A DNA stretch of 61,810 nt from Methylococcaceae bacterium (GTDB taxonomy: Bacteria; Patescibacteriota; Microgenomatia; UBA1400; PJMF01), in contig JBILVZ010000003.1 in NCBI GenBank assembly GCA_044370175.1, forward strand, positions 1 to 61,810, in the 5' to 3' direction. The notes under the pieces are model-generated. The model did not search any database. It saw only the letters and a program-made list of their open reading frames with translations, and had not been told where the DNA came from. Shown in pieces: positions 1 to 61,810 of the stretch (positions are counted from its first letter, which is position 1; every line of letters begins with the position of its first letter). The position numbers were made by a program, and so were the translations under genes.

Positions 1-2
1 CT

Positions 3-149
3 GCACGTAATAAAATTACTGCTGCTATCATTGGTATTATCATCTTAGCTGCTGCCTACGCGCTCACTCAACTCGTCGCCTGGTTGCTCGGCTTTGGTGG
101 TCTAGGTGATGCTTTCACTAAAGTACAGCGGATTAATGTAGCCAAATAA
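3..149 (+). CDS. 3' end of a VirB2/TrbC-like (T4SS-type) pilin, truncated by window edge
   Basis: My translation ARNKITAAIIGIIILAAAYALTQLVAWLLGFGGLGDAFTKVQRINVAK* closely parallels the C-terminus of the next ORF (ARQRIVAALVGILILSAAYALAQLVAYLLGF). Confidence 0.8.
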   Translation, partial: ARNKITAAIIGIIILAAAYALTQLVAWLLGFGGLGDAFTKVQRINVAK

Positions 150-171
150 TTAACTTAAATACGTTCGTTAG

Positions 172-198
172 AAAACCCCTCCTCTTGGAGGGGTTTTT
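172..198 (+). terminator. Intrinsic terminator
   Basis: AAAACCCCTCC-TCTT-GGAGGGGTTTT(T): 11-bp stem running into a U-tract, 22 nt after the pilin stop. Confidence 0.85.
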
Positions 199-261
199 GG
201 TTCTTGCCACTTGATTGATCCTGTATACTATACGCTAGAGCTACAACAGCTCTCAAAACTT

Positions 262-780
262 ATGCGAAAACTCACACACGCACTTATCATCACCCTCACT
301 TTCCTACTGGGTATTACTCAGACCACCTTTGCCAGTGGTTTGAAACTGGTCAAAAATGGTGACACGTACTACCTGAGTACTGACTCAGAAACTAGTACTA
401 CAGCAACCACGACTAGCAAAGTTGTAGTAGTCAACAGCGCCACCGACTCAGCAACAGGAAGTAGTGTCTTTGGCACACCCATTGAAGCTCCACAAGGGTA
501 CACCACTGACTTTGGGGCATTTATCAACTTTGCACTCCAACTCATTATCACAATTGCCTTGCTGCTTGTTCTTTTCAACTTGATCATGGCAGGATTCCAA
601 TGGATTACTTCAGGTGGTGACAAAGGCAAAGTAGATGCAGCGCGCCAACGCATCGTGGCAGCACTGGTAGGCATACTGATCCTCTCAGCTGCCTATGCCT
701 TGGCTCAGCTCGTGGCATATCTCCTTGGGTTTGACTCATTCAACGATATCTTCTCTACCGTCAAACGTATCAACCCGTAA
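262..780 (+). CDS. VirB2/TrbC-like pilin with Ser/Thr-rich N-terminal extension
   Basis: Signal-peptide-like start MRKLTHALII..FA (ATG 262 preferred over TTG 211); C-terminal pilin core with two hydrophobic helices around the loop AGFQWITSGGDKGKVDAARQRI. Confidence 0.75.
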   Translation: MRKLTHALIITLTFLLGITQTTFASGLKLVKNGDTYYLSTDSETSTTATTTSKVVVVNSATDSATGSSVFGTPIEAPQGYTTDFGAFINFALQLIITIALLLVLFNLIMAGFQWITSGGDKGKVDAARQRIVAALVGILILSAAYALAQLVAYLLGFDSFNDIFSTVKRINP

Positions 781-878
781 AAACTTGAGTGAGGTATGTG
801 TTTGTGAAATCTTCACTCTAGAAAGCAAAAATCTAGTATAATAGAGAACTAGAATACAAATACACTCGAGTAGTACTT

Positions 879-1370
879 ATGAAGCAGCACTCATTTTTTC
901 GTTCAGCAGTTACTTTTGTTCGCGGATTTATTTTTGCGGTAGCGATTTTTGCTGCTGTAATCACCCCAGTCTATGCCCAGACCCAGGCTTGGACAGGAGT
1001 TTGTGTGGGGCCAGATAAACTCAATGAGAGCACTATTGCCACCGATGTGGCTACACTCCAAGGAGTTCAGTGTTTACTCGCCAATATCTTCACGATTATC
1101 CTAACAGTCATTGGTTTAGCTGGATTTGTAATGTTTATTGTTGGATCATTTAGATACCTCCTGTCTGGTGGCAACTCCAAAGGCACCGAAACAGCCAAAA
1201 ACACCTTCACCTTTATGGTGGTGGGTATCATTGTGGCTTTGAGTGGCTTTATTGTCTTGAGGCTCCTAGCTTCTTTCACTGGTATAGATATCCTCACCAA
1301 GATCGTTATTCCTTCAAGCAATCGAGGGTTACAAGGCGATACCTATCCAGGTGGCTCTGGAAGTCCGTAG
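879..1370 (+). CDS. VirB2/TrbC-like pilin
   Basis: Signal peptide (VYA|Q), then two hydrophobic helices flanking GSFRYLLSGGNSKGTETAKNT, the same loop motif as the neighbouring pilins. Confidence 0.75.
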   Translation: MKQHSFFRSAVTFVRGFIFAVAIFAAVITPVYAQTQAWTGVCVGPDKLNESTIATDVATLQGVQCLLANIFTIILTVIGLAGFVMFIVGSFRYLLSGGNSKGTETAKNTFTFMVVGIIVALSGFIVLRLLASFTGIDILTKIVIPSSNRGLQGDTYPGGSGSP

Positions 1371-1446
1371 TTTTAGCGCACCTTTCAGTCTTTTGTTAGT
1401 AAAATCTTCTCCAGCGAGTTAGCGACAATTAGGTATAATACAAGGT

Positions 1447-4400
1447 ATGTTTAAACTGAAGTTGTTCAGGTTGTTTTTTGTGGGCGCCATCTTTCTATTT
1501 GGTTTATTTTCACTTCGTGCACCAGCACAGGCTCAGTCTGTAGCCGATGGCTTGGCAAAAGAAATTGATGATTTTTTTGCAGTTGGGGCACAAGGCTACT
1601 TGGTATGGCAGTACTCGGGCAATAAAGGAAACGGACAGATTTTTGCAAGCGACCCCTATGCTTTTTTCCAAGGCACCCCAGATGGTGAAGCGATTTGCAA
1701 GGTTCTCCAGCAAAAGGCATCTGAAAACCCAGGCAAATTCCTAGGCGTGAATATGTGGGATGCAGGTGGCAGCGCGCACAGTCCTGAAAAAATAAAAGCC
1801 CACCTACAATGGCTGAACACCTCTTGTGGAACAACGGTCGTTCGCATCTTTGCAAAGGCCGGTGGCCCTGGTGGTGTTGAGAAAGTACTCAATGCTGCTG
1901 AGGGCACTAGAGTAAAAATCTTAGTTGCAGTGGGAGACTATAGTAACGGCAGTCCTGGACTTCCCTCTAAAGTAGGATCTGAGTGGTTCCCACAAACCCT
2001 CCAAGCATTTACTTCTCGCAACACTGGCAACGAGTTCTATGCTCAGGCAGCTGGTGTGGCTGCACTCAAAAACCACCCTGCCTATTGGGGCACTGAGGTA
2101 GCAAACGAAATCCACTGTCGTGGAGACGATGCTATCTTAGAAGATTACAAAAACTTAGGGGAAGCCTTTGCTCGCCTGTTTGGTGGACAAGTGGGATATG
2201 GACAAAAAGCAAGTGAAAACACTACTAAGTGTGATAGTCCTGGGGTACAGTTTGAGGGACAATCACACTTCCAGTACACCAACTCCCCTTCCAATATTAC
2301 CATTAGCTCCGCCCACTACTACAATCCCGCTGAAAAAGCACTCTCAATCGAGGCTGCCAAACAGGCAGTACAACAGGGAAAACTTTTTTACATTGGTGAA
2401 GCACCACCAAAACTGAATGCCGATGGCACCGATCCCACTAAAAACATCAATTATCAAACAATTCCTTATGATTTTGACCAATTTTACATCCACCCCATCA
2501 AAGGTATTAACCCCTCAAACAAAGATATCATCCGTGATGATCTCGTTAAACAAGGGTATGAAGCTCGCTGTGCTGGCCCCGGTTTTGATATTATCCTTGA
2601 CCAAAATGGGGCTGATGCCATGAAGAAGTTTCTCGATGTCCGCAATAGCCCTGGTGGAAATGGAGGCGTTTTGGGAGGAAACTCCATTGGCAAGTTTACG
2701 GGAACCTACGGCCCCAACCCTATTGGTGACCGTGTTGTTTCACTTCTGACAGTAGACTATAGAAAGTCCCTCGTCCCAGTCTTACGAGATGCGAATCGAC
2801 TCCCACAACTCAAGCGCTCACTCGAAGATTTTTACGGACATGGTCAAACAAACTCCCCCACCTACTCAGAAGCAGAATTGAAGTCTGGAGCAATCAACTC
2901 GCTCTTGACCAACAATCAGCGCTGCGTGCAGTCAGCTCTCTCTCTCTACCAACGCCAAGAGATGTGTAATAAGTTGGAAGACCCCAGTGCCTGTGCACTC
3001 TATGCTACGGAAGTACCCGACTCTGGGCTCACGGTAGAAGAACTACTCAAGCAGTTTAAGAGCTACTCATCTGGCTCCAAAGATTTTGAAAATGTCTGCA
3101 CCAAGTTGCTGGCAGGAGAAAACACCCCACTGCGCCGTGGCATGCTCCACCTGCCACTCCAGATTGATAATGCCTACCGTCTAGCATTTTTAGTCACCAC
3201 CATCCGTACAATCGTCCCCAACAGAAGATCAATGATGAACTTATTCCAACATCCACGCCGTGGACCGCTGGGTGAAGGCCCTGATCCCAAACATGTCGTA
3301 CTGGTTACTGCCTTTAAAGTACCCGATATTTTGACCAACAAAGGAACTATTGAAAACGAACCGTTTAGCGGCCATACCCCCTTTAATGATCCTGGTATGT
3401 TGACCCGAGATGTGCTGATTCCTTCAAAGATAAAACAGCAACTCGAGAAAGACGGCAATGCGGAGCGCAAGCAACTACTCGACATGGGACGCTATGTAGC
3501 ATCCATCCCACAAGATGACCAAACTATGGAGATTGAGTGTCAACTCTCTGGCATTGGCGGACAACAATGTCTAGACCCACTGTCCTGGGCACTAGTCGAT
3601 ATCATCAATGCACAAAGTCTCATTGAAAAGCAAAATGAAGACATCAATGATGATCGGCTGACGGCCACTCAAAAAGAGCAACTCTTTAAGCTCGATTGTG
3701 ATAGTGGTTTTGAGACGGTAGATTATATTTTAGATCCAGGCAAACTTGACCCCCGCGGTGATGCTGGACGGATTTTTAAGAAGGATTGGGGAGTAGCTAT
3801 CTTAGAAAACCTATTTACAGACGATACCCACATGCCTTCTGCCAATGCGCCACTTGACCCCACTTACTCTGACACCAATAACAGTAAAGTGAGCGATTTT
3901 CACTGGGGTCTCAAGTCAATTTTCCATGTTGTCGATGGCAATGAAGGTGCTTTTGGCAACTCAGAAGAAGGCAGAACTGTTCGCCAGTTTATCGTCTACC
4001 CCACCGGCTATGATCTCAAAACAGTTGAGGCAGTAGTTTCGGGCACTTTCTTCAGCAGCAACCAGATAGAAGCACTGCGTGAGAAATCCAAAAAGTACGA
4101 GTACTTGGAGATGAAGGATGGCAGCGTCGTCTTCACTGGCGGAGAGATAAGTCACTCGTTTGAAGATAAAACTGATTGTAGGACAATATACAAAACCGCT
4201 CCTAATGGTGATCTTATTCCGCATGAAGAGTGCCCCACCAAATCATTTGGCTTCCGCCTTGATACAAGCGAAGAACCAAAGCCAACTGGGGTACTGGGAG
4301 CTAAACTGGGCTACTGGACACATACCATCCAGCAGCAGTTACAAAAAGCTGCAGCTCTGACACACAAGTATTTAGAAAACTGTGACAGTACTGAAGATTT

Positions 4401-5049
4401 CTTGTTGGATGCTTGTGGTGGACCAACTATCTCCCAGGTAGCAGTTGGAGCAAATATTGCAGCTGATTTGGCCGATATTTCGAGTTTTCAGATTATGTAC
4501 TGGTACAATAAAAACATAATTTTCCAACCACCTTCACAAGAGCTTTGGGACGCAATTATGGCAGCTGCCCAAAAACATGGCTGCGACCCGTTTTTAGTAT
4601 TGGCTGTAGCAAACTCAGAAAGCCAAACCTACGATAATAGTGCTGTAAATGACTCAACTGGTGCTTCTGGAGTTTTTCAATTTACTGGCTCATGGAACTT
4701 ATGGTGGAAACCAAATGCAAGTGGCGTAAGACAATGTATGTTACACCAGCCCCCCACCTTCACAAGAGAAGGATTTGATTATAGTTCGCCCAAAAACATC
4801 CCGGCTGCCGCAGATGCTGCTTGCCGCTTACTACTATGGACAGGAGCACAAAGATATCCAGACAATAAAGCAGACTTTATTCGGGCTTTCTCACAACGGG
4901 GAGACAACCAATACGGCCAAATCTGGAATGCGCATGCGCCACAAGCCGAGTATGTCTGGCGATTATGGGGCGAGCTGGTGAAGCGAGCCAACAAAACAGC
5001 AGTTCCAGCGCCAGCAGGCTATCCATACCCCACTTGTATTAATCCGTAA
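1447..5049 (+). CDS. Secreted multidomain glycan hydrolase: GH5-like TIM barrel (apparently permuted) + unknown central region + C-terminal SLT lytic transglycosylase
   Basis: Signal peptide (AQA|Q). GH5 motifs: GVNMW, VVRIFA, EVANEIHC, SAHYY, YIGE. SLT motifs: AAQKHGCDPFLVLAVANSES and GASGVFQF. Confidence 0.7.
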   Translation: MFKLKLFRLFFVGAIFLFGLFSLRAPAQAQSVADGLAKEIDDFFAVGAQGYLVWQYSGNKGNGQIFASDPYAFFQGTPDGEAICKVLQQKASENPGKFLGVNMWDAGGSAHSPEKIKAHLQWLNTSCGTTVVRIFAKAGGPGGVEKVLNAAEGTRVKILVAVGDYSNGSPGLPSKVGSEWFPQTLQAFTSRNTGNEFYAQAAGVAALKNHPAYWGTEVANEIHCRGDDAILEDYKNLGEAFARLFGGQVGYGQKASENTTKCDSPGVQFEGQSHFQYTNSPSNITISSAHYYNPAEKALSIEAAKQAVQQGKLFYIGEAPPKLNADGTDPTKNINYQTIPYDFDQFYIHPIKGINPSNKDIIRDDLVKQGYEARCAGPGFDIILDQNGADAMKKFLDVRNSPGGNGGVLGGNSIGKFTGTYGPNPIGDRVVSLLTVDYRKSLVPVLRDANRLPQLKRSLEDFYGHGQTNSPTYSEAELKSGAINSLLTNNQRCVQSALSLYQRQEMCNKLEDPSACALYATEVPDSGLTVEELLKQFKSYSSGSKDFENVCTKLLAGENTPLRRGMLHLPLQIDNAYRLAFLVTTIRTIVPNRRSMMNLFQHPRRGPLGEGPDPKHVVLVTAFKVPDILTNKGTIENEPFSGHTPFNDPGMLTRDVLIPSKIKQQLEKDGNAERKQLLDMGRYVASIPQDDQTMEIECQLSGIGGQQCLDPLSWALVDIINAQSLIEKQNEDINDDRLTATQKEQLFKLDCDSGFETVDYILDPGKLDPRGDAGRIFKKDWGVAILENLFTDDTHMPSANAPLDPTYSDTNNSKVSDFHWGLKSIFHVVDGNEGAFGNSEEGRTVRQFIVYPTGYDLKTVEAVVSGTFFSSNQIEALREKSKKYEYLEMKDGSVVFTGGEISHSFEDKTDCRTIYKTAPNGDLIPHEECPTKSFGFRLDTSEEPKPTGVLGAKLGYWTHTIQQQLQKAAALTHKYLENCDSTEDFLLDACGGPTISQVAVGANIAADLADISSFQIMYWYNKNIIFQPPSQELWDAIMAAAQKHGCDPFLVLAVANSESQTYDNSAVNDSTGASGVFQFTGSWNLWWKPNASGVRQCMLHQPPTFTREGFDYSSPKNIPAAADAACRLLLWTGAQRYPDNKADFIRAFSQRGDNQYGQIWNAHAPQAEYVWRLWGELVKRANKTAVPAPAGYPYPTCINP

Positions 5050-5079
5050 TGAAAAATGTGTGCGGCTGTTGGCGAGCGA

Positions 5080-5979
5080 CTACATCAACCGCCCAGGAAT
5101 GTACTCTTTTGGTGGATTAAGTGAATCCATCTTTGCAGCTTTAGTCGCTCGTGTTCTTAGAGGTTTTGCTGTATTTTCACTGACTACTTCGTGGATCACT
5201 GCTCCATTTTGCTGAGTACGTGTCTCCTCATCTTTTATTTTGCGAAAACTTCGTCGTGCGCCAGCGCGCAAAAGCCTGGCAACCGTTTCAAAGGTTTCAG
5301 CTGAAGTGGCTGGTGAAGAGAGGTTCTTCGTACTTGCCTCTATCCCCGCCAGCAGATTGGTAGCTATATCACTATCAAGTGACACAGAGAGCTGCTGGAG
5401 CAACTGAGCTGCCACTTCACTCAGAGAGCTAGCTGAACTTGCATCAATTTTGTGGGTACCAAAAGACGGAGTATGCATCGCAAGCGAGACTGTTGGTACT
5501 TCTTGATAGAGCTGCTCGTACCCAAAGTACAACTGCTCCAAACTCTCCAAATCCTTTACCCCAACCAGAAAAATTGCATCGACCGCTGCCCCAGTGTATG
5601 AGAACTCGACAGTGCTTGTTTCAAGCGGCGATACACCAGGTTTAGGCTTGATAGTTAAGAAGAAGCGTTTACTCTCCTCACCAATGTGATAACTCACTTT
5701 GTCCACTTGATCTGGAGAGTAGGGAAAACTGATAGTGAGGTTTTGATTGCCGATTTCGTGGATGGTATGCTCCAAACCAGCAAGCGCAGTTGCCTCCTGC
5801 GTTTCTGGTTTTCGAGATGAAATGAGCTGGACTGCTTTTTCCTGTTGCGAGAGTCCAAGATACAAAGCAGCAGCTACCGCTCGCTGATCCAGAGAGGCTT
5901 CTGCTGGATACATAATGAAGATACTGCGCGCAGAATCAAGCAATTGTTGGAGTTGATTTGTGACAGTTTCATCAATCAT
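5080..5979 (-). CDS. NrnA/DHH-family phosphoesterase-like protein, catalytic motifs degenerate
   Basis: Retains ASSLSEV..IATNLLAGIEASTKNL..TSAETFETVARLLRAGAR typical of the NrnA DHH domain, but the DGD and DHH motifs are absent. Start at ATG 5979 (MIDETV) preferred. Confidence 0.6.
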   Translation of the reverse strand: MIDETVTNQLQQLLDSARSIFIMYPAEASLDQRAVAAALYLGLSQQEKAVQLISSRKPETQEATALAGLEHTIHEIGNQNLTISFPYSPDQVDKVSYHIGEESKRFFLTIKPKPGVSPLETSTVEFSYTGAAVDAIFLVGVKDLESLEQLYFGYEQLYQEVPTVSLAMHTPSFGTHKIDASSASSLSEVAAQLLQQLSVSLDSDIATNLLAGIEASTKNLSSPATSAETFETVARLLRAGARRSFRKIKDEETRTQQNGAVIHEVVSENTAKPLRTRATKAAKMDSLNPPKEYIPGRLM

Positions 5980-6094
5980 GAGGATCTCTTTTTTAAACAA
6001 AATATAAGTACTACTACTTGTTATCACACTATGCCAATTGTTGTCTAGAAGTACTTTTCACATTCTGCTCCAGTTTTGGTATACTATACGTACC

Positions 6095-7945
6095 ATGCTG
6101 AAACGGGTTTCACTCCTAGTGCTTTTTTTTGTTGTTAGCAGCCTCTCCTTAGTAGCCCTTGCTGCTCCCGTTTTTGCACAAAATACTGCTGCTGACCCCG
6201 TAGACACAAATGGCAATGGAATTGTAGACAACAAATATGGGTACCAGTACTCCATGGACGAATACGCACAGTACCAAGAAGCAGTGCAAAACTGTGACAC
6301 ACCTTCCTTAGAATGTTTGGTTCGGTATACCACCCGCTTTGCAGCCATGGAGTGGGCACAGGATATTGCTCAAGGGGGCATTAGCGGAGATGCTACAAAT
6401 AGTCAAAATCCCAGCGACTCTGGCAAGGGGGGAATATTTGCTAATGTTATTCAGCTTTCAAGTTATATGTACAGCAATCCTCCTGCGCATACTGCTACCT
6501 ACGTAGCCGATGTGATGGATACTGCTGGATTCGCTCAGCCTGCATATGCGCAAGGTTTGGGTTTTGCCTCACTTAATCCAGTATTAAACTTGTGGAAAGT
6601 ATTTCGTAATGTTGCATATTACTTTTTTATCGCCATCTTTGTAGTTATCGGTTTTATGATTATGCTGCGCAAACGTATCAGTGGCCAGGCAGTTGTAACT
6701 GCTCAGCAAGCAATTCCGTCTGTAATTATCAGCTTGATTTTAGTTACTTTTTCCTACGCAATCGCAGGCTTTCTAATAGATATGATGTATGTATTTATGT
6801 TCTTGATTGTGGGGCTTTTTGAAGGGATCAAGGTTGATATGGGGGGAGAGACATTGACTGGAACCAATTTAATAAACTTTAGTATCTTGCAGTTAATTGG
6901 ATTCCTGTTCCACGCCAACATGAACTCTCAGGCGGCTGGACTTAATATTAACTTGATACAGGGCATTTTGTCTGCTGCGACAGACACTTCAAATCTAGCA
7001 ACCTACATCACTAGTGTGATTGGAGGATTAACGCTGACGTTAGTACTAGCTGTTGCAGTATTAATTGGCGCTATCAGACTATTTTTTGAGTTACTCAAGT
7101 CATATGCAGCAATAATTTTGTACGTAGTGGCTAGCCCACTTATCTTGATGTTTGGCGCAATCCCAGGCAAGGACGTTTTCTGGCCATGGCTCAAGGGAAT
7201 TATTGGTAACCTAATTGCCTTCCCGACAGTTCTATTACTCTTGATCATCTACATTGAGTTTACTGGCAAGACAACAGGTTCTGCAGCAGTAACGGTAAGT
7301 GGTGGATCTGAGGGTGGTTTTATGCCCCCATTTCTTTTAGGAAATGGCACTGCTCCAGACCTAATTGGCCCACTACTTGGTTTGGCAATTATCTTGGGTT
7401 TACCAGATATTGTGAAGGAAGTTAAGAAAGCGGCAGGAGCTGGTGACGGTGGTATTGGCAGTATGTTAGCTGGATTTGCATGGGGAGGACTAAAAGCTGG
7501 ATGGAGTGGTAAAGCAGCAGATGGAACAAGCTTACCATTTGGAATTAGCGGTAGAGGGCTTGTAAAAACAGGTGCTATTTTGGGTGGGACTGCAGCAGCA
7601 GTTCCAATTACAGCAGCTTTGGGCGCGAAATATGCACCTCAATGGGGGTATTCTAGAGCACAAGGAGCAGCAGCTGGAGCAACAGCTCCTATTGCCGCTA
7701 TTACAGCATTAGGACCTGGAAGAGCTATTATAGATAAAGTTGGAGGTGGATTTAAGTCACTTCGCAAAAACTTCCAAGGTCTTCAAGAAATGCAAAATGT
7801 TGTTACGACTACTATGGCTACAAGAAATAATCGACCAAGCTCAAGCACAACTTCACAACCACCGACAGCTACAACTCCTATAGTTGCTCCAGAAAGTGCT
7901 GGCGCACAAGCAGATGTACGAAATGATAGAGTTGAACGCTTATAA
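6095..7945 (+). CDS. Polytopic membrane protein, VirB6/TrbL-like candidate
   Basis: Signal peptide, ~7-9 hydrophobic helices (WKVFRNVAYYFF..., LFFELLKSYAAIILYVVASPLILMFGAIPG) and a Gly/Ala-rich tail; T4SS-like context. ATG 6095 follows TGGTATACT. Confidence 0.5.
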   Translation: MLKRVSLLVLFFVVSSLSLVALAAPVFAQNTAADPVDTNGNGIVDNKYGYQYSMDEYAQYQEAVQNCDTPSLECLVRYTTRFAAMEWAQDIAQGGISGDATNSQNPSDSGKGGIFANVIQLSSYMYSNPPAHTATYVADVMDTAGFAQPAYAQGLGFASLNPVLNLWKVFRNVAYYFFIAIFVVIGFMIMLRKRISGQAVVTAQQAIPSVIISLILVTFSYAIAGFLIDMMYVFMFLIVGLFEGIKVDMGGETLTGTNLINFSILQLIGFLFHANMNSQAAGLNINLIQGILSAATDTSNLATYITSVIGGLTLTLVLAVAVLIGAIRLFFELLKSYAAIILYVVASPLILMFGAIPGKDVFWPWLKGIIGNLIAFPTVLLLLIIYIEFTGKTTGSAAVTVSGGSEGGFMPPFLLGNGTAPDLIGPLLGLAIILGLPDIVKEVKKAAGAGDGGIGSMLAGFAWGGLKAGWSGKAADGTSLPFGISGRGLVKTGAILGGTAAAVPITAALGAKYAPQWGYSRAQGAAAGATAPIAAITALGPGRAIIDKVGGGFKSLRKNFQGLQEMQNVVTTTMATRNNRPSSSTTSQPPTATTPIVAPESAGAQADVRNDRVERL

Positions 7946-8253
7946 ACTAGTTATTAAAGACCTATGAATAAACTTTTCAAAAAGATTCATACTGTTTTTG
8001 TAGGTCTCACAGATAATCTTAATCCGAATAATGAGAGGATTGCATTTCTTCAAGAAGATACAGCATCGCACACTTTACCCACAATGCCTTTTCAAGAGGT
8101 GGTTATTCCAATTGTAACATCAATTACTGCTAGTAAAAGAAACTCTGTTATTGAAAGAATTTAAGGACAGTTGACTTGCAACTTATTGCATAAATTCAAG
8201 AAAAAAATATTAGTCTATTAATTTTATTTACACAGTACAAAAACAACTTGTTA

Positions 8254-11200
8254 TTAACCGGGGACACCTCCAATTTCTTGCATTGCAGCAACCAACTCGT
8301 GCTGTAGTACAAGACCTGATTCTCTGATGATATGATCAAATTCTTCTTGTGTAAATCTAAACGCGTCTGCTTCTCTAGGAATAAGCTGCGTTGCATTTCT
8401 AATGTTATATTTAAATGCAGCCCACCTATCAATGTGCCCTGTAAGGATATATCGCAATGCTACATAATCTTCAAGTCTTATTTCTGTTTTGTTTGTTCTA
8501 CGTAAACTTTCTATCATTGCAATAGAAATAATAATTTTTCTAAACTCAACCCTATATACGTTATTTTTTTTCTCTGACTTTGCTATCTCTAAAGCAATCT
8601 TGTGCATAGTCTCTGGAGGGAGGTTAAACATTAACACACATGGCGAACAAATACCCGTTTTTACATTTGGATCCAAAGGACTAACAATTTCTCTCCAAAT
8701 ATTTGGATCATAAACACTATTCTGACTATCAACATCGCGCTTTGTGGCAACCATACGATCCAACCAATAACCTAGTTTTTGATCTGAGTAATCAATTAAT
8801 TTCTTGATCATATCAGTATTTGGCTGCAACTCTATAGCAGCAGCAAATAATGATTTTGGCGTTTCAAACGAAGCAATCTTAAAAATATCTGCACCCAAGA
8901 CAGTAGCAATACCACCACTTAATACTGGATAAATTTCCTTAGCGAATTCAAAAATTTCTACATAGTCCTTTAATTTGCCTCGTTCTCGAGACCCAACATC
9001 CATCCAGTTAGCGTGTTTTCTGTGCGTTCTATCAGACACCATTTTAGCTATCGACATGTTATTAAGACCTAGGAAAGTAAAATATTTGGGCAAAAGTTGC
9101 CTAACTGTTGCAAAACCCTCCACATATACACCGGCACGAGGATAAGTTTTATAATTATTTCTATATTTTGCTGTCAACATTAAACGCGTAGAGACTATTT
9201 CTGATTTAGTTAAGATGTTGTCATCAGACAATGGGCCTAAATTTGCTATATATGCATCGAATCCAATGAGCTCAGCCGCTTTACCTGCTTCAAGTGCTTG
9301 TTGACGCTCCACTTCTGTTAAATCTCTAACGACATTATTTTTTCTTGGTGAATATCCATTATGATGATTAGAGCTAGGGTGATTGTCACTGACATACTCC
9401 CCAACTAACTTACCAGCATTTAAACCATTAATATTAGGTTCATATTCACCTATCCCTAAACAGTAACAACCAATTCTAATAGCTACCTCAGCACGCATGT
9501 GTTCAAAATTTTTATTTTCCAATCCGAACTCACTGATTGGAAACATACCAAACTTCTTTTGCTTATTTTTTTCAACATCATTTAATATGCCTTCTTCTAC
9601 AATTGCATCTATCAGTATTTTTTTAAACTGATCGTAATTTTGTTTTGCTGCGTAGCGATACATAATTACAAGTTCAATTGGAACGATATTTTGCACCCAA
9701 TCAGACGTACCTAAATCTATTGATGTTTCAACATAGTTTCTTGGAATTATTGCCAATCGTCTTATCGAATTTTGGAATCGAACTTGATCTTGCTGAGTAA
9801 CAAGATTTTTCATGTCGCTTTCTGGCGGAATTTTTATCTTTTTTGCTCCTATATCAGCTAAAACTTTAGTTCGTATATTTGCAATTTCTGAATCAGTAGC
9901 AAATACATATTTTGAATTCCATCTTTCATAAAAACTGAGTGCTTCGAAAGATAATTCACCCAATCCGGGCTCCTCATCTTGGTGCTCTCTGTCAAACTTA
10001 TTTCTAAATCCTAAAGCCGGCAACTCAGACATGGCATGCCAGTGTTCACCTTCAAAAACATTTGCTTTAAAGAACTCTTCTACTTTTTCAAATGGACCTT
10101 GAGCTTTAATAACATCAGCCCAATTAGTTGCACCACTCAAGACTCTTGCCAATAAATCAACTTGTTCTTTAAATAAACGTGCACTGCCTGGAGGATTATC
10201 AGGATGTGATTCTATCAGCTCACTGTAAGTCACTGTTCTTTCTCCATATGGAATTGGCCAATTTCTGATTTTTGCCTCACCTGCTTTTCCATGATCAAGT
10301 GGATTATTCCATAAATAATTTAAAGCATTACCCAAAAGTGTATTAAAAATATGGATTTCTAGCTTCCTAACATCTTCAGGGGCTCTACCATCACTTTCTG
10401 GGCCCCACAGTTTTCTACTTTGACCAAAAGTTGTCCACATTCGCCGTGGATCAAAGGCAATCTCTCCCGTAAGGAATGAAACTCTCGTTTCAAGTTTGCT
10501 TATAAATACTTTAATGGATTCAGATGTGCTACGAATTTTTGACTTTTGGTCATTAGTTAGATAATCAATAGCAAAAGTTTGTCTGCTATTAAACTCTTGC
10601 TGCAACACACCAGGATACATAGAAGCATATTCTGTAGGAAGTGCATCACTCATCGCAATAAGTCTCTCGTTAAACGATCGTGATTCTGCCAACAAACTAT
10701 TAACTTGGTCAAACGACAAGTTTTCACCTATGTTGAGTAAGAAATCTTCTAATTGATCTATCGAGCCTGTGTTAACTGCATTCAACCATTCTGTTTGCCT
10801 GCGTGTATCAAGCAATCCGTCGATTATTGGAAAAATTGTCTGTAAGAAAGTTTTAAATTCTGGATTTAACTTGGCTTCTTTCCATAGGGTATATCGTTTG
10901 GAATCTATGTCTCGAACAAGCGACCACATATCCTGAATAAAGTTACGTGCAGGAACCAGATATATTCTTCGCTGATCTCTTCTTTCGCTTGGAGGCAAGT
11001 TCTGACTTACTTCATCAAAGTCATTAGCAGCTTGATTTACAGTAACTAAAGGCGGTTCTCCTGTATCTTTACTCTCAATACGAGGGTCAAATACCGCATA
11101 AGGATCATTCTGTAGTTGCACTTGTGCTTCAGCAACAACTAATTTATAGTCATCTAAAATTTTTATTAGCCGTTCCCTTTCAATTAGAAAGTTTCTATCT

Positions 11201-12033
11201 CTTCCAGCTTCCATGCCGTCTCGACCTTGCTTAACAACTCTCTTATTTAGAATATTTTGAATTCTCTCAGTTCTATTTTTTAGAGCGTTTAGAGCAGTTT
11301 GCAGTTGCGCTATCTCAGCAGGAGCTGCTAATTGAAGTATGAGTAGGTCACCATCTAAAATAATTGGGTTTGCTTGATTTAGTATTTCTTGAATTTCAAT
11401 CACTTCTTCCTGAGTTAAATGTACTAAGGTAGAGTCACTCAAGTGAGCAGAAATGATAACATTACCTCTACTTACTAAGTTTGAAATTACCGCAATCATA
11501 TTTTTAAGAGAATTATTTTCAGGAGGTATAACTCTTTCTTGAGTTGAGATTACGGTATTAATAGGCTGGGGCGAGGAAGTCTGTCCCAATTGATCTGCTT
11601 TTTGATCGTGCAGCGTTGCAATCCGATTTGTTGCGTCTTGAATTCTATTTAAAACTTCTGCCGAAAGTTGGTAATTTCTTTGATTTGAGATTGCTTTAAT
11701 ACGGCTGTTTAATTGAGCTAAAGTTTGTTCAGCATAATCAAGATCATTATTGTTCAATGCTATTTCTACTCTTTTTAAGAGTAATTCTGTCATTCCTTCT
11801 TGGATACGTGGTGCTAAGGCAATAGTACGTTCTACGAGAGGAGATGGAATTGTAAAGTTACCAATATTTCTTCGGATTTTATTGTAATAATCATATGATT
11901 CCAAAAAATTTGTCTCAGCAACCTCAAACTGCCCTGCACGGACAGCAGTCTCAGCCGCATTAATAAGTGAGGTTAGGTAATCAATATACGTTTGTTTGTT
12001 TTCGACAGAAAAACCTTGTTGTTCGATCTGCAT
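8254..12033 (-). CDS. Large AT-rich hypothetical protein (1259 aa), predicted mostly helical
   Basis: Long uninterrupted ORF; extended -10 TGATATAAT 7 nt before ATG; no family recognised. Confidence 0.75.
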   Translation of the reverse strand: MQIEQQGFSVENKQTYIDYLTSLINAAETAVRAGQFEVAETNFLESYDYYNKIRRNIGNFTIPSPLVERTIALAPRIQEGMTELLLKRVEIALNNNDLDYAEQTLAQLNSRIKAISNQRNYQLSAEVLNRIQDATNRIATLHDQKADQLGQTSSPQPINTVISTQERVIPPENNSLKNMIAVISNLVSRGNVIISAHLSDSTLVHLTQEEVIEIQEILNQANPIILDGDLLILQLAAPAEIAQLQTALNALKNRTERIQNILNKRVVKQGRDGMEAGRDRNFLIERERLIKILDDYKLVVAEAQVQLQNDPYAVFDPRIESKDTGEPPLVTVNQAANDFDEVSQNLPPSERRDQRRIYLVPARNFIQDMWSLVRDIDSKRYTLWKEAKLNPEFKTFLQTIFPIIDGLLDTRRQTEWLNAVNTGSIDQLEDFLLNIGENLSFDQVNSLLAESRSFNERLIAMSDALPTEYASMYPGVLQQEFNSRQTFAIDYLTNDQKSKIRSTSESIKVFISKLETRVSFLTGEIAFDPRRMWTTFGQSRKLWGPESDGRAPEDVRKLEIHIFNTLLGNALNYLWNNPLDHGKAGEAKIRNWPIPYGERTVTYSELIESHPDNPPGSARLFKEQVDLLARVLSGATNWADVIKAQGPFEKVEEFFKANVFEGEHWHAMSELPALGFRNKFDREHQDEEPGLGELSFEALSFYERWNSKYVFATDSEIANIRTKVLADIGAKKIKIPPESDMKNLVTQQDQVRFQNSIRRLAIIPRNYVETSIDLGTSDWVQNIVPIELVIMYRYAAKQNYDQFKKILIDAIVEEGILNDVEKNKQKKFGMFPISEFGLENKNFEHMRAEVAIRIGCYCLGIGEYEPNINGLNAGKLVGEYVSDNHPSSNHHNGYSPRKNNVVRDLTEVERQQALEAGKAAELIGFDAYIANLGPLSDDNILTKSEIVSTRLMLTAKYRNNYKTYPRAGVYVEGFATVRQLLPKYFTFLGLNNMSIAKMVSDRTHRKHANWMDVGSRERGKLKDYVEIFEFAKEIYPVLSGGIATVLGADIFKIASFETPKSLFAAAIELQPNTDMIKKLIDYSDQKLGYWLDRMVATKRDVDSQNSVYDPNIWREIVSPLDPNVKTGICSPCVLMFNLPPETMHKIALEIAKSEKKNNVYRVEFRKIIISIAMIESLRRTNKTEIRLEDYVALRYILTGHIDRWAAFKYNIRNATQLIPREADAFRFTQEEFDHIIRESGLVLQHELVAAMQEIGGVPG

Positions 12034-12132
12034 GCTACAAATTATATCATTTTTCTACTCTAAAAACGAGTAATTACATCATATGAGAGAATGATCTATT
12101 CATTTATAATTTTATGGCTATAATAAAAAGAC

Positions 12133-13419
12133 ATGGCTAGTGAGAATATACAAATTGATCAATATTTACAAGTAATAGATACTACTGAAAGTGGCTTGTA
12201 TCAAGAAAAGAGCCCTATTGAAGAAAAACAACAAATACAGTTGTCTGATGATAAGCTAGCTCAGCAGCAATTTTTAGGTAAAATTGAAGTATATGCTAAA
12301 CTTCCACCAGCAATAATTCAATATGTTATAGAAAAGAAAATAGAAGAAATTTCAAAACCTTCAGACATGTTAAATCCTGCTTTAGACTTATCTACGGCAG
12401 ATGCTGCTGCTTTATTATATGCAGTTGACTATACAACCCAATTAGATCCAATTGCTGCCACAGTATTTCAAAATTCAGTAATAGAACAACTTAGAAAGCG
12501 AGTCCTGATTGATGAATCTTCTTCTAAATTATATTTCTTAAAACGTGAAGAAACTATTACAACAGAAGGATTGGTACAAGATATTAAAAGAGTAAGTTCT
12601 TTACTTGAAAATAATGAAGTTGTAGCAAATTCATTTTTATTTGCTGTAGCAGATGCAGCCGTGTTGCGGTCTGAAGAAATTAGAGAACTTACTACTATTG
12701 ATTTAGAACTAGAAGCTGCACTGCAGTCGTTAGCTGAAAATATAAGTAGCAGACAAAAAAAGTTTATTGAATTTGCAGAAGCAACTCTCAATGCAACTCA
12801 ACTTAGTACAGACGGACAACTTACAGATGAAACTATGAATGTTCTACCAAAAGAGATTACAAATAGCTTAAGCGATGCCCAAGAAAAAAATGTAGAACAA
12901 TCTATAGAGATCACATCAGAACAAGCTATATCTGCACAATCAGAATCTGAGAAAAATCCTGATAGAATCTGGCCATTAGTATTGATTACTATTGGATCCG
13001 ACATCTTATTAGGGACCAGAAATATCACAGAAATAACCAATGTACTTATTCAAAACAAAGTAATTGTTCCCCTACTGCAAAAATTTGGCGTAAACCTTTC
13101 AGAGACTTTAGAGGGTTGGAAAGTCAATCAATTTGAAGCATTTAATCAAATATTAAAGTTGATGGACCAAAAACACTGCAATGAATATTTTAAAAAGTCC
13201 GTGGAAAAAAACTTTTTGTTTGAAGTATTACAACAATGCGCCCCACAGCATATAAATAAAATTTTTGATCCAGATGGGACACAGCGATTTGGAGCTATAA
13301 CACTGATGGAACGGGATCATTTGGAGCTTGACCAAAAACTTGTAGATGAAATGTATCATAGTCTTTCAGAATCAGAACGCAAAACTTTAGGTATCCAAGA
13401 GAAAAAAACTGTATCCTAA
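12133..13419 (+). CDS. AT-rich acidic hypothetical protein (428 aa)
   Basis: Long ORF divergent from the previous gene; TATAAT 8 nt upstream of ATG; no family recognised. Confidence 0.75.
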   Translation: MASENIQIDQYLQVIDTTESGLYQEKSPIEEKQQIQLSDDKLAQQQFLGKIEVYAKLPPAIIQYVIEKKIEEISKPSDMLNPALDLSTADAAALLYAVDYTTQLDPIAATVFQNSVIEQLRKRVLIDESSSKLYFLKREETITTEGLVQDIKRVSSLLENNEVVANSFLFAVADAAVLRSEEIRELTTIDLELEAALQSLAENISSRQKKFIEFAEATLNATQLSTDGQLTDETMNVLPKEITNSLSDAQEKNVEQSIEITSEQAISAQSESEKNPDRIWPLVLITIGSDILLGTRNITEITNVLIQNKVIVPLLQKFGVNLSETLEGWKVNQFEAFNQILKLMDQKHCNEYFKKSVEKNFLFEVLQQCAPQHINKIFDPDGTQRFGAITLMERDHLELDQKLVDEMYHSLSESERKTLGIQEKKTVS

Positions 13420-13438
13420 GTTTCATTGAAATCAACAA

Positions 13439-13828
13439 ATGATGAACCGTAATTGTACTTGGACACCAGCAGTAGTTTCCCACGGCGACAAATCTGGAAG
13501 AAAGATAGGTTTTCCCACCATAAACCTTGATCCAGCCGTCGTACCGCAAGATACACCACAAGGCGTCTATGCATCTCGACTTAAAATTGTAGACAGAGAA
13601 TATCTTGGAGCCCTCTACTTTGGCCCCCGGCTGGTAAAAGGGGAAACGCACAACGTCCTTGAAATCTTCATTTTAGATTTTAGTGCAGAAATTTATGGGC
13701 AAACTGTCCAGTTTAGTTTGGGCAAATTCATCAGACCTGTGTTACACTTCAACTCTCTAGAAGAACTCCAACAACAACTACAAAAAGATATTGCAGCTGT
13801 TAGAGTAGCTCTTTCAGCAGAAAACTGA
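13439..13828 (+). CDS. Stand-alone riboflavin kinase (C-terminal domain of RibF)
   Basis: HGDKSGRKIGFPTINL, GVYAS, GALYFGPR, LEIFILDFSAEIYG, FIRP...F.SLEELQQQLQKDI; no N-terminal FAD synthetase domain. Confidence 0.9.
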   Translation: MMNRNCTWTPAVVSHGDKSGRKIGFPTINLDPAVVPQDTPQGVYASRLKIVDREYLGALYFGPRLVKGETHNVLEIFILDFSAEIYGQTVQFSLGKFIRPVLHFNSLEELQQQLQKDIAAVRVALSAEN

Positions 13829-13848
13829 CACATACAATTCAAGGATAT

Positions 13849-14892
13849 ATGGCAAAAAAATCGACACGAGCAAATACTTCTCCAAGAATCGGCACGCCAC
13901 TCCATCTCGCACAACAAGCAGAGACAAAACAATCAGCGTTTTTACAGGCGCTCAAAAAAACACAAAACCAAGATACATCCACTACACCCAAACAAAACGC
14001 TTTACTTGGCCCAGTCTTTGTGGCTGTTGGGGCTATTCTGTGGGCTCTGGATGGTGTTGTGCGCCGGTCACTTTTTGCACTCCCACCGCTCATTATCGTT
14101 TTCTATGAGCACTTAATTGGTAGTATTCTCCTCCTCCCCGTCCTTTGGAAGAGATTCGGGACTGAAAAATTTTCAAAAAAAAGCTTACTTATAGCTTCGG
14201 CAATCGCACTTTTTAGTGGCTTGCTGGGCACCTTGTGGTTTACCACTGCCCTAACCAAAGTCAACTTTATTTCCTTTAGTGTGGTCTTTTTGCTCCAAAA
14301 GCTCCAACCTATCTTTGCAACCACCGCAGCGGTAGTACTTTTGAAGGAAAAAATTAATCGCCAGTACATCTACTGGGCAGGCCTCGCGATGGTTGCTGCC
14401 TTTTTTGTGACGTTTAAAAATGGCTTCGTTTCCTTCCAGACAGGAGATGGCACGCTTGCGGCAGCACTCTATGCGCTCGGAGCAGCCGTGGCCTGGGGCA
14501 GTTCTACCGCTCTTTCGAAATTACTACTCAAAGACCACTCAACTGAAATGGCCACTGGGTTGCGATTCTTGCTGACGACTATTTTTTCGTTTATAGCAAT
14601 TCTTTTATTCTCAGATATCAACGCTATTTTTAGCATCACAACTTCGCAGGTACTGCGCTTTGGGGTGATCGCCCTCTCGACGGGTATGGTGGCGGTCTAT
14701 CTGTACTACAAAGGTTTACAAATGACACAAGCTAAAATTACCACAATTATTGAGCTCATTTTTCCAATGCTAGCGGTGGCACTTGACGCAGTCGTCTACA
14801 AATCGTTCTTAGCTCCCACCCAAGTGGCTGCTGCACTAGTCTTGTTGTTTGCTATCTATAAAGCAGCGCAGCTGAATACCAAGGCAGCTTAG
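13849..14892 (+). CDS. EamA/DMT family transporter
   Basis: Ten predicted TM helices in two repeats (GAILWALDG...LLQKLQPIFATTAAVVLLKEKI; AAVAWGSSTALSK...YYKGLQ...IELIFPMLAVALD). Confidence 0.9.
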   Translation: MAKKSTRANTSPRIGTPLHLAQQAETKQSAFLQALKKTQNQDTSTTPKQNALLGPVFVAVGAILWALDGVVRRSLFALPPLIIVFYEHLIGSILLLPVLWKRFGTEKFSKKSLLIASAIALFSGLLGTLWFTTALTKVNFISFSVVFLLQKLQPIFATTAAVVLLKEKINRQYIYWAGLAMVAAFFVTFKNGFVSFQTGDGTLAAALYALGAAVAWGSSTALSKLLLKDHSTEMATGLRFLLTTIFSFIAILLFSDINAIFSITTSQVLRFGVIALSTGMVAVYLYYKGLQMTQAKITTIIELIFPMLAVALDAVVYKSFLAPTQVAAALVLLFAIYKAAQLNTKAA

Positions 14893-15003
14893 TATTTTGG
14901 GAAACCAAGTGGGTTCAGATTGATACGGTGAAGTCGCAACTTTCACGGCTCCTGCCGCACTTCCCTACCCAAAAATTGTGGAGAACCAGGTATAATTACT
15001 CCC

Positions 15004-18000
15004 ATGGCAGATGACTTGAACCTCAAACAAAAACCAGAAGTCGTATATCAAGCAGGTGCTACAACCAATGTAGACACACATCCCGTTAAAGTTTCACAAA
15101 TCAAAAACTTAGGGTTTTATAGTAAGCGTGAACTTGAATACCTTGAGTCAGTTTTTGAAAACCTGCGCGGTTTATATGAAAAAACGCAGGCAAATAGAAT
15201 CTTGCAGCTCTATCGCAATCAAAAACTAAATATCCGCTTTCAGCTCAAAAGCGAAAGTTTGTCTGTACGAGACGAGACCTTAATAGCGTACGATGGACTA
15301 CCAAGCGACAATGATGTTAGAGGTCAACAAAAAACGTTGCTCTTTTTTGTTGACTTTGTGAGTTTTTTGATAGGCATTGCGAGCACTCTTCAAGAAAACT
15401 TTCCTACTACATACTTAAGTGAGTACTCCAATACCCATGATCCCACTAAGAAACTCTTAGAATGGGGACCGACTGGATCTGATGAGTATGTATCTCAAGA
15501 GCAGCTACAGTACCAAGTAGAAGAAATTGAATCATTGATTGAAGCTATTGAACTAGCTTTTGTAGCCTGGGAAAATTCTAGCCCTGAGGTGATAACTGCT
15601 CAAGAGGAATCGGTTAAAAAAGCAGAAGCATCTGAACTGCATTCTGCCGTGGTACCAAAACTAGATGATGATCACGACGAAGATGTAATGGATAGTGATC
15701 CTACAGAAGGTGCTGGGGATGATACTACTGATACAGATACTGCATCCAATCGTGATGTAACTGCAAAAATTGCACAACAAAAACAGTTTTTGTATGGGTT
15801 TGCTAAAGTAAATCTTATAGATCAGTTTTTTAGAAGTGCTGGATTAGATGCTACTAACCTCCCTCCAGAATTTCAAGCCCATTATTTTGAGCTTCTTGAG
15901 ATTCTAAGAACTGAGATTAACTCCCTACAGTTAACTGATGAAGAAATAGAATCACTTATCTCTGGTGGTGCAGGTGAAACTGTTCTGCGTGCTCGTTTAT
16001 ATAATAGACTTCTTGCTAGACTCTTTGGCAGAGGTGAAAATGGCTTTTTTGTTGTCTATCAAGAATTAATGCGTGAGCAAGTTGACTACTTACTTGCTCA
16101 GAATCAATCCGCCACAGCAGATGCGCTAACAACTGAGCTAACAACATACCTCAGTAATTTTGTTGAGAATGAAGAACTCCAAGAGATACAGCAACAAGTT
16201 CATTCGTGGATACAAAAATTACAACAGCAAACACAGCAAGTAAGGATACCTGAAGACTCTGAACCAACTCTATCTGAGAATGATGTTCCTACCCCACCCA
16301 TACAACCCTCATTTGAACAACTTACAAGAATCACCACCAATCAAGGTGTTACACTTACTGTTGCTGAACAAAAAATACTTCCCAAACAAGCTGGTCACGT
16401 TATTTGGGGAGCCATGGCTCAGGTGTTCCCAGAAGAAGCATTAAGAAACAACACAATCCCCCCACAGCTGTTTGGACAAATAAATGAAGTTGCTATTGAG
16501 TATTTAGCCTCTCTTTCGCCTACTGAGCTACAAAAAATCACAAAGTCTCCCAGTAGTCTCATTCGTCACATAAAAAATCTTTCCATACGAATACAAACAA
16601 ATGCAGAACTCACCTCGAGTTTAGATGCATTTTTGCAAACTACTGGTAAACCCAACTTTGATAGACTTGAGCGAATTGAGGTTGAAACTACCTGGGCAAT
16701 TGAGAACGCAAAATACGAATTATTCTCTGCAAGCACAATTGGTATCGGTGTTATTACTCAAACTCCTAAACTTGAAAAAGAATTTTTAGAAGCAGAACAA
16801 AAACTTGAGGCTAAAGTTTATGCATACGTTTTAACATTATCAAATGATGAGTTGTTACAGTTGTACCTAAACCAAAATAGAAGAGAACAACTGTTTGAAC
16901 AAATTATTAGAGCTCTAAATAGTGATCCAGCTTTCAGAAAGGAGCTTGGTGAGTTCTACCAAGAATTGATTAAATATTATAAAGAAAATGGGCTAACGAC
17001 TGAACAAGCTCTATTTGAAAAAAACCTCAAACACAGTGTTCAATTTGAGGTTTTATATGACGAAGGCTCGGTTCGATTCATTCTTGATGATATTAAAAAG
17101 ACCGATCCCGAGGGCGTTTTTGCCAAACAACTTGCATTTGAATTAAAAGATGATTCTCCTATTACACTCAAAAGAACCTCTGATATTTTGGATGCCATGA
17201 TTATCACCCATGGACAGGCAGGTACTGAAGACATGGTCTCTAAACTGGATACAAAACTCTTGGGGATGATGTTTGCGCTCCCCTCTGATCAGATTACTGA
17301 TACAAATCACCTAACAATCCGTGAAATTTTAATCGAGTACACACGTGTTCGTGCGCTTAACATTAATCCTGGAGAAGGAGCTATCCAAACTGGATTTTTA
17401 CCCATCCCAGAGATACCAAAAACAGCTCTAGAACTTGAGGTGCATAGGGTTGCAATCAGCAACATGGCACATAGCGTAGAACATAATGGAAGTGAAGAAA
17501 CTGCTGCTGTTACTGGAGGAAAAATAAGGCATCGCATTGAAGCTGCAAAACTTGTCGCTGGTCACGCTTGGGGACCGCTAGAAACAGAGCAACGTGCAGC
17601 TCTATATATTTTCTTTGACATACCAATTCCTCCAGCAATTAGAGAGCGGATTGTAAGTAAAAGTACTGACCCTGTTGCTGACAAGAATTCACTTGCAGTA
17701 CCACTAGAGTTTGTAGGATTTACTGGTGATGTTGATAAAATTACAGAAGCAGCTTGGAGGGGAAAATTCAGAGTTTTAGATTTTGGAGAGACTCAACAAA
17801 GACCAACCATCCAAAAATCTGAGGTTTATCAGGATATCGTTAACTTAAAACGGTTAGAAAATGAATTAATTTTAGCGCAATACACTGTTCTTCCTGAAGA
17901 TCAACAAATTGCAGTTGCACTACAATTACAACAAACTCCAGAAGATTTACAGCTTGTTCTAGCACAGTCCGTTGGTTCCATGGATGACAGAGTCGTACTA

Positions 18001-19797
18001 TCTGCGCCACAAACTGAGGAATTTGCTGCACTAGCAACTGCTGCCGGTGCCCCAGCAGCATCTGGAGGAGATTTCTCTCCACAAACCAGAGCTGCGGGAC
18101 TCAACAGCATGGCCTCAGGAGCAATTAAAGATCTTGTCACAAAAAAACTTGGCTCAAAATTACTTGAATACGGTGCTGCTGCAGTAGCCGGGCCAGCAGG
18201 TTGGGCGTTGCAGCTTAAAAATATTGCTAGAGTTGGCCAGAAGTTGATAAATAACAAAGAATTTAGACAAATTGTGATAGCCGGCGGGTCTGGAGTAGGG
18301 CTAGCCGCTGCAGCTACTTTTTTGTATGCATTTGGTAATATTCCTGGCGCACTCACTATGATTGCTTCCTTTATAGTGGGTGGCCCGATTGGTTTACTTT
18401 ACGGTCTACCGCTTGCGTTGGGTGTAGCTAAACTATTTCCTGGGCTCAATTGGCTTCCAGTCAGGACTCCGCCGAATCCCTTTGGATTTGAGGGCTCGGA
18501 ACAGTCAGCAGCTGGCTATAAGAGCTTGAGTGAGATGCGAGAAGCAAATAGTGCTTCTGCAGCAGCAAAAAATGGTGGTACTACTAGTGTGAATGAAGGG
18601 CAAACTGCAACAGCGAGGAGCTCTACCACACAAACACCTTCTCAGGCACAAGCTGCAAGCCAAGCAGAATCAGCAGGAGCACACAATCCTCAAAGTGGAG
18701 TTACCCAAGCCTTTTCCACTCCAGCAACTGCGACTGCCACGACTTCCAGTAGCTTAGGCTTTCTAAGTGCAGGTGGCATCGGCCTCCTCGCGCCAGTGCT
18801 TGCAGTTGCCCCCGTATTTTTGATCACCTTACTCACTATTACTGTTATTGCAGGAGCGTTCCTTGTCAATCTTCCCACCAAACCGTTTAGAAAAATTGGC
18901 TTTACCAGTACAGGAGAACAAGCGAGCGCAAAGTATGTAACAGTCACCAAAACACCCGACAAAGGCAATAACCCCAACGAAATTGCCAACAATACCGCAA
19001 CTACCATCAACTACACGGTTACTATTGCACCAAAACCTGGGTATACCATTAAAATAACAGAGGCAACCGATACCTTTTCAAGTTTTGGAGAGCAGACTTC
19101 CTCAGATCCTATCAGCTCTACCTTCGCTGTTTCTCAAATCCCAACAGAAGTACTCACCACTCAGGCGCCACCCATCACCTATACTGCTGCGATTAGTAAT
19201 AAATTTAAAGACGCGTATATCACTAACACCTTTAGCATTCAGTTTACGGTGATGGATACTACTGGCAACATAGTTGAAAATAATCAGATATTTAATGCTG
19301 CGGCAAATGTTTTGATTGGTGAGCCTAAAATTGGCTGTTGGCCAGTGACTGGCGTCCTAACCACCTATCCATTTATGAAATCTGTCCCAACACATGCAAC
19401 AACAGATGCTTTTGACATAGGAGCGCCTCTAGGTACTCCAATTTATGCACCATTTCCAGGCAGCATCAATGATCGCGACTTTGATAGAAGAGGATATGGA
19501 AACCTCATAACCCTCGAGTTTGTTATTCCTGGTGATAGTACAGGACAAAAAAGAGTTGTCTTCTTTGCACATTTAAGTGGCGTAGCTGCGAAGTTTAAAG
19601 GCAAAAATGCTGAACCTGTAGCTGCAGGAGAGGTCATTGGCTATGTGGGTAGTACTGGCAACAGTACTGGTCCCCATCTACACTATGAATTAAAGAATAA
19701 CCGCAATAATCCTGGAGATCCTGGACTTGGCATCCGAAATATCGTCCCTGGAGGTCTGACCGCAACCGTTGGGACACCAACTAGAAGCTGCAAATAA
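15004..19797 (+). CDS. Very large membrane protein with C-terminal M23 peptidase domain (1597 aa)
   Basis: ~1050 aa acidic helical region, TM hairpin and Ser/Ala/Thr linker, TM, Ig-like beta region, then M23 motifs (H..DAFDIGAPLGTPIYAP, GYGN, FAHL, GSTGNSTGPHLHYE). Confidence 0.8.
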   Translation: MADDLNLKQKPEVVYQAGATTNVDTHPVKVSQIKNLGFYSKRELEYLESVFENLRGLYEKTQANRILQLYRNQKLNIRFQLKSESLSVRDETLIAYDGLPSDNDVRGQQKTLLFFVDFVSFLIGIASTLQENFPTTYLSEYSNTHDPTKKLLEWGPTGSDEYVSQEQLQYQVEEIESLIEAIELAFVAWENSSPEVITAQEESVKKAEASELHSAVVPKLDDDHDEDVMDSDPTEGAGDDTTDTDTASNRDVTAKIAQQKQFLYGFAKVNLIDQFFRSAGLDATNLPPEFQAHYFELLEILRTEINSLQLTDEEIESLISGGAGETVLRARLYNRLLARLFGRGENGFFVVYQELMREQVDYLLAQNQSATADALTTELTTYLSNFVENEELQEIQQQVHSWIQKLQQQTQQVRIPEDSEPTLSENDVPTPPIQPSFEQLTRITTNQGVTLTVAEQKILPKQAGHVIWGAMAQVFPEEALRNNTIPPQLFGQINEVAIEYLASLSPTELQKITKSPSSLIRHIKNLSIRIQTNAELTSSLDAFLQTTGKPNFDRLERIEVETTWAIENAKYELFSASTIGIGVITQTPKLEKEFLEAEQKLEAKVYAYVLTLSNDELLQLYLNQNRREQLFEQIIRALNSDPAFRKELGEFYQELIKYYKENGLTTEQALFEKNLKHSVQFEVLYDEGSVRFILDDIKKTDPEGVFAKQLAFELKDDSPITLKRTSDILDAMIITHGQAGTEDMVSKLDTKLLGMMFALPSDQITDTNHLTIREILIEYTRVRALNINPGEGAIQTGFLPIPEIPKTALELEVHRVAISNMAHSVEHNGSEETAAVTGGKIRHRIEAAKLVAGHAWGPLETEQRAALYIFFDIPIPPAIRERIVSKSTDPVADKNSLAVPLEFVGFTGDVDKITEAAWRGKFRVLDFGETQQRPTIQKSEVYQDIVNLKRLENELILAQYTVLPEDQQIAVALQLQQTPEDLQLVLAQSVGSMDDRVVLSAPQTEEFAALATAAGAPAASGGDFSPQTRAAGLNSMASGAIKDLVTKKLGSKLLEYGAAAVAGPAGWALQLKNIARVGQKLINNKEFRQIVIAGGSGVGLAAAATFLYAFGNIPGALTMIASFIVGGPIGLLYGLPLALGVAKLFPGLNWLPVRTPPNPFGFEGSEQSAAGYKSLSEMREANSASAAAKNGGTTSVNEGQTATARSSTTQTPSQAQAASQAESAGAHNPQSGVTQAFSTPATATATTSSSLGFLSAGGIGLLAPVLAVAPVFLITLLTITVIAGAFLVNLPTKPFRKIGFTSTGEQASAKYVTVTKTPDKGNNPNEIANNTATTINYTVTIAPKPGYTIKITEATDTFSSFGEQTSSDPISSTFAVSQIPTEVLTTQAPPITYTAAISNKFKDAYITNTFSIQFTVMDTTGNIVENNQIFNAAANVLIGEPKIGCWPVTGVLTTYPFMKSVPTHATTDAFDIGAPLGTPIYAPFPGSINDRDFDRRGYGNLITLEFVIPGDSTGQKRVVFFAHLSGVAAKFKGKNAEPVAAGEVIGYVGSTGNSTGPHLHYELKNNRNNPGDPGLGIRNIVPGGLTATVGTPTRSCK

Positions 19798-19805
19798 AGG
19801 AACTT

Positions 19806-20810
19806 ATGAGCAATTTAAACGAACCTCAGTTGGAAAAAAAGAAAACAGCACGTTGGTTTGAGTTAATTTTACTCATTTCTGCAGTGTTACTTGGAGTCGG
19901 TTACACACTCAGATGGCTCACGCCTACAACCATTACCCTACAACCCACTTTAAACAGAAACTATCAAGGGAGTACGACCAGCTTTGACACAATCACCTAT
20001 GTGGGAGCTCTTCCAAATTTCCCGTCCGAGCTTGCTGTTGCCACTGCTGAAAACTTTGTTCCACTCACTATAGAAGATAGAACCATCAAAAACACTCTTA
20101 TTCAGAAATACCAACTCCAGCGACATCCAGAAATCCCCAATCTTTGGTTGAGTCCTGAGTATGCACTGCAAGAAATAGAACAGACCGGTAGTTACGAACT
20201 TTCCAGCCAAATACCTCTTGTTCAAGGAGAAGTAGTAGATAGTGTAGCAGCCTTCCAAGCAGCAGAGAGATTTGTGCGAGAGCTCTTTCCAGAAAGTAAT
20301 CTCCAACGTATTGAAAATAGAGTTGTCTATCGCGAAGCTGACGTTCATGGCGATATTGTAGGGGCAACTGATGCTGGTTTGGTAGAGATTCCTTTTGGAT
20401 ACACCCTTGATTCATATCCTCTATATCTAGAAAAATCAGTAGAGTATCCTCTTACTATTTTAATAAATGCAGATAATCAGGTGCAGAAAGCCAACTTTCA
20501 TCCGTTCTTTTTAACACCTATAATAGATGGAAAAATAAAAACCCTTACAGTTACGCAGGCGCTTGAGAATGTTGCACAAGACAAAGCGACCATTATCAGC
20601 TCTCATTATGATGGTTTTGAGGATGAATCCCTCGAGCAGATTACTTCAGGTTCTATGAGCTCGGTTACTATTGAGTATCGGGTTAGTGCTGACACAAAAC
20701 GTATTGTCCCCTACTACCGATTTTCTGGGCAGTTGGTAAATAATCAAGGTCAACAGTTTTACGGAGAAATTATTACGCCCGCTGTTCAAACAGAAGCTGA
20801 CCAATCATGA
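19806..20810 (+). CDS. Single-pass membrane protein with extracytoplasmic domain (YycH/YycI-like fold possible)
   Basis: N-terminal TM, then ~300 aa ending SVTIEY...IVPYYRFSG; AAGGA SD upstream; fold call is tentative. Confidence 0.55.
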   Translation: MSNLNEPQLEKKKTARWFELILLISAVLLGVGYTLRWLTPTTITLQPTLNRNYQGSTTSFDTITYVGALPNFPSELAVATAENFVPLTIEDRTIKNTLIQKYQLQRHPEIPNLWLSPEYALQEIEQTGSYELSSQIPLVQGEVVDSVAAFQAAERFVRELFPESNLQRIENRVVYREADVHGDIVGATDAGLVEIPFGYTLDSYPLYLEKSVEYPLTILINADNQVQKANFHPFFLTPIIDGKIKTLTVTQALENVAQDKATIISSHYDGFEDESLEQITSGSMSSVTIEYRVSADTKRIVPYYRFSGQLVNNQGQQFYGEIITPAVQTEADQS

Positions 20811-20853
20811 TAAAATAAAACTCGATCTCGTGTGATTTTTTGACTGCCCAACC

Positions 20854-22038
20854 ATGAAAGAACATCCAATACCCCAAGATATTACCAACTACCGCTTTCA
20901 TATTGTCGGTAGTATGACGCTCAAACAGTTTGGGGAGTGTGCTCTAGGTGTTATTATCGGTTTACTCATCTATCAAACAAACCTCATCGCCATCATCAAG
21001 TGGCCGCTTATTCTTATTTTTGTGGGTGGTGGGTTTGCTGCTGCTTTTTTACCTATCGAGGAGCGTCCATTGAGTCATTGGATTTCTACCTTCATTAGTA
21101 TTCTGTATAAACCCACCCAGTTTTTTTGGAAGCGCAACTACAATATCCCCGCTCCATTTTTATTCAAAGCCGATCATGTTGATATTGCAACGTTACAAGA
21201 AATTGATTTGAGTCCGGTGCGGCGTCAAAGAATTAAAGAGTTTATTTCTTCAACAGCACCACTTGAGGGGCAGTCCGATTTTACAGTTGATGAACGCCTG
21301 CGGATGGCCAGTATTTTAGATATTTTTCAAACACAAACAGTCCGAGAGGTAGTTGTAGAACAGCGGTCAGAAATCAAGGATAAACCCAACTTAACGGTCC
21401 GTATTCGCAGTATGCGCCAAGCTACGATTACAGAGACTGTAGTACCTGAAGAACAGTTCTCTGCAAATGCTTTGGGGGGATCAGCCGCAGACACCTATCT
21501 ATTGGATACCAACGTTACACAAGAGCACCAGACTTCTAATAAAAAAGATGCGTATCTTGATACCACACAAGTTGCGCAATCTATTCAAGTCCCAGAGATA
21601 CAACCAGTTGAAGTAGCTCAAATGGTGAATGAAGATGAGTTTGCAGCATTAGTACACCAACAAACAACCAACAGCTCAGAGCGCGCTTTTATCAGTCAAA
21701 TGGCACCCACCACAGCTTCACTTACAGCTACAGATACCGTTCGCTTTAATGCATCACTCCCCTTCCCCAGCAAACCCAACACTCCAAACAAACTGGTGGG
21801 AATGATTTTGACACCTCGAGATGAACTAATTCCTGGAGCAATTATTGAGATACAAACTCCACAAGGAGTGGTCTCTCGCGCAGTAAAAAGTAATGCATTG
21901 GGACAATTTTTTATCACGACACCACTAGAAAATGGTGAATACATCGTTTCAGTAGAAAAAGATGGTCATACCTTCAAACCAATGACTATTACCTTAACAG
22001 GAAAAATTGTAGAACCACTAGAGGTACGCAGCGCATAA
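20854..22038 (+). CDS. PrgI/VirB3-like protein with C-terminal carboxypeptidase-regulatory-like beta domain
   Basis: HPIPQDITNYRFHIVGSMTLKQF + two TM + ERPLSHW (PrgI pattern); C-terminus LVGMILT..IPGAIIEI..SNALGQF..LENGEYIVSVEKDGHTF. Confidence 0.75.
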   Translation: MKEHPIPQDITNYRFHIVGSMTLKQFGECALGVIIGLLIYQTNLIAIIKWPLILIFVGGGFAAAFLPIEERPLSHWISTFISILYKPTQFFWKRNYNIPAPFLFKADHVDIATLQEIDLSPVRRQRIKEFISSTAPLEGQSDFTVDERLRMASILDIFQTQTVREVVVEQRSEIKDKPNLTVRIRSMRQATITETVVPEEQFSANALGGSAADTYLLDTNVTQEHQTSNKKDAYLDTTQVAQSIQVPEIQPVEVAQMVNEDEFAALVHQQTTNSSERAFISQMAPTTASLTATDTVRFNASLPFPSKPNTPNKLVGMILTPRDELIPGAIIEIQTPQGVVSRAVKSNALGQFFITTPLENGEYIVSVEKDGHTFKPMTITLTGKIVEPLEVRSA

Positions 22039-22115
22039 TAGATAAAAATACCAACTGCCTGTCTTGCGGGCTGGTAAGAAAGCCAGTACCATACAGAAGA
22101 GTGTAAAATACGTAT

Positions 22116-23384
22116 ATGTCTGAAATTATTCAATCCACTACCCAGCAGTTCTTAGACATCTATGATATCACCAATAATTTTGTGATCATGAAAGATGGAA
22201 CGGTGTCTACTATTCTCACAGTAGATGCCATGAATTTTGGACTTTTAGCAGAAGAGGAACAAGACGCCATCATGTATGCCTATGCTGGTTTACTCAACTC
22301 ACTCAACTACCCTATTCAAATTATTATTCACTCACAGACAAAAGATGTTACTTCATATCTTAAGATTCTCCAGGAACAAGAGCTTCAAGCTGAAAATGAA
22401 ACAATGCGCCGACGGATTAGGATGTACCGCGAGTTTGTAGGCAACCTTATTCATGAGCGAAACGTCTTAGACAAGAAGTTTTATGTAGTCATCCCTGCTA
22501 CTGCACTCGAAATGGGATTTTTAGCTACCTCTAGCATACTACCTGGTAGCAAGGCGTTTGATATTGGGACCGTTGAAAGATCTCTCATTATTGAAAAAGC
22601 ACAAAATCTACTTGATCCCAAGCGAGATCACCTAATTGCCCAGTTTGCACGTATTGGCCTATATTCTAGACAACTCACCACACAAGAAATCATTCAGTTG
22701 TTCTACGTCAGGTACAACCCTGAGGCAATTGAAGGACAACAAATTGGAGAAAGTACGAGTTATAGTACTCCACTTGTCAAGGCAAGTATCCAACAATCTA
22801 TGGTGCAAAGTATTCCCCCAGCTGCTGTTTTCACAAACCCAACTCCAACAGAGACTCCTGTCGCAACACAACCGCAAGTAGCTCAAAGCGCTGCTGTGAC
22901 ACTACAACCAGTCCCCGAAATTCACATCGCTGCTGAGCCACTGCTTACTTCACCTGAGATTTCACCGCAACCCTCCGCAACATTCACACAACCTCCAGTT
23001 CAGACACCACTACAGCAACCACTTCAACCAGATGTACAGGTAGAATACACAGCCCCACAAACGCAACCAACAGAAGGTATACAGCAACCAGTTGTAGCTG
23101 CCTACACTCCCCCCGCTCCAGTGACACAAACTGCGCCACAGGCAGCCGCGCCAATAACTGAAGTTTTCACCGCACCACCAGACACTGTAAAATCAAGTAC
23201 TCAGTCGATTCTGTCTGGGGTGGACGGTACTTCTGAGCAAAGTATTCAAGCCGACTTAAACGCAACGGTTCAATCACTCGGTATTGCGATACCTCCCACA
23301 CCTGCACAACCACCTGTAGCAACTCGCTCCCCTAACCCCCAAGCAGCTCAACAACAAGACTTACCACCGTTGCCAGAGATATAA
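22116..23384 (+). CDS. VirB4-associated protein resembling the N-terminal part of TrsE/TraE-type ATPases, with Pro/Gln/Thr-rich tail
   Basis: FLDIYDITNNFVIMKDG..VDAMNFGLLAEEEQDAI..LNSLNYPIQI..KKFYVVIP; no Walker motifs; sits between prgI and virB4. Confidence 0.65.
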   Translation: MSEIIQSTTQQFLDIYDITNNFVIMKDGTVSTILTVDAMNFGLLAEEEQDAIMYAYAGLLNSLNYPIQIIIHSQTKDVTSYLKILQEQELQAENETMRRRIRMYREFVGNLIHERNVLDKKFYVVIPATALEMGFLATSSILPGSKAFDIGTVERSLIIEKAQNLLDPKRDHLIAQFARIGLYSRQLTTQEIIQLFYVRYNPEAIEGQQIGESTSYSTPLVKASIQQSMVQSIPPAAVFTNPTPTETPVATQPQVAQSAAVTLQPVPEIHIAAEPLLTSPEISPQPSATFTQPPVQTPLQQPLQPDVQVEYTAPQTQPTEGIQQPVVAAYTPPAPVTQTAPQAAAPITEVFTAPPDTVKSSTQSILSGVDGTSEQSIQADLNATVQSLGIAIPPTPAQPPVATRSPNPQAAQQQDLPPLPEI

Positions 23385-23434
23385 AATAACTTCAACTCTT
23401 TGATGTGGTGTAAAATACCAGTACAATAAACATA

Positions 23435-25654
23435 ATGCCCGATTTATCATCACTCCTACCAGCATTTCCCTTTGGCAAAAAAAAGACAAAAGACGCTGGT
23501 CTGACGCCTGAGCAAATTCAAGAACAAAAAAACTTAGAAAAACTACAGCAGTTTTCTCGCGGTCTGGTAACGATTCAGGATATTATTGCGCCTGAAGCAA
23601 TCGAGGTGGACTTTACCTATCAGAAAATTAACTCAACCTATACACGCACGCTCTTTATTGCGGGATACCCCCGCACAGTACCCGCCAACTGGCTTGGGCC
23701 ACTCATCAACTATCCACACCAGATTACAACAGCTATGTTTGTTTTTCCTGTCGACTCTGCTGAAATCTTAGACAACCTTAAACGTAAAATCACCGAAATG
23801 GAAGCAGAAATTCAATCTGACCTTCGGGCTGGTAAAATTTCCAACATCAACACCGAAGTGAAACTCGAGGATGCTCGCTTTATCAGAGAAGAACTAGCCA
23901 AAGGTTCAGAGCGGTTTTTCCAGTTTGGGCTCTACATCACTATCCAAGCAAAAGATAAGGAAGAACTTGATAAAATTACTAAAAGTGTCCAATCGACACT
24001 TGGAGCACTCCTGATTGTTTCAAAAAAGGCCACACTCCAGATGGATGAGGGATTTAAGACCACCCTTCCAATGGGCACAGACAAACTCCTTGTCACCCGT
24101 AATATGGATACGACTTCGCTTGCGACCACGTTTCCCTTCACATCGTCTGAGCTCACGATGGAAACAGGTATCATGTATGGCATTAATGAGCATAATGATT
24201 CACTCGTCATCTTTGATCGCTTTAAGATGGAAAACGCCAATATGGTGATCTTTGCTAAGTCTGGTGCAGGAAAATCATATACCGTTAAGTTGGAAATTCT
24301 GCGTCAACTCATGTTTGGTGCTGAAGTGATTGTCATGGATCCTGAACACGAATATGAGGATTTATCACAAGCAGTTGGCGGTGAGTACATCAACTTCACG
24401 TTTGGTTCATCTACCAAAATCAACCCATTCGATTTAGCGAACCTCTACGAAGAGGGAGAAAATGAACTTGGACAAAAAGTCATTTCACTCCATGGGCTGT
24501 TAAAAGTGATGTTGGGCAACATGACCCCACAGCAAGATGCTCTTCTTGATAGAGCGCTCGTGGCTGCCTATAAAGCCAAAGGTATTACTCCAGATCCTGC
24601 TACTCAAGTGAATGAGCCACCACTTATGGAAGATGTCTATAAAGCACTGGTGGGTATGGAAAATAAAGATGCTGATGATATTTCAGCCCGCCTAGAAAAA
24701 TTCATCACAGGTTCGTTTCGAGGAATTTTTGATCAAAAATCCAACATTGACATTAAAAGCCAACTGACCGTCTTCTCTGTTAAGGAAATGGAAGATGAAA
24801 TGCGGCCAATTGCCATGTATATCATCTTAGACTTCATCTGGACTAGAGTACGTAAAGACCTCAAGAAGCGCTTGCTGATCATTGATGAGGCTTGGTACTT
24901 TATGAAGCATCCTGACTCTGCTTCATTTATTTTTTCGATGGTCAAACGAGCTCGAAAATACTACCTAGGAATCACCACTATCACCCAAGATGTGGAAGAC
25001 TTTTTACATACCGATTACGGGAAAGCGATCGTTACTAATGCTTCAATTCAATTTTTAATGAAACAGTCGACTGCATCTATTCCTGTTCTTGCTGAAACGT
25101 TTTATCTCTCACAAGGTGAACGTCAACTGCTTGTTACTTCAGATGTAGGAGAGGGAATTTTCTTTGCAGGACAAAACCACGTGGCACTGCGCGTGGTGGC
25201 TAGTGAAGAAGAACACACTCTTATCACCACCAACCCAGAGGAAGTTTTACGCCGAAGAAAAGTTCAAGAGAGAGCACGTACAGAAGCTGCACTACAAACA
25301 CAGCAGAACTTGCAAGGTGGGTATGGCATGACTGCTACACAGGCCACCCAGCCACAACAGCAGCAGTTTTCACAAACCCCACTTCAGCAGAGACTACAGT
25401 CACAACCGGCAGTTGCAACCAACCCAACACCTGCCGCGACAGCTGTACAGCAACAAAACCAACAGGAGTATTATGCTAGACCTCCCGCGGCACCGCAAAA
25501 AGCACAACCTCAGCCAGCTCAAGCGCAACCATCGGTGTTCAACAAGCCATCAACCGAACCAGAACTAGATCAGTATGGACTCCCCACAAAACCGCTCTAT
25601 ACACCCGACTCAATCGACAACTACCGACCACCAAGTCGTATCGTCAAGCCATAA
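23435..25654 (+). CDS. virB4: VirB4-like ATPase
   Basis: Walker A AKSGAGKS, DPEHEY, INPFD, Walker B LLIIDEAW, RARKY..ITQ; Gln/Pro-rich tail. Confidence 0.85.
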   Translation: MPDLSSLLPAFPFGKKKTKDAGLTPEQIQEQKNLEKLQQFSRGLVTIQDIIAPEAIEVDFTYQKINSTYTRTLFIAGYPRTVPANWLGPLINYPHQITTAMFVFPVDSAEILDNLKRKITEMEAEIQSDLRAGKISNINTEVKLEDARFIREELAKGSERFFQFGLYITIQAKDKEELDKITKSVQSTLGALLIVSKKATLQMDEGFKTTLPMGTDKLLVTRNMDTTSLATTFPFTSSELTMETGIMYGINEHNDSLVIFDRFKMENANMVIFAKSGAGKSYTVKLEILRQLMFGAEVIVMDPEHEYEDLSQAVGGEYINFTFGSSTKINPFDLANLYEEGENELGQKVISLHGLLKVMLGNMTPQQDALLDRALVAAYKAKGITPDPATQVNEPPLMEDVYKALVGMENKDADDISARLEKFITGSFRGIFDQKSNIDIKSQLTVFSVKEMEDEMRPIAMYIILDFIWTRVRKDLKKRLLIIDEAWYFMKHPDSASFIFSMVKRARKYYLGITTITQDVEDFLHTDYGKAIVTNASIQFLMKQSTASIPVLAETFYLSQGERQLLVTSDVGEGIFFAGQNHVALRVVASEEEHTLITTNPEEVLRRRKVQERARTEAALQTQQNLQGGYGMTATQATQPQQQQFSQTPLQQRLQSQPAVATNPTPAATAVQQQNQQEYYARPPAAPQKAQPQPAQAQPSVFNKPSTEPELDQYGLPTKPLYTPDSIDNYRPPSRIVKP

Positions 25655-25670
25655 TTTCCCCCTTGCCAAC

Positions 25671-25691
25671 TGTGAATAAGTCTGTGTATAA
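25671..25691. promoter_or_regulatory. Two DnaA boxes upstream of dnaA
   Basis: TGTGAATAA (25671-79) and TGTGTATAA (25683-91), i.e. TTATTCACA and TTATACACA on the minus strand. Confidence 0.75.
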
Positions 25692-25762
25692 CTAGACTTC
25701 TAGTACTATTCTCTTCTATATCAGAATAGAAATCACATTGATTTTTAGCCTGGAAGCGATAT

Positions 25763-27370
25763 ATGCAAGCGCCACTCACCAATCAAGAAGTTTCTGTAAT
25801 TTGGCAGCAGTATTGTGCTATTCTCCAGCAAAACATGACCCCTGCTGTCTATAACACTTGGATTCTCTCAAATCCTGTCACAGACATTTCTTTTCCTGAC
25901 GAATCCAGGGCCCTTGTCATCATTACAAGCCCTACTGCATTCCACTCCACAAACTTAAAGAAAAACCTACACATCCAGATTAAACAGGCACTTGATACAG
26001 TTTTACAACGCTCTAGTGAAGTCCAATATCAAATTGGAGATCCTCAGAAACTCAAAGCTACTCGCAAAGAACAACAGGGATTTTCTCAAGTGATGCAGCC
26101 TCACTTAGGTACCTCATTTGTTGATCATGCTGGGGCTCCACCAGAGCAACAAACCAATGGTGGATTTACTCCGACAAGACAACCAGGTGAGCAATTTTTG
26201 CAACAAGCTAGCTATACACACACTCAACAACAACCACTACAGCCATTGACTTCAAGTCAATCTCCTCGAGTTGAAGACTTGTTTTCAGAAAGCAATCTTC
26301 TCAATGCTGCTGAAGAGCGCTATCTGATGCAAGCACGAGGGATTGGACTGAGAACAGACTATGTTTTTAATACCTTTGCGGTTTCTACCACCAATGAGAT
26401 GGCTCATGCTGCCGCCACTGCCGTATCCAATAGACCAGGACAGTCCTACAATCCACTCTTTCTCTACGGTGGGGTCGGAGTCGGGAAAACGCACCTCATG
26501 CATGCAATTGGTCACAACATTCTCCGTGCAAATCCTACAGCAAAGATTATCTACTGTACCGGCGAAGAATTTACCAACGACATCGTTCATGCTATCCAGA
26601 CAAAGAAAGCTAGCCACTTTAAAGATCGCTACCGCAGTGCCAACGTTCTATTGATTGATGATATTCAGTTTATTGCAGGTAAAAACGCTGTGCAGGAAGA
26701 GTTTTTTCATACGTTTAACGCACTTACCAAGCAGTTTAGCCAAATTGTTCTGACTTCTGATAGACCACCACATGAGATTACACTTCTAGAAGACCGTCTG
26801 AGATCACGCTTTGAAGCAGGTTTGATGATTGATATTCAGCAGCCTTCCTTTGAACTGCGTACCGCAATTGTATTAGTTAAAGCCAAAGCCCAGCAGATCT
26901 CAATTACCATTGACTTAGCCAAGATTATTGCCTCAAAAGTGGAAAGTGCCCGTAAGATTGAAGGCATTATCACCAGTATAAGATCTGAAATTGAGCTCAA
27001 GAAAAAAGAGCTTAATCAGGATTTAATTGAAGATATACTCCAGGTTGAGGTGGAGACCAAACGCCTCCGTATTAAAGTTTCACCAGCTGATGTGCTTAAA
27101 ACAGTAGCCAATCACTACCATGTCAAACAGTCATCTCTTAAAGGATCAAGTCGATTAAAAAGCCTTGTCACAGCGCGCCATGTTGCAATGTATCTTCTTA
27201 AAAAAGAACTTTCTATGCCGCTGACCGAGATTGGACGTTGGTTTGCTAGTCGAGACCACACAAGCGTGTTGCACGCAGTTAAAAAGGTGGAGAAAGAAGT
27301 GGTACTCAATGACGAGATCAGGCAAGATGTTTCTGCACTACAAATGACCTTAGCAGCAATTTCAAAGTAA
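25763..27370 (+). CDS. dnaA: Chromosomal replication initiator DnaA
   Basis: YNPLFLYGGVGVGKTHL, LLIDDIQF, LTSDRPP..LEDRLRSRFEAGL, domain IV GRWFASRDHTSVLHA. Confidence 0.98.
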   Translation: MQAPLTNQEVSVIWQQYCAILQQNMTPAVYNTWILSNPVTDISFPDESRALVIITSPTAFHSTNLKKNLHIQIKQALDTVLQRSSEVQYQIGDPQKLKATRKEQQGFSQVMQPHLGTSFVDHAGAPPEQQTNGGFTPTRQPGEQFLQQASYTHTQQQPLQPLTSSQSPRVEDLFSESNLLNAAEERYLMQARGIGLRTDYVFNTFAVSTTNEMAHAAATAVSNRPGQSYNPLFLYGGVGVGKTHLMHAIGHNILRANPTAKIIYCTGEEFTNDIVHAIQTKKASHFKDRYRSANVLLIDDIQFIAGKNAVQEEFFHTFNALTKQFSQIVLTSDRPPHEITLLEDRLRSRFEAGLMIDIQQPSFELRTAIVLVKAKAQQISITIDLAKIIASKVESARKIEGIITSIRSEIELKKKELNQDLIEDILQVEVETKRLRIKVSPADVLKTVANHYHVKQSSLKGSSRLKSLVTARHVAMYLLKKELSMPLTEIGRWFASRDHTSVLHAVKKVEKEVVLNDEIRQDVSALQMTLAAISK

Positions 27371-27718
27371 CTATTACTCCTCGTTATTTTTTAGAACACA
27401 CTATTAGTAGGTGTTATTTACCTCAAGTTATTGCAGATGACGAGGCATACACCTCAAAACTTTTCCACAAATGTGCACAACTATGTGTATAAACTGTCAG
27501 TAAGCAACTGAACAGTTTGTGCACAAAAATAGAAGAATGTTTACAACTTTGAGTTTTCAACAATTGTCTACACAGCAATCCACAGAAGTTTTCAACAAGA
27601 GGAGCTGAGTACATTTCACACATCATGCACGTTCACCTACCAGACTTAATAAGGGCAGTTTTCAACACGCAGCGGTTTCCCTACTATTACTACAACTATT
27701 TTATATATAATAGATAGT
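27371..27718. other. Replication origin oriC (DnaA-box cluster, DnaA-trios, AT-rich unwinding element)
   Basis: Boxes TTTTCCACA 27461, TGTGCACAA 27472, TGTGTATAA 27484, TTGTGCACA 27517, TTTTCAACA 27554/27589/27659, CAATCCACA 27576; trios CTACTATTACTACAACTA 27681-98; AT-run before dnaN. Confidence 0.85.
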
Positions 27719-28828
27719 ATGCAGATCATCGTGTTACAAGAAAATTTACAAAACGCACTTACGTACCTACAAAAGGCAATTCCTTCAAAACCGCAGGTAC
27801 CTATTCTCTCTTCGATCTTACTTTCTGTTAGTGAGAATGTCTGTACGTTGGGTGCAACAGATCTCTACTTCGGGGTCAAAGCTACCATAGCTGCACAGAT
27901 TGAAAAAGAAGGGCAAGTAGCAGTACCAGGAAAAGAATTTCGAGAAATAATTGGATCACTCCCCGCAGGTGAGATTCAGATGGCATTTACAGGAAACACT
28001 CTAACTATCACGACAGCACACACACACTTTTCACTTCAATGCCAAGACTGCACTGACTACCCTCAGTTTCCCCAGGTTTCTGGAGAAAAAGCTATCTTTA
28101 CTCGAAATATGGTAGAGGTTGTGTCTCAACTTGTTTTGTTTAGTACGTCTGCAGATCAAGCACGACCACTCTTGACAGGAGTGCTCTTCTCTCTTGATGC
28201 TGAAAAAACGCGAGCGGTGGCAACAGATGGCTTTAGACTCTCTGTTTGTGATTTTGCACCGCCACCTGAACAACAACCGATACAGTTTATACTGCCTTCC
28301 CGTGTCGTTTCGGAAGTCTGTCGTATCTCTGCACAAATGCAAGCTGAAACCGTGGTTTTCACTGTCTCAGAGAGCTTGAAACAAGTCTTTATTGCCTTCG
28401 ATAGCATCGAAATTTACGCACGGGTGTTGGAAGGTGAGTATCCACCATACGAAAAAATTATTCCTGCTAGTTTTACTACTCAACTCACCGTCGCAGGTGA
28501 TGAAGTCTTAGAACAGGTCAAGCGTTCAACAATTTATTCTCGAGATACCTCAAACATTGTGCAGTGCGAAGTAAGTCCTGAAAACCTTACGATCAAAGCT
28601 ACTTCCTCTGCTCTAGGAACTTTTTCTGGTGAAGTCCCGTCAGTGCAAGTTGCTGGACCAGGTGGTGTGATCGCCTTTAAAGCAAAGTATATTTTAGATT
28701 TTCTCCAAGCTGCAAAGCAGATGGAGATTCAGATGAGTATGAATGATAGCTTAAAACCCGCTCTTTTTCAAGCAAAAGAGCTCCCAGGTTTTAGATATAT
28801 AGTTATGCCATTCCGTGTTAGCAGTTAG
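27719..28828 (+). CDS. dnaN: DNA polymerase III beta clamp
   Basis: PILSSILL, LGATDL, STSADQARPLLTGV, VATDGFRLS, LEGEYPPYEKIIP, YIVMP; follows dnaA. Confidence 0.97.
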   Translation: MQIIVLQENLQNALTYLQKAIPSKPQVPILSSILLSVSENVCTLGATDLYFGVKATIAAQIEKEGQVAVPGKEFREIIGSLPAGEIQMAFTGNTLTITTAHTHFSLQCQDCTDYPQFPQVSGEKAIFTRNMVEVVSQLVLFSTSADQARPLLTGVLFSLDAEKTRAVATDGFRLSVCDFAPPPEQQPIQFILPSRVVSEVCRISAQMQAETVVFTVSESLKQVFIAFDSIEIYARVLEGEYPPYEKIIPASFTTQLTVAGDEVLEQVKRSTIYSRDTSNIVQCEVSPENLTIKATSSALGTFSGEVPSVQVAGPGGVIAFKAKYILDFLQAAKQMEIQMSMNDSLKPALFQAKELPGFRYIVMPFRVSS

Positions 28829-28851
28829 TCTGATATAATACACAACTTGTT

Positions 28852-28989
28852 ATGCCAAAACGTACTTGGAACCCAAAAAAGAAGAAACGAGCTCGCACAC
28901 ACGGCTTTCTCAAAAGAATGCAGTCTGTAGGTGGACGTAACGTTTTACGACGTCGTCGCCATAAGAGCCGCAGTAGACTTGCTGTTTAA
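28852..28989 (+). CDS. rpmH: 50S ribosomal protein L34 (not in ORF track)
   Basis: [45 protein letters not shown]. Confidence 0.97.
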
Positions 28990-28994
28990 TTTGC

Positions 28995-29333
28995 ATGTTT
29001 CCTCGAAACTATAGACTACCGCTACGATCCATACCGGATTTTTTTGTCGAAGCTCAAAAGTTTCAATCTGGTTTTTGTACGGTTTTCTTTCGTCCTGCTG
29101 AACACCTACAATTGGTTGTTGTAGTCCCAAAGCGTGCTGTTGCTTTGTCGAGTGGTCGTAATCATATGCGCCGCATCTTCTATGCCGCCTTACTAGCCAA
29201 TCTGCGCGACATTGCAACTAAACAAGCACAAGTATGCATTGTGGTGCAACGGAATATTCCAAAAGAAAAAATCACGCAAGTAGCTACATACTTGATTAGA
29301 GATCTACAGAAACGACTACCCAGTGTACAATAG
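28995..29333 (+). CDS. rnpA: Ribonuclease P protein component
   Basis: Position after rpmH; MFPRNYRL start; VVVPKRAV..GRNHMRR is a divergent RNR motif. Confidence 0.85.
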   Translation: MFPRNYRLPLRSIPDFFVEAQKFQSGFCTVFFRPAEHLQLVVVVPKRAVALSSGRNHMRRIFYAALLANLRDIATKQAQVCIVVQRNIPKEKITQVATYLIRDLQKRLPSVQ

Positions 29334-29358
29334 CGAGTGTGATTAAAAAGGTGTGGTT

Positions 29359-29553
29359 ATGAAAATTATATGGTGGATAGTTGCTTTTTCAAAAGCACTG
29401 CGACACACAATACTCACCTCAGTATTTGGTGGTACTATCAGTCGCTGTAGGCACACCCCCACTTGTAGTCAGTACCTAATCCAAGTAATTAAACATGAGG
29501 GGATAATTACCGGAACATATAAAGGAATTTCGCGTATAATGACGTGTTACTAA
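29359..29553 (+). CDS. yidD: Membrane protein insertion efficiency factor YidD (short)
   Basis: CRHTPTCSQY..IKHEGIITG..RIMTC; lies between rnpA and yidC. Confidence 0.85.
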   Translation: MKIIWWIVAFSKALRHTILTSVFGGTISRCRHTPTCSQYLIQVIKHEGIITGTYKGISRIMTCY

Positions 29554-29563
29554 AAAAGGGGCT

Positions 29564-30322
29564 ATGCAGGCAATTTCAGACATAATCTTTACCGTTATTT
29601 TTCAGATCTATCAGTTTACTGGCAACTTAGGTATTGCCTTGATAGTGTTTACTATTCTCATTCGGCTTGCTATCTGGCCCTTAACTGCTTCATCACTCCA
29701 TGCGATGAATAATATCAAGAAGTTGCAGCCTGAGGTAGATAAACTCAAGAAAAAACATAAAGGTGACAATACTGCATTACAAAAAGCGCAAATGGAGTTG
29801 TATAAAAAATATAATGTTAACCCAATGGCTGGCTGTTTACCTCAAATCGTCCAGATTGCAATTACGTATGTTCTCTATCACGTTCTGATTAATTTCCTAA
29901 AAACCCCAGAACTCAACGGGGTGAGTATAGATCCGTTCTTTTTAGGTTTGAACCTCAATAACCCAGATCCAACCTATGTTTTACCGATTCTGGCTGGTGT
30001 AACACAACTTTTTCTCTCATTAATGATTGCTCCTGGCGCGGAGAAGCGAGATTTGGTTGCAAACGATAGTAAGAAGAAAAAAGTTCAAGAAGAAAACAAA
30101 AAAGAAGAAGATTTTGCTGAGATGGCACAATCCATGCAACAGCAGATGATCTTCATAATGCCCGTAATGATTGGTATACTAGCGGTCAACTTTCCAGCGG
30201 GGCTATCGCTCTACTGGGTAGTAACAACAATTTTTAGTATTGCTCAACAATGGCACGTATCTGGCTGGGGTGGTATTACACTCTACTACGCTCGGCTTAA
30301 AGATTTTGTAGCCAGAAAATAG
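29564..30322 (+). CDS. yidC: Membrane protein insertase YidC/Oxa1, short form
   Basis: GNLGIALIVFTILIRLAIWPL, KKLQPEVDKLKKKH, YKKYNVNPMAGCLP, FPAGLSLYWVVTTIFSIAQQ. Confidence 0.95.
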   Translation: MQAISDIIFTVIFQIYQFTGNLGIALIVFTILIRLAIWPLTASSLHAMNNIKKLQPEVDKLKKKHKGDNTALQKAQMELYKKYNVNPMAGCLPQIVQIAITYVLYHVLINFLKTPELNGVSIDPFFLGLNLNNPDPTYVLPILAGVTQLFLSLMIAPGAEKRDLVANDSKKKKVQEENKKEEDFAEMAQSMQQQMIFIMPVMIGILAVNFPAGLSLYWVVTTIFSIAQQWHVSGWGGITLYYARLKDFVARK

Positions 30323-30343
30323 AATTGCAGAAAGGACGTATTT

Positions 30344-30808
30344 ATGACAATCGATAGTTTTGTCAAACAACTGTGTGAACACTGTGGAGTAGATCCTACT
30401 ACTCTTGAGGTGCAACTAGATGATCAAGGAGAAATGGTAGAGGTGACGCTGAGCTTACCAGAAGAAGACTCAGGACGGTTTATTGGTTTTCATGGGGAGA
30501 CACTCGAATCTATGCAACGGATCGTGCGTATTATCTTTTCAAGTGAGTATCCAGAAAAGAAGATTCTGCTCAACATCAATAATTATCGTCAAGAACGTGC
30601 AGAAAAACTGCAAGAGCTCACCCAAACTGCTGCTGCACGAGTTTTGCAAACAGGTCAGTCGTATATATTTCAATCGTATTTACCTGCACATGAGCGTTTT
30701 ATCATCCACTCCACATTGAGTGAACTACCAGACAGTGAAAAACTGGAAAGTGTTTCTGAAGGTGATGGCAAAGATCGCCGCTTGAGTATACGCTTAAAGG
30801 GCGAATAA
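30344..30808 (+). CDS. jag: Jag/KhpB/EloR KH-R3H RNA-binding protein (no N-terminal Jag domain)
   Basis: KH: GRFIGFHGETLESMQ..LNINNYRQER; R3H: ERFIIHSTL..SEGDGKDRR. Confidence 0.88.
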   Translation: MTIDSFVKQLCEHCGVDPTTLEVQLDDQGEMVEVTLSLPEEDSGRFIGFHGETLESMQRIVRIIFSSEYPEKKILLNINNYRQERAEKLQELTQTAAARVLQTGQSYIFQSYLPAHERFIIHSTLSELPDSEKLESVSEGDGKDRRLSIRLKGE

Positions 30809-30813
30809 CTACT

Positions 30814-31230
30814 ATGCAACTAGAAATTTTCACGGATGGTGGCTCTCGGGGTAATCCAGGAGAAGCTGCCATTGGTGTGGTAGTGCGTGAGGGTGATACT
30901 ATTCTCTATGAATCAGGCAAAACTATTGGAATTGCCACTAATAATGAAGCTGAGTACCAAGCAATTCTCCACTCTCTTTTCTGGCTTGAGTCGCAAAAGC
31001 AGGTGTGTGCAACCTCAACTATAACCTGGAAGCTCGATTCAAAACTAGTAGTTGAGCAATTGAGTAAGCGCTGGAAAATTAAAGAACCACGGATGCTCAC
31101 CTTTGCGCAACAAGCATGGAAATTACTTGAAAAAATTGGTTTATCGTATAAAATAAAACACATTCCCAGAGAAGAAAACTCCCACGCTGATGCATTAGTA
31201 AATCAAGCATTGGATGCAGCAAAAGTTTAA
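30814..31230 (+). CDS. rnhA: Ribonuclease HI family protein
   Basis: FTDGGSRGNPG, ATNNEAEY, DSKLVVEQ, HIPREENSHADALVNQALD. Confidence 0.92.
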   Translation: MQLEIFTDGGSRGNPGEAAIGVVVREGDTILYESGKTIGIATNNEAEYQAILHSLFWLESQKQVCATSTITWKLDSKLVVEQLSKRWKIKEPRMLTFAQQAWKLLEKIGLSYKIKHIPREENSHADALVNQALDAAKV

Positions 31231-31288
31231 ACAGCTATCTTTGAACTGTACGTAGTCACAAAACTTCCATACAATAGAGTCGTTTAGT

Positions 31289-34288
31289 ATGCTCGAACAG
31301 CGACTCACCACTGAATTTTATGAAGATACCCTTGCGGTTGTTATATTTGACACGGTTGGGTGTTTTTCGGAGCCACTTTCTGCGGAGCTACTGGGTAAGA
31401 ATATTGAAGTTGTAGAGCTTCCACTAGAAAATTTAGATAACCTCCAAATACAGCAAGTACTTGAACAGTCATATAAAATACTCGTTATTCTCTCTCCAGC
31501 TCAGTATCAAGAAAACTACAAACAGCAGCTCCTCAAACTGCAACTATTTCAAGATAAAGTGACGGTGTTGCTGCCTGTACTAAGTGGACTCTCAGAGCAA
31601 GTTGCTGGTGAAATCCCCTATCTCGCTCACTACCTAACCTCTCAGAGTGTATTGATTAAGGCTTGTAATGAGCTCTTACCGCAATCAACCTTTATTTTTG
31701 GTCAAGATACCTTATTACCACCTGAATATACCTCCTTGTTTGCTATTTTTTGTCAGTATATCCAAAAAGGGTTTATCTTTGCTCCCAACACGCTCATTAC
31801 CCCTCACACAGTAGCTGAATTTTGTGAACGGGCTGTTCGTGAGTTACTACGTCCGCACCGATCAAGTGTCTCCATTAAAGGCAGAACTAAATATGCCTTT
31901 AAACTCCTGGAAAAGGTAGCGCTTCAGTATGAAAATTATTATTTTTGCCAAGTTGCAATGCAAAAGGTAGAAGCAGTTGAAGTTGAAACACTGCCCTTTA
32001 CCGTTCGGGATAGTGTCATCCTCACCGACGAGGAAAGTGGTACTTTATGGTTTTCTAGACAACTCCCCTCGCCTGAACAACCACCTTTTTTTGTTGCGCA
32101 AAAGCTTTCTTTCCTAGAAGATCAACCAAGTTCTCAAACCGTGTATGATGCAAAAACTCCTGCGCTACTTCCTCCATTACCAAAATATGATCCGTCTCTC
32201 TACAAGGAAAAAACACTTTTGTTTAAACAAGGGGGGGCAGAACCAGCTCCATCAAGAAACGAGCCTACCTATATCGAACAGACCACACATATTCAATCTA
32301 TAGAAACTGTGCTGGTACAATCGCCACGGCAAGACACTATTCTCGATGAGTTTAATGTTTCTTCTGAAATTCAGCGTATTTTTACTACAACACGACAAGA
32401 ACAAAAAACTGAGCGAGTTCAACAACTAGTGCAAGAAAAAAAGACACTGATAAGAAAGTCAAAAAAGAAAACGATGCTGTTTTATGGTGGTTTGTTGTTT
32501 GTGAGTTTTGGTGGATTAGTTGTTGTTTTACTGCTCATGTTTGTAGCCTCAACAGCGATCTTGCATTCGCAAGTGCAAACACAGTTGACTACATCTTTGG
32601 AAAACAGTGCTATTCCACAGAGAACAAGCTGGATAAGCAAGTTTGTATCTTGGCAGGCAAATTTCTATAGCACTATTCTAGAAGTGCCTCAGCTTGAAGA
32701 TGCAAAAAAATTAGTTTTGGTAGAGCAGCAGGTAGCTACTATAGCCGCTACTGATTTACAAAGCGCTGAAAGCCTTAAAAGACTCTATGGGACTGTACTG
32801 GGAACAACTACTGGTGATGTAGCTCAACTCACCGAAAATATAGGTTCTCAAACGCTCTCAGCCTATGAAGCAGCTGCACAAGTAGAACAATCTTTACTGA
32901 AAATGACCTTTACTGATGAAACAGTTACCACAAAAATCCTGGAAAGCTATCAAAAAAAAGTGGTACAACTCAAGAGGCATCTGGGGGTTACGCAACAGCT
33001 GCTACCGATTTTAGAAATAGTCTTTGGCGTACAAGGACGACGTAGTTATGCGCTACTTCTACAAAATAACCAAGAACTACGACCAACTGGTGGTTTTCTT
33101 GATGCTATTGCTATTGTGACTTTTGAAAATGGGACGTTGGTAGACTCACAAGTCTATAGCAGTTATGAGTTGGATAAACGAATGTCAGGAACTGTGGCTG
33201 CACCTGCAGAAATCACCAAAGCATTAGGACAGAAAACATTTTCAATATATGATGCCAACTGGAGTCCTGACTTCCCTACTAGTGCTGCAACGATCGTGTG
33301 GTTCTTAGAAAAAATTCTTGCTCAAAGTATTGATGGCGTGTTGGCTATAGATAGCTACGGTATGCAGAATATTATTGAAGCAATGGGACCTTTAGAGTTG
33401 CCTGAATATAATGAGGTTATTACTAGTAAAAACCTCCTCGAGCGCCTCGAGTTTCATTCTGAAGTGGTACTGGTTGAAACGGAAAAGAATCACGACTATC
33501 GCAAAGTGCTTTTTTCACATCTCTTGGATAAGGTAGTACAGTTGCCGCCTGAAAAAGTTACTCCAGTATTAGCTGCTCTTCAAGAAAACTTCACTACAAA
33601 AGCTACAATGCTAGCTTTTTCAGATGCATCTGAAACCCAAATAGTCAAAAACTTGGGGTGGTCTGGGGCACAACTTATACCACGTTGTCCATCTGAGTTC
33701 TCAAATAAAGAATGTTTTATAGACCATCTCATGCAGGTTGAAGCAAATGTTGGGGTCAATAAAGCTAATTACTACCTCAAACGAGCCGTTAGACACACCA
33801 TTTTTGTCTCCCCTACCCAAGCTGATCACACACAACTCATTACATTTGAGAACACAGCGCAGCTTGATGCTTGGCCGAAAGGAAGTTATCGCAACTACGT
33901 GCGTTTCTTTATCCCCTCCACTGCTACCAATATTCAAGTTTCTGTTGCTGATCAAATTATCCCAGAAACCCAGATCACTCGTGCTCAAGAAAAAGAGTTC
34001 CTTAGTATTGGCTTTTTATTAGAAGTCCCCATTACAACGACAAAACAAGTCTCTATTACCTACAGCACTCCGTTTGCAACAGCAGAAAAGAGCTTTTCGT
34101 ATGTCTTTTTTAATAATGAACAACCAGGCAATGGTGAAACCCCCTACTCTTTACAGATTATTCCGGTAGCTGGTTTACTACCTGTGGTGGTAGCACCGCA
34201 GGCTGAAATTACACCTGCCGGCATTACTTTTACCCGATCCAACGATGAAAGCAGTCTGTACGCAGTCGAATTTACTCAAGCAAAATAA
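31289..34288 (+). CDS. DUF4012 domain membrane protein with large cytoplasmic N-terminus
   Basis: TM at ~aa 398-425; YALLLQNNQELRPTGGF, DANWSPDFPTSA, EANVGVNKAN, YRNYVRFFIP. Confidence 0.85.
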   Translation: MLEQRLTTEFYEDTLAVVIFDTVGCFSEPLSAELLGKNIEVVELPLENLDNLQIQQVLEQSYKILVILSPAQYQENYKQQLLKLQLFQDKVTVLLPVLSGLSEQVAGEIPYLAHYLTSQSVLIKACNELLPQSTFIFGQDTLLPPEYTSLFAIFCQYIQKGFIFAPNTLITPHTVAEFCERAVRELLRPHRSSVSIKGRTKYAFKLLEKVALQYENYYFCQVAMQKVEAVEVETLPFTVRDSVILTDEESGTLWFSRQLPSPEQPPFFVAQKLSFLEDQPSSQTVYDAKTPALLPPLPKYDPSLYKEKTLLFKQGGAEPAPSRNEPTYIEQTTHIQSIETVLVQSPRQDTILDEFNVSSEIQRIFTTTRQEQKTERVQQLVQEKKTLIRKSKKKTMLFYGGLLFVSFGGLVVVLLLMFVASTAILHSQVQTQLTTSLENSAIPQRTSWISKFVSWQANFYSTILEVPQLEDAKKLVLVEQQVATIAATDLQSAESLKRLYGTVLGTTTGDVAQLTENIGSQTLSAYEAAAQVEQSLLKMTFTDETVTTKILESYQKKVVQLKRHLGVTQQLLPILEIVFGVQGRRSYALLLQNNQELRPTGGFLDAIAIVTFENGTLVDSQVYSSYELDKRMSGTVAAPAEITKALGQKTFSIYDANWSPDFPTSAATIVWFLEKILAQSIDGVLAIDSYGMQNIIEAMGPLELPEYNEVITSKNLLERLEFHSEVVLVETEKNHDYRKVLFSHLLDKVVQLPPEKVTPVLAALQENFTTKATMLAFSDASETQIVKNLGWSGAQLIPRCPSEFSNKECFIDHLMQVEANVGVNKANYYLKRAVRHTIFVSPTQADHTQLITFENTAQLDAWPKGSYRNYVRFFIPSTATNIQVSVADQIIPETQITRAQEKEFLSIGFLLEVPITTTKQVSITYSTPFATAEKSFSYVFFNNEQPGNGETPYSLQIIPVAGLLPVVVAPQAEITPAGITFTRSNDESSLYAVEFTQAK

Positions 34289-34385
34289 AAAAATCTTGGT
34301 ATACTATATCCCTTGTAACAGTAACTAGCAGGTAAATGCATAAAAATTTATAAAATCAATACATATTTTTTATGTATAAACATTT

Positions 34386-35057
34386 ATGACAAAATCAAAA
34401 AAGACGGTTTTACACGTGACTTCAAGAGATCTTTTTGGTAAAAAAAGTAAGCAACTACGTCAAAAGGGATTAATCCCTGCCAACGTATATGGACTGCAAG
34501 AAGAATCTGAAAAAATCGAGTTACTCTTGAGTAGTTTTAATCGAGTTATTGCTGAACAAGGGGATACAACACTTTTATATCTGCAAGTAGGTTCTGACAA
34601 AGAAATCCCAACCCTGATTAGCGAGATTCAATACAATCCAATCACAGGCACACCAACACATGTGGCGTTTAAGCGTGTTAATCTCAAGGTTAAAGTCACT
34701 GCTGAGATTCCCGTCGAAACGGTTGGTACTGCAGAAATTGCCGGTGCGACAATTGTTTTAACCCGCAATGTACTCGAAGTAGAGGCCTTACCAGCTGATT
34801 TACCAGAAGTCTTTGAGGTTGATATCTCAAGTCTCACGCAAGTAGGGCAGACACTCCACCTCTCAGATGTCAGTTATGATCGAGAAAAAGTGAAGGTGAT
34901 GTTATCTGAAGAAGAGCTAGAAGCCCCAATAGTTTTGGTCCAAGAAGTAAAGGAAGAAGTAGTTGAAACCCCAGCAGAGACTCCAGAAGGTGCTGCAGAT
35001 GCAACCACCCCAGCTGTAGAAGGTGAATCAGCGGCTTCTGAAGAAAAGAAAGAATAA
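34386..35057 (+). CDS. rplY: 50S ribosomal protein L25/Ctc
   Basis: RDLFGKKSKQLRQKGLIPANVYG, IQYNPITGTPTHVAF, LEVEALPADLPEVFEVDIS; acidic tail. Confidence 0.95.
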   Translation: MTKSKKTVLHVTSRDLFGKKSKQLRQKGLIPANVYGLQEESEKIELLLSSFNRVIAEQGDTTLLYLQVGSDKEIPTLISEIQYNPITGTPTHVAFKRVNLKVKVTAEIPVETVGTAEIAGATIVLTRNVLEVEALPADLPEVFEVDISSLTQVGQTLHLSDVSYDREKVKVMLSEEELEAPIVLVQEVKEEVVETPAETPEGAADATTPAVEGESAASEEKKE

Positions 35058-35077
35058 TTTTTACTAGAGTAATTGAG

Positions 35078-35106
35078 AAGGCCTCCTGAAACCAGGAGGC
35101 CTTTTT
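35078..35106 (+). terminator. Intrinsic terminator after rplY
   Basis: AAGGCCTCCTG-AAAC-CAGGAGGCCTT followed by TTT. Confidence 0.85.
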
Positions 35107-35184
35107 GTATCTGACGTAGGAAGCACTCCAGGTGTGGGTATAGATTGTTAGAAGGTACTGATATCGAGTTTTTTTAAGGGCAGA

Positions 35185-35604
35185 TTATTGGTTAAAAATT
35201 GGATTGTTGGGGTCGAGTTTCTGAGCAGCTTCCCAGGTAAGATATGATTCCCGCTGGTTTTGTAGTGCTTTTTGCAGAAGAGAAATATTGAGTAAGACAG
35301 CTGTGTGTTGTGGTTGTAATTCGAGGATTCTTTGTTGTTTCTTAAGTTCAATTTCTAGGGTCTGCCGTGTGAAGTTTTGAGAGTAGTGGGGCACTGCGCT
35401 AGTGAGTGAAACAGATATGATTTTTTCTGCCGCAACCTGTTGTATGGTGATTAAATAACTATGTATACCACCAAAAATGAGTAGTCCAAGTATGGCTAAA
35501 CTCCAGATCAGTGGGCGGATATGTTGTACGTACATAGTCGCTAAATCAGCGACAAATAAACAGAGGTATATGAGCAACCGAATCCGGATAATTACTAGAG
35601 ACAT
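35185..35604 (-). CDS. Small membrane protein with C-terminal TPR-like motif
   Basis: Hydrophobic N-terminus; QPQHTAVLLNISLL..WEAAQKLDPNN; TATAAT 6 nt before ATG 35604. Confidence 0.65.
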   Translation of the reverse strand: MSLVIIRIRLLIYLCLFVADLATMYVQHIRPLIWSLAILGLLIFGGIHSYLITIQQVAAEKIISVSLTSAVPHYSQNFTRQTLEIELKKQQRILELQPQHTAVLLNISLLQKALQNQRESYLTWEAAQKLDPNNPIFNQ

Positions 35605-35649
35605 ACCTTCATTATAGGCAGTTACAGAGGAGGAGAGAAGAGGACTTTT

Positions 35650-38091
35650 TTAGTTGGACTTTGTGCTCACTGAGGGCCACTGTGCGGTAATCAATTGTTT
35701 GGAAAGCGAGGTGTTTTTTGTTCTCAATTCTTGCCAGATTTTTTCTGTCACAAATGGCATAAAGGGGTGGATCATCTGCAAAAAGGTGTAGAGACCTTCT
35801 TGTAAAACCTGTAATGAGAGTTTTCCTTGTTTTTGTTGCTCGATACAAGTATCACAAAACCAGTGCCAAAATTCGTTATACAACGTATCTGCTGCCAACC
35901 CTATCTTGCGCTCCTCCATATTTTTAGTCACCTCACTAGTTATAGAACTCATTTTTTTCAAAAATGCAGCATCGTCAATTTCTTGTGCTAGTTTGGTTGT
36001 TTCAGATGGTGGTCTAGCGGTTGTAGAGATCTCGTTTTCAGCTTGTAAAGCAATATAGCGTGCTGCATTCCAAATTTTATTGGAGAAGTTACGCATTGCT
36101 TTAAAATCTTGATCTCCAACTGACTTATCAAGCCCCGGGGTAGAGCGGATCACGAGTGCCATTCTCAGTGCATCTGCGCCAAACTTTTCGACAATTTCCA
36201 GTGGATTGATAACATTGCCTTTACTCTTGCTCATCTTTTGACCCTTTGTGTCGCGTACTAGACCGTGTAAATACACTTCAGAAAAAGGGGTCTGTCCTGT
36301 AATATATATTCCCATGATCATCATCCGCATTACCCAAAAGGGGAGAATGTCATAACCGGTTTCCATAATTGTAGTAGGGTAAAAGCGTGAAAAATCATCT
36401 GGTTTGTTGGTTTTGAGTGTTACCACTGGCCATTGAGCAGACGAGAACCATGTGTCAAAAGTGTCGGTTTCAGGTAGATATAATACTTCATTTTTGGTTG
36501 CTTGATTCGTGTTTTTTATGTGTATTTGTTTTGTTTTATCAGCAGCAGTTTGACCACCTTCTTGTGGAGTAGTAGCTGTAGCTGTGGTATTTGGTGGGTC
36601 GATAGAAATGATATACGGGACGGTGCTTTCAGCAAATAGTTGTTGTAAACCTGCGGTTATTTCCTCGAGTGAATGCTCTTTGAGGAGCTCAGCAACGACT
36701 CCTTGTTTGAGTTCTTTTTGCGCACTAATAAAAGAGACGGTGATCTTATCCTCATAGCCGGTCAAGGTATACCAAACGGGAATGCGAATTCCCCATACCG
36801 TCTGCCTGCTAATATTCCAATCTTGTAAGTTCTCAAGCCAATGGCGCAGGATTTTTTCCCGGCCAGCACCGTGTAAAATTGTTTTCCCCTCATCCAAGGC
36901 CTGGAGAGCAGCTTTCGTCAAGCTTTTTCTCTCCTCATTTACTTTGATAAAAAATTGAGGTAAGGGGAGTGGTTCAAGGATTCGTCCACACTTGTAGCAG
37001 GTGCCAATTCTGTTTTGATAGGCAGTATCTATTTTTTCGAGTAAGCCATCTGGATATTCTGGTGTTATCTTTGCTTGAAGATCAGCAACGACAGCTTCAC
37101 GAGCTGCCTTTGTGCTAAGACCAGTATATTTACCTGCTCCATCAGTCATTTTACCTCTTCTGTCAATCGCAATTATGATGGGTAGTTTGTGGCGTTTGGC
37201 CACGGCAAAGTCATTGAAATCATGGGCGGGGGTGAGTTTTACGATACCCGTCCCAAACGCTGGATCGACAAACGCATCAGCAATAATTTCCATCTCCGCG
37301 TCTGTGAGTGGATTGAGGACTTTTTTGCCAATTAAATGCTTGGTTTTCTTGTTGTCTGGATCTACAGCCAAATGGGTATCTGCCCAGATTGGTTCAGGAC
37401 GAGTGGTGGCAAGTGTAATGTAGGTACTTGGGTTTTCTGCCAGACGATAGCGGACGTAGTAGAGTGGGGTAGTCTGATCGATGTGATTGACCTCAAGTTC
37501 AGAAAATGAGGTGCCACAGTTGACACAAAAATTGACGAGCTGGAGGTCTCGGTAGACGAGTCCATCTGAAGCTAGTTTTTTGAACGTTTCCATCACAAAC
37601 GCAACAACGTCCGTATCGAGTGTAAAGGTAAAACGGCTCCAATCTGCTGAAGCGCCGAGCTTCTTGATTTGATTAACTGCTACATCTGAGTTTTCTTTGA
37701 CATAGCTCATGATGTCGTTGAAAAGTGTCTGACGATCAAAGTCAAACCGAGATTTACCTTGTTTTTTTAGTTTCTTTTCATAGACAAACTGTGTCTCAAT
37801 ACCGGCATGATCGGTGCCAGGAATCCAGACAGCGGTATCTCCACGCATACGATGAAACCGTGTAAATGCATCTTCAATAGAGACGAACATGGCATGTCCA
37901 ATATGGAGTGGATCGTTGGCATTGGGAGGCGGCATGATGATTGAAAACGATTTGTTTGTAGTGGCAGCAGCAGATGTAGAAGCAGCAACTGGTGTGGTTG
38001 GCGAATCACTGCGGGGTGCAAAGGCATGAGCCTCTTCCCAGAGGGTATAGATCTCTTCTTCAGCTTGTACATGATCGTAACGTGATTCCAT
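35650..38091 (-). CDS. valS: Valine--tRNA ligase
   Basis: MPPPNANDPLHIGHA, PGTDHAGIETQ, DWNISRQ, DTWFSS, KMSKSKGNVINP, GADALRM. Confidence 0.97.
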   Translation of the reverse strand: MESRYDHVQAEEEIYTLWEEAHAFAPRSDSPTTPVAASTSAAATTNKSFSIIMPPPNANDPLHIGHAMFVSIEDAFTRFHRMRGDTAVWIPGTDHAGIETQFVYEKKLKKQGKSRFDFDRQTLFNDIMSYVKENSDVAVNQIKKLGASADWSRFTFTLDTDVVAFVMETFKKLASDGLVYRDLQLVNFCVNCGTSFSELEVNHIDQTTPLYYVRYRLAENPSTYITLATTRPEPIWADTHLAVDPDNKKTKHLIGKKVLNPLTDAEMEIIADAFVDPAFGTGIVKLTPAHDFNDFAVAKRHKLPIIIAIDRRGKMTDGAGKYTGLSTKAAREAVVADLQAKITPEYPDGLLEKIDTAYQNRIGTCYKCGRILEPLPLPQFFIKVNEERKSLTKAALQALDEGKTILHGAGREKILRHWLENLQDWNISRQTVWGIRIPVWYTLTGYEDKITVSFISAQKELKQGVVAELLKEHSLEEITAGLQQLFAESTVPYIISIDPPNTTATATTPQEGGQTAADKTKQIHIKNTNQATKNEVLYLPETDTFDTWFSSAQWPVVTLKTNKPDDFSRFYPTTIMETGYDILPFWVMRMMIMGIYITGQTPFSEVYLHGLVRDTKGQKMSKSKGNVINPLEIVEKFGADALRMALVIRSTPGLDKSVGDQDFKAMRNFSNKIWNAARYIALQAENEISTTARPPSETTKLAQEIDDAAFLKKMSSITSEVTKNMEERKIGLAADTLYNEFWHWFCDTCIEQQKQGKLSLQVLQEGLYTFLQMIHPFMPFVTEKIWQELRTKNTSLSKQLITAQWPSVSTKSN

Positions 38092-38139
38092 GGGGTAATT
38101 ATAACACTCTCTGAAGAATCAAATGCTATACTATAGTGT

Positions 38140-38598
38140 ATGTATTTTCACTCTGGATACACAGGCGGCCCATACTATATACAGAAAAAAGATTTTTCTG
38201 AATTTGCTAAAAGTAGAAACATGAAGCTGGGAATCCTGAATCTTAGCTTTGCAGTGATGTTTGGTGTATTGGAGTTTTTTATCTATCCTGAAGTACTTGC
38301 TCTATATAATGAAATAGAGGCTGTTTTACCCGTTACCTTAAAGATTGCCCCATACGTTGTTGGGGTAGTTTGTTTAGTTTTTGCCTTTTTAGGTATTCAG
38401 TTTATGATTCAGAGTAGAGAATTGAATGAAGCTCAAAAAACTTTTATGGCACAGTATTCAGATGATGCTATGATTACTGTTAAGGATGTTTTTAGTTTTC
38501 AGACAGAGTATAAACTGCTTTTCGCATACGGAATTAGTATCGCTGCATTTATCTTAACGACAGTAGTGCCTATATATCAACTTACCAGTCAACTATAG
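38140..38598 (+). CDS. Small membrane protein resembling the TM/periplasmic parts of PilC/GspF
   Basis: FFIYPEVLALYNEIEAVLPVTLKI and C-terminal AFILTTVVPIYQLTSQL echo PilC motifs; three hydrophobic segments. Confidence 0.5.
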   Translation: MYFHSGYTGGPYYIQKKDFSEFAKSRNMKLGILNLSFAVMFGVLEFFIYPEVLALYNEIEAVLPVTLKIAPYVVGVVCLVFAFLGIQFMIQSRELNEAQKTFMAQYSDDAMITVKDVFSFQTEYKLLFAYGISIAAFILTTVVPIYQLTSQL

Positions 38599-38646
38599 TG
38601 GTACATAAACGTACGTATATAATTATTAGAAAAATAAAGGACTTCT

Positions 38647-39399
38647 ATGCTCTATCTCCTCGGAATTATTACCTTTGCAATTCTTATTTCCCTCCGTCAG
38701 GTCAATCAGTATGAACGTGGCGTTAAGTACACCATGGGACGTTTTAGTAGTTTGGTCAACCCAGGCTGGCGGATTGTTTGGCCGATCTTTCAGAGCATGA
38801 CTAAAGTCGACATTCGTACCCGAGCGATGGACGTGCCGAAACAAGAAACCATTACCAAAGACAACGTTTCGTGCAAGATGAATGCAGTGATTTATTTTAA
38901 GATTGATGATGCAGCTAAAGCAATTAACGAAGTGGAAAATGTGATCTGGGCTGTCTCTCAACTAGCGCAAACCACCATGCGTCGTATTGCAGGTGAGGTG
39001 ACTTTAGATGAGCTGCTGTCAAATCGTGAAAAAATTGCCGCTCAAATTTTACAGATTGTTGATTCTACGACTGAACAATGGGGTGTAACAGTGGAAACGG
39101 TCGAGCTTAAAGATATAGAGCTGGCTGAAACTATGATCAGAACTATGGCGAAAACAGCTGAAGCGGAGCGAGAAAAGCGAGCAACTATTATAAACTCGGA
39201 AGGTGAGGTGGTGGCTGCACAAAACTTAGCTCAAGCAGCAGCACTCATGGCTCAAACTCCTGGGGCACTACACCTGCGTACCCTAAACTCAATTAATGAT
39301 ATTAGTTCAGATCAGTCAAACACTGTCGTTTTTGCCGTACCGATGGAGGTATTGCGTGCAATTGATGGAATTACTCAATATATGGGTCAGAAGAAGTAG
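38647..39399 (+). CDS. SPFH/band 7 (stomatin-like) protein
   Basis: QYERGV..GR..PGWRIVWPI..VDIRT..VPKQETITKDNV..LAQTTMR..TLDELLSNRE..WGVTVETVELKDI..AEAEREKRA..LHLRTL. Confidence 0.95.
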   Translation: MLYLLGIITFAILISLRQVNQYERGVKYTMGRFSSLVNPGWRIVWPIFQSMTKVDIRTRAMDVPKQETITKDNVSCKMNAVIYFKIDDAAKAINEVENVIWAVSQLAQTTMRRIAGEVTLDELLSNREKIAAQILQIVDSTTEQWGVTVETVELKDIELAETMIRTMAKTAEAEREKRATIINSEGEVVAAQNLAQAAALMAQTPGALHLRTLNSINDISSDQSNTVVFAVPMEVLRAIDGITQYMGQKK

Positions 39400-39903
39400 T
39401 TATCGTTTGTTTTTCCGCAGTGCCTGAATAAGTGACCGTAGCTCATCATAGAGTATGAGCACTGTGGGTGTGATGATGCAGAGAATAAATCCCCAGGGTG
39501 ATTTTATAAACCGAATGATATATCCAAACTTGGGTATCACTCCAATCACTTTGCCAATTACTTTTTCTTCAGTTATGACTTCTAAGTCTGCAGTTTGATT
39601 GGCGTCACCCTTTGTTACAAATTTTCCTGGATTTTTGGACTGCACTTCTTGAATACGGTGGGTGACTGTTCGGTCGTTTTCATCTTTGAAAGTAACCACA
39701 TCTGCTTTTATATACTCAGTTTGCTTCTTAATAATGATCGCATCCCCAGTCATGATGCTCGGTTCCATTGAACCAGATTGAACAACATAAGTACGCCAAG
39801 GGACAGTGTTACGAAACCAGCTCACCAGCTTGTAGCTAATAAATCCAAAAAACAAGGCAATCACAATGTAGACCACGATGTGCTTGAGTGTTGTTTTGTT
39901 CAT
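39400..39903 (-). CDS. sipW: Signal peptidase I, SipW/ER-type (S26B)
   Basis: VVQSGSMEPSIMTGD, VTHRI (His general base), TKGDANQTAD; N- and C-terminal TMs. Confidence 0.9.
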   Translation of the reverse strand: MNKTTLKHIVVYIVIALFFGFISYKLVSWFRNTVPWRTYVVQSGSMEPSIMTGDAIIIKKQTEYIKADVVTFKDENDRTVTHRIQEVQSKNPGKFVTKGDANQTADLEVITEEKVIGKVIGVIPKFGYIIRFIKSPWGFILCIITPTVLILYDELRSLIQALRKNKR

Positions 39904-39908
39904 GAAGA

Positions 39909-40574
39909 TTATCTACCGGGAAGAATCTGTCGTAGGTTAAATGTAATATCAAACGACGTACTATCACTTTGCACTTCATTGCCAAAATCTTTTCCTTCAG
40001 TGGTCCAATCAATACTGACAGTAACGCTCTGCCCAGGTGGTATGGTCACTTTTCCAGCATTTGCTTTCCAGAGTGCTTCATACTGAGCTCCGTTTTCTGC
40101 TGAAAGGTCACTCGTGAAAATTGTCCGTTCTTGATTGTTTTCCTTGAGCTTGATGACTGTTTGAATATTTTTGCCCAGCTCACCCAAATTTTCACCTGGA
40201 TTGGCGCATGTAGTATCTTCAAGAGCTTCTGGCTCATTGCAGTCATTCTCAAAATTTTTAACATTGGAAAGCGCAAAACTGAACTCACCAGGTAAACTTC
40301 CTACATTATTAATCACCCAAGATTTACCACCAGAAACTACGTTTTGTGCACCAACGCCACTTACTTGTAGACTCTCGGCTTGTTGATTGTTAATTCCTTC
40401 AACAGTCATGTCTAGCGTACCAACTACAAAACTACTCTGGGCTGATTGTTCGCGGTCCACAAAAAGCGCTTGCGTCGTCATCAGTCCAATGACGCCAACA
40501 AGTGAAATAAGAAATAAGCTTTTGAGCAGTCCAAGTTTTCGCAGCATGGTTGTGGGTTGTTGTAATCTTCTCAT
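39909..40574 (-). CDS. TasA/CalY-like protein with SipW-type signal
   Basis: TTQA|LFVDREQSAQSSFVVGTLDM; NVGSLPG; NEVQSDSTSFDITFNLRQ. Confidence 0.85.
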   Translation of the reverse strand: MRRLQQPTTMLRKLGLLKSLFLISLVGVIGLMTTQALFVDREQSAQSSFVVGTLDMTVEGINNQQAESLQVSGVGAQNVVSGGKSWVINNVGSLPGEFSFALSNVKNFENDCNEPEALEDTTCANPGENLGELGKNIQTVIKLKENNQERTIFTSDLSAENGAQYEALWKANAGKVTIPPGQSVTVSIDWTTEGKDFGNEVQSDSTSFDITFNLRQILPGR

Positions 40575-40581
40575 ACTTTAC

Positions 40582-41157
40582 CTATTCCGCCCAAGCACCA
40601 GAAGTTACTGTGTTCTGTAGTGTCTCGGTATCTGTAAAATGACTTTCTGGACTTTGACTGACAAATGAAATATTAAATGCACAGGTTTGGTTTTTTAGTG
40701 CTGCATCTTTATTATTGAACTTCACAACAAAGACAAGATCTTCCCATTTTTCTTGATCAGATAACTCACCAGAAAATGAGAGATTCATGAGATTTCCTGA
40801 ATAGACAGGACTCCAATCTTGCATAATAACCCCTTCGAGACTTTGGCAGAATGCATCCGAACCAGCTGTTTTTTGAACGCTGACAGAGTAGGGGAATTCA
40901 AGTTTTCCACTATTCTTAATTCTCACTGTTTCTACCTGGAATCCACTGGGAATCATTCCAGTGACTGAGAAGAGGAGAGATTTGGAGAGCTCGTTGGCAG
41001 TGTCGTTGGTGGAGAAATCTAATGTTGTTGCTTCAAAGCTATTGTTCTGAACATCTTCCTGATCAAACAAATCAGCATCAGTGAATTGGGTGTACGCGGA
41101 AAACACTGCTATGAAAAACAAGCTGAGTTTAAATAGAAGTCCGAATGTTGGTCTCAT
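40582..41157 (-). CDS. TasA/CalY-like protein
   Basis: DA(D)LFDQEDVQNNSFEATTLDF; LLFSVTGMIPSG..VRIKNSGKL; C-terminal FTDTETLQNTVTSG resembles a second donor-strand-like motif. Confidence 0.75.
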   Translation of the reverse strand: MRPTFGLLFKLSLFFIAVFSAYTQFTDADLFDQEDVQNNSFEATTLDFSTNDTANELSKSLLFSVTGMIPSGFQVETVRIKNSGKLEFPYSVSVQKTAGSDAFCQSLEGVIMQDWSPVYSGNLMNLSFSGELSDQEKWEDLVFVVKFNNKDAALKNQTCAFNISFVSQSPESHFTDTETLQNTVTSGAWAE

Positions 41158-41159
41158 GT

Positions 41160-41663
41160 TTAAGACTGAGTACTGTCATGCTTTTTCGGTTTTTCTTTAA
41201 AAATTTCACTACCCACGATCAAGATGAGTGGAATGACGATAAGTAAAAACATACCAAATGGCTGCTGACTGTGAACGAGCAGATATCCAGCTTTTGGAAT
41301 TCTAAACTGGTATTTTCCTACGATATTTTGTTGCGTGATTGGATCTGGGTCGGTGGCTTGGTTGTTATCACCTTTGGTGGTGAGCTTGCCCTCATCATCA
41401 CTCAAAATACGGTGAGTGACGGTTCTATTAGCAGCATCGTGGAACGTCACAATGTCATTTTTTTGATACGCATTTTGTGGTTTGATAAAAATAACATCCC
41501 CAGTCATGATTGTGGGCTCCATTGAACCTGACTGGACGATAAAACTTCTGAGTGGGAGTGGGCTTGATTTGCTATTTGAAGCAGTTGTTGCAAAGCTAAC
41601 GAGCACAAATGCAACGTAAAAAATCCAGAAAATACTACTGATAAATTGAAATGCTTTTTCCAT
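41160..41663 (-). CDS. sipW: Signal peptidase I, SipW/ER-type (S26B), second copy
   Basis: IVQSGSMEPTIMTGD, VTHRI, TKGDNNQATD. Confidence 0.9.
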   Translation of the reverse strand: MEKAFQFISSIFWIFYVAFVLVSFATTASNSKSSPLPLRSFIVQSGSMEPTIMTGDVIFIKPQNAYQKNDIVTFHDAANRTVTHRILSDDEGKLTTKGDNNQATDPDPITQQNIVGKYQFRIPKAGYLLVHSQQPFGMFLLIVIPLILIVGSEIFKEKPKKHDSTQS

Positions 41664-41683
41664 ATTATTTCTTTAAAACGCTA

Positions 41684-41709
41684 ATACGGAGGGTTTTCAC
41701 CCTCCGTAT
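41684..41709 (-). terminator. Intra-operon hairpin (partial terminator or mRNA stabiliser) after the putative major TasA-like gene
   Basis: Minus strand ATACGGAGGGT-GAAA-ACCCTCCGTAT, 11-bp perfect stem with GNRA loop, followed by an interrupted U-tract (TAGCGTTTT). Confidence 0.7.
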
Positions 41710-41742
41710 GCTTAGTACTCGTCGATCCACTCCTCAACTAAG

Positions 41743-42381
41743 TTAAGAAGGGTTTACTTGTGTCAAATCAAATTGTGCTTGGAAACTTAATCCATCACTT
41801 TGGATTTCGTTGCCATAGGTAGCTGGGTCGTTTGCCCAGTTCATTTTGACTTTAACTGTTGCTCCAGCAGGAACTGCTACTGTGCCAGCGTTAGTATTCC
41901 ACTGTGTAGCATATTGGCCTTGATTTGAAGTTGCCAATGTTGAGGTTACAACAGCATCTTCTTCATCATAGTTACCATCGTTGTCGGTATCAATTTTGAC
42001 AACAGCTGTGGTAGCTGCACCTAGTTCACCGAGTGCATCTGCTGCACAAGCTGGCTCTGTCACTAATTCTGGCTCATTACAACCATTTTCAGTGTTGGTA
42101 ATACTGTTAAGACGGAATGTGAGATTGCCTGGAACAGTACCAGCGTTTCGAATTGTCCATTCCTTTTCACCGGTCACAGTGCCATCTACACCGATGTTAT
42201 CAACATTGATACTTTCAAATGCAGTGCCGTTTTGGCCATCTACAGTCATATCCAATGTTCCAGCAGCAAATGTGTTTGAAGCTGAAGTCTCTGTATCACT
42301 GAAGAGAGCTTGGGTAAGTGCGTAACCGCCTCCTATGAGTGCTGAGACGATGATGAGAAAGAGCAGGACTTTATTTTTCAT
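41743..42381 (-). CDS. TasA/CalY-like protein, probable major subunit
   Basis: GGYALTQA|LFSDTETSASNTFAAGTLDM; NAGTVPG; NEIQSD..FDLTQ; strong SD GAAAGG. Confidence 0.88.
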   Translation of the reverse strand: MKNKVLLFLIIVSALIGGGYALTQALFSDTETSASNTFAAGTLDMTVDGQNGTAFESINVDNIGVDGTVTGEKEWTIRNAGTVPGNLTFRLNSITNTENGCNEPELVTEPACAADALGELGAATTAVVKIDTDNDGNYDEEDAVVTSTLATSNQGQYATQWNTNAGTVAVPAGATVKVKMNWANDPATYGNEIQSDGLSFQAQFDLTQVNPS

Positions 42382-42622
42382 TGATGAACCTTTCTTTTTA
42401 TAATATGTATATATTTATTTTTTTATGGACGAAATACTACGCATTTTGAGCGTAGATGAAGTCCAATAAATATGTATTTTTGATTGACAGATCAGCTCAA
42501 CTAATCTGGATTTTCAAAAAATAGCATATTTATATTCATTTATAAAAATAAATAAAAATAAATCACTTACTACAATACTTATAATTGAAATAGGTAGTCA
42601 ACTAGATACAAGTAGCTATTAA

Positions 42623-43759
42623 CTAGATCATTTGCCTTCTGATGGGTGTTTTTTTGCGTCTACGTTTGATGATTAAAAATATAAAAAGTACTAGTAATAG
42701 TATAAAGCAAAAATGTATATAAAATGTGCGTAGCATGAATCTATTATTCGCCTTTTGTGTGGGGTTATCCACAGAACTATCTACTTCAGTTTGAGCGCCG
42801 AGTACTTTCCCTTCATTTTTTTGACCAATTACTTCTTCTTTAACACTAAAATTATCCTGATTTTGATTTTCCTTGGGTGTGGGAGGTACTTTTTTTCGTT
42901 CCAAGATAACTTGCTTCGATGTTGGCCCAATAGCGCATCCTGAGCGAGCAGTAATACTGAAAAAGTAGTTTTTCTGTGGTGATAAACCTTGGGGTGAATA
43001 CTCGGTTGTGTTCCCGACATCAATGGCGGGGTAGAGCAACTCGCCATCGGTAGTTCCAAAAGTGAGCTGATAGTTTGTTGCATTTGGCAGCGAGTTCCAT
43101 CTCAGTTTTGTAGTAGTGAGATTGTTGGGGTTTGGAATACTTGTAAGGTTGAGAGTTCCTTTTGGTGGTGTGTTGCTGCAAGTTTGAGGTGTTGGTGCTC
43201 CTGGATTCTGTGATGGCTTTGGAGAGGGAAGAGGTGCGGGTTCTTTGATAGATTCATCACAACTAAAGCTGAGGTCAAAATCAACAGTTGCAGTGCTCCC
43301 TTGGTACTCATTCCCTGCTGATTTATTAAATAGTACATTCCAACTGTATTCACGCATTGTCGCTGCATTGAGTGTATCAATGTACAGTGGAGTTTCTGTT
43401 GTGAGTAACTTTCTTAGTGGAAAAGCGGTCAGTGGGGTATCTTTGGAAGTAACAGACAGTGTTAACTCATCCGACAAATCACTCTCTGAGTATGAACCGC
43501 TATGACGGGCTCGTACTCCCAGTTCGCAACCTTCGTCTTTTCGCTGATTATGAATACTCACTATTCTGCTGACGCTTTCGCCAGGAACCATATTGTCCGC
43601 AGTAAAGAATGGAGCATCAGAAGTAGAACTTTCACAAGCACCCTTCTGAGTACAGCGAATCACAATGTGCTGTTGATCTGAAATTGCAAAAACACGATTG
43701 GGAACGGCTAGGAAAATAACACAACAACACAGAACAGTGGAAAAAAAACGCCAAAACAT
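42623..43759 (-). CDS. TasA-like domain + fibronectin type III domain + C-terminal TM anchor
   Basis: Sec signal (VFA|I); PFFTADNMVPGESVSRIVSIHN..NEYQGSTATVDFDLSF; Pro-rich linker; FN3 (KLRWNSLPNATNYQLTFG..GLSPQKNYFFSITA); TM + KRRRKK. Confidence 0.75.
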   Translation of the reverse strand: MFWRFFSTVLCCCVIFLAVPNRVFAISDQQHIVIRCTQKGACESSTSDAPFFTADNMVPGESVSRIVSIHNQRKDEGCELGVRARHSGSYSESDLSDELTLSVTSKDTPLTAFPLRKLLTTETPLYIDTLNAATMREYSWNVLFNKSAGNEYQGSTATVDFDLSFSCDESIKEPAPLPSPKPSQNPGAPTPQTCSNTPPKGTLNLTSIPNPNNLTTTKLRWNSLPNATNYQLTFGTTDGELLYPAIDVGNTTEYSPQGLSPQKNYFFSITARSGCAIGPTSKQVILERKKVPPTPKENQNQDNFSVKEEVIGQKNEGKVLGAQTEVDSSVDNPTQKANNRFMLRTFYIHFCFILLLVLFIFLIIKRRRKKTPIRRQMI

Positions 43760-43786
43760 GGTGTCAGTATACTCGATTTCAAAAGG

Positions 43787-45583
43787 TTATATACCTTTGA
43801 GGTATTTCGCAGACCAAGGTTTGTAGTTGGATTTATATTCTTCTTCACGAATTACTTTTCCATTCTTATCTTTAACTATATTTTTGAAGCTGGCACTGAT
43901 TCCTGCTGCAGCCCAGTCTACTTGTACTGTTTTACCAGGAGGGAGACTTGGATCGGGAATATATACTGGGGGTGGGGCAGGTCTGAAGTTCCAGGTTTTA
44001 TGATCGACAATTTCTGCAGTGCGTCCATCAGAAGTGCCATATAATTCATAATACATATAGAGGTTTTTGCTATCTGCTTCGCCGTAAATTAAAATGGCAT
44101 GATTGGTATCGTTTCTAAATCTAAAGTCTGTTTCTCCTGAATAGACTGTTGCATCAATCCCAGGCTTGCTATTAAGCTCATAGTAGCTCACTCGGTAACT
44201 ATGCGGAAGGCGACGGGTAATTTCCAAACCTGCGTTGAGTACAGCTCGAAAAAGAGTAGAGCTAACCTGACAAACGCCACCGCCATCGCCAAGAACGGTT
44301 CTGTTTCCTTGAATAACGTAGGCAGATTTAAAGCCGGTTGCTGCAGAAATATCACCAATGGTTGTATTAAATGAAAACTGCTCTCCTGGTTTAATAATAT
44401 GGAGCGAAACCTTCTTGGTAGCTAGGGCCACATTGTGAATACGATTGGGGATTGAGTGGGCATAGTAACTTTCCCCAAAACCAATCCGCTCTTTGATGCC
44501 TATATCATTGAAGTCTGCAAGGGACTTTTTGGGAGCTACTTGTGCAAGAGGGAGTTTTCTTTCAATTGTTTTAATTGCTGGGTCGCTATTTGCTTCATGT
44601 TCACCGATTGCTTGAACTACTAGTTCTGTTGTTTTACTAACTGCAAGGGTTAAGCCGTTTCGCGGAGGAGTGAACTTGGTGACCTGTAGTGTCTCTTTGT
44701 CGTATGCGAACTCTGGTTCTTGAGGTGGGCGGTTGACTGCCTCTTCCCATGTCAAAACTTCGTCTGCAATGAGAGTAGTCTGAGTTCCCTCAGGTAACCG
44801 CAAAAAACTAACCAATTCTTTATCAGAAAGAGTGAAGGGGATACCTTCTCTAGTAAACGCGACAGTTTTGCCAACCAGTTTGCTGGCACGCGCAACGCCT
44901 TGTTCAGCTTGTTCCTGTGATAAAACTGCGCCAGTGCTTGCCACTAGTGCAGTAACTTCAAGATCAGTTGTTCCAGCTTTTTCGTTCAGTGTTTGTCTGA
45001 GCAGTTCTACCTCTACAGCTCTGCCTTGTTTGCCAGCAAAAATGCTCAATGAACTAACCACTCCGCCTTTGGCAAGTTGTGCTCGTGGTTCCTCATCTGA
45101 GAAGTCAACTTTTCTCTGCAATGCACCGATGAAATCTGTAACTGGAGCGTCAGCATAGACGACATCCACACGCGCCTCATGAGGTGTGAAGTAGCGGCGC
45201 AAAACTGTATACACCTTATCTCGAGTTCGAGTATCCGCGGGCACACCTACAAGTGGGAGAATGGCCTGATCAACAGCATATTTAGCCTGGAGTTGGCTTG
45301 AACTTGAAGCAACTGTAACATCATCAACACGTATTGTTACCTGGTGTAGTGGTGGAGCCAACAACTCAGTTTCTATTTTATTTTTAGCTTCAGCCACAGT
45401 CATATTTCCAACCTCAATACCATTAACTGTGGTATTGAGTGGTAAATGGGATTTGGCATTTAGGTAAATAAGCAGTAGAATACCAGCGATGAGACAACTA
45501 AATCCAGCTGCTGCAAAGGAAATAGTAGTTAGTTTTGCAGTTTGAGTGGAAGACGTAGTAAAATATTGTTTAGTGTCAGACAT
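43787..45583 (-). CDS. VanW family protein (YoaR-like) with peptidoglycan-binding repeats
   Basis: N-terminal TM; NRIHNVALA..IKPGEQFSFN..GDGGGVCQVSSTLFRA..RLPHSYRVSYY..GIDATV..DFRFRNDT. Confidence 0.9.
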   Translation of the reverse strand: MSDTKQYFTTSSTQTAKLTTISFAAAGFSCLIAGILLLIYLNAKSHLPLNTTVNGIEVGNMTVAEAKNKIETELLAPPLHQVTIRVDDVTVASSSSQLQAKYAVDQAILPLVGVPADTRTRDKVYTVLRRYFTPHEARVDVVYADAPVTDFIGALQRKVDFSDEEPRAQLAKGGVVSSLSIFAGKQGRAVEVELLRQTLNEKAGTTDLEVTALVASTGAVLSQEQAEQGVARASKLVGKTVAFTREGIPFTLSDKELVSFLRLPEGTQTTLIADEVLTWEEAVNRPPQEPEFAYDKETLQVTKFTPPRNGLTLAVSKTTELVVQAIGEHEANSDPAIKTIERKLPLAQVAPKKSLADFNDIGIKERIGFGESYYAHSIPNRIHNVALATKKVSLHIIKPGEQFSFNTTIGDISAATGFKSAYVIQGNRTVLGDGGGVCQVSSTLFRAVLNAGLEITRRLPHSYRVSYYELNSKPGIDATVYSGETDFRFRNDTNHAILIYGEADSKNLYMYYELYGTSDGRTAEIVDHKTWNFRPAPPPVYIPDPSLPPGKTVQVDWAAAGISASFKNIVKDKNGKVIREEEYKSNYKPWSAKYLKGI

Positions 45584-45688
45584 ATGGTTGTTCGCTATGC
45601 TATCATGTATATAGACAATAAGCTGTGTGTATATTGTGTCAGATTAGCTGCGATCCTTCCAGCAGTAATGTAAAAATAGTACTATATT

Positions 45689-47713
45689 ATGCCCGCTCCA
45701 TTACCTAAACCTGCCACCCCACCAGTAAAAGCTGCCGATCAAGCACAACGGCCAGCTGCGCCAGTCGGTTCTCCTAAACCACTTACCCCAAGTATTCCAG
45801 TGGCACCTGCACGACCTGTTGAGTCAGCAAAGCAAACCTTTGGTAGTGTTGCGCCAGCTGCGCCGACAAGTCCCGCAGCTCAGGTAAATGCCTCGAGCGG
45901 GGTCTCTCCCATTGCACCAAAACCTGCTATTCCAACGCAACCAATCACACCTGTGCAAACTCCTAGTGCAACACCAACTGCACCCACTGTAGCGCCATCT
46001 GTAGTAGCGTCCCCAACACCAGTGGTTGCTCCAACTCCTCAGGTGCCTGTTCAAAAAGTAGCTGCGCCACCCATGCCTCAAGCTATGCCAAAGAGTGTGT
46101 TACCTCCACAACCGCTTCAAGCGACACCAATTCCTCAACAGCGGGCTCGCATTCAAACACCGCCACAAACATTAACAGCACTCTCATCAATGGCAAGTAA
46201 TAAACTGCCTGCAGGTGCTGGAGCGGTAGCAGAGCAGGTTGCCTCAGTGGATCCTAAAAAAACTGGTCCAAATGTTACTGCAGCACCGCAAGCTCCTAAG
46301 AAGTCTGCTGAACCACAGTTTGTGCAACCAAAAAAATCTTGGTTTAAGTACCTGCCATTTGTGGGTGGTGGCATTTTGTTACTCCTAGTTATTGGTTTTG
46401 TAGCTTTTAGATTTTTAGGATTGGGCGGATCAGCGACAACCAGTATTCAAAACAATTCTGGTGATACCACGACAAACCGTGGTGCTAACCCAGGTTCTGG
46501 TAGTGTTGCCACTGGTTCTAAAGTTACTCTTGAGTATTGGGGTTTGTGGGAGCCAACAGAAACAATGGCAAGTGTGATTAAGGACTATGAAGCCAAAAAT
46601 CCTACTGTAACTATCAAGTACAACAAGCAGTCTCATCAAGATTATCGCGTCCGCTTGCAAAATGCACTTAGCTCAGAAAACGGTCCTGATATTTTTAGAT
46701 TCCATGCCTCATGGGTGCCGATGTTGCGGCAGCAGCTCTCTGCACTGCCAGTTTCAATCCTCAGTCCTAATGAATATCAAACAACGTTCTATCCTGTTGC
46801 AGTCGCACAGCTTCAATCCAACGGCCAGATTGTCGGTATTCCGCTCATGTATGATGGCTTAGTTTTGTTCTACAACAAAGAACTATTTGAAACTGCCGTT
46901 ATGGAGCCCCCAAAGACTTGGGCGGATCTGAGAACTGTGGCGGGGCAACTTAAGTTAGAGTCTGGTACTACGCTGACCCGTGGTGGAATTGCGATGGGCA
47001 ATGCAACCAACGTTGAACACTTCTCCGATATTTTAGCGCTCTTGATTTTGCAAAACGGAGGAGACTTATCAAAGCCCAGCTCTAAAGAAGTACATGATGC
47101 ACTACTGTTTTATACCAACTTTATTAAAACGGATGAAGTTTGGAGTAGTACCCTGCCAAGTTCTACGATTGCTTTTGCTCGTGGTGAGGTAGCAATGATG
47201 TTTGCTCCCTCTTGGAGAGCTCATGAAGTGAAAGCAATGAATCCAGATCTAAAGTTTGCTACTGTTCCTGTTCCACAACTATCTGATACACGCATCGGTT
47301 GGGCGACGTATTGGGCAGAAGGTGTCAATGCAAAGAGTACAAAAAAGGAAGAATCATGGAAGTTTTTGAAGTTTCTCAGTAGTAAAGAAATTCAGCAAAA
47401 ACTCTTTGCTGACCAAGCAAAAACGCGTGCTTTTGGAGAGTTGTACTCACGCAGAGATCTTGCAAATGATCTAGCAGGAGATCCTGTGGCTAGTGCGGTT
47501 ATCCAAGATGCTCCCTTTGCTCAGGGTTGGCAGATGAGTTCATATACGCATGATGATGGCGCAAATGATCAAATAGTTAAATATTATGAAGATGCTATTA
47601 CTGCCTTAAATCAGGGGGAGTCTGTGGAAGAGGTGCAGGCTACACTCACCCAAGGGGTTAGTCAGGTGTTGCGTCAGTATGGCATTGCAAGTAGTACTAC
47701 AACTGCGCAGTAG
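45689..47713 (+). CDS. Extracellular solute-binding protein (family 1, sugar-type) with long Pro/Ala-rich N-terminus and internal TM
   Basis: TLEYWGLWE, GPDIFRFHASW, GIPLMYDGLVLFYNKELF, PPKTWADL, FARGEVAMMFAPSWR, SWKFLKFL. Confidence 0.88.
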   Translation: MPAPLPKPATPPVKAADQAQRPAAPVGSPKPLTPSIPVAPARPVESAKQTFGSVAPAAPTSPAAQVNASSGVSPIAPKPAIPTQPITPVQTPSATPTAPTVAPSVVASPTPVVAPTPQVPVQKVAAPPMPQAMPKSVLPPQPLQATPIPQQRARIQTPPQTLTALSSMASNKLPAGAGAVAEQVASVDPKKTGPNVTAAPQAPKKSAEPQFVQPKKSWFKYLPFVGGGILLLLVIGFVAFRFLGLGGSATTSIQNNSGDTTTNRGANPGSGSVATGSKVTLEYWGLWEPTETMASVIKDYEAKNPTVTIKYNKQSHQDYRVRLQNALSSENGPDIFRFHASWVPMLRQQLSALPVSILSPNEYQTTFYPVAVAQLQSNGQIVGIPLMYDGLVLFYNKELFETAVMEPPKTWADLRTVAGQLKLESGTTLTRGGIAMGNATNVEHFSDILALLILQNGGDLSKPSSKEVHDALLFYTNFIKTDEVWSSTLPSSTIAFARGEVAMMFAPSWRAHEVKAMNPDLKFATVPVPQLSDTRIGWATYWAEGVNAKSTKKEESWKFLKFLSSKEIQQKLFADQAKTRAFGELYSRRDLANDLAGDPVASAVIQDAPFAQGWQMSSYTHDDGANDQIVKYYEDAITALNQGESVEEVQATLTQGVSQVLRQYGIASSTTTAQ

Positions 47714-47740
47714 CTTTGCCCACTTCACACACCAGGTATA

Positions 47741-48670
47741 ATGAGTAGCGTGTCAGATCACTTCTATAGAGACTTACTACTAACTTTGGCATATAGTGCT
47801 CAGTTTAGCTATCCACTGACTGTGGGTGAGTTGTTTTTGCGTCGCATAGCACGTTCTACAAAAGTAGGTTTAGTGCAGTATGCTCGAGAAACAATTTTTA
47901 TTTTGCCCGCACTTGTTCAGTTAATTAGATTTGGTAAAGTAGAGTACTTAGGTGGGTATCTGTTTCTGTCGGGTGAACAACACACAGTTGCAACACGTAC
48001 CAGAAGAAAAAAAACGACTGCAGCTAAATTTGCAGAGCTTGAGCCACTTATCTCAATTTTACGTAAATTACCAGGTATCGCTGGAGTAGCAATCACTGGT
48101 TCAGCAGCGGTTTTTAATGCTGATACAAATGATGATGTTGATCTGCTAATTATTACGGAGGATCAGCGTCTTTGGATTTTACGACCGCTGATTCTTTTTT
48201 TTGCATTCCTTTATGGAAAACGGCGCACCTGGCACAGAGAAGAAAAAAACAGTTGGTGCTTTAATCTTTGGCTTGAGCGATCAGCACTGGCTCAACCACG
48301 ACCTTCCCATTCGCTGTATGTTGCCTATGAAGTGTGCCAAGCTAAATGGGTGATTGATGTCGGAGATTGTAAACAATCGTTTTTGCGTCGTAATCACTGG
48401 GTGCGTTCTTATATACCTGTGTACTACAGTTGGTGTAAGGATCAATCAGTAGTATACACATACGGTTCACAGCAAAACTATTTGGCGTATTGGCCAGTTC
48501 TCTCTGAGTGTATAGGGATCTTAAACTACTGCGCCTATCTACTGCAAAGATGGTATATGTCGCAACATATGACTCGAGAGCGAGTGACACTTCAAGCTGC
48601 TTTCTTTCACCCAAGAGACACTGGGCTCATTGTCGCTGCTAAATATCATGATATAGTGAGGAAGTTATAA
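47741..48670 (+). CDS. Pol-beta-superfamily nucleotidyltransferase-like protein
   Basis: VAITGSAA..DDVDLLII (GS..DxD motif); true start may be GTG 47750 because TATAAT overlaps ATG 47741. Confidence 0.65.
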   Translation: MSSVSDHFYRDLLLTLAYSAQFSYPLTVGELFLRRIARSTKVGLVQYARETIFILPALVQLIRFGKVEYLGGYLFLSGEQHTVATRTRRKKTTAAKFAELEPLISILRKLPGIAGVAITGSAAVFNADTNDDVDLLIITEDQRLWILRPLILFFAFLYGKRRTWHREEKNSWCFNLWLERSALAQPRPSHSLYVAYEVCQAKWVIDVGDCKQSFLRRNHWVRSYIPVYYSWCKDQSVVYTYGSQQNYLAYWPVLSECIGILNYCAYLLQRWYMSQHMTRERVTLQAAFFHPRDTGLIVAAKYHDIVRKL

Positions 48671-48687
48671 AACTGAATCAGTAGTAT

Positions 48688-49116
48688 ATGCATACGCACA
48701 CAATACTAGCAACGGGTGTTTTTGATATTTTACATGACGAGCATATTCAGTTTCTCAAGAGAGCAAAGGCGTTGGGTGGAAAGCTGGTGGTTGGTTTAGA
48801 AAGTGATGTTCGAGTGCGACAACTCAAAGGTGTGGGCAGACCAATTAATACTCAAGAGGTGCGGGTGAAAAATCTCGAACAGCTCAAGTTGGTGGATGAG
48901 GTGTTTATTCTGCCCGAAGTATTTGATAAACCAGAACACCACCGCGCAGTCCTGGCCGCTATCAAGCCAGATATCTTAGCGGTTTCTTCACACAGCCCTC
49001 ATCTAGATGCTAAGCGTGCGCTGATGCGTGAACTTGGCGGTAGTGTGGTTATTGTCCATCAACAGAATCCTGCAGTCTCCACAACACTAATACTTGCACA
49101 ACAGAAAAGCAACTAA
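48688..49116 (+). CDS. Cytidylyltransferase-like (HIGH-motif) nucleotidyltransferase; RibL/TagD/RfaE-II family
   Basis: ATGVFDILHDEHIQFLKRAKALGGKLVVGLESD..KG..RP..R..L..VDEV..KPDI..STT. Confidence 0.85.
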   Translation: MHTHTILATGVFDILHDEHIQFLKRAKALGGKLVVGLESDVRVRQLKGVGRPINTQEVRVKNLEQLKLVDEVFILPEVFDKPEHHRAVLAAIKPDILAVSSHSPHLDAKRALMRELGGSVVIVHQQNPAVSTTLILAQQKSN

Positions 49117-49137
49117 GATACCAGTAGGAATATAGAT

Positions 49138-50568
49138 ATGGCAAAAGTTAAAACTCAGTTTGTCTGTCAAAGTTGTGGGCAAAGCTACCCACGCTGGACA
49201 GGGCAGTGTCCAAACTGTAGTGCTTGGAATACCCTGGTCGAAGAGCTCAAAGAAACTAAGGCTGCAGGACTTTCTCGAGTCGCAGCTCCAGCTATAGGTA
49301 TTCCGTTTTCTCGAGTCGAGCTCATAAAAGACGCAAAAAGACGGTTTTCAACAGGAGTTGGAGAGTTGGATCGTGTTTTGGGTGGTGAGAAAGAGGTGAT
49401 GGGGATGGTGCGAGGAGCAGTAATGCTGATTGGCGGCGAGCCAGGTATTGGCAAGTCAACGCTGCTGACACAAGTAGTCCTAGAACAACTACGAGCTGTG
49501 CAAGCTACAGAACAAGCAAACCAAATCAAGCTACCTAACGGTGGCACTCCAGTGAAAGTGCGTCCCATTGTGTATGTTTGTGGTGAAGAGAGTCCAAGTC
49601 AAATAACGCTACGAATCAATAGAATTCTTGAACTTCAAACACAAAAAATAGAAGATAGGTCTGTCTTAGAAAACCTACTATTTTTGCCCAGCACTGATGT
49701 TGATAGGGTAGTTTCAGCACTGCGTGAGCTTGAGCCACAACTAGTGGTAGTGGATAGTATCCAGACTATGACAACTGAGGACTTGCTCGGTTCTTCTGGA
49801 AGTGTTGGCCAGGTGCGTGAGTCTGCAGAGCGTTTATCACAGGTCGCTAAAGAAGTAGGATTTCCCATGTTTCTGGTTGGCCATGTTACAAAGGAAGGGC
49901 AGCTGGCAGGACCAAAAGTCCTTGAACACATTGTTGATACAGTTTTAGAGCTGACGGGCGAGCGTACGAGCGACTTGCGCTTAGTGCGTGCCATCAAAAA
50001 TCGCTTTGGGGCAACAGATGAAGTGGGGGTTCTGCAGCTTGGAGAGGCTGGGTTCATTTCAGTGGCTAATCCTAGCAGCCTATTCCTTGAGCATCAGCAG
50101 AAGCCGGTGGCAGGTTCAGCCACGGTCTGTGTTTTGGAGGGTACTCGACCACTCTTGTTGGAAGTTCAAGCACTTGCAGTTCGCTCACAGCTGGCAATGC
50201 CTCGTCGAGTTGGACGTGGGGTAGAGCTTACTCGTATTCAAGTTATTTCCGCAATTTTACAGAAATATTGCCGCATGCCTCTTGATAACTATGACTTATT
50301 TATTAACTTAGCAGGTGGATACTCAACAAAAGAGCCAGGACTTGATCTGGGAATGGCGCTCGCTATAGCTAGCTCGTTACAAAATAAACCAATTCCAGCC
50401 GGTACAGTTTTTATTGGTGAGGTAGGGTTGTTGGGGGAAATTCGCCAAGTAAACCTGATTGACAGGCGAGTAAAGGAGAGTTTAAGGCTTGGATTTAGTG
50501 ATGTTATATCAAAGCAAACCCACAGTTCGATAAAAAATATTGTTCATCAATTCGGCTTAGATTCGTAA
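49138..50568 (+). CDS. radA: DNA repair protein RadA/Sms
   Basis: C4 Zn finger CQSCG..CPNC, Walker A GEPGIGKS, DSIQT, KNRFG, Lon-like C-terminus GEVGLLGEIR. Confidence 0.97.
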   Translation: MAKVKTQFVCQSCGQSYPRWTGQCPNCSAWNTLVEELKETKAAGLSRVAAPAIGIPFSRVELIKDAKRRFSTGVGELDRVLGGEKEVMGMVRGAVMLIGGEPGIGKSTLLTQVVLEQLRAVQATEQANQIKLPNGGTPVKVRPIVYVCGEESPSQITLRINRILELQTQKIEDRSVLENLLFLPSTDVDRVVSALRELEPQLVVVDSIQTMTTEDLLGSSGSVGQVRESAERLSQVAKEVGFPMFLVGHVTKEGQLAGPKVLEHIVDTVLELTGERTSDLRLVRAIKNRFGATDEVGVLQLGEAGFISVANPSSLFLEHQQKPVAGSATVCVLEGTRPLLLEVQALAVRSQLAMPRRVGRGVELTRIQVISAILQKYCRMPLDNYDLFINLAGGYSTKEPGLDLGMALAIASSLQNKPIPAGTVFIGEVGLLGEIRQVNLIDRRVKESLRLGFSDVISKQTHSSIKNIVHQFGLDS

Positions 50569-50666
50569 AATACTATGGGTGATTGATTCGGGTGAGAGTT
50601 TGATACATGGCGTAGAGATCTACAAACAAATTTCTAAGAAAATCCAGGTGTTTGTGCAGTATCCAA

Positions 50667-52820
50667 TTATTTGCGCTTAGCGTACCGCTCGCCACTACTG
50701 CGCAACACCTTCTCGCGGTTGCTGTTATTACTTTTTGAGAGTCCAAGTGTTTGAGCGGGGAAGGGTGCAGAGATTTGATTGTTAATAGCGATCTTATTGA
50801 TAATCTGATATTTACCCAGTGAAACCAAGTCCTCAGAAGTGTAGGCATCACCAAACTCTTTATTAAAAACCTGTGCATCGTCTGCGCCCATCACAAAACT
50901 AACGATACTACCACAGTTACCAAAGATTGCCTTCTGCACCTCTTCTGGAACCTGAGCAATATATTGATTGGCCAAAGTTAGATTGAGTCGATACTTACGA
51001 GCTTCAGATAAAATTTTGGTGAAAGACTCAGTGGCGAAGTTTTGAAATTCATCAACATAGAGATAAAAATCTCTACGAGATTCCTCAGGGACATGCACTC
51101 GAGCCATTGCTGCTAGCTGAATCTTAGTAATCAACATAGCACCCAAAAGAGTTGCATTGTCTTCACCTAGCTTCCCTTGGGAAAGATTGACCAATATAAT
51201 TTTACCTTGATCCATCGCTTCCTCAATGCTGAACGAACTTTTGCGCGCATTCACCACATCGCGAATCAGTGGAGAAGAGACAAACTGCCCAACTTTATTG
51301 AGAATAGGTGCAATTGCCTCATTACGCTGCTTATCTTGTAGCACATCAAATTCATTTACCCAGAAATTTTTTAAGATTGGATCATCCAGCTTTTCTACCA
51401 TCTGCATGCGAAATTTAGCATCAGTCAACATGTCTACAATATCCGAGAGGCGAGCGCTCTCACTTTTGAGTAAGGTAAGTAGGGCGTTGCGTAAAATATA
51501 CTCAAGCCGTGGCCCCCAAGAGTATGAGTAAAGTTTTCTAAAAACAGAAACAATGCCTGAAGCAATCAGTTCACGATGGACAACATTATTGCCTTCAAAG
51601 AGGTTGAGCCGCACTGTTCGTTCGGGGTCGCTGGGGTCAAAATAAATGGTGTCATTGATCCGATGGGAGGGGATATAGTTGAGGAGTGTTTCAACTAGAT
51701 CTCCATGTGGGTCAATCACACACAACCCTTCGTCATTGCGTAGATCATTAATGGCCATGTTTGCCAGCATGGTAGACTTACCGGTACCGGTTTTTCCAAT
51801 TACATACAGGTGACGGCGTCGATCTGTTCTCTGCAGGCCGTAGACGGTTTCACTATTTTTGTAGAGGGTGCGCGCAAAGCAGTTGATCTCTCCTTTTGCT
51901 TCAGCAGACATCTCAACGGTGAGAATAGGCAAATTTTCAGGTGGTTCACCGAGTAGTTTTTTGCCCCAGGCGATATTCATTACAGTTGTCAATAAATTGT
52001 TTGGAAGGTGAAAGAGTGTTGCTAGTTCACTTACACTCAAGTGATTAGTTTTTTGCCAGCCAAAGGCACGCCGTTTAACTGTTTGTAAAAATGACTTTTT
52101 AAAGAACCAGACAAAAGAGACTTTGAGATAGTTGCTTTCACTCAAAGAAAATGCCTGAAAAGCATTACTGATATTTTCAAAGACGAGGTTGCTGCGTTCA
52201 TCTGAGTCTGAGCTAACGATTAAACGGATTGCCACTTGCAGAGATTCAAGACTAGTTTTTCTTGCGATTAAACTTTGTTGGGGATGTGGGGTTGTGGTAG
52301 TAGCGTCAGTTGGTTTCCACGTCTGTTTTTCTTTAGATACAACAAACTGCAGCAAAATCCGGTCAAAAGGGCCAGCTTGAGAAAGAGTGGAGAGCAGGGG
52401 GAGGAGCGCATCTGTACTCGAAAATTGATCAAAAGTCTTAAGTGGCAAGTAGTCAGCATTACCCAGTCGTACGGTACCAAGTTGGAGGAATCTACTTTGA
52501 CTTTCCACAAAGTGGTCATGTAGATGTAAAAAACCATCAACGGGATCTTGTTCTAGGGGCGTAATCAGTACCTGCGGGTAGCTGGCAAAGAGCAGGCTCT
52601 TGATGTACTCGACCAAACGGGTGGGGCAGTAGCAGAGAAAAAATATTGTTTGATTTTCTACTAAGATTTCAAAACTAATATATTCACTCTTTCGGTTTAG
52701 TTTGCTCCAAAGAGTGTTTTGTAGTTCTGGCAGTGCTCCAAATAGTTGAACTGCCGCTTCGCAAGTGTAGGTATTATTGCGTCCAACGCGTAGTTCAAGC
52801 AGTGTGTGTGGTGCGGGCAT
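50667..52820 (-). CDS. VirD4/TrwB-like coupling ATPase
   Basis: DRRRHLYVIGKTGTGKST, VIDPHGDL, YLYVDEFQNF, LSEARKYRLNLTLANQYIAQ, IFGNCGS. Confidence 0.85.
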   Translation of the reverse strand: MPAPHTLLELRVGRNNTYTCEAAVQLFGALPELQNTLWSKLNRKSEYISFEILVENQTIFFLCYCPTRLVEYIKSLLFASYPQVLITPLEQDPVDGFLHLHDHFVESQSRFLQLGTVRLGNADYLPLKTFDQFSSTDALLPLLSTLSQAGPFDRILLQFVVSKEKQTWKPTDATTTTPHPQQSLIARKTSLESLQVAIRLIVSSDSDERSNLVFENISNAFQAFSLSESNYLKVSFVWFFKKSFLQTVKRRAFGWQKTNHLSVSELATLFHLPNNLLTTVMNIAWGKKLLGEPPENLPILTVEMSAEAKGEINCFARTLYKNSETVYGLQRTDRRRHLYVIGKTGTGKSTMLANMAINDLRNDEGLCVIDPHGDLVETLLNYIPSHRINDTIYFDPSDPERTVRLNLFEGNNVVHRELIASGIVSVFRKLYSYSWGPRLEYILRNALLTLLKSESARLSDIVDMLTDAKFRMQMVEKLDDPILKNFWVNEFDVLQDKQRNEAIAPILNKVGQFVSSPLIRDVVNARKSSFSIEEAMDQGKIILVNLSQGKLGEDNATLLGAMLITKIQLAAMARVHVPEESRRDFYLYVDEFQNFATESFTKILSEARKYRLNLTLANQYIAQVPEEVQKAIFGNCGSIVSFVMGADDAQVFNKEFGDAYTSEDLVSLGKYQIINKIAINNQISAPFPAQTLGLSKSNNSNREKVLRSSGERYAKRK

Positions 52821-52876
52821 GATGAGATAAGTATACCACTTCGAGTGGGTAGGTCGTTATAGCAGGTTAAAAATGT

Positions 52877-52895
52877 TGTGTACAAGTTATCCACA
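52877..52895. promoter_or_regulatory. Pair of DnaA boxes upstream of the VirD4-like gene
   Basis: TGTGTACAA (52877-85) and perfect TTATCCACA (52887-95), opposite orientations, 1 nt apart, intergenic. Confidence 0.6.
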
Positions 52896-53003
52896 GCGAT
52901 TGGTGAAAAACAATAGTTGTTTATAATTACTTATTTTATTGGCTAAAATACTTGCTATAAAAAATATGGGACTTATATTAAAACCGAAAAAAGAAACTAT
53001 AGG

Positions 53004-53032
53004 TTGACGAGAAAAGAGCAGATCGCTATACT
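53004..53032 (+). promoter_or_regulatory. Sigma70-type promoter for candidate ncRNA
   Basis: TTGACG-N17-TATACT. Confidence 0.7.
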
Positions 53033-53038
53033 ACGAAT

Positions 53039-53321
53039 AATTAAGTTTTACCGAAAGAAGATTGAGTGTTTTTAGGAAAAAGAGAGGAGAAATAAAAAAA
53101 GCATCACTACCGCTGGACAGACCACGAGAAGCAATGCCTTTTTCTATAGAGATCCATCAATTTTGATGAATCCTCAAGTGAACAAAAATATACCAAGTTC
53201 ACACCTTTCTGTAAACTCAATCTTATCGCAGCTAAACATATTAAACTATACCTATGAGAGTGTTTTGTGGGAGTTCGGCAGTTGGGCAGGCAGCCGAGCT
53301 CCCACAAAGCACTCTCTTTTT
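53039..53321 (+). ncRNA. Candidate structured ncRNA (~280 nt), family unknown
   Basis: Bounded by a promoter and a terminator; nested helices (see findings); no convincing ORF. Confidence 0.5.
53256..53321 (+). terminator. 24-bp hairpin plus U-tract
   Basis: GAGAGTGTTTTGTGGGAGTTCGGC / GCCGAGCTCCCACAAAGCACTCTC, 13-nt loop, two G-U pairs on the + strand, then TTTTT. Confidence 0.8.
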
Positions 53322-53401
53322 GTATGCTCACCATGTTTTGGCTAAATAAGTACTTAATCGTTGAACCCACCGACTGAACCAGATGGAAGTATCCTATAAA
53401 C

Positions 53402-53430
53402 TTGAAAAATAGCTGAAAATGTGCTATAGT
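53402..53430 (+). promoter_or_regulatory. Promoter of sortase gene
   Basis: TTGAAA-N17-TATAGT with extended -10 TG. Confidence 0.55.
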
Positions 53431-53457
53431 TGCGCGAGTAGTTAGCTATATGTTGTC

Positions 53458-61810: not shown

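What the first reader, a model, noticed from the sequence alone, without database searches (positions are those of the whole stretch)
53004..53321. Candidate novel multi-stem ncRNA with its own promoter and a 24-bp terminal hairpin
Seen: TTGACG-N17-TATACT, then nested helices. P1 AAGATTGAGT 53058-67 / ACTCAATCTT 53215-24 is a perfect 10 bp; P2 AGAGAGG 53081-87 / CCTTTCT 53204-10 has one G-U. These enclose P3 AAAAAGCAT 53096-104 / ATGC(C)TTTTT 53134-43, P4 CATCA 53155-59 / TGATG 53164-68 and P5 GTGAAC 53178-83 / GTTCAC 53197-202. A 24-bp hairpin follows whose only two non-Watson-Crick pairs are G-U on the + strand, then TTTTT. The downstream sortase has its own promoter. Inference: a stand-alone ~280-nt structured RNA sharing a divergent promoter region with the VirD4-like gene. 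It lacks hallmark motifs of RNase P RNA, tmRNA and SRP RNA.
Basis: partly seen in the sequence, partly recalled or inferred. Interest (0 to 1): 0.72.

Follow-up and report, generated by a model that had tools for sequence, protein, structure and literature searches.

The report
Clade-specific structured small RNA gene
Between two protein genes of an uncultured ultra-small (Patescibacteria/Microgenomates) bacterium lies a previously uncatalogued, independently transcribed ~280-nt structured RNA gene. It is conserved in about 50 related species, and its invariant hairpin loop may pair with the start region of a secretion-system gene.

Summary
The described sequence features are all present: a TTGACG-N17-TATACT promoter, the nested helices, a 24-bp hairpin and a T-run. 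The fold is far better than shuffles (z -8.3).

The window is a Patescibacteria (Microgenomates/Pacebacteria-type) chromosome, not a mobile element.

About 53 non-identical homologues from ~50 species-level MAGs share four features:
- the promoter, with a TATAGG box;
- a long bulged hairpin (P3);
- a variable hairpin (P4);
- a terminal 22-24-bp hairpin whose 11-nt loop GUUGGGCAGGC never varies.

P3 and the terminal hairpin covary strongly (11/21 and 17/24 pairs compensatory; G-U pairs fit the + strand only).

No Rfam family matches the window or 18 homologous loci. The element is single-copy. Neither flanking gene is constant: the conserved order is radA-[virD4-like]-RNA-[variable gene]-rho.

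Three independent metatranscriptomes contain contigs confined to the predicted transcript of one homologue.

Function is not shown. My best guess is a trans-acting RNA using the loop as an antisense seed. A 9-nt perfect complement sits at -10..-2 of a Shine-Dalgarno-less PrgI-like type IV secretion gene and recurs in 11/20 orthologues. This is suggestive and was found post hoc. A protein-binding scaffold is the main rival.

The parts
52998..53003 (+). TATAGG box abutting the -35 hexamer (TATAGGTTGAC)
   Evidence: Present directly upstream of the -35 in 34 of 45 members that have a recognisable promoter. The only exact TATAGGTTGAC in the window. Function not tested.
53004..53032 (+). Sigma-70-type promoter: TTGACG (-35), 17-nt spacer, TATACT (-10)
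   Evidence: 10/12 match. A promoter of 10-12/12 sits at the equivalent place in 45 of 53 members. It is the only TTGAC-N17-19-TAYAMT match in the 61.8-kb window.
53039..53321 (+). Predicted RNA gene, about 283 nt. The start is inferred from the -10 hexamer and the end from the T-run; neither is mapped.
   Evidence: Inference. Family members are predicted to be 241-418 nt, median 315. In homologue L005, metatranscriptome contigs lie inside the equivalent interval and none crosses the promoter.
53039..53094 (+). Variable 5' leader.
   Evidence: Its length (about 17-190 nt) and sequence are not conserved. P1 pairing is kept only in the closest relatives (L002, L214), without compensatory change. 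Other clades carry one or two unrelated hairpins here, several with GGNCAG-type loops.
53095..53143 (+). P3: a long hairpin of about 21 bp. It has an A-run/U-run base, a mostly non-canonical A-C position, and a conserved bulged core CG(C)UGG...CCACG(A). The apical loop varies.
   Evidence: RNAalifold consensus. 87.5% of cells paired, with 11/21 pairs changed on both sides, e.g. AU to GC at the base and GC to AU at the top. CGCUG and CACGA are invariant or nearly so.
53149..53175 (+).
   Evidence: MFE. 47 unique homologues were folded separately at this position; the folded segments average 11 bp, mean z = -2.0 (23 of 47 below -2), and the stems are unrelated in sequence where a clear hairpin forms. 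MAFFT misaligns it, so formal pair counts are uninformative.
53187..53224 (+). Conserved junction: A53187, UA 53191-92, C53194 (the 'AUAYCA' motif); invariant GUAAA 53211-15 within UGUAAAY; AUCUU 53220-24
Evidence: Invariant or nearly invariant columns of the 51-sequence alignment. No consistent pairing partner was found.
53256..53316 (+). Terminal hairpin: 24-bp stem and 13-nt loop (53280-92) with the invariant GUUGGGCAGGC at 53281-91
   Evidence: arms. 91.7% of cells paired, with 17/24 pairs changed on both sides. Many U-G/G-U pairs would be A-C on the other strand. The 11 loop bases are identical in all 52 aligned sequences.
53317..53321 (+). T-run (U-run), giving the hairpin the form of an intrinsic terminator
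   Evidence: A U-run follows the hairpin in 39 of 53 members.
20844..20852 (+). Candidate target site (hypothesis only): CUGCCCAAC, a perfect complement of loop bases GUUGGGCAG, at -10..-2 of the AUG of a PrgI-like type IV secretion gene (20854-22038) that has no Shine-Dalgarno sequence
   Evidence: It is the best of 44 translation-start regions in the window (-17.9 kcal/mol against a mean of -7.0, sd 2.8). Related motifs (CUGCCCA, UUGCCCA, CUGUCCA) occur at the same place in 11 of 20 orthologues; only 2.1% of shuffled loops reach that count. Found post hoc.

Best explanation
This is a single-copy, independently transcribed gene for a structured small RNA. It is about 283 nt here and 240-420 nt in relatives. 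The family is restricted to one clade of Microgenomates-group Patescibacteria (Pacebacteria/Microgenomatus-type genomes).

A near-consensus promoter with a TATAGG box drives it. The conserved body has four parts:
- a long bulged hairpin (P3);
- a variable hairpin (P4);
- a single-stranded junction with fixed motifs (AUAYCA, UGUAAAY, AUCUU);
- a rigid 22-24-bp terminal hairpin that presents an invariant 11-nt G-rich loop and usually doubles as the intrinsic terminator.

Most likely mechanism (inferred, not shown): the RNA acts in trans. The exposed loop GUUGGGCAGGC serves as an antisense seed that pairs with C-rich, Shine-Dalgarno-less translation-start regions. The best candidate is the PrgI-like gene of the chromosomal type IV secretion-like cluster, so pairing would change its translation or stability. 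The bulged P3 core and the junction motifs would then be sites for a helper protein or for tertiary structure.

Shown: sequence and structure conservation with covariation, strand, copy number, independence from the flanking genes, absence from Rfam, and presence of a homologue in metatranscriptomes.

Inferred: transcript ends, trans action, seed pairing, target identity and direction of regulation.
For: Identity as an RNA gene:
- Nucleotide-level conservation of the intergenic region in genomes whose neighbouring VirD4-like protein is only about 55-63% identical.
- 53 non-identical members from about 50 species-level MAGs, one per genome.
- Covariation in P3 and the terminal hairpin, with shuffle and slide controls. 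P4 is kept as a structure with unrelated sequences.
- G-U pairs fit only the + strand.
- A promoter of 10-12/12 in 45 of 53 members, the strongest in the window. A U-run in 39 of 53.
- The flanking genes vary, and downstream genes have their own promoters.
- No open reading frame survives the compensatory changes and loop indels.
- No Rfam hit in the window or in 18 homologous loci.

Expression:
- In three metatranscriptomes from three studies, contigs 99-100% identical to homologue L005 lie at 2500-2747, 2607-2763 and 2605-2764. All are inside the predicted transcript (predicted start about 2778) and none crosses the promoter.
- In two of the runs, essentially nothing else of the 8.1-kb locus is seen.

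Seed hypothesis:
- The 11 loop bases are invariant while the stem below them changes freely.
- The window's PrgI-like translation-start region is the best of 44.
- 11 of 20 orthologous start regions pair at -10 kcal/mol or better. Their mean is -11.1 against -7.1 for 1000 composition-matched shuffled loops; 0.1% of shuffles reach the mean and 2.1% reach the count.
- A second gene (47741-48670) and its orthologues in L217 and L205 carry CCUGCCCAA / CCUGCCU in the 5' UTR.
- Of 330 genes in RNA-bearing loci, 13 have a perfect complement of 7 nt or more in -40..+3. Shuffled loops give 2.1 +/- 1.8, and the same-sense control gives 2.
Against: - No transcript ends, strand or abundance were measured for the window's own copy. 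The homologue evidence comes from low-depth contigs (2-5x) without strand information.
- The target site was found by scanning, so it is post hoc. About 1.4 nine-mer complements are expected by chance in the window, and the total count of 7-mer complements is at chance (54 vs 52.8).
- The orthologous start regions are phylogenetically related, so the shuffle p-values overstate independence. 6 of the 13 'regulon' hits are PrgI orthologues.
- The site is missing in 9 of 20 orthologues, including genomes that carry the RNA with the same invariant loop (L263, L265-L267, L254-L256, L262). PrgI therefore cannot be the universal reason for loop invariance.
- The loop could equally be a protein-binding site.
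- The middle of the RNA has no resolved consensus fold.
Confidence: 0.5

Rival explanations
1. Protein-binding (ribonucleoprotein or sponge) RNA. The invariant loop on a long rigid stem and the conserved bulged helix in P3 are docking sites for one or more proteins. The RNA scaffolds, sequesters or is an integral subunit of a clade-specific complex, and the mRNA complementarities are coincidental.
For: - Absolute invariance of 11 loop bases, and of the CGCUG/CACGA bulged core, across about 50 species. This is typical of protein recognition sites (general knowledge).
- The strongest promoter in the window and conserved single-copy synteny resemble housekeeping stable RNAs.
- GGNCAG-type loops recur in extra 5' hairpins of several clades, which resembles multi-site decoy RNAs.
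- The candidate mRNA site is absent from many RNA-bearing genomes.
Against: - No partner protein is identifiable. No gene co-varies in position with the RNA, since both neighbours are replaceable.
- The P3 apical loop, which carries one of the GGNCAG copies, varies freely.
- Enrichment of loop complements upstream of genes would be unexplained.
Confidence: 0.3
2. Cis-acting leader or attenuator of the downstream operon (sortase-like gene and rho). The terminal hairpin is a regulated terminator, and read-through controls rho expression.
For: - The RNA is always co-oriented with, and upstream of, rho, at 0.9-3.8 kb.
- In L005, L018 and L198 rho follows directly.
- 14 of 53 members lack a U-run, so read-through is conceivable.
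- In metatranscriptome X40 a contig covers the stretch between the RNA's end and rho.
Against: - The gene immediately downstream differs between members: sortase-like, small lipoprotein, MGMT-like, or rho.
- Promoter-like sites lie between the RNA and the next gene, in the window TTGAAA-N17-TATAGT at 53402-30.
- No alternative anti-terminator pairing is conserved.
- An invariant terminator loop and a 24-bp stem are not features of known attenuators (general knowledge).
- Metatranscriptome contigs stop at or before the hairpin in X39 and X41.
Confidence: 0.1
3. DNA-level element, for example an origin-of-transfer-like or recombination hairpin used by the type IV secretion-like machinery whose coupling-protein gene lies next to it.
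For: - A long inverted repeat in a divergent intergenic region next to a VirD4-like gene is the classic setting of an oriT (general knowledge).
- Both strands fold well.
Against: - The arms covary while the loop is fixed, the reverse of relaxase-bound repeats.
- The many G-U (G-T) pairs fit one strand only.
- A consensus promoter and a U-run bracket the element.
- No relaxase gene is nearby, and the VirD4-like gene is absent beside 8 members.
- The region appears in metatranscriptomes without its flanks.
Confidence: 0.04
4. Ordinary intergenic sequence: a terminator plus chance helices, with no dedicated function.
For: P1, P2 and P5 are indeed idiosyncratic to the window and its closest relatives.
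Against: Conservation, covariation and promoter conservation hold across about 50 species whose flanking proteins are only about 55-60% identical.
Confidence: 0.02

Closest known systems
Staphylococcus aureus RNAIII and related multi-hairpin regulators such as RsaE (comparison from my own knowledge, not tested here)
   Same: A stand-alone, several-hundred-nt RNA built as a string of hairpins. Conserved apical loops are thought to pair with translation-start regions of target mRNAs. The last hairpin doubles as the terminator.
   Different: There is no sequence or Rfam relationship. The loop here is G-rich and would pair with C-rich, Shine-Dalgarno-less start regions, whereas RNAIII's C-rich loops pair with the Shine-Dalgarno sequence. 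No encoded peptide. The 24-bp perfect stem is much longer. Targets are unproven.
FinP antisense RNA of F-like plasmids, which represses traJ and hence the conjugative type IV secretion genes (own knowledge)
   Same: A small hairpin RNA whose loop contacts the ribosome-binding region of a type IV secretion-related mRNA. It is genetically linked to secretion/transfer genes; here it usually sits next to the VirD4-like gene.
   Different: FinP is cis-encoded and fully complementary to its target. This RNA is trans-encoded about 32 kb from the candidate target, with only 7-9 nt of complementarity. It is chromosomal, not plasmid-borne. No FinO/ProQ partner was examined.
OxyS-fhlA type loop-to-mRNA 'kissing' regulation (own knowledge)
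   Same: A short (7-9 nt) loop-mediated pairing overlapping the start region would suffice for regulation.
   Different: No homology. OxyS is stress-induced and Hfq-dependent; nothing is known here.
Housekeeping stable RNAs (6S RNA, SRP RNA, RNase P RNA, tmRNA)
   Same: Single copy, strong promoter, conserved synteny, highly conserved loops, size range.
   Different: None of their defining motifs or architectures is present, and Rfam and ARAGORN find nothing. The family is confined to one clade: it is absent near the orthologous gene in Woese-, Shapiro-, Gottesman-, Saccharibacteria, Peregrinibacteria and Gracilibacteria loci.

Membership tests
Any Rfam 15 family | Covariance-model score at or above the family's gathering threshold | tested here: not met
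   0 hits in the whole window and 0 hits in 18 homologous loci, 139 kb. In E-value mode on 52750-53500 only implausible sub-threshold hits appear, e.g. mir-3622 at 29 bits against a threshold of 78 on both strands, which is just the hairpin.
tmRNA | tRNA-like acceptor/T-arm domain plus a tag-peptide reading frame | tested here: not met
   ARAGORN finds no tRNA or tmRNA in the window. No Rfam hit.
SRP RNA (4.5S / scRNA) | Helix 8 with a GNAR tetraloop and conserved symmetric and asymmetric internal loops | tested here: not met
   The terminal hairpin is continuously paired with a 13-nt loop, and P3 has a variable apical loop. No Rfam SRP hit. The motif comparison rests on my own knowledge.
RNase P RNA | P4 pseudoknot and conserved regions CR-I to CR-V; about 330-400 nt | tested here: not met
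   No Rfam hit. The conserved motifs seen (CGCUG/CACGA, UGUAAAY, GUUGGGCAGGC) do not correspond to them (own knowledge).
6S RNA | 5' and 3' ends pair into a closing stem, giving a long rod around a central bubble | tested here: not met
The conserved fold is separate hairpins. No Rfam hit.
Intrinsic (Rho-independent) terminator (terminal hairpin only) | Stable G+C-containing hairpin directly followed by a U-run | tested here: met
   The window has a 24-bp stem followed by UUUUU, and 39 of 53 members have a U-run. This does not explain the invariant 11-nt loop, the conserved stem length, or the 14 members without a U-run.
REP / MITE-type repeated hairpin | Many copies per genome | tested here: not met
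   The loop motif occurs once in the window, with one 1-mismatch chance match. The specific pattern occurs once per genome in the species-representative collection, apart from one MAG with two near-identical contigs. None in viral contigs except a chance hit in a coding region.
Riboswitch / cis-regulatory leader | Constant association with one downstream gene family, and no promoter between the element and the gene | tested here: not met
   The downstream gene varies (sortase-like, lipoprotein, MGMT-like, rho), and promoter-like sites intervene.
Trans-encoded base-pairing sRNA with a loop seed (RNAIII / OxyS / FinP-like way of working) | Own promoter and terminator; evidence of transcription | tested here: met
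   The promoter is conserved and a U-run is present in 39 of 53 members. Metatranscriptome contigs are confined to the predicted transcript of homologue L005. Not shown for the window's own copy.
Trans-encoded base-pairing sRNA with a loop seed (RNAIII / OxyS / FinP-like way of working) | Conserved unpaired seed, and conserved complementary sites at orthologous target start regions | tested here: inconclusive
   The seed is invariant. A PrgI-like start-region site is present in 11 of 20 orthologues and enriched over shuffled loops. However, it was found post hoc, the orthologues are non-independent, and it is missing from several RNA-bearing genomes.
Trans-encoded base-pairing sRNA with a loop seed (RNAIII / OxyS / FinP-like way of working) | Regulatory effect on the target, abolished by seed mutation and restored by compensatory mutation | not testable with these tools
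   Requires a reporter or genetic experiment.
oriT-type DNA hairpin | Sequence-conserved repeat arms next to a nic site, with an adjacent relaxase gene | tested here: not met
   The arms covary and the loop is fixed; wobble pairs are strand-asymmetric. No relaxase among the neighbours, which are RadA, a VirD4-like ATPase, a sortase-like protein, Rho and M23.

The most novel reading that the evidence does not exclude
A clade-specific riboregulator of the chromosomal type IV secretion-like apparatus of episymbiotic Patescibacteria. An invariant G-rich loop held on a 24-bp stem would pair directly with the Shine-Dalgarno-less start regions of secretion genes (PrgI-like and others). This would give these minimal genomes, which have few transcription factors, an RNA switch for the machinery thought to mediate host contact or DNA exchange. 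It would be the first functionally assigned sRNA in the candidate phyla radiation.
Probability: 0.3. Interest if true: 0.78.

Novelty: new variant of a known kind. Interest (0 to 1): 0.62.

Why it matters
My four literature searches found nothing on non-coding RNAs specific to Patescibacteria or the candidate phyla radiation, beyond the universal RNAs.

This finding provides four things:
- a well-supported new RNA family of about 50 species with strong covariation and a defined promoter;
- evidence of expression for one member;
- an invariant 11-nt loop that must contact something conserved;
- a concrete, cheaply testable hypothesis that links it to the type IV secretion-like system, which is a hallmark of these host-dependent bacteria.

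Even if the target guess is wrong, the family can be added to RNA databases. That would improve annotation of hundreds of MAGs. The conserved promoter (TATAGG + TTGACA-N17-TATACT) is also a useful reference for promoter structure in these organisms.

Tried and rejected
1. A loose collection scan with GGNNGTTGGGCAGGCARC returned mostly chance hits in unrelated phyla and wasted one genome scan. The tighter two-block pattern worked.

2. Small-protein reading. The window ORFs at 53062-53166 (34 aa) and 53163-53345 (60 aa) were rejected. Substitutions are compensatory for helices, one clade has in-frame stops in P3, and P3 loop lengths differ by 1-4 nt.

3. P1/P2 as a family-wide closing helix was rejected. 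P5 was rejected.

4. An alternative junction helix ('J1', AUAYCAAG with the segment after AUCUU) looks convincing in L004, L015, L217, L236, L229 and L202. Over all members, however, cognate duplexes are no better than non-cognate ones (-3.94 vs -3.74 kcal/mol, p about 0.23). Left unresolved.

5. A naive all-against-all column covariation scan to find pseudoknots was swamped by clade structure.

6. The idea that GGNCAG loops are repeated protein sites was weakened because the P3 apical loop varies (GAUGAAUC, GGCUACCC and others).

7. Loop complementarity to a conserved 23S rRNA segment (GCCUGCCC, recalled from memory) is 8 nt only, which is at chance level and could not be tested. Dropped.

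8. More distant homologues were sought next to VirD4-like genes of other CPR classes with a profile HMM and a covariance model. None were found.

9. The Blackburnbacteria locus L093 carries the same loop motif in a different structured intergenic region next to an IS200-like transposase. This may be chance and was not pursued.

10. RNA-labelled runs for the window's own species were uninformative, as was the wastewater lead for L198.

11. A viral-contig scan gave one chance hit inside a coding region.
Full report
**1. The observation**

- Promoter: TTGACG (53004-09), a 17-nt spacer, TATACT (53027-32). The consensus scan recognises it at 10/12.
- Helices P1 to P5 as listed.
- A 24-nt inverted repeat, 53256-79 / 53293-316, with a 13-nt loop, followed by TTTTT.

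RNAfold of 53040-53321 reproduces every helix and gives -92.9 kcal/mol. Two hundred dinucleotide shuffles give -56.5 +/- 4.4, so z = -8.3. The reverse strand also folds well (z = -7.3), so the fold energy alone does not assign the strand. This promoter is the only TTGAC-N17-19-TAYAMT match in the 61.8-kb window.

**2. Context**

The window is not a conjugative element. The neighbouring genes are chromosomal housekeeping genes:
- RadA, 49138-50568;
- a VirD4/TrwB-like ATPase, 50667-52820 on the minus strand;
- the 637-nt intergenic region that holds the finding;
- a weak sortase-like gene, 53458-54252;
- Rho, an M23/LysM peptidase and Obg.

Farther away lie dnaA and dnaN, directly after a type IV secretion-like cluster. 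That cluster comprises a 1597-aa M23 peptidase, a PrgI-like gene, a TraC-like gene and a VirB4-like ATPase. Relatives of the VirD4-like protein are all Patescibacteria (CPR) MAGs. The closest are labelled Pacebacteria, Microgenomates or 'Woesebacteria'; many carry wrong labels such as 'Pseudomonadales' or 'TM6'.

**3. A conserved family**

The intergenic region is conserved at the nucleotide level. nhmmer with the window's region finds it upstream of the VirD4-like gene in 13 loci, although that protein is only about 56-79% identical there. A specific two-block pattern (GTAAAY, a gap, then the loop) found 54 stretches in the species-representative genome collection. About 50 are true, all from this CPR clade, with one per genome.

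In total there are 53 non-identical members. They share:
- a near-consensus promoter, at least 10/12 in 45 members, preceded by TATAGG in 34;
- P3, a hairpin of about 21 bp with an A-run/U-run base, a mostly non-canonical A-C position and an invariant bulged core CG(C)UGG/CCACG(A);
- P4, a hairpin of variable sequence;
- a junction with invariant or near-invariant bases (AUAYCA, UGUAAAY, AUCUU);
- a 22-24-bp terminal hairpin whose 11 loop bases GUUGGGCAGGC are identical in all 52 aligned sequences.

The 5' leader between the start and P3 varies from about 17 to 190 nt. It is unrelated between clades. Predicted lengths are 241-418 nt, median 315.

**4. Structure tests**

On the 51-sequence alignment:
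- P3 is paired in 87.5% of cells, with 11 of 21 pairs changed on both sides.
- The terminal hairpin is paired in 91.7% of cells, with 17 of 24 pairs changed on both sides.
- The whole-structure covariation score is 0.324. Column shuffles give 0.184 (0 of 500 reach the observed value) and partner slides of 1-3 columns give 0.08-0.13.

RNAalifold finds the same two helices independently. Frequent U-G and G-U pairs would be A-C on the other strand, which places the functional single strand on the window's + strand.

P4 cannot be scored on a MAFFT alignment. When each of 47 unique sequences is folded separately, the segment at that position forms on average 11 bp (mean z = -2.0; 23 of 47 below -2). 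Where a clear hairpin forms, the stem sequences are unrelated between members.

- P1 and P2: cognate 5' regions pair with the UGUAAAY-AUCUU segment no better than shuffles (7.4 vs 7.2 nt). P1 survives only in the nearest relatives, without compensatory change.
- P5: 42% paired, equal to the slid controls.

An alternative junction helix is convincing in some members but not across the family. The middle of the RNA remains unresolved.

**5. What it is not**

- No Rfam 15 family reaches threshold in the window or in 18 homologous loci. E-value mode gives only noise. ARAGORN finds no tmRNA or tRNA.
- It is not a repeated element and is not in viral contigs.
- It is not coding. Substitutions are compensatory, one clade has stops in the only conserved frame, and loops differ by 1-4 nt.
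- It is not a leader of a particular gene. The conserved order is radA - [VirD4-like, opposite strand, absent in at least 8 members] - RNA - [sortase-like, small lipoprotein, MGMT-like, or nothing] - rho - M23. Promoter-like sites precede the downstream genes.
- A DNA-level reading (oriT-like hairpin) fits poorly. The arms covary while the loop is fixed, wobble pairs are strand-specific, and no relaxase gene is nearby.
- The hairpin has terminator form, but 14 of 53 members lack the U-run. It is therefore more than a terminator.
- Profile and covariance-model searches found no relative beside the orthologous gene in other CPR classes.
- Four literature searches found no description of such an RNA.

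**6. Expression**

For the window's own species only DNA runs and uninformative RNA-labelled runs were found.

For homologue L005, three metatranscriptomes from three different studies each contain a contig that is 99-100% identical. The contigs cover L005 2500-2747, 2607-2763 and 2605-2764. All lie inside the predicted transcript. The -10 hexamer ends at 2785, the predicted start is about 2778, and the terminal hairpin begins at about 2495. None crosses the promoter.

In two of the runs essentially nothing else of the 8.1-kb locus is detected. In the third, rho and VirD4 contigs appear at similar or lower depth. This argues against DNA carry-over and for a discrete, relatively abundant RNA. 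Depth is low (2-5x), however, and contigs carry no strand information.

**7. Mechanism (inferred)**

An 11-nt sequence that never changes, sitting on a stem that changes freely, must contact a conserved partner.

I searched the window for complements of the loop. The overall number of 7-mer complements is at chance (54 vs 52.8). One 9-nt perfect complement, CUGCCCAAC, lies at -10..-2 of the AUG of the PrgI-like secretion gene, which has no Shine-Dalgarno sequence.
- Among 44 translation-start regions in the window, this one gives by far the best duplex with the loop: -17.9 kcal/mol against a mean of -7.0, sd 2.8.
- In 20 orthologues the same position carries CUGCCCA, UUGCCCA, CUGUCCA or CCUGCC in 11. 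These include lineages only 42% identical in protein, and the rest of the spacer is not conserved.
- Composition-matched shuffled loops reach that count in 2.1% of trials and reach the observed mean energy in 0.1%.
- A second gene (47741-48670) and its orthologues in two other clades carry CCUGCCCAA-type sites in the 5' UTR.
- Across 330 genes in RNA-bearing loci, 13 have a complement of 7 nt or more in -40..+3, against 2.1 +/- 1.8 for shuffled loops.

Caveats:
- The site was found post hoc.
- The orthologues are not independent; 6 of the 13 hits are PrgI orthologues.
- Nine of the 20 orthologues lack the site, including RNA-bearing genomes with the identical loop. PrgI alone cannot explain the invariance.

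My estimates are:
- about 0.85 that this is a genuine independent RNA gene;
- about 0.4-0.45 that it acts by loop-mediated base pairing;
- about 0.3 that the PrgI-like mRNA is a true target.

The main rival, at about 0.3, is a protein-binding scaffold or decoy.

**8. Comparison with known systems (from my own knowledge)**

In its way of working, the closest analogues would be multi-hairpin regulators that use apical loops to pair with start regions. These are S. aureus RNAIII and RsaE, OxyS-fhlA kissing, and FinP, the hairpin antisense RNA that controls the type IV secretion genes of F-like plasmids.

It is a member of none of them. There is no homology. It is trans-encoded and chromosomal. 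Its seed is G-rich and would pair with C-rich, Shine-Dalgarno-less sites. The 24-bp perfect stem is unusual.

**9. Verdict**

This is a real and apparently undescribed structured sRNA family, confined to one Microgenomates clade. Function is unknown, and a concrete, testable type IV secretion target hypothesis is offered.

Noticed in passing
window 15004-28828: A chromosomal type IV secretion-like cluster sits directly upstream of dnaA (25763-27370) and dnaN (27719-28828). It comprises a 1597-aa M23 peptidase, a 334-aa unknown, a PrgI-like gene (20854-22038), a TraC-like gene (22116-23384) and a VirB4-like ATPase (23435-25654). The cumulative GC skew turns at about 28-34 kb, so the cluster abuts the probable replication origin.
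   Followed up: partly
window 20820-20853, 23400-23434, 57365-57394; L008, L009, L011 and L131 downstream of the RNA: Many genes have no purine-rich Shine-Dalgarno sequence. In the L008 clade a TATAAT box lies only about 7-10 nt before the ATG of the gene after the RNA, which suggests leaderless or near-leaderless mRNAs in these genomes.
   Followed up: no
window 52998-53003; L008, L009, L011 and L131 upstream regions: The RNA promoter is preceded by a TATAGG box. The L008 clade has two or three spaced (A/C)TATAGGA boxes upstream of a TTGAAA-N16-TATAAT promoter. This could be a transcription-factor site or UP-like element specific to this gene.
   Followed up: partly
L093 5490-5830 (- strand), Candidatus Blackburnbacteria MHCB01000038.1: A different structured intergenic region of about 300 nt (z = -3.0) has its own TTGACT-N17-TACAAT promoter and carries the same GUUGGGCAGGC motif in the loop of a short hairpin. 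It lies between a Y-family DNA polymerase gene and an IS200-like Y1 transposase gene. It may be a distant module relative or a chance match.
   Followed up: partly
window 51285-51294: The VirD4-like mRNA (minus strand) contains AGUUGGGCAG, a 10-nt copy of the RNA's loop sequence (identical, not complementary). About 0.5 such matches are expected by chance in the window.
   Followed up: no
window 54443-54940 and Rho genes in L005, L018, L008 and others: Only residues from about 145-170 onward of the 544-aa Rho align between members. The N-terminal region of about 150 aa is hypervariable and low-complexity, like the Rho insertion domains of some other phyla.
   Followed up: no
window 53106/53132 (alignment A2 columns 12/42): One position in the middle of P3 is non-canonical (mostly A opposite C) in 38 of 51 sequences, and A-U or G-C in the rest. 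This conserved mismatch may be a recognition or protonation site.
   Followed up: no
L004 about 2545-2600, L015 about 2520-2580, L007 about 1455-1580 (- strand): Some members carry an extra hairpin, or an insertion of about 120 nt, between the junction and the terminal hairpin. That linker therefore tolerates insertions.
   Followed up: no
L219 and L241 (contigs CAYNWG010000065.1 and CAYNWG010000004.1): One MAG (SRP286056_co1_440) has the RNA locus on two contigs with nearly identical sequence and the same neighbours. This is probably strain heterogeneity or a binning duplicate rather than a true second copy.
   Followed up: no
L002-L018 and L203-L247 record titles: Many of these Patescibacteria contigs are deposited under clearly wrong names ('uncultured Pseudomonadales', 'Gammaproteobacteria', 'Limisphaerales', 'candidate division TM6'). 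Taxon labels of these records cannot be used to define the family's range.
   Followed up: no
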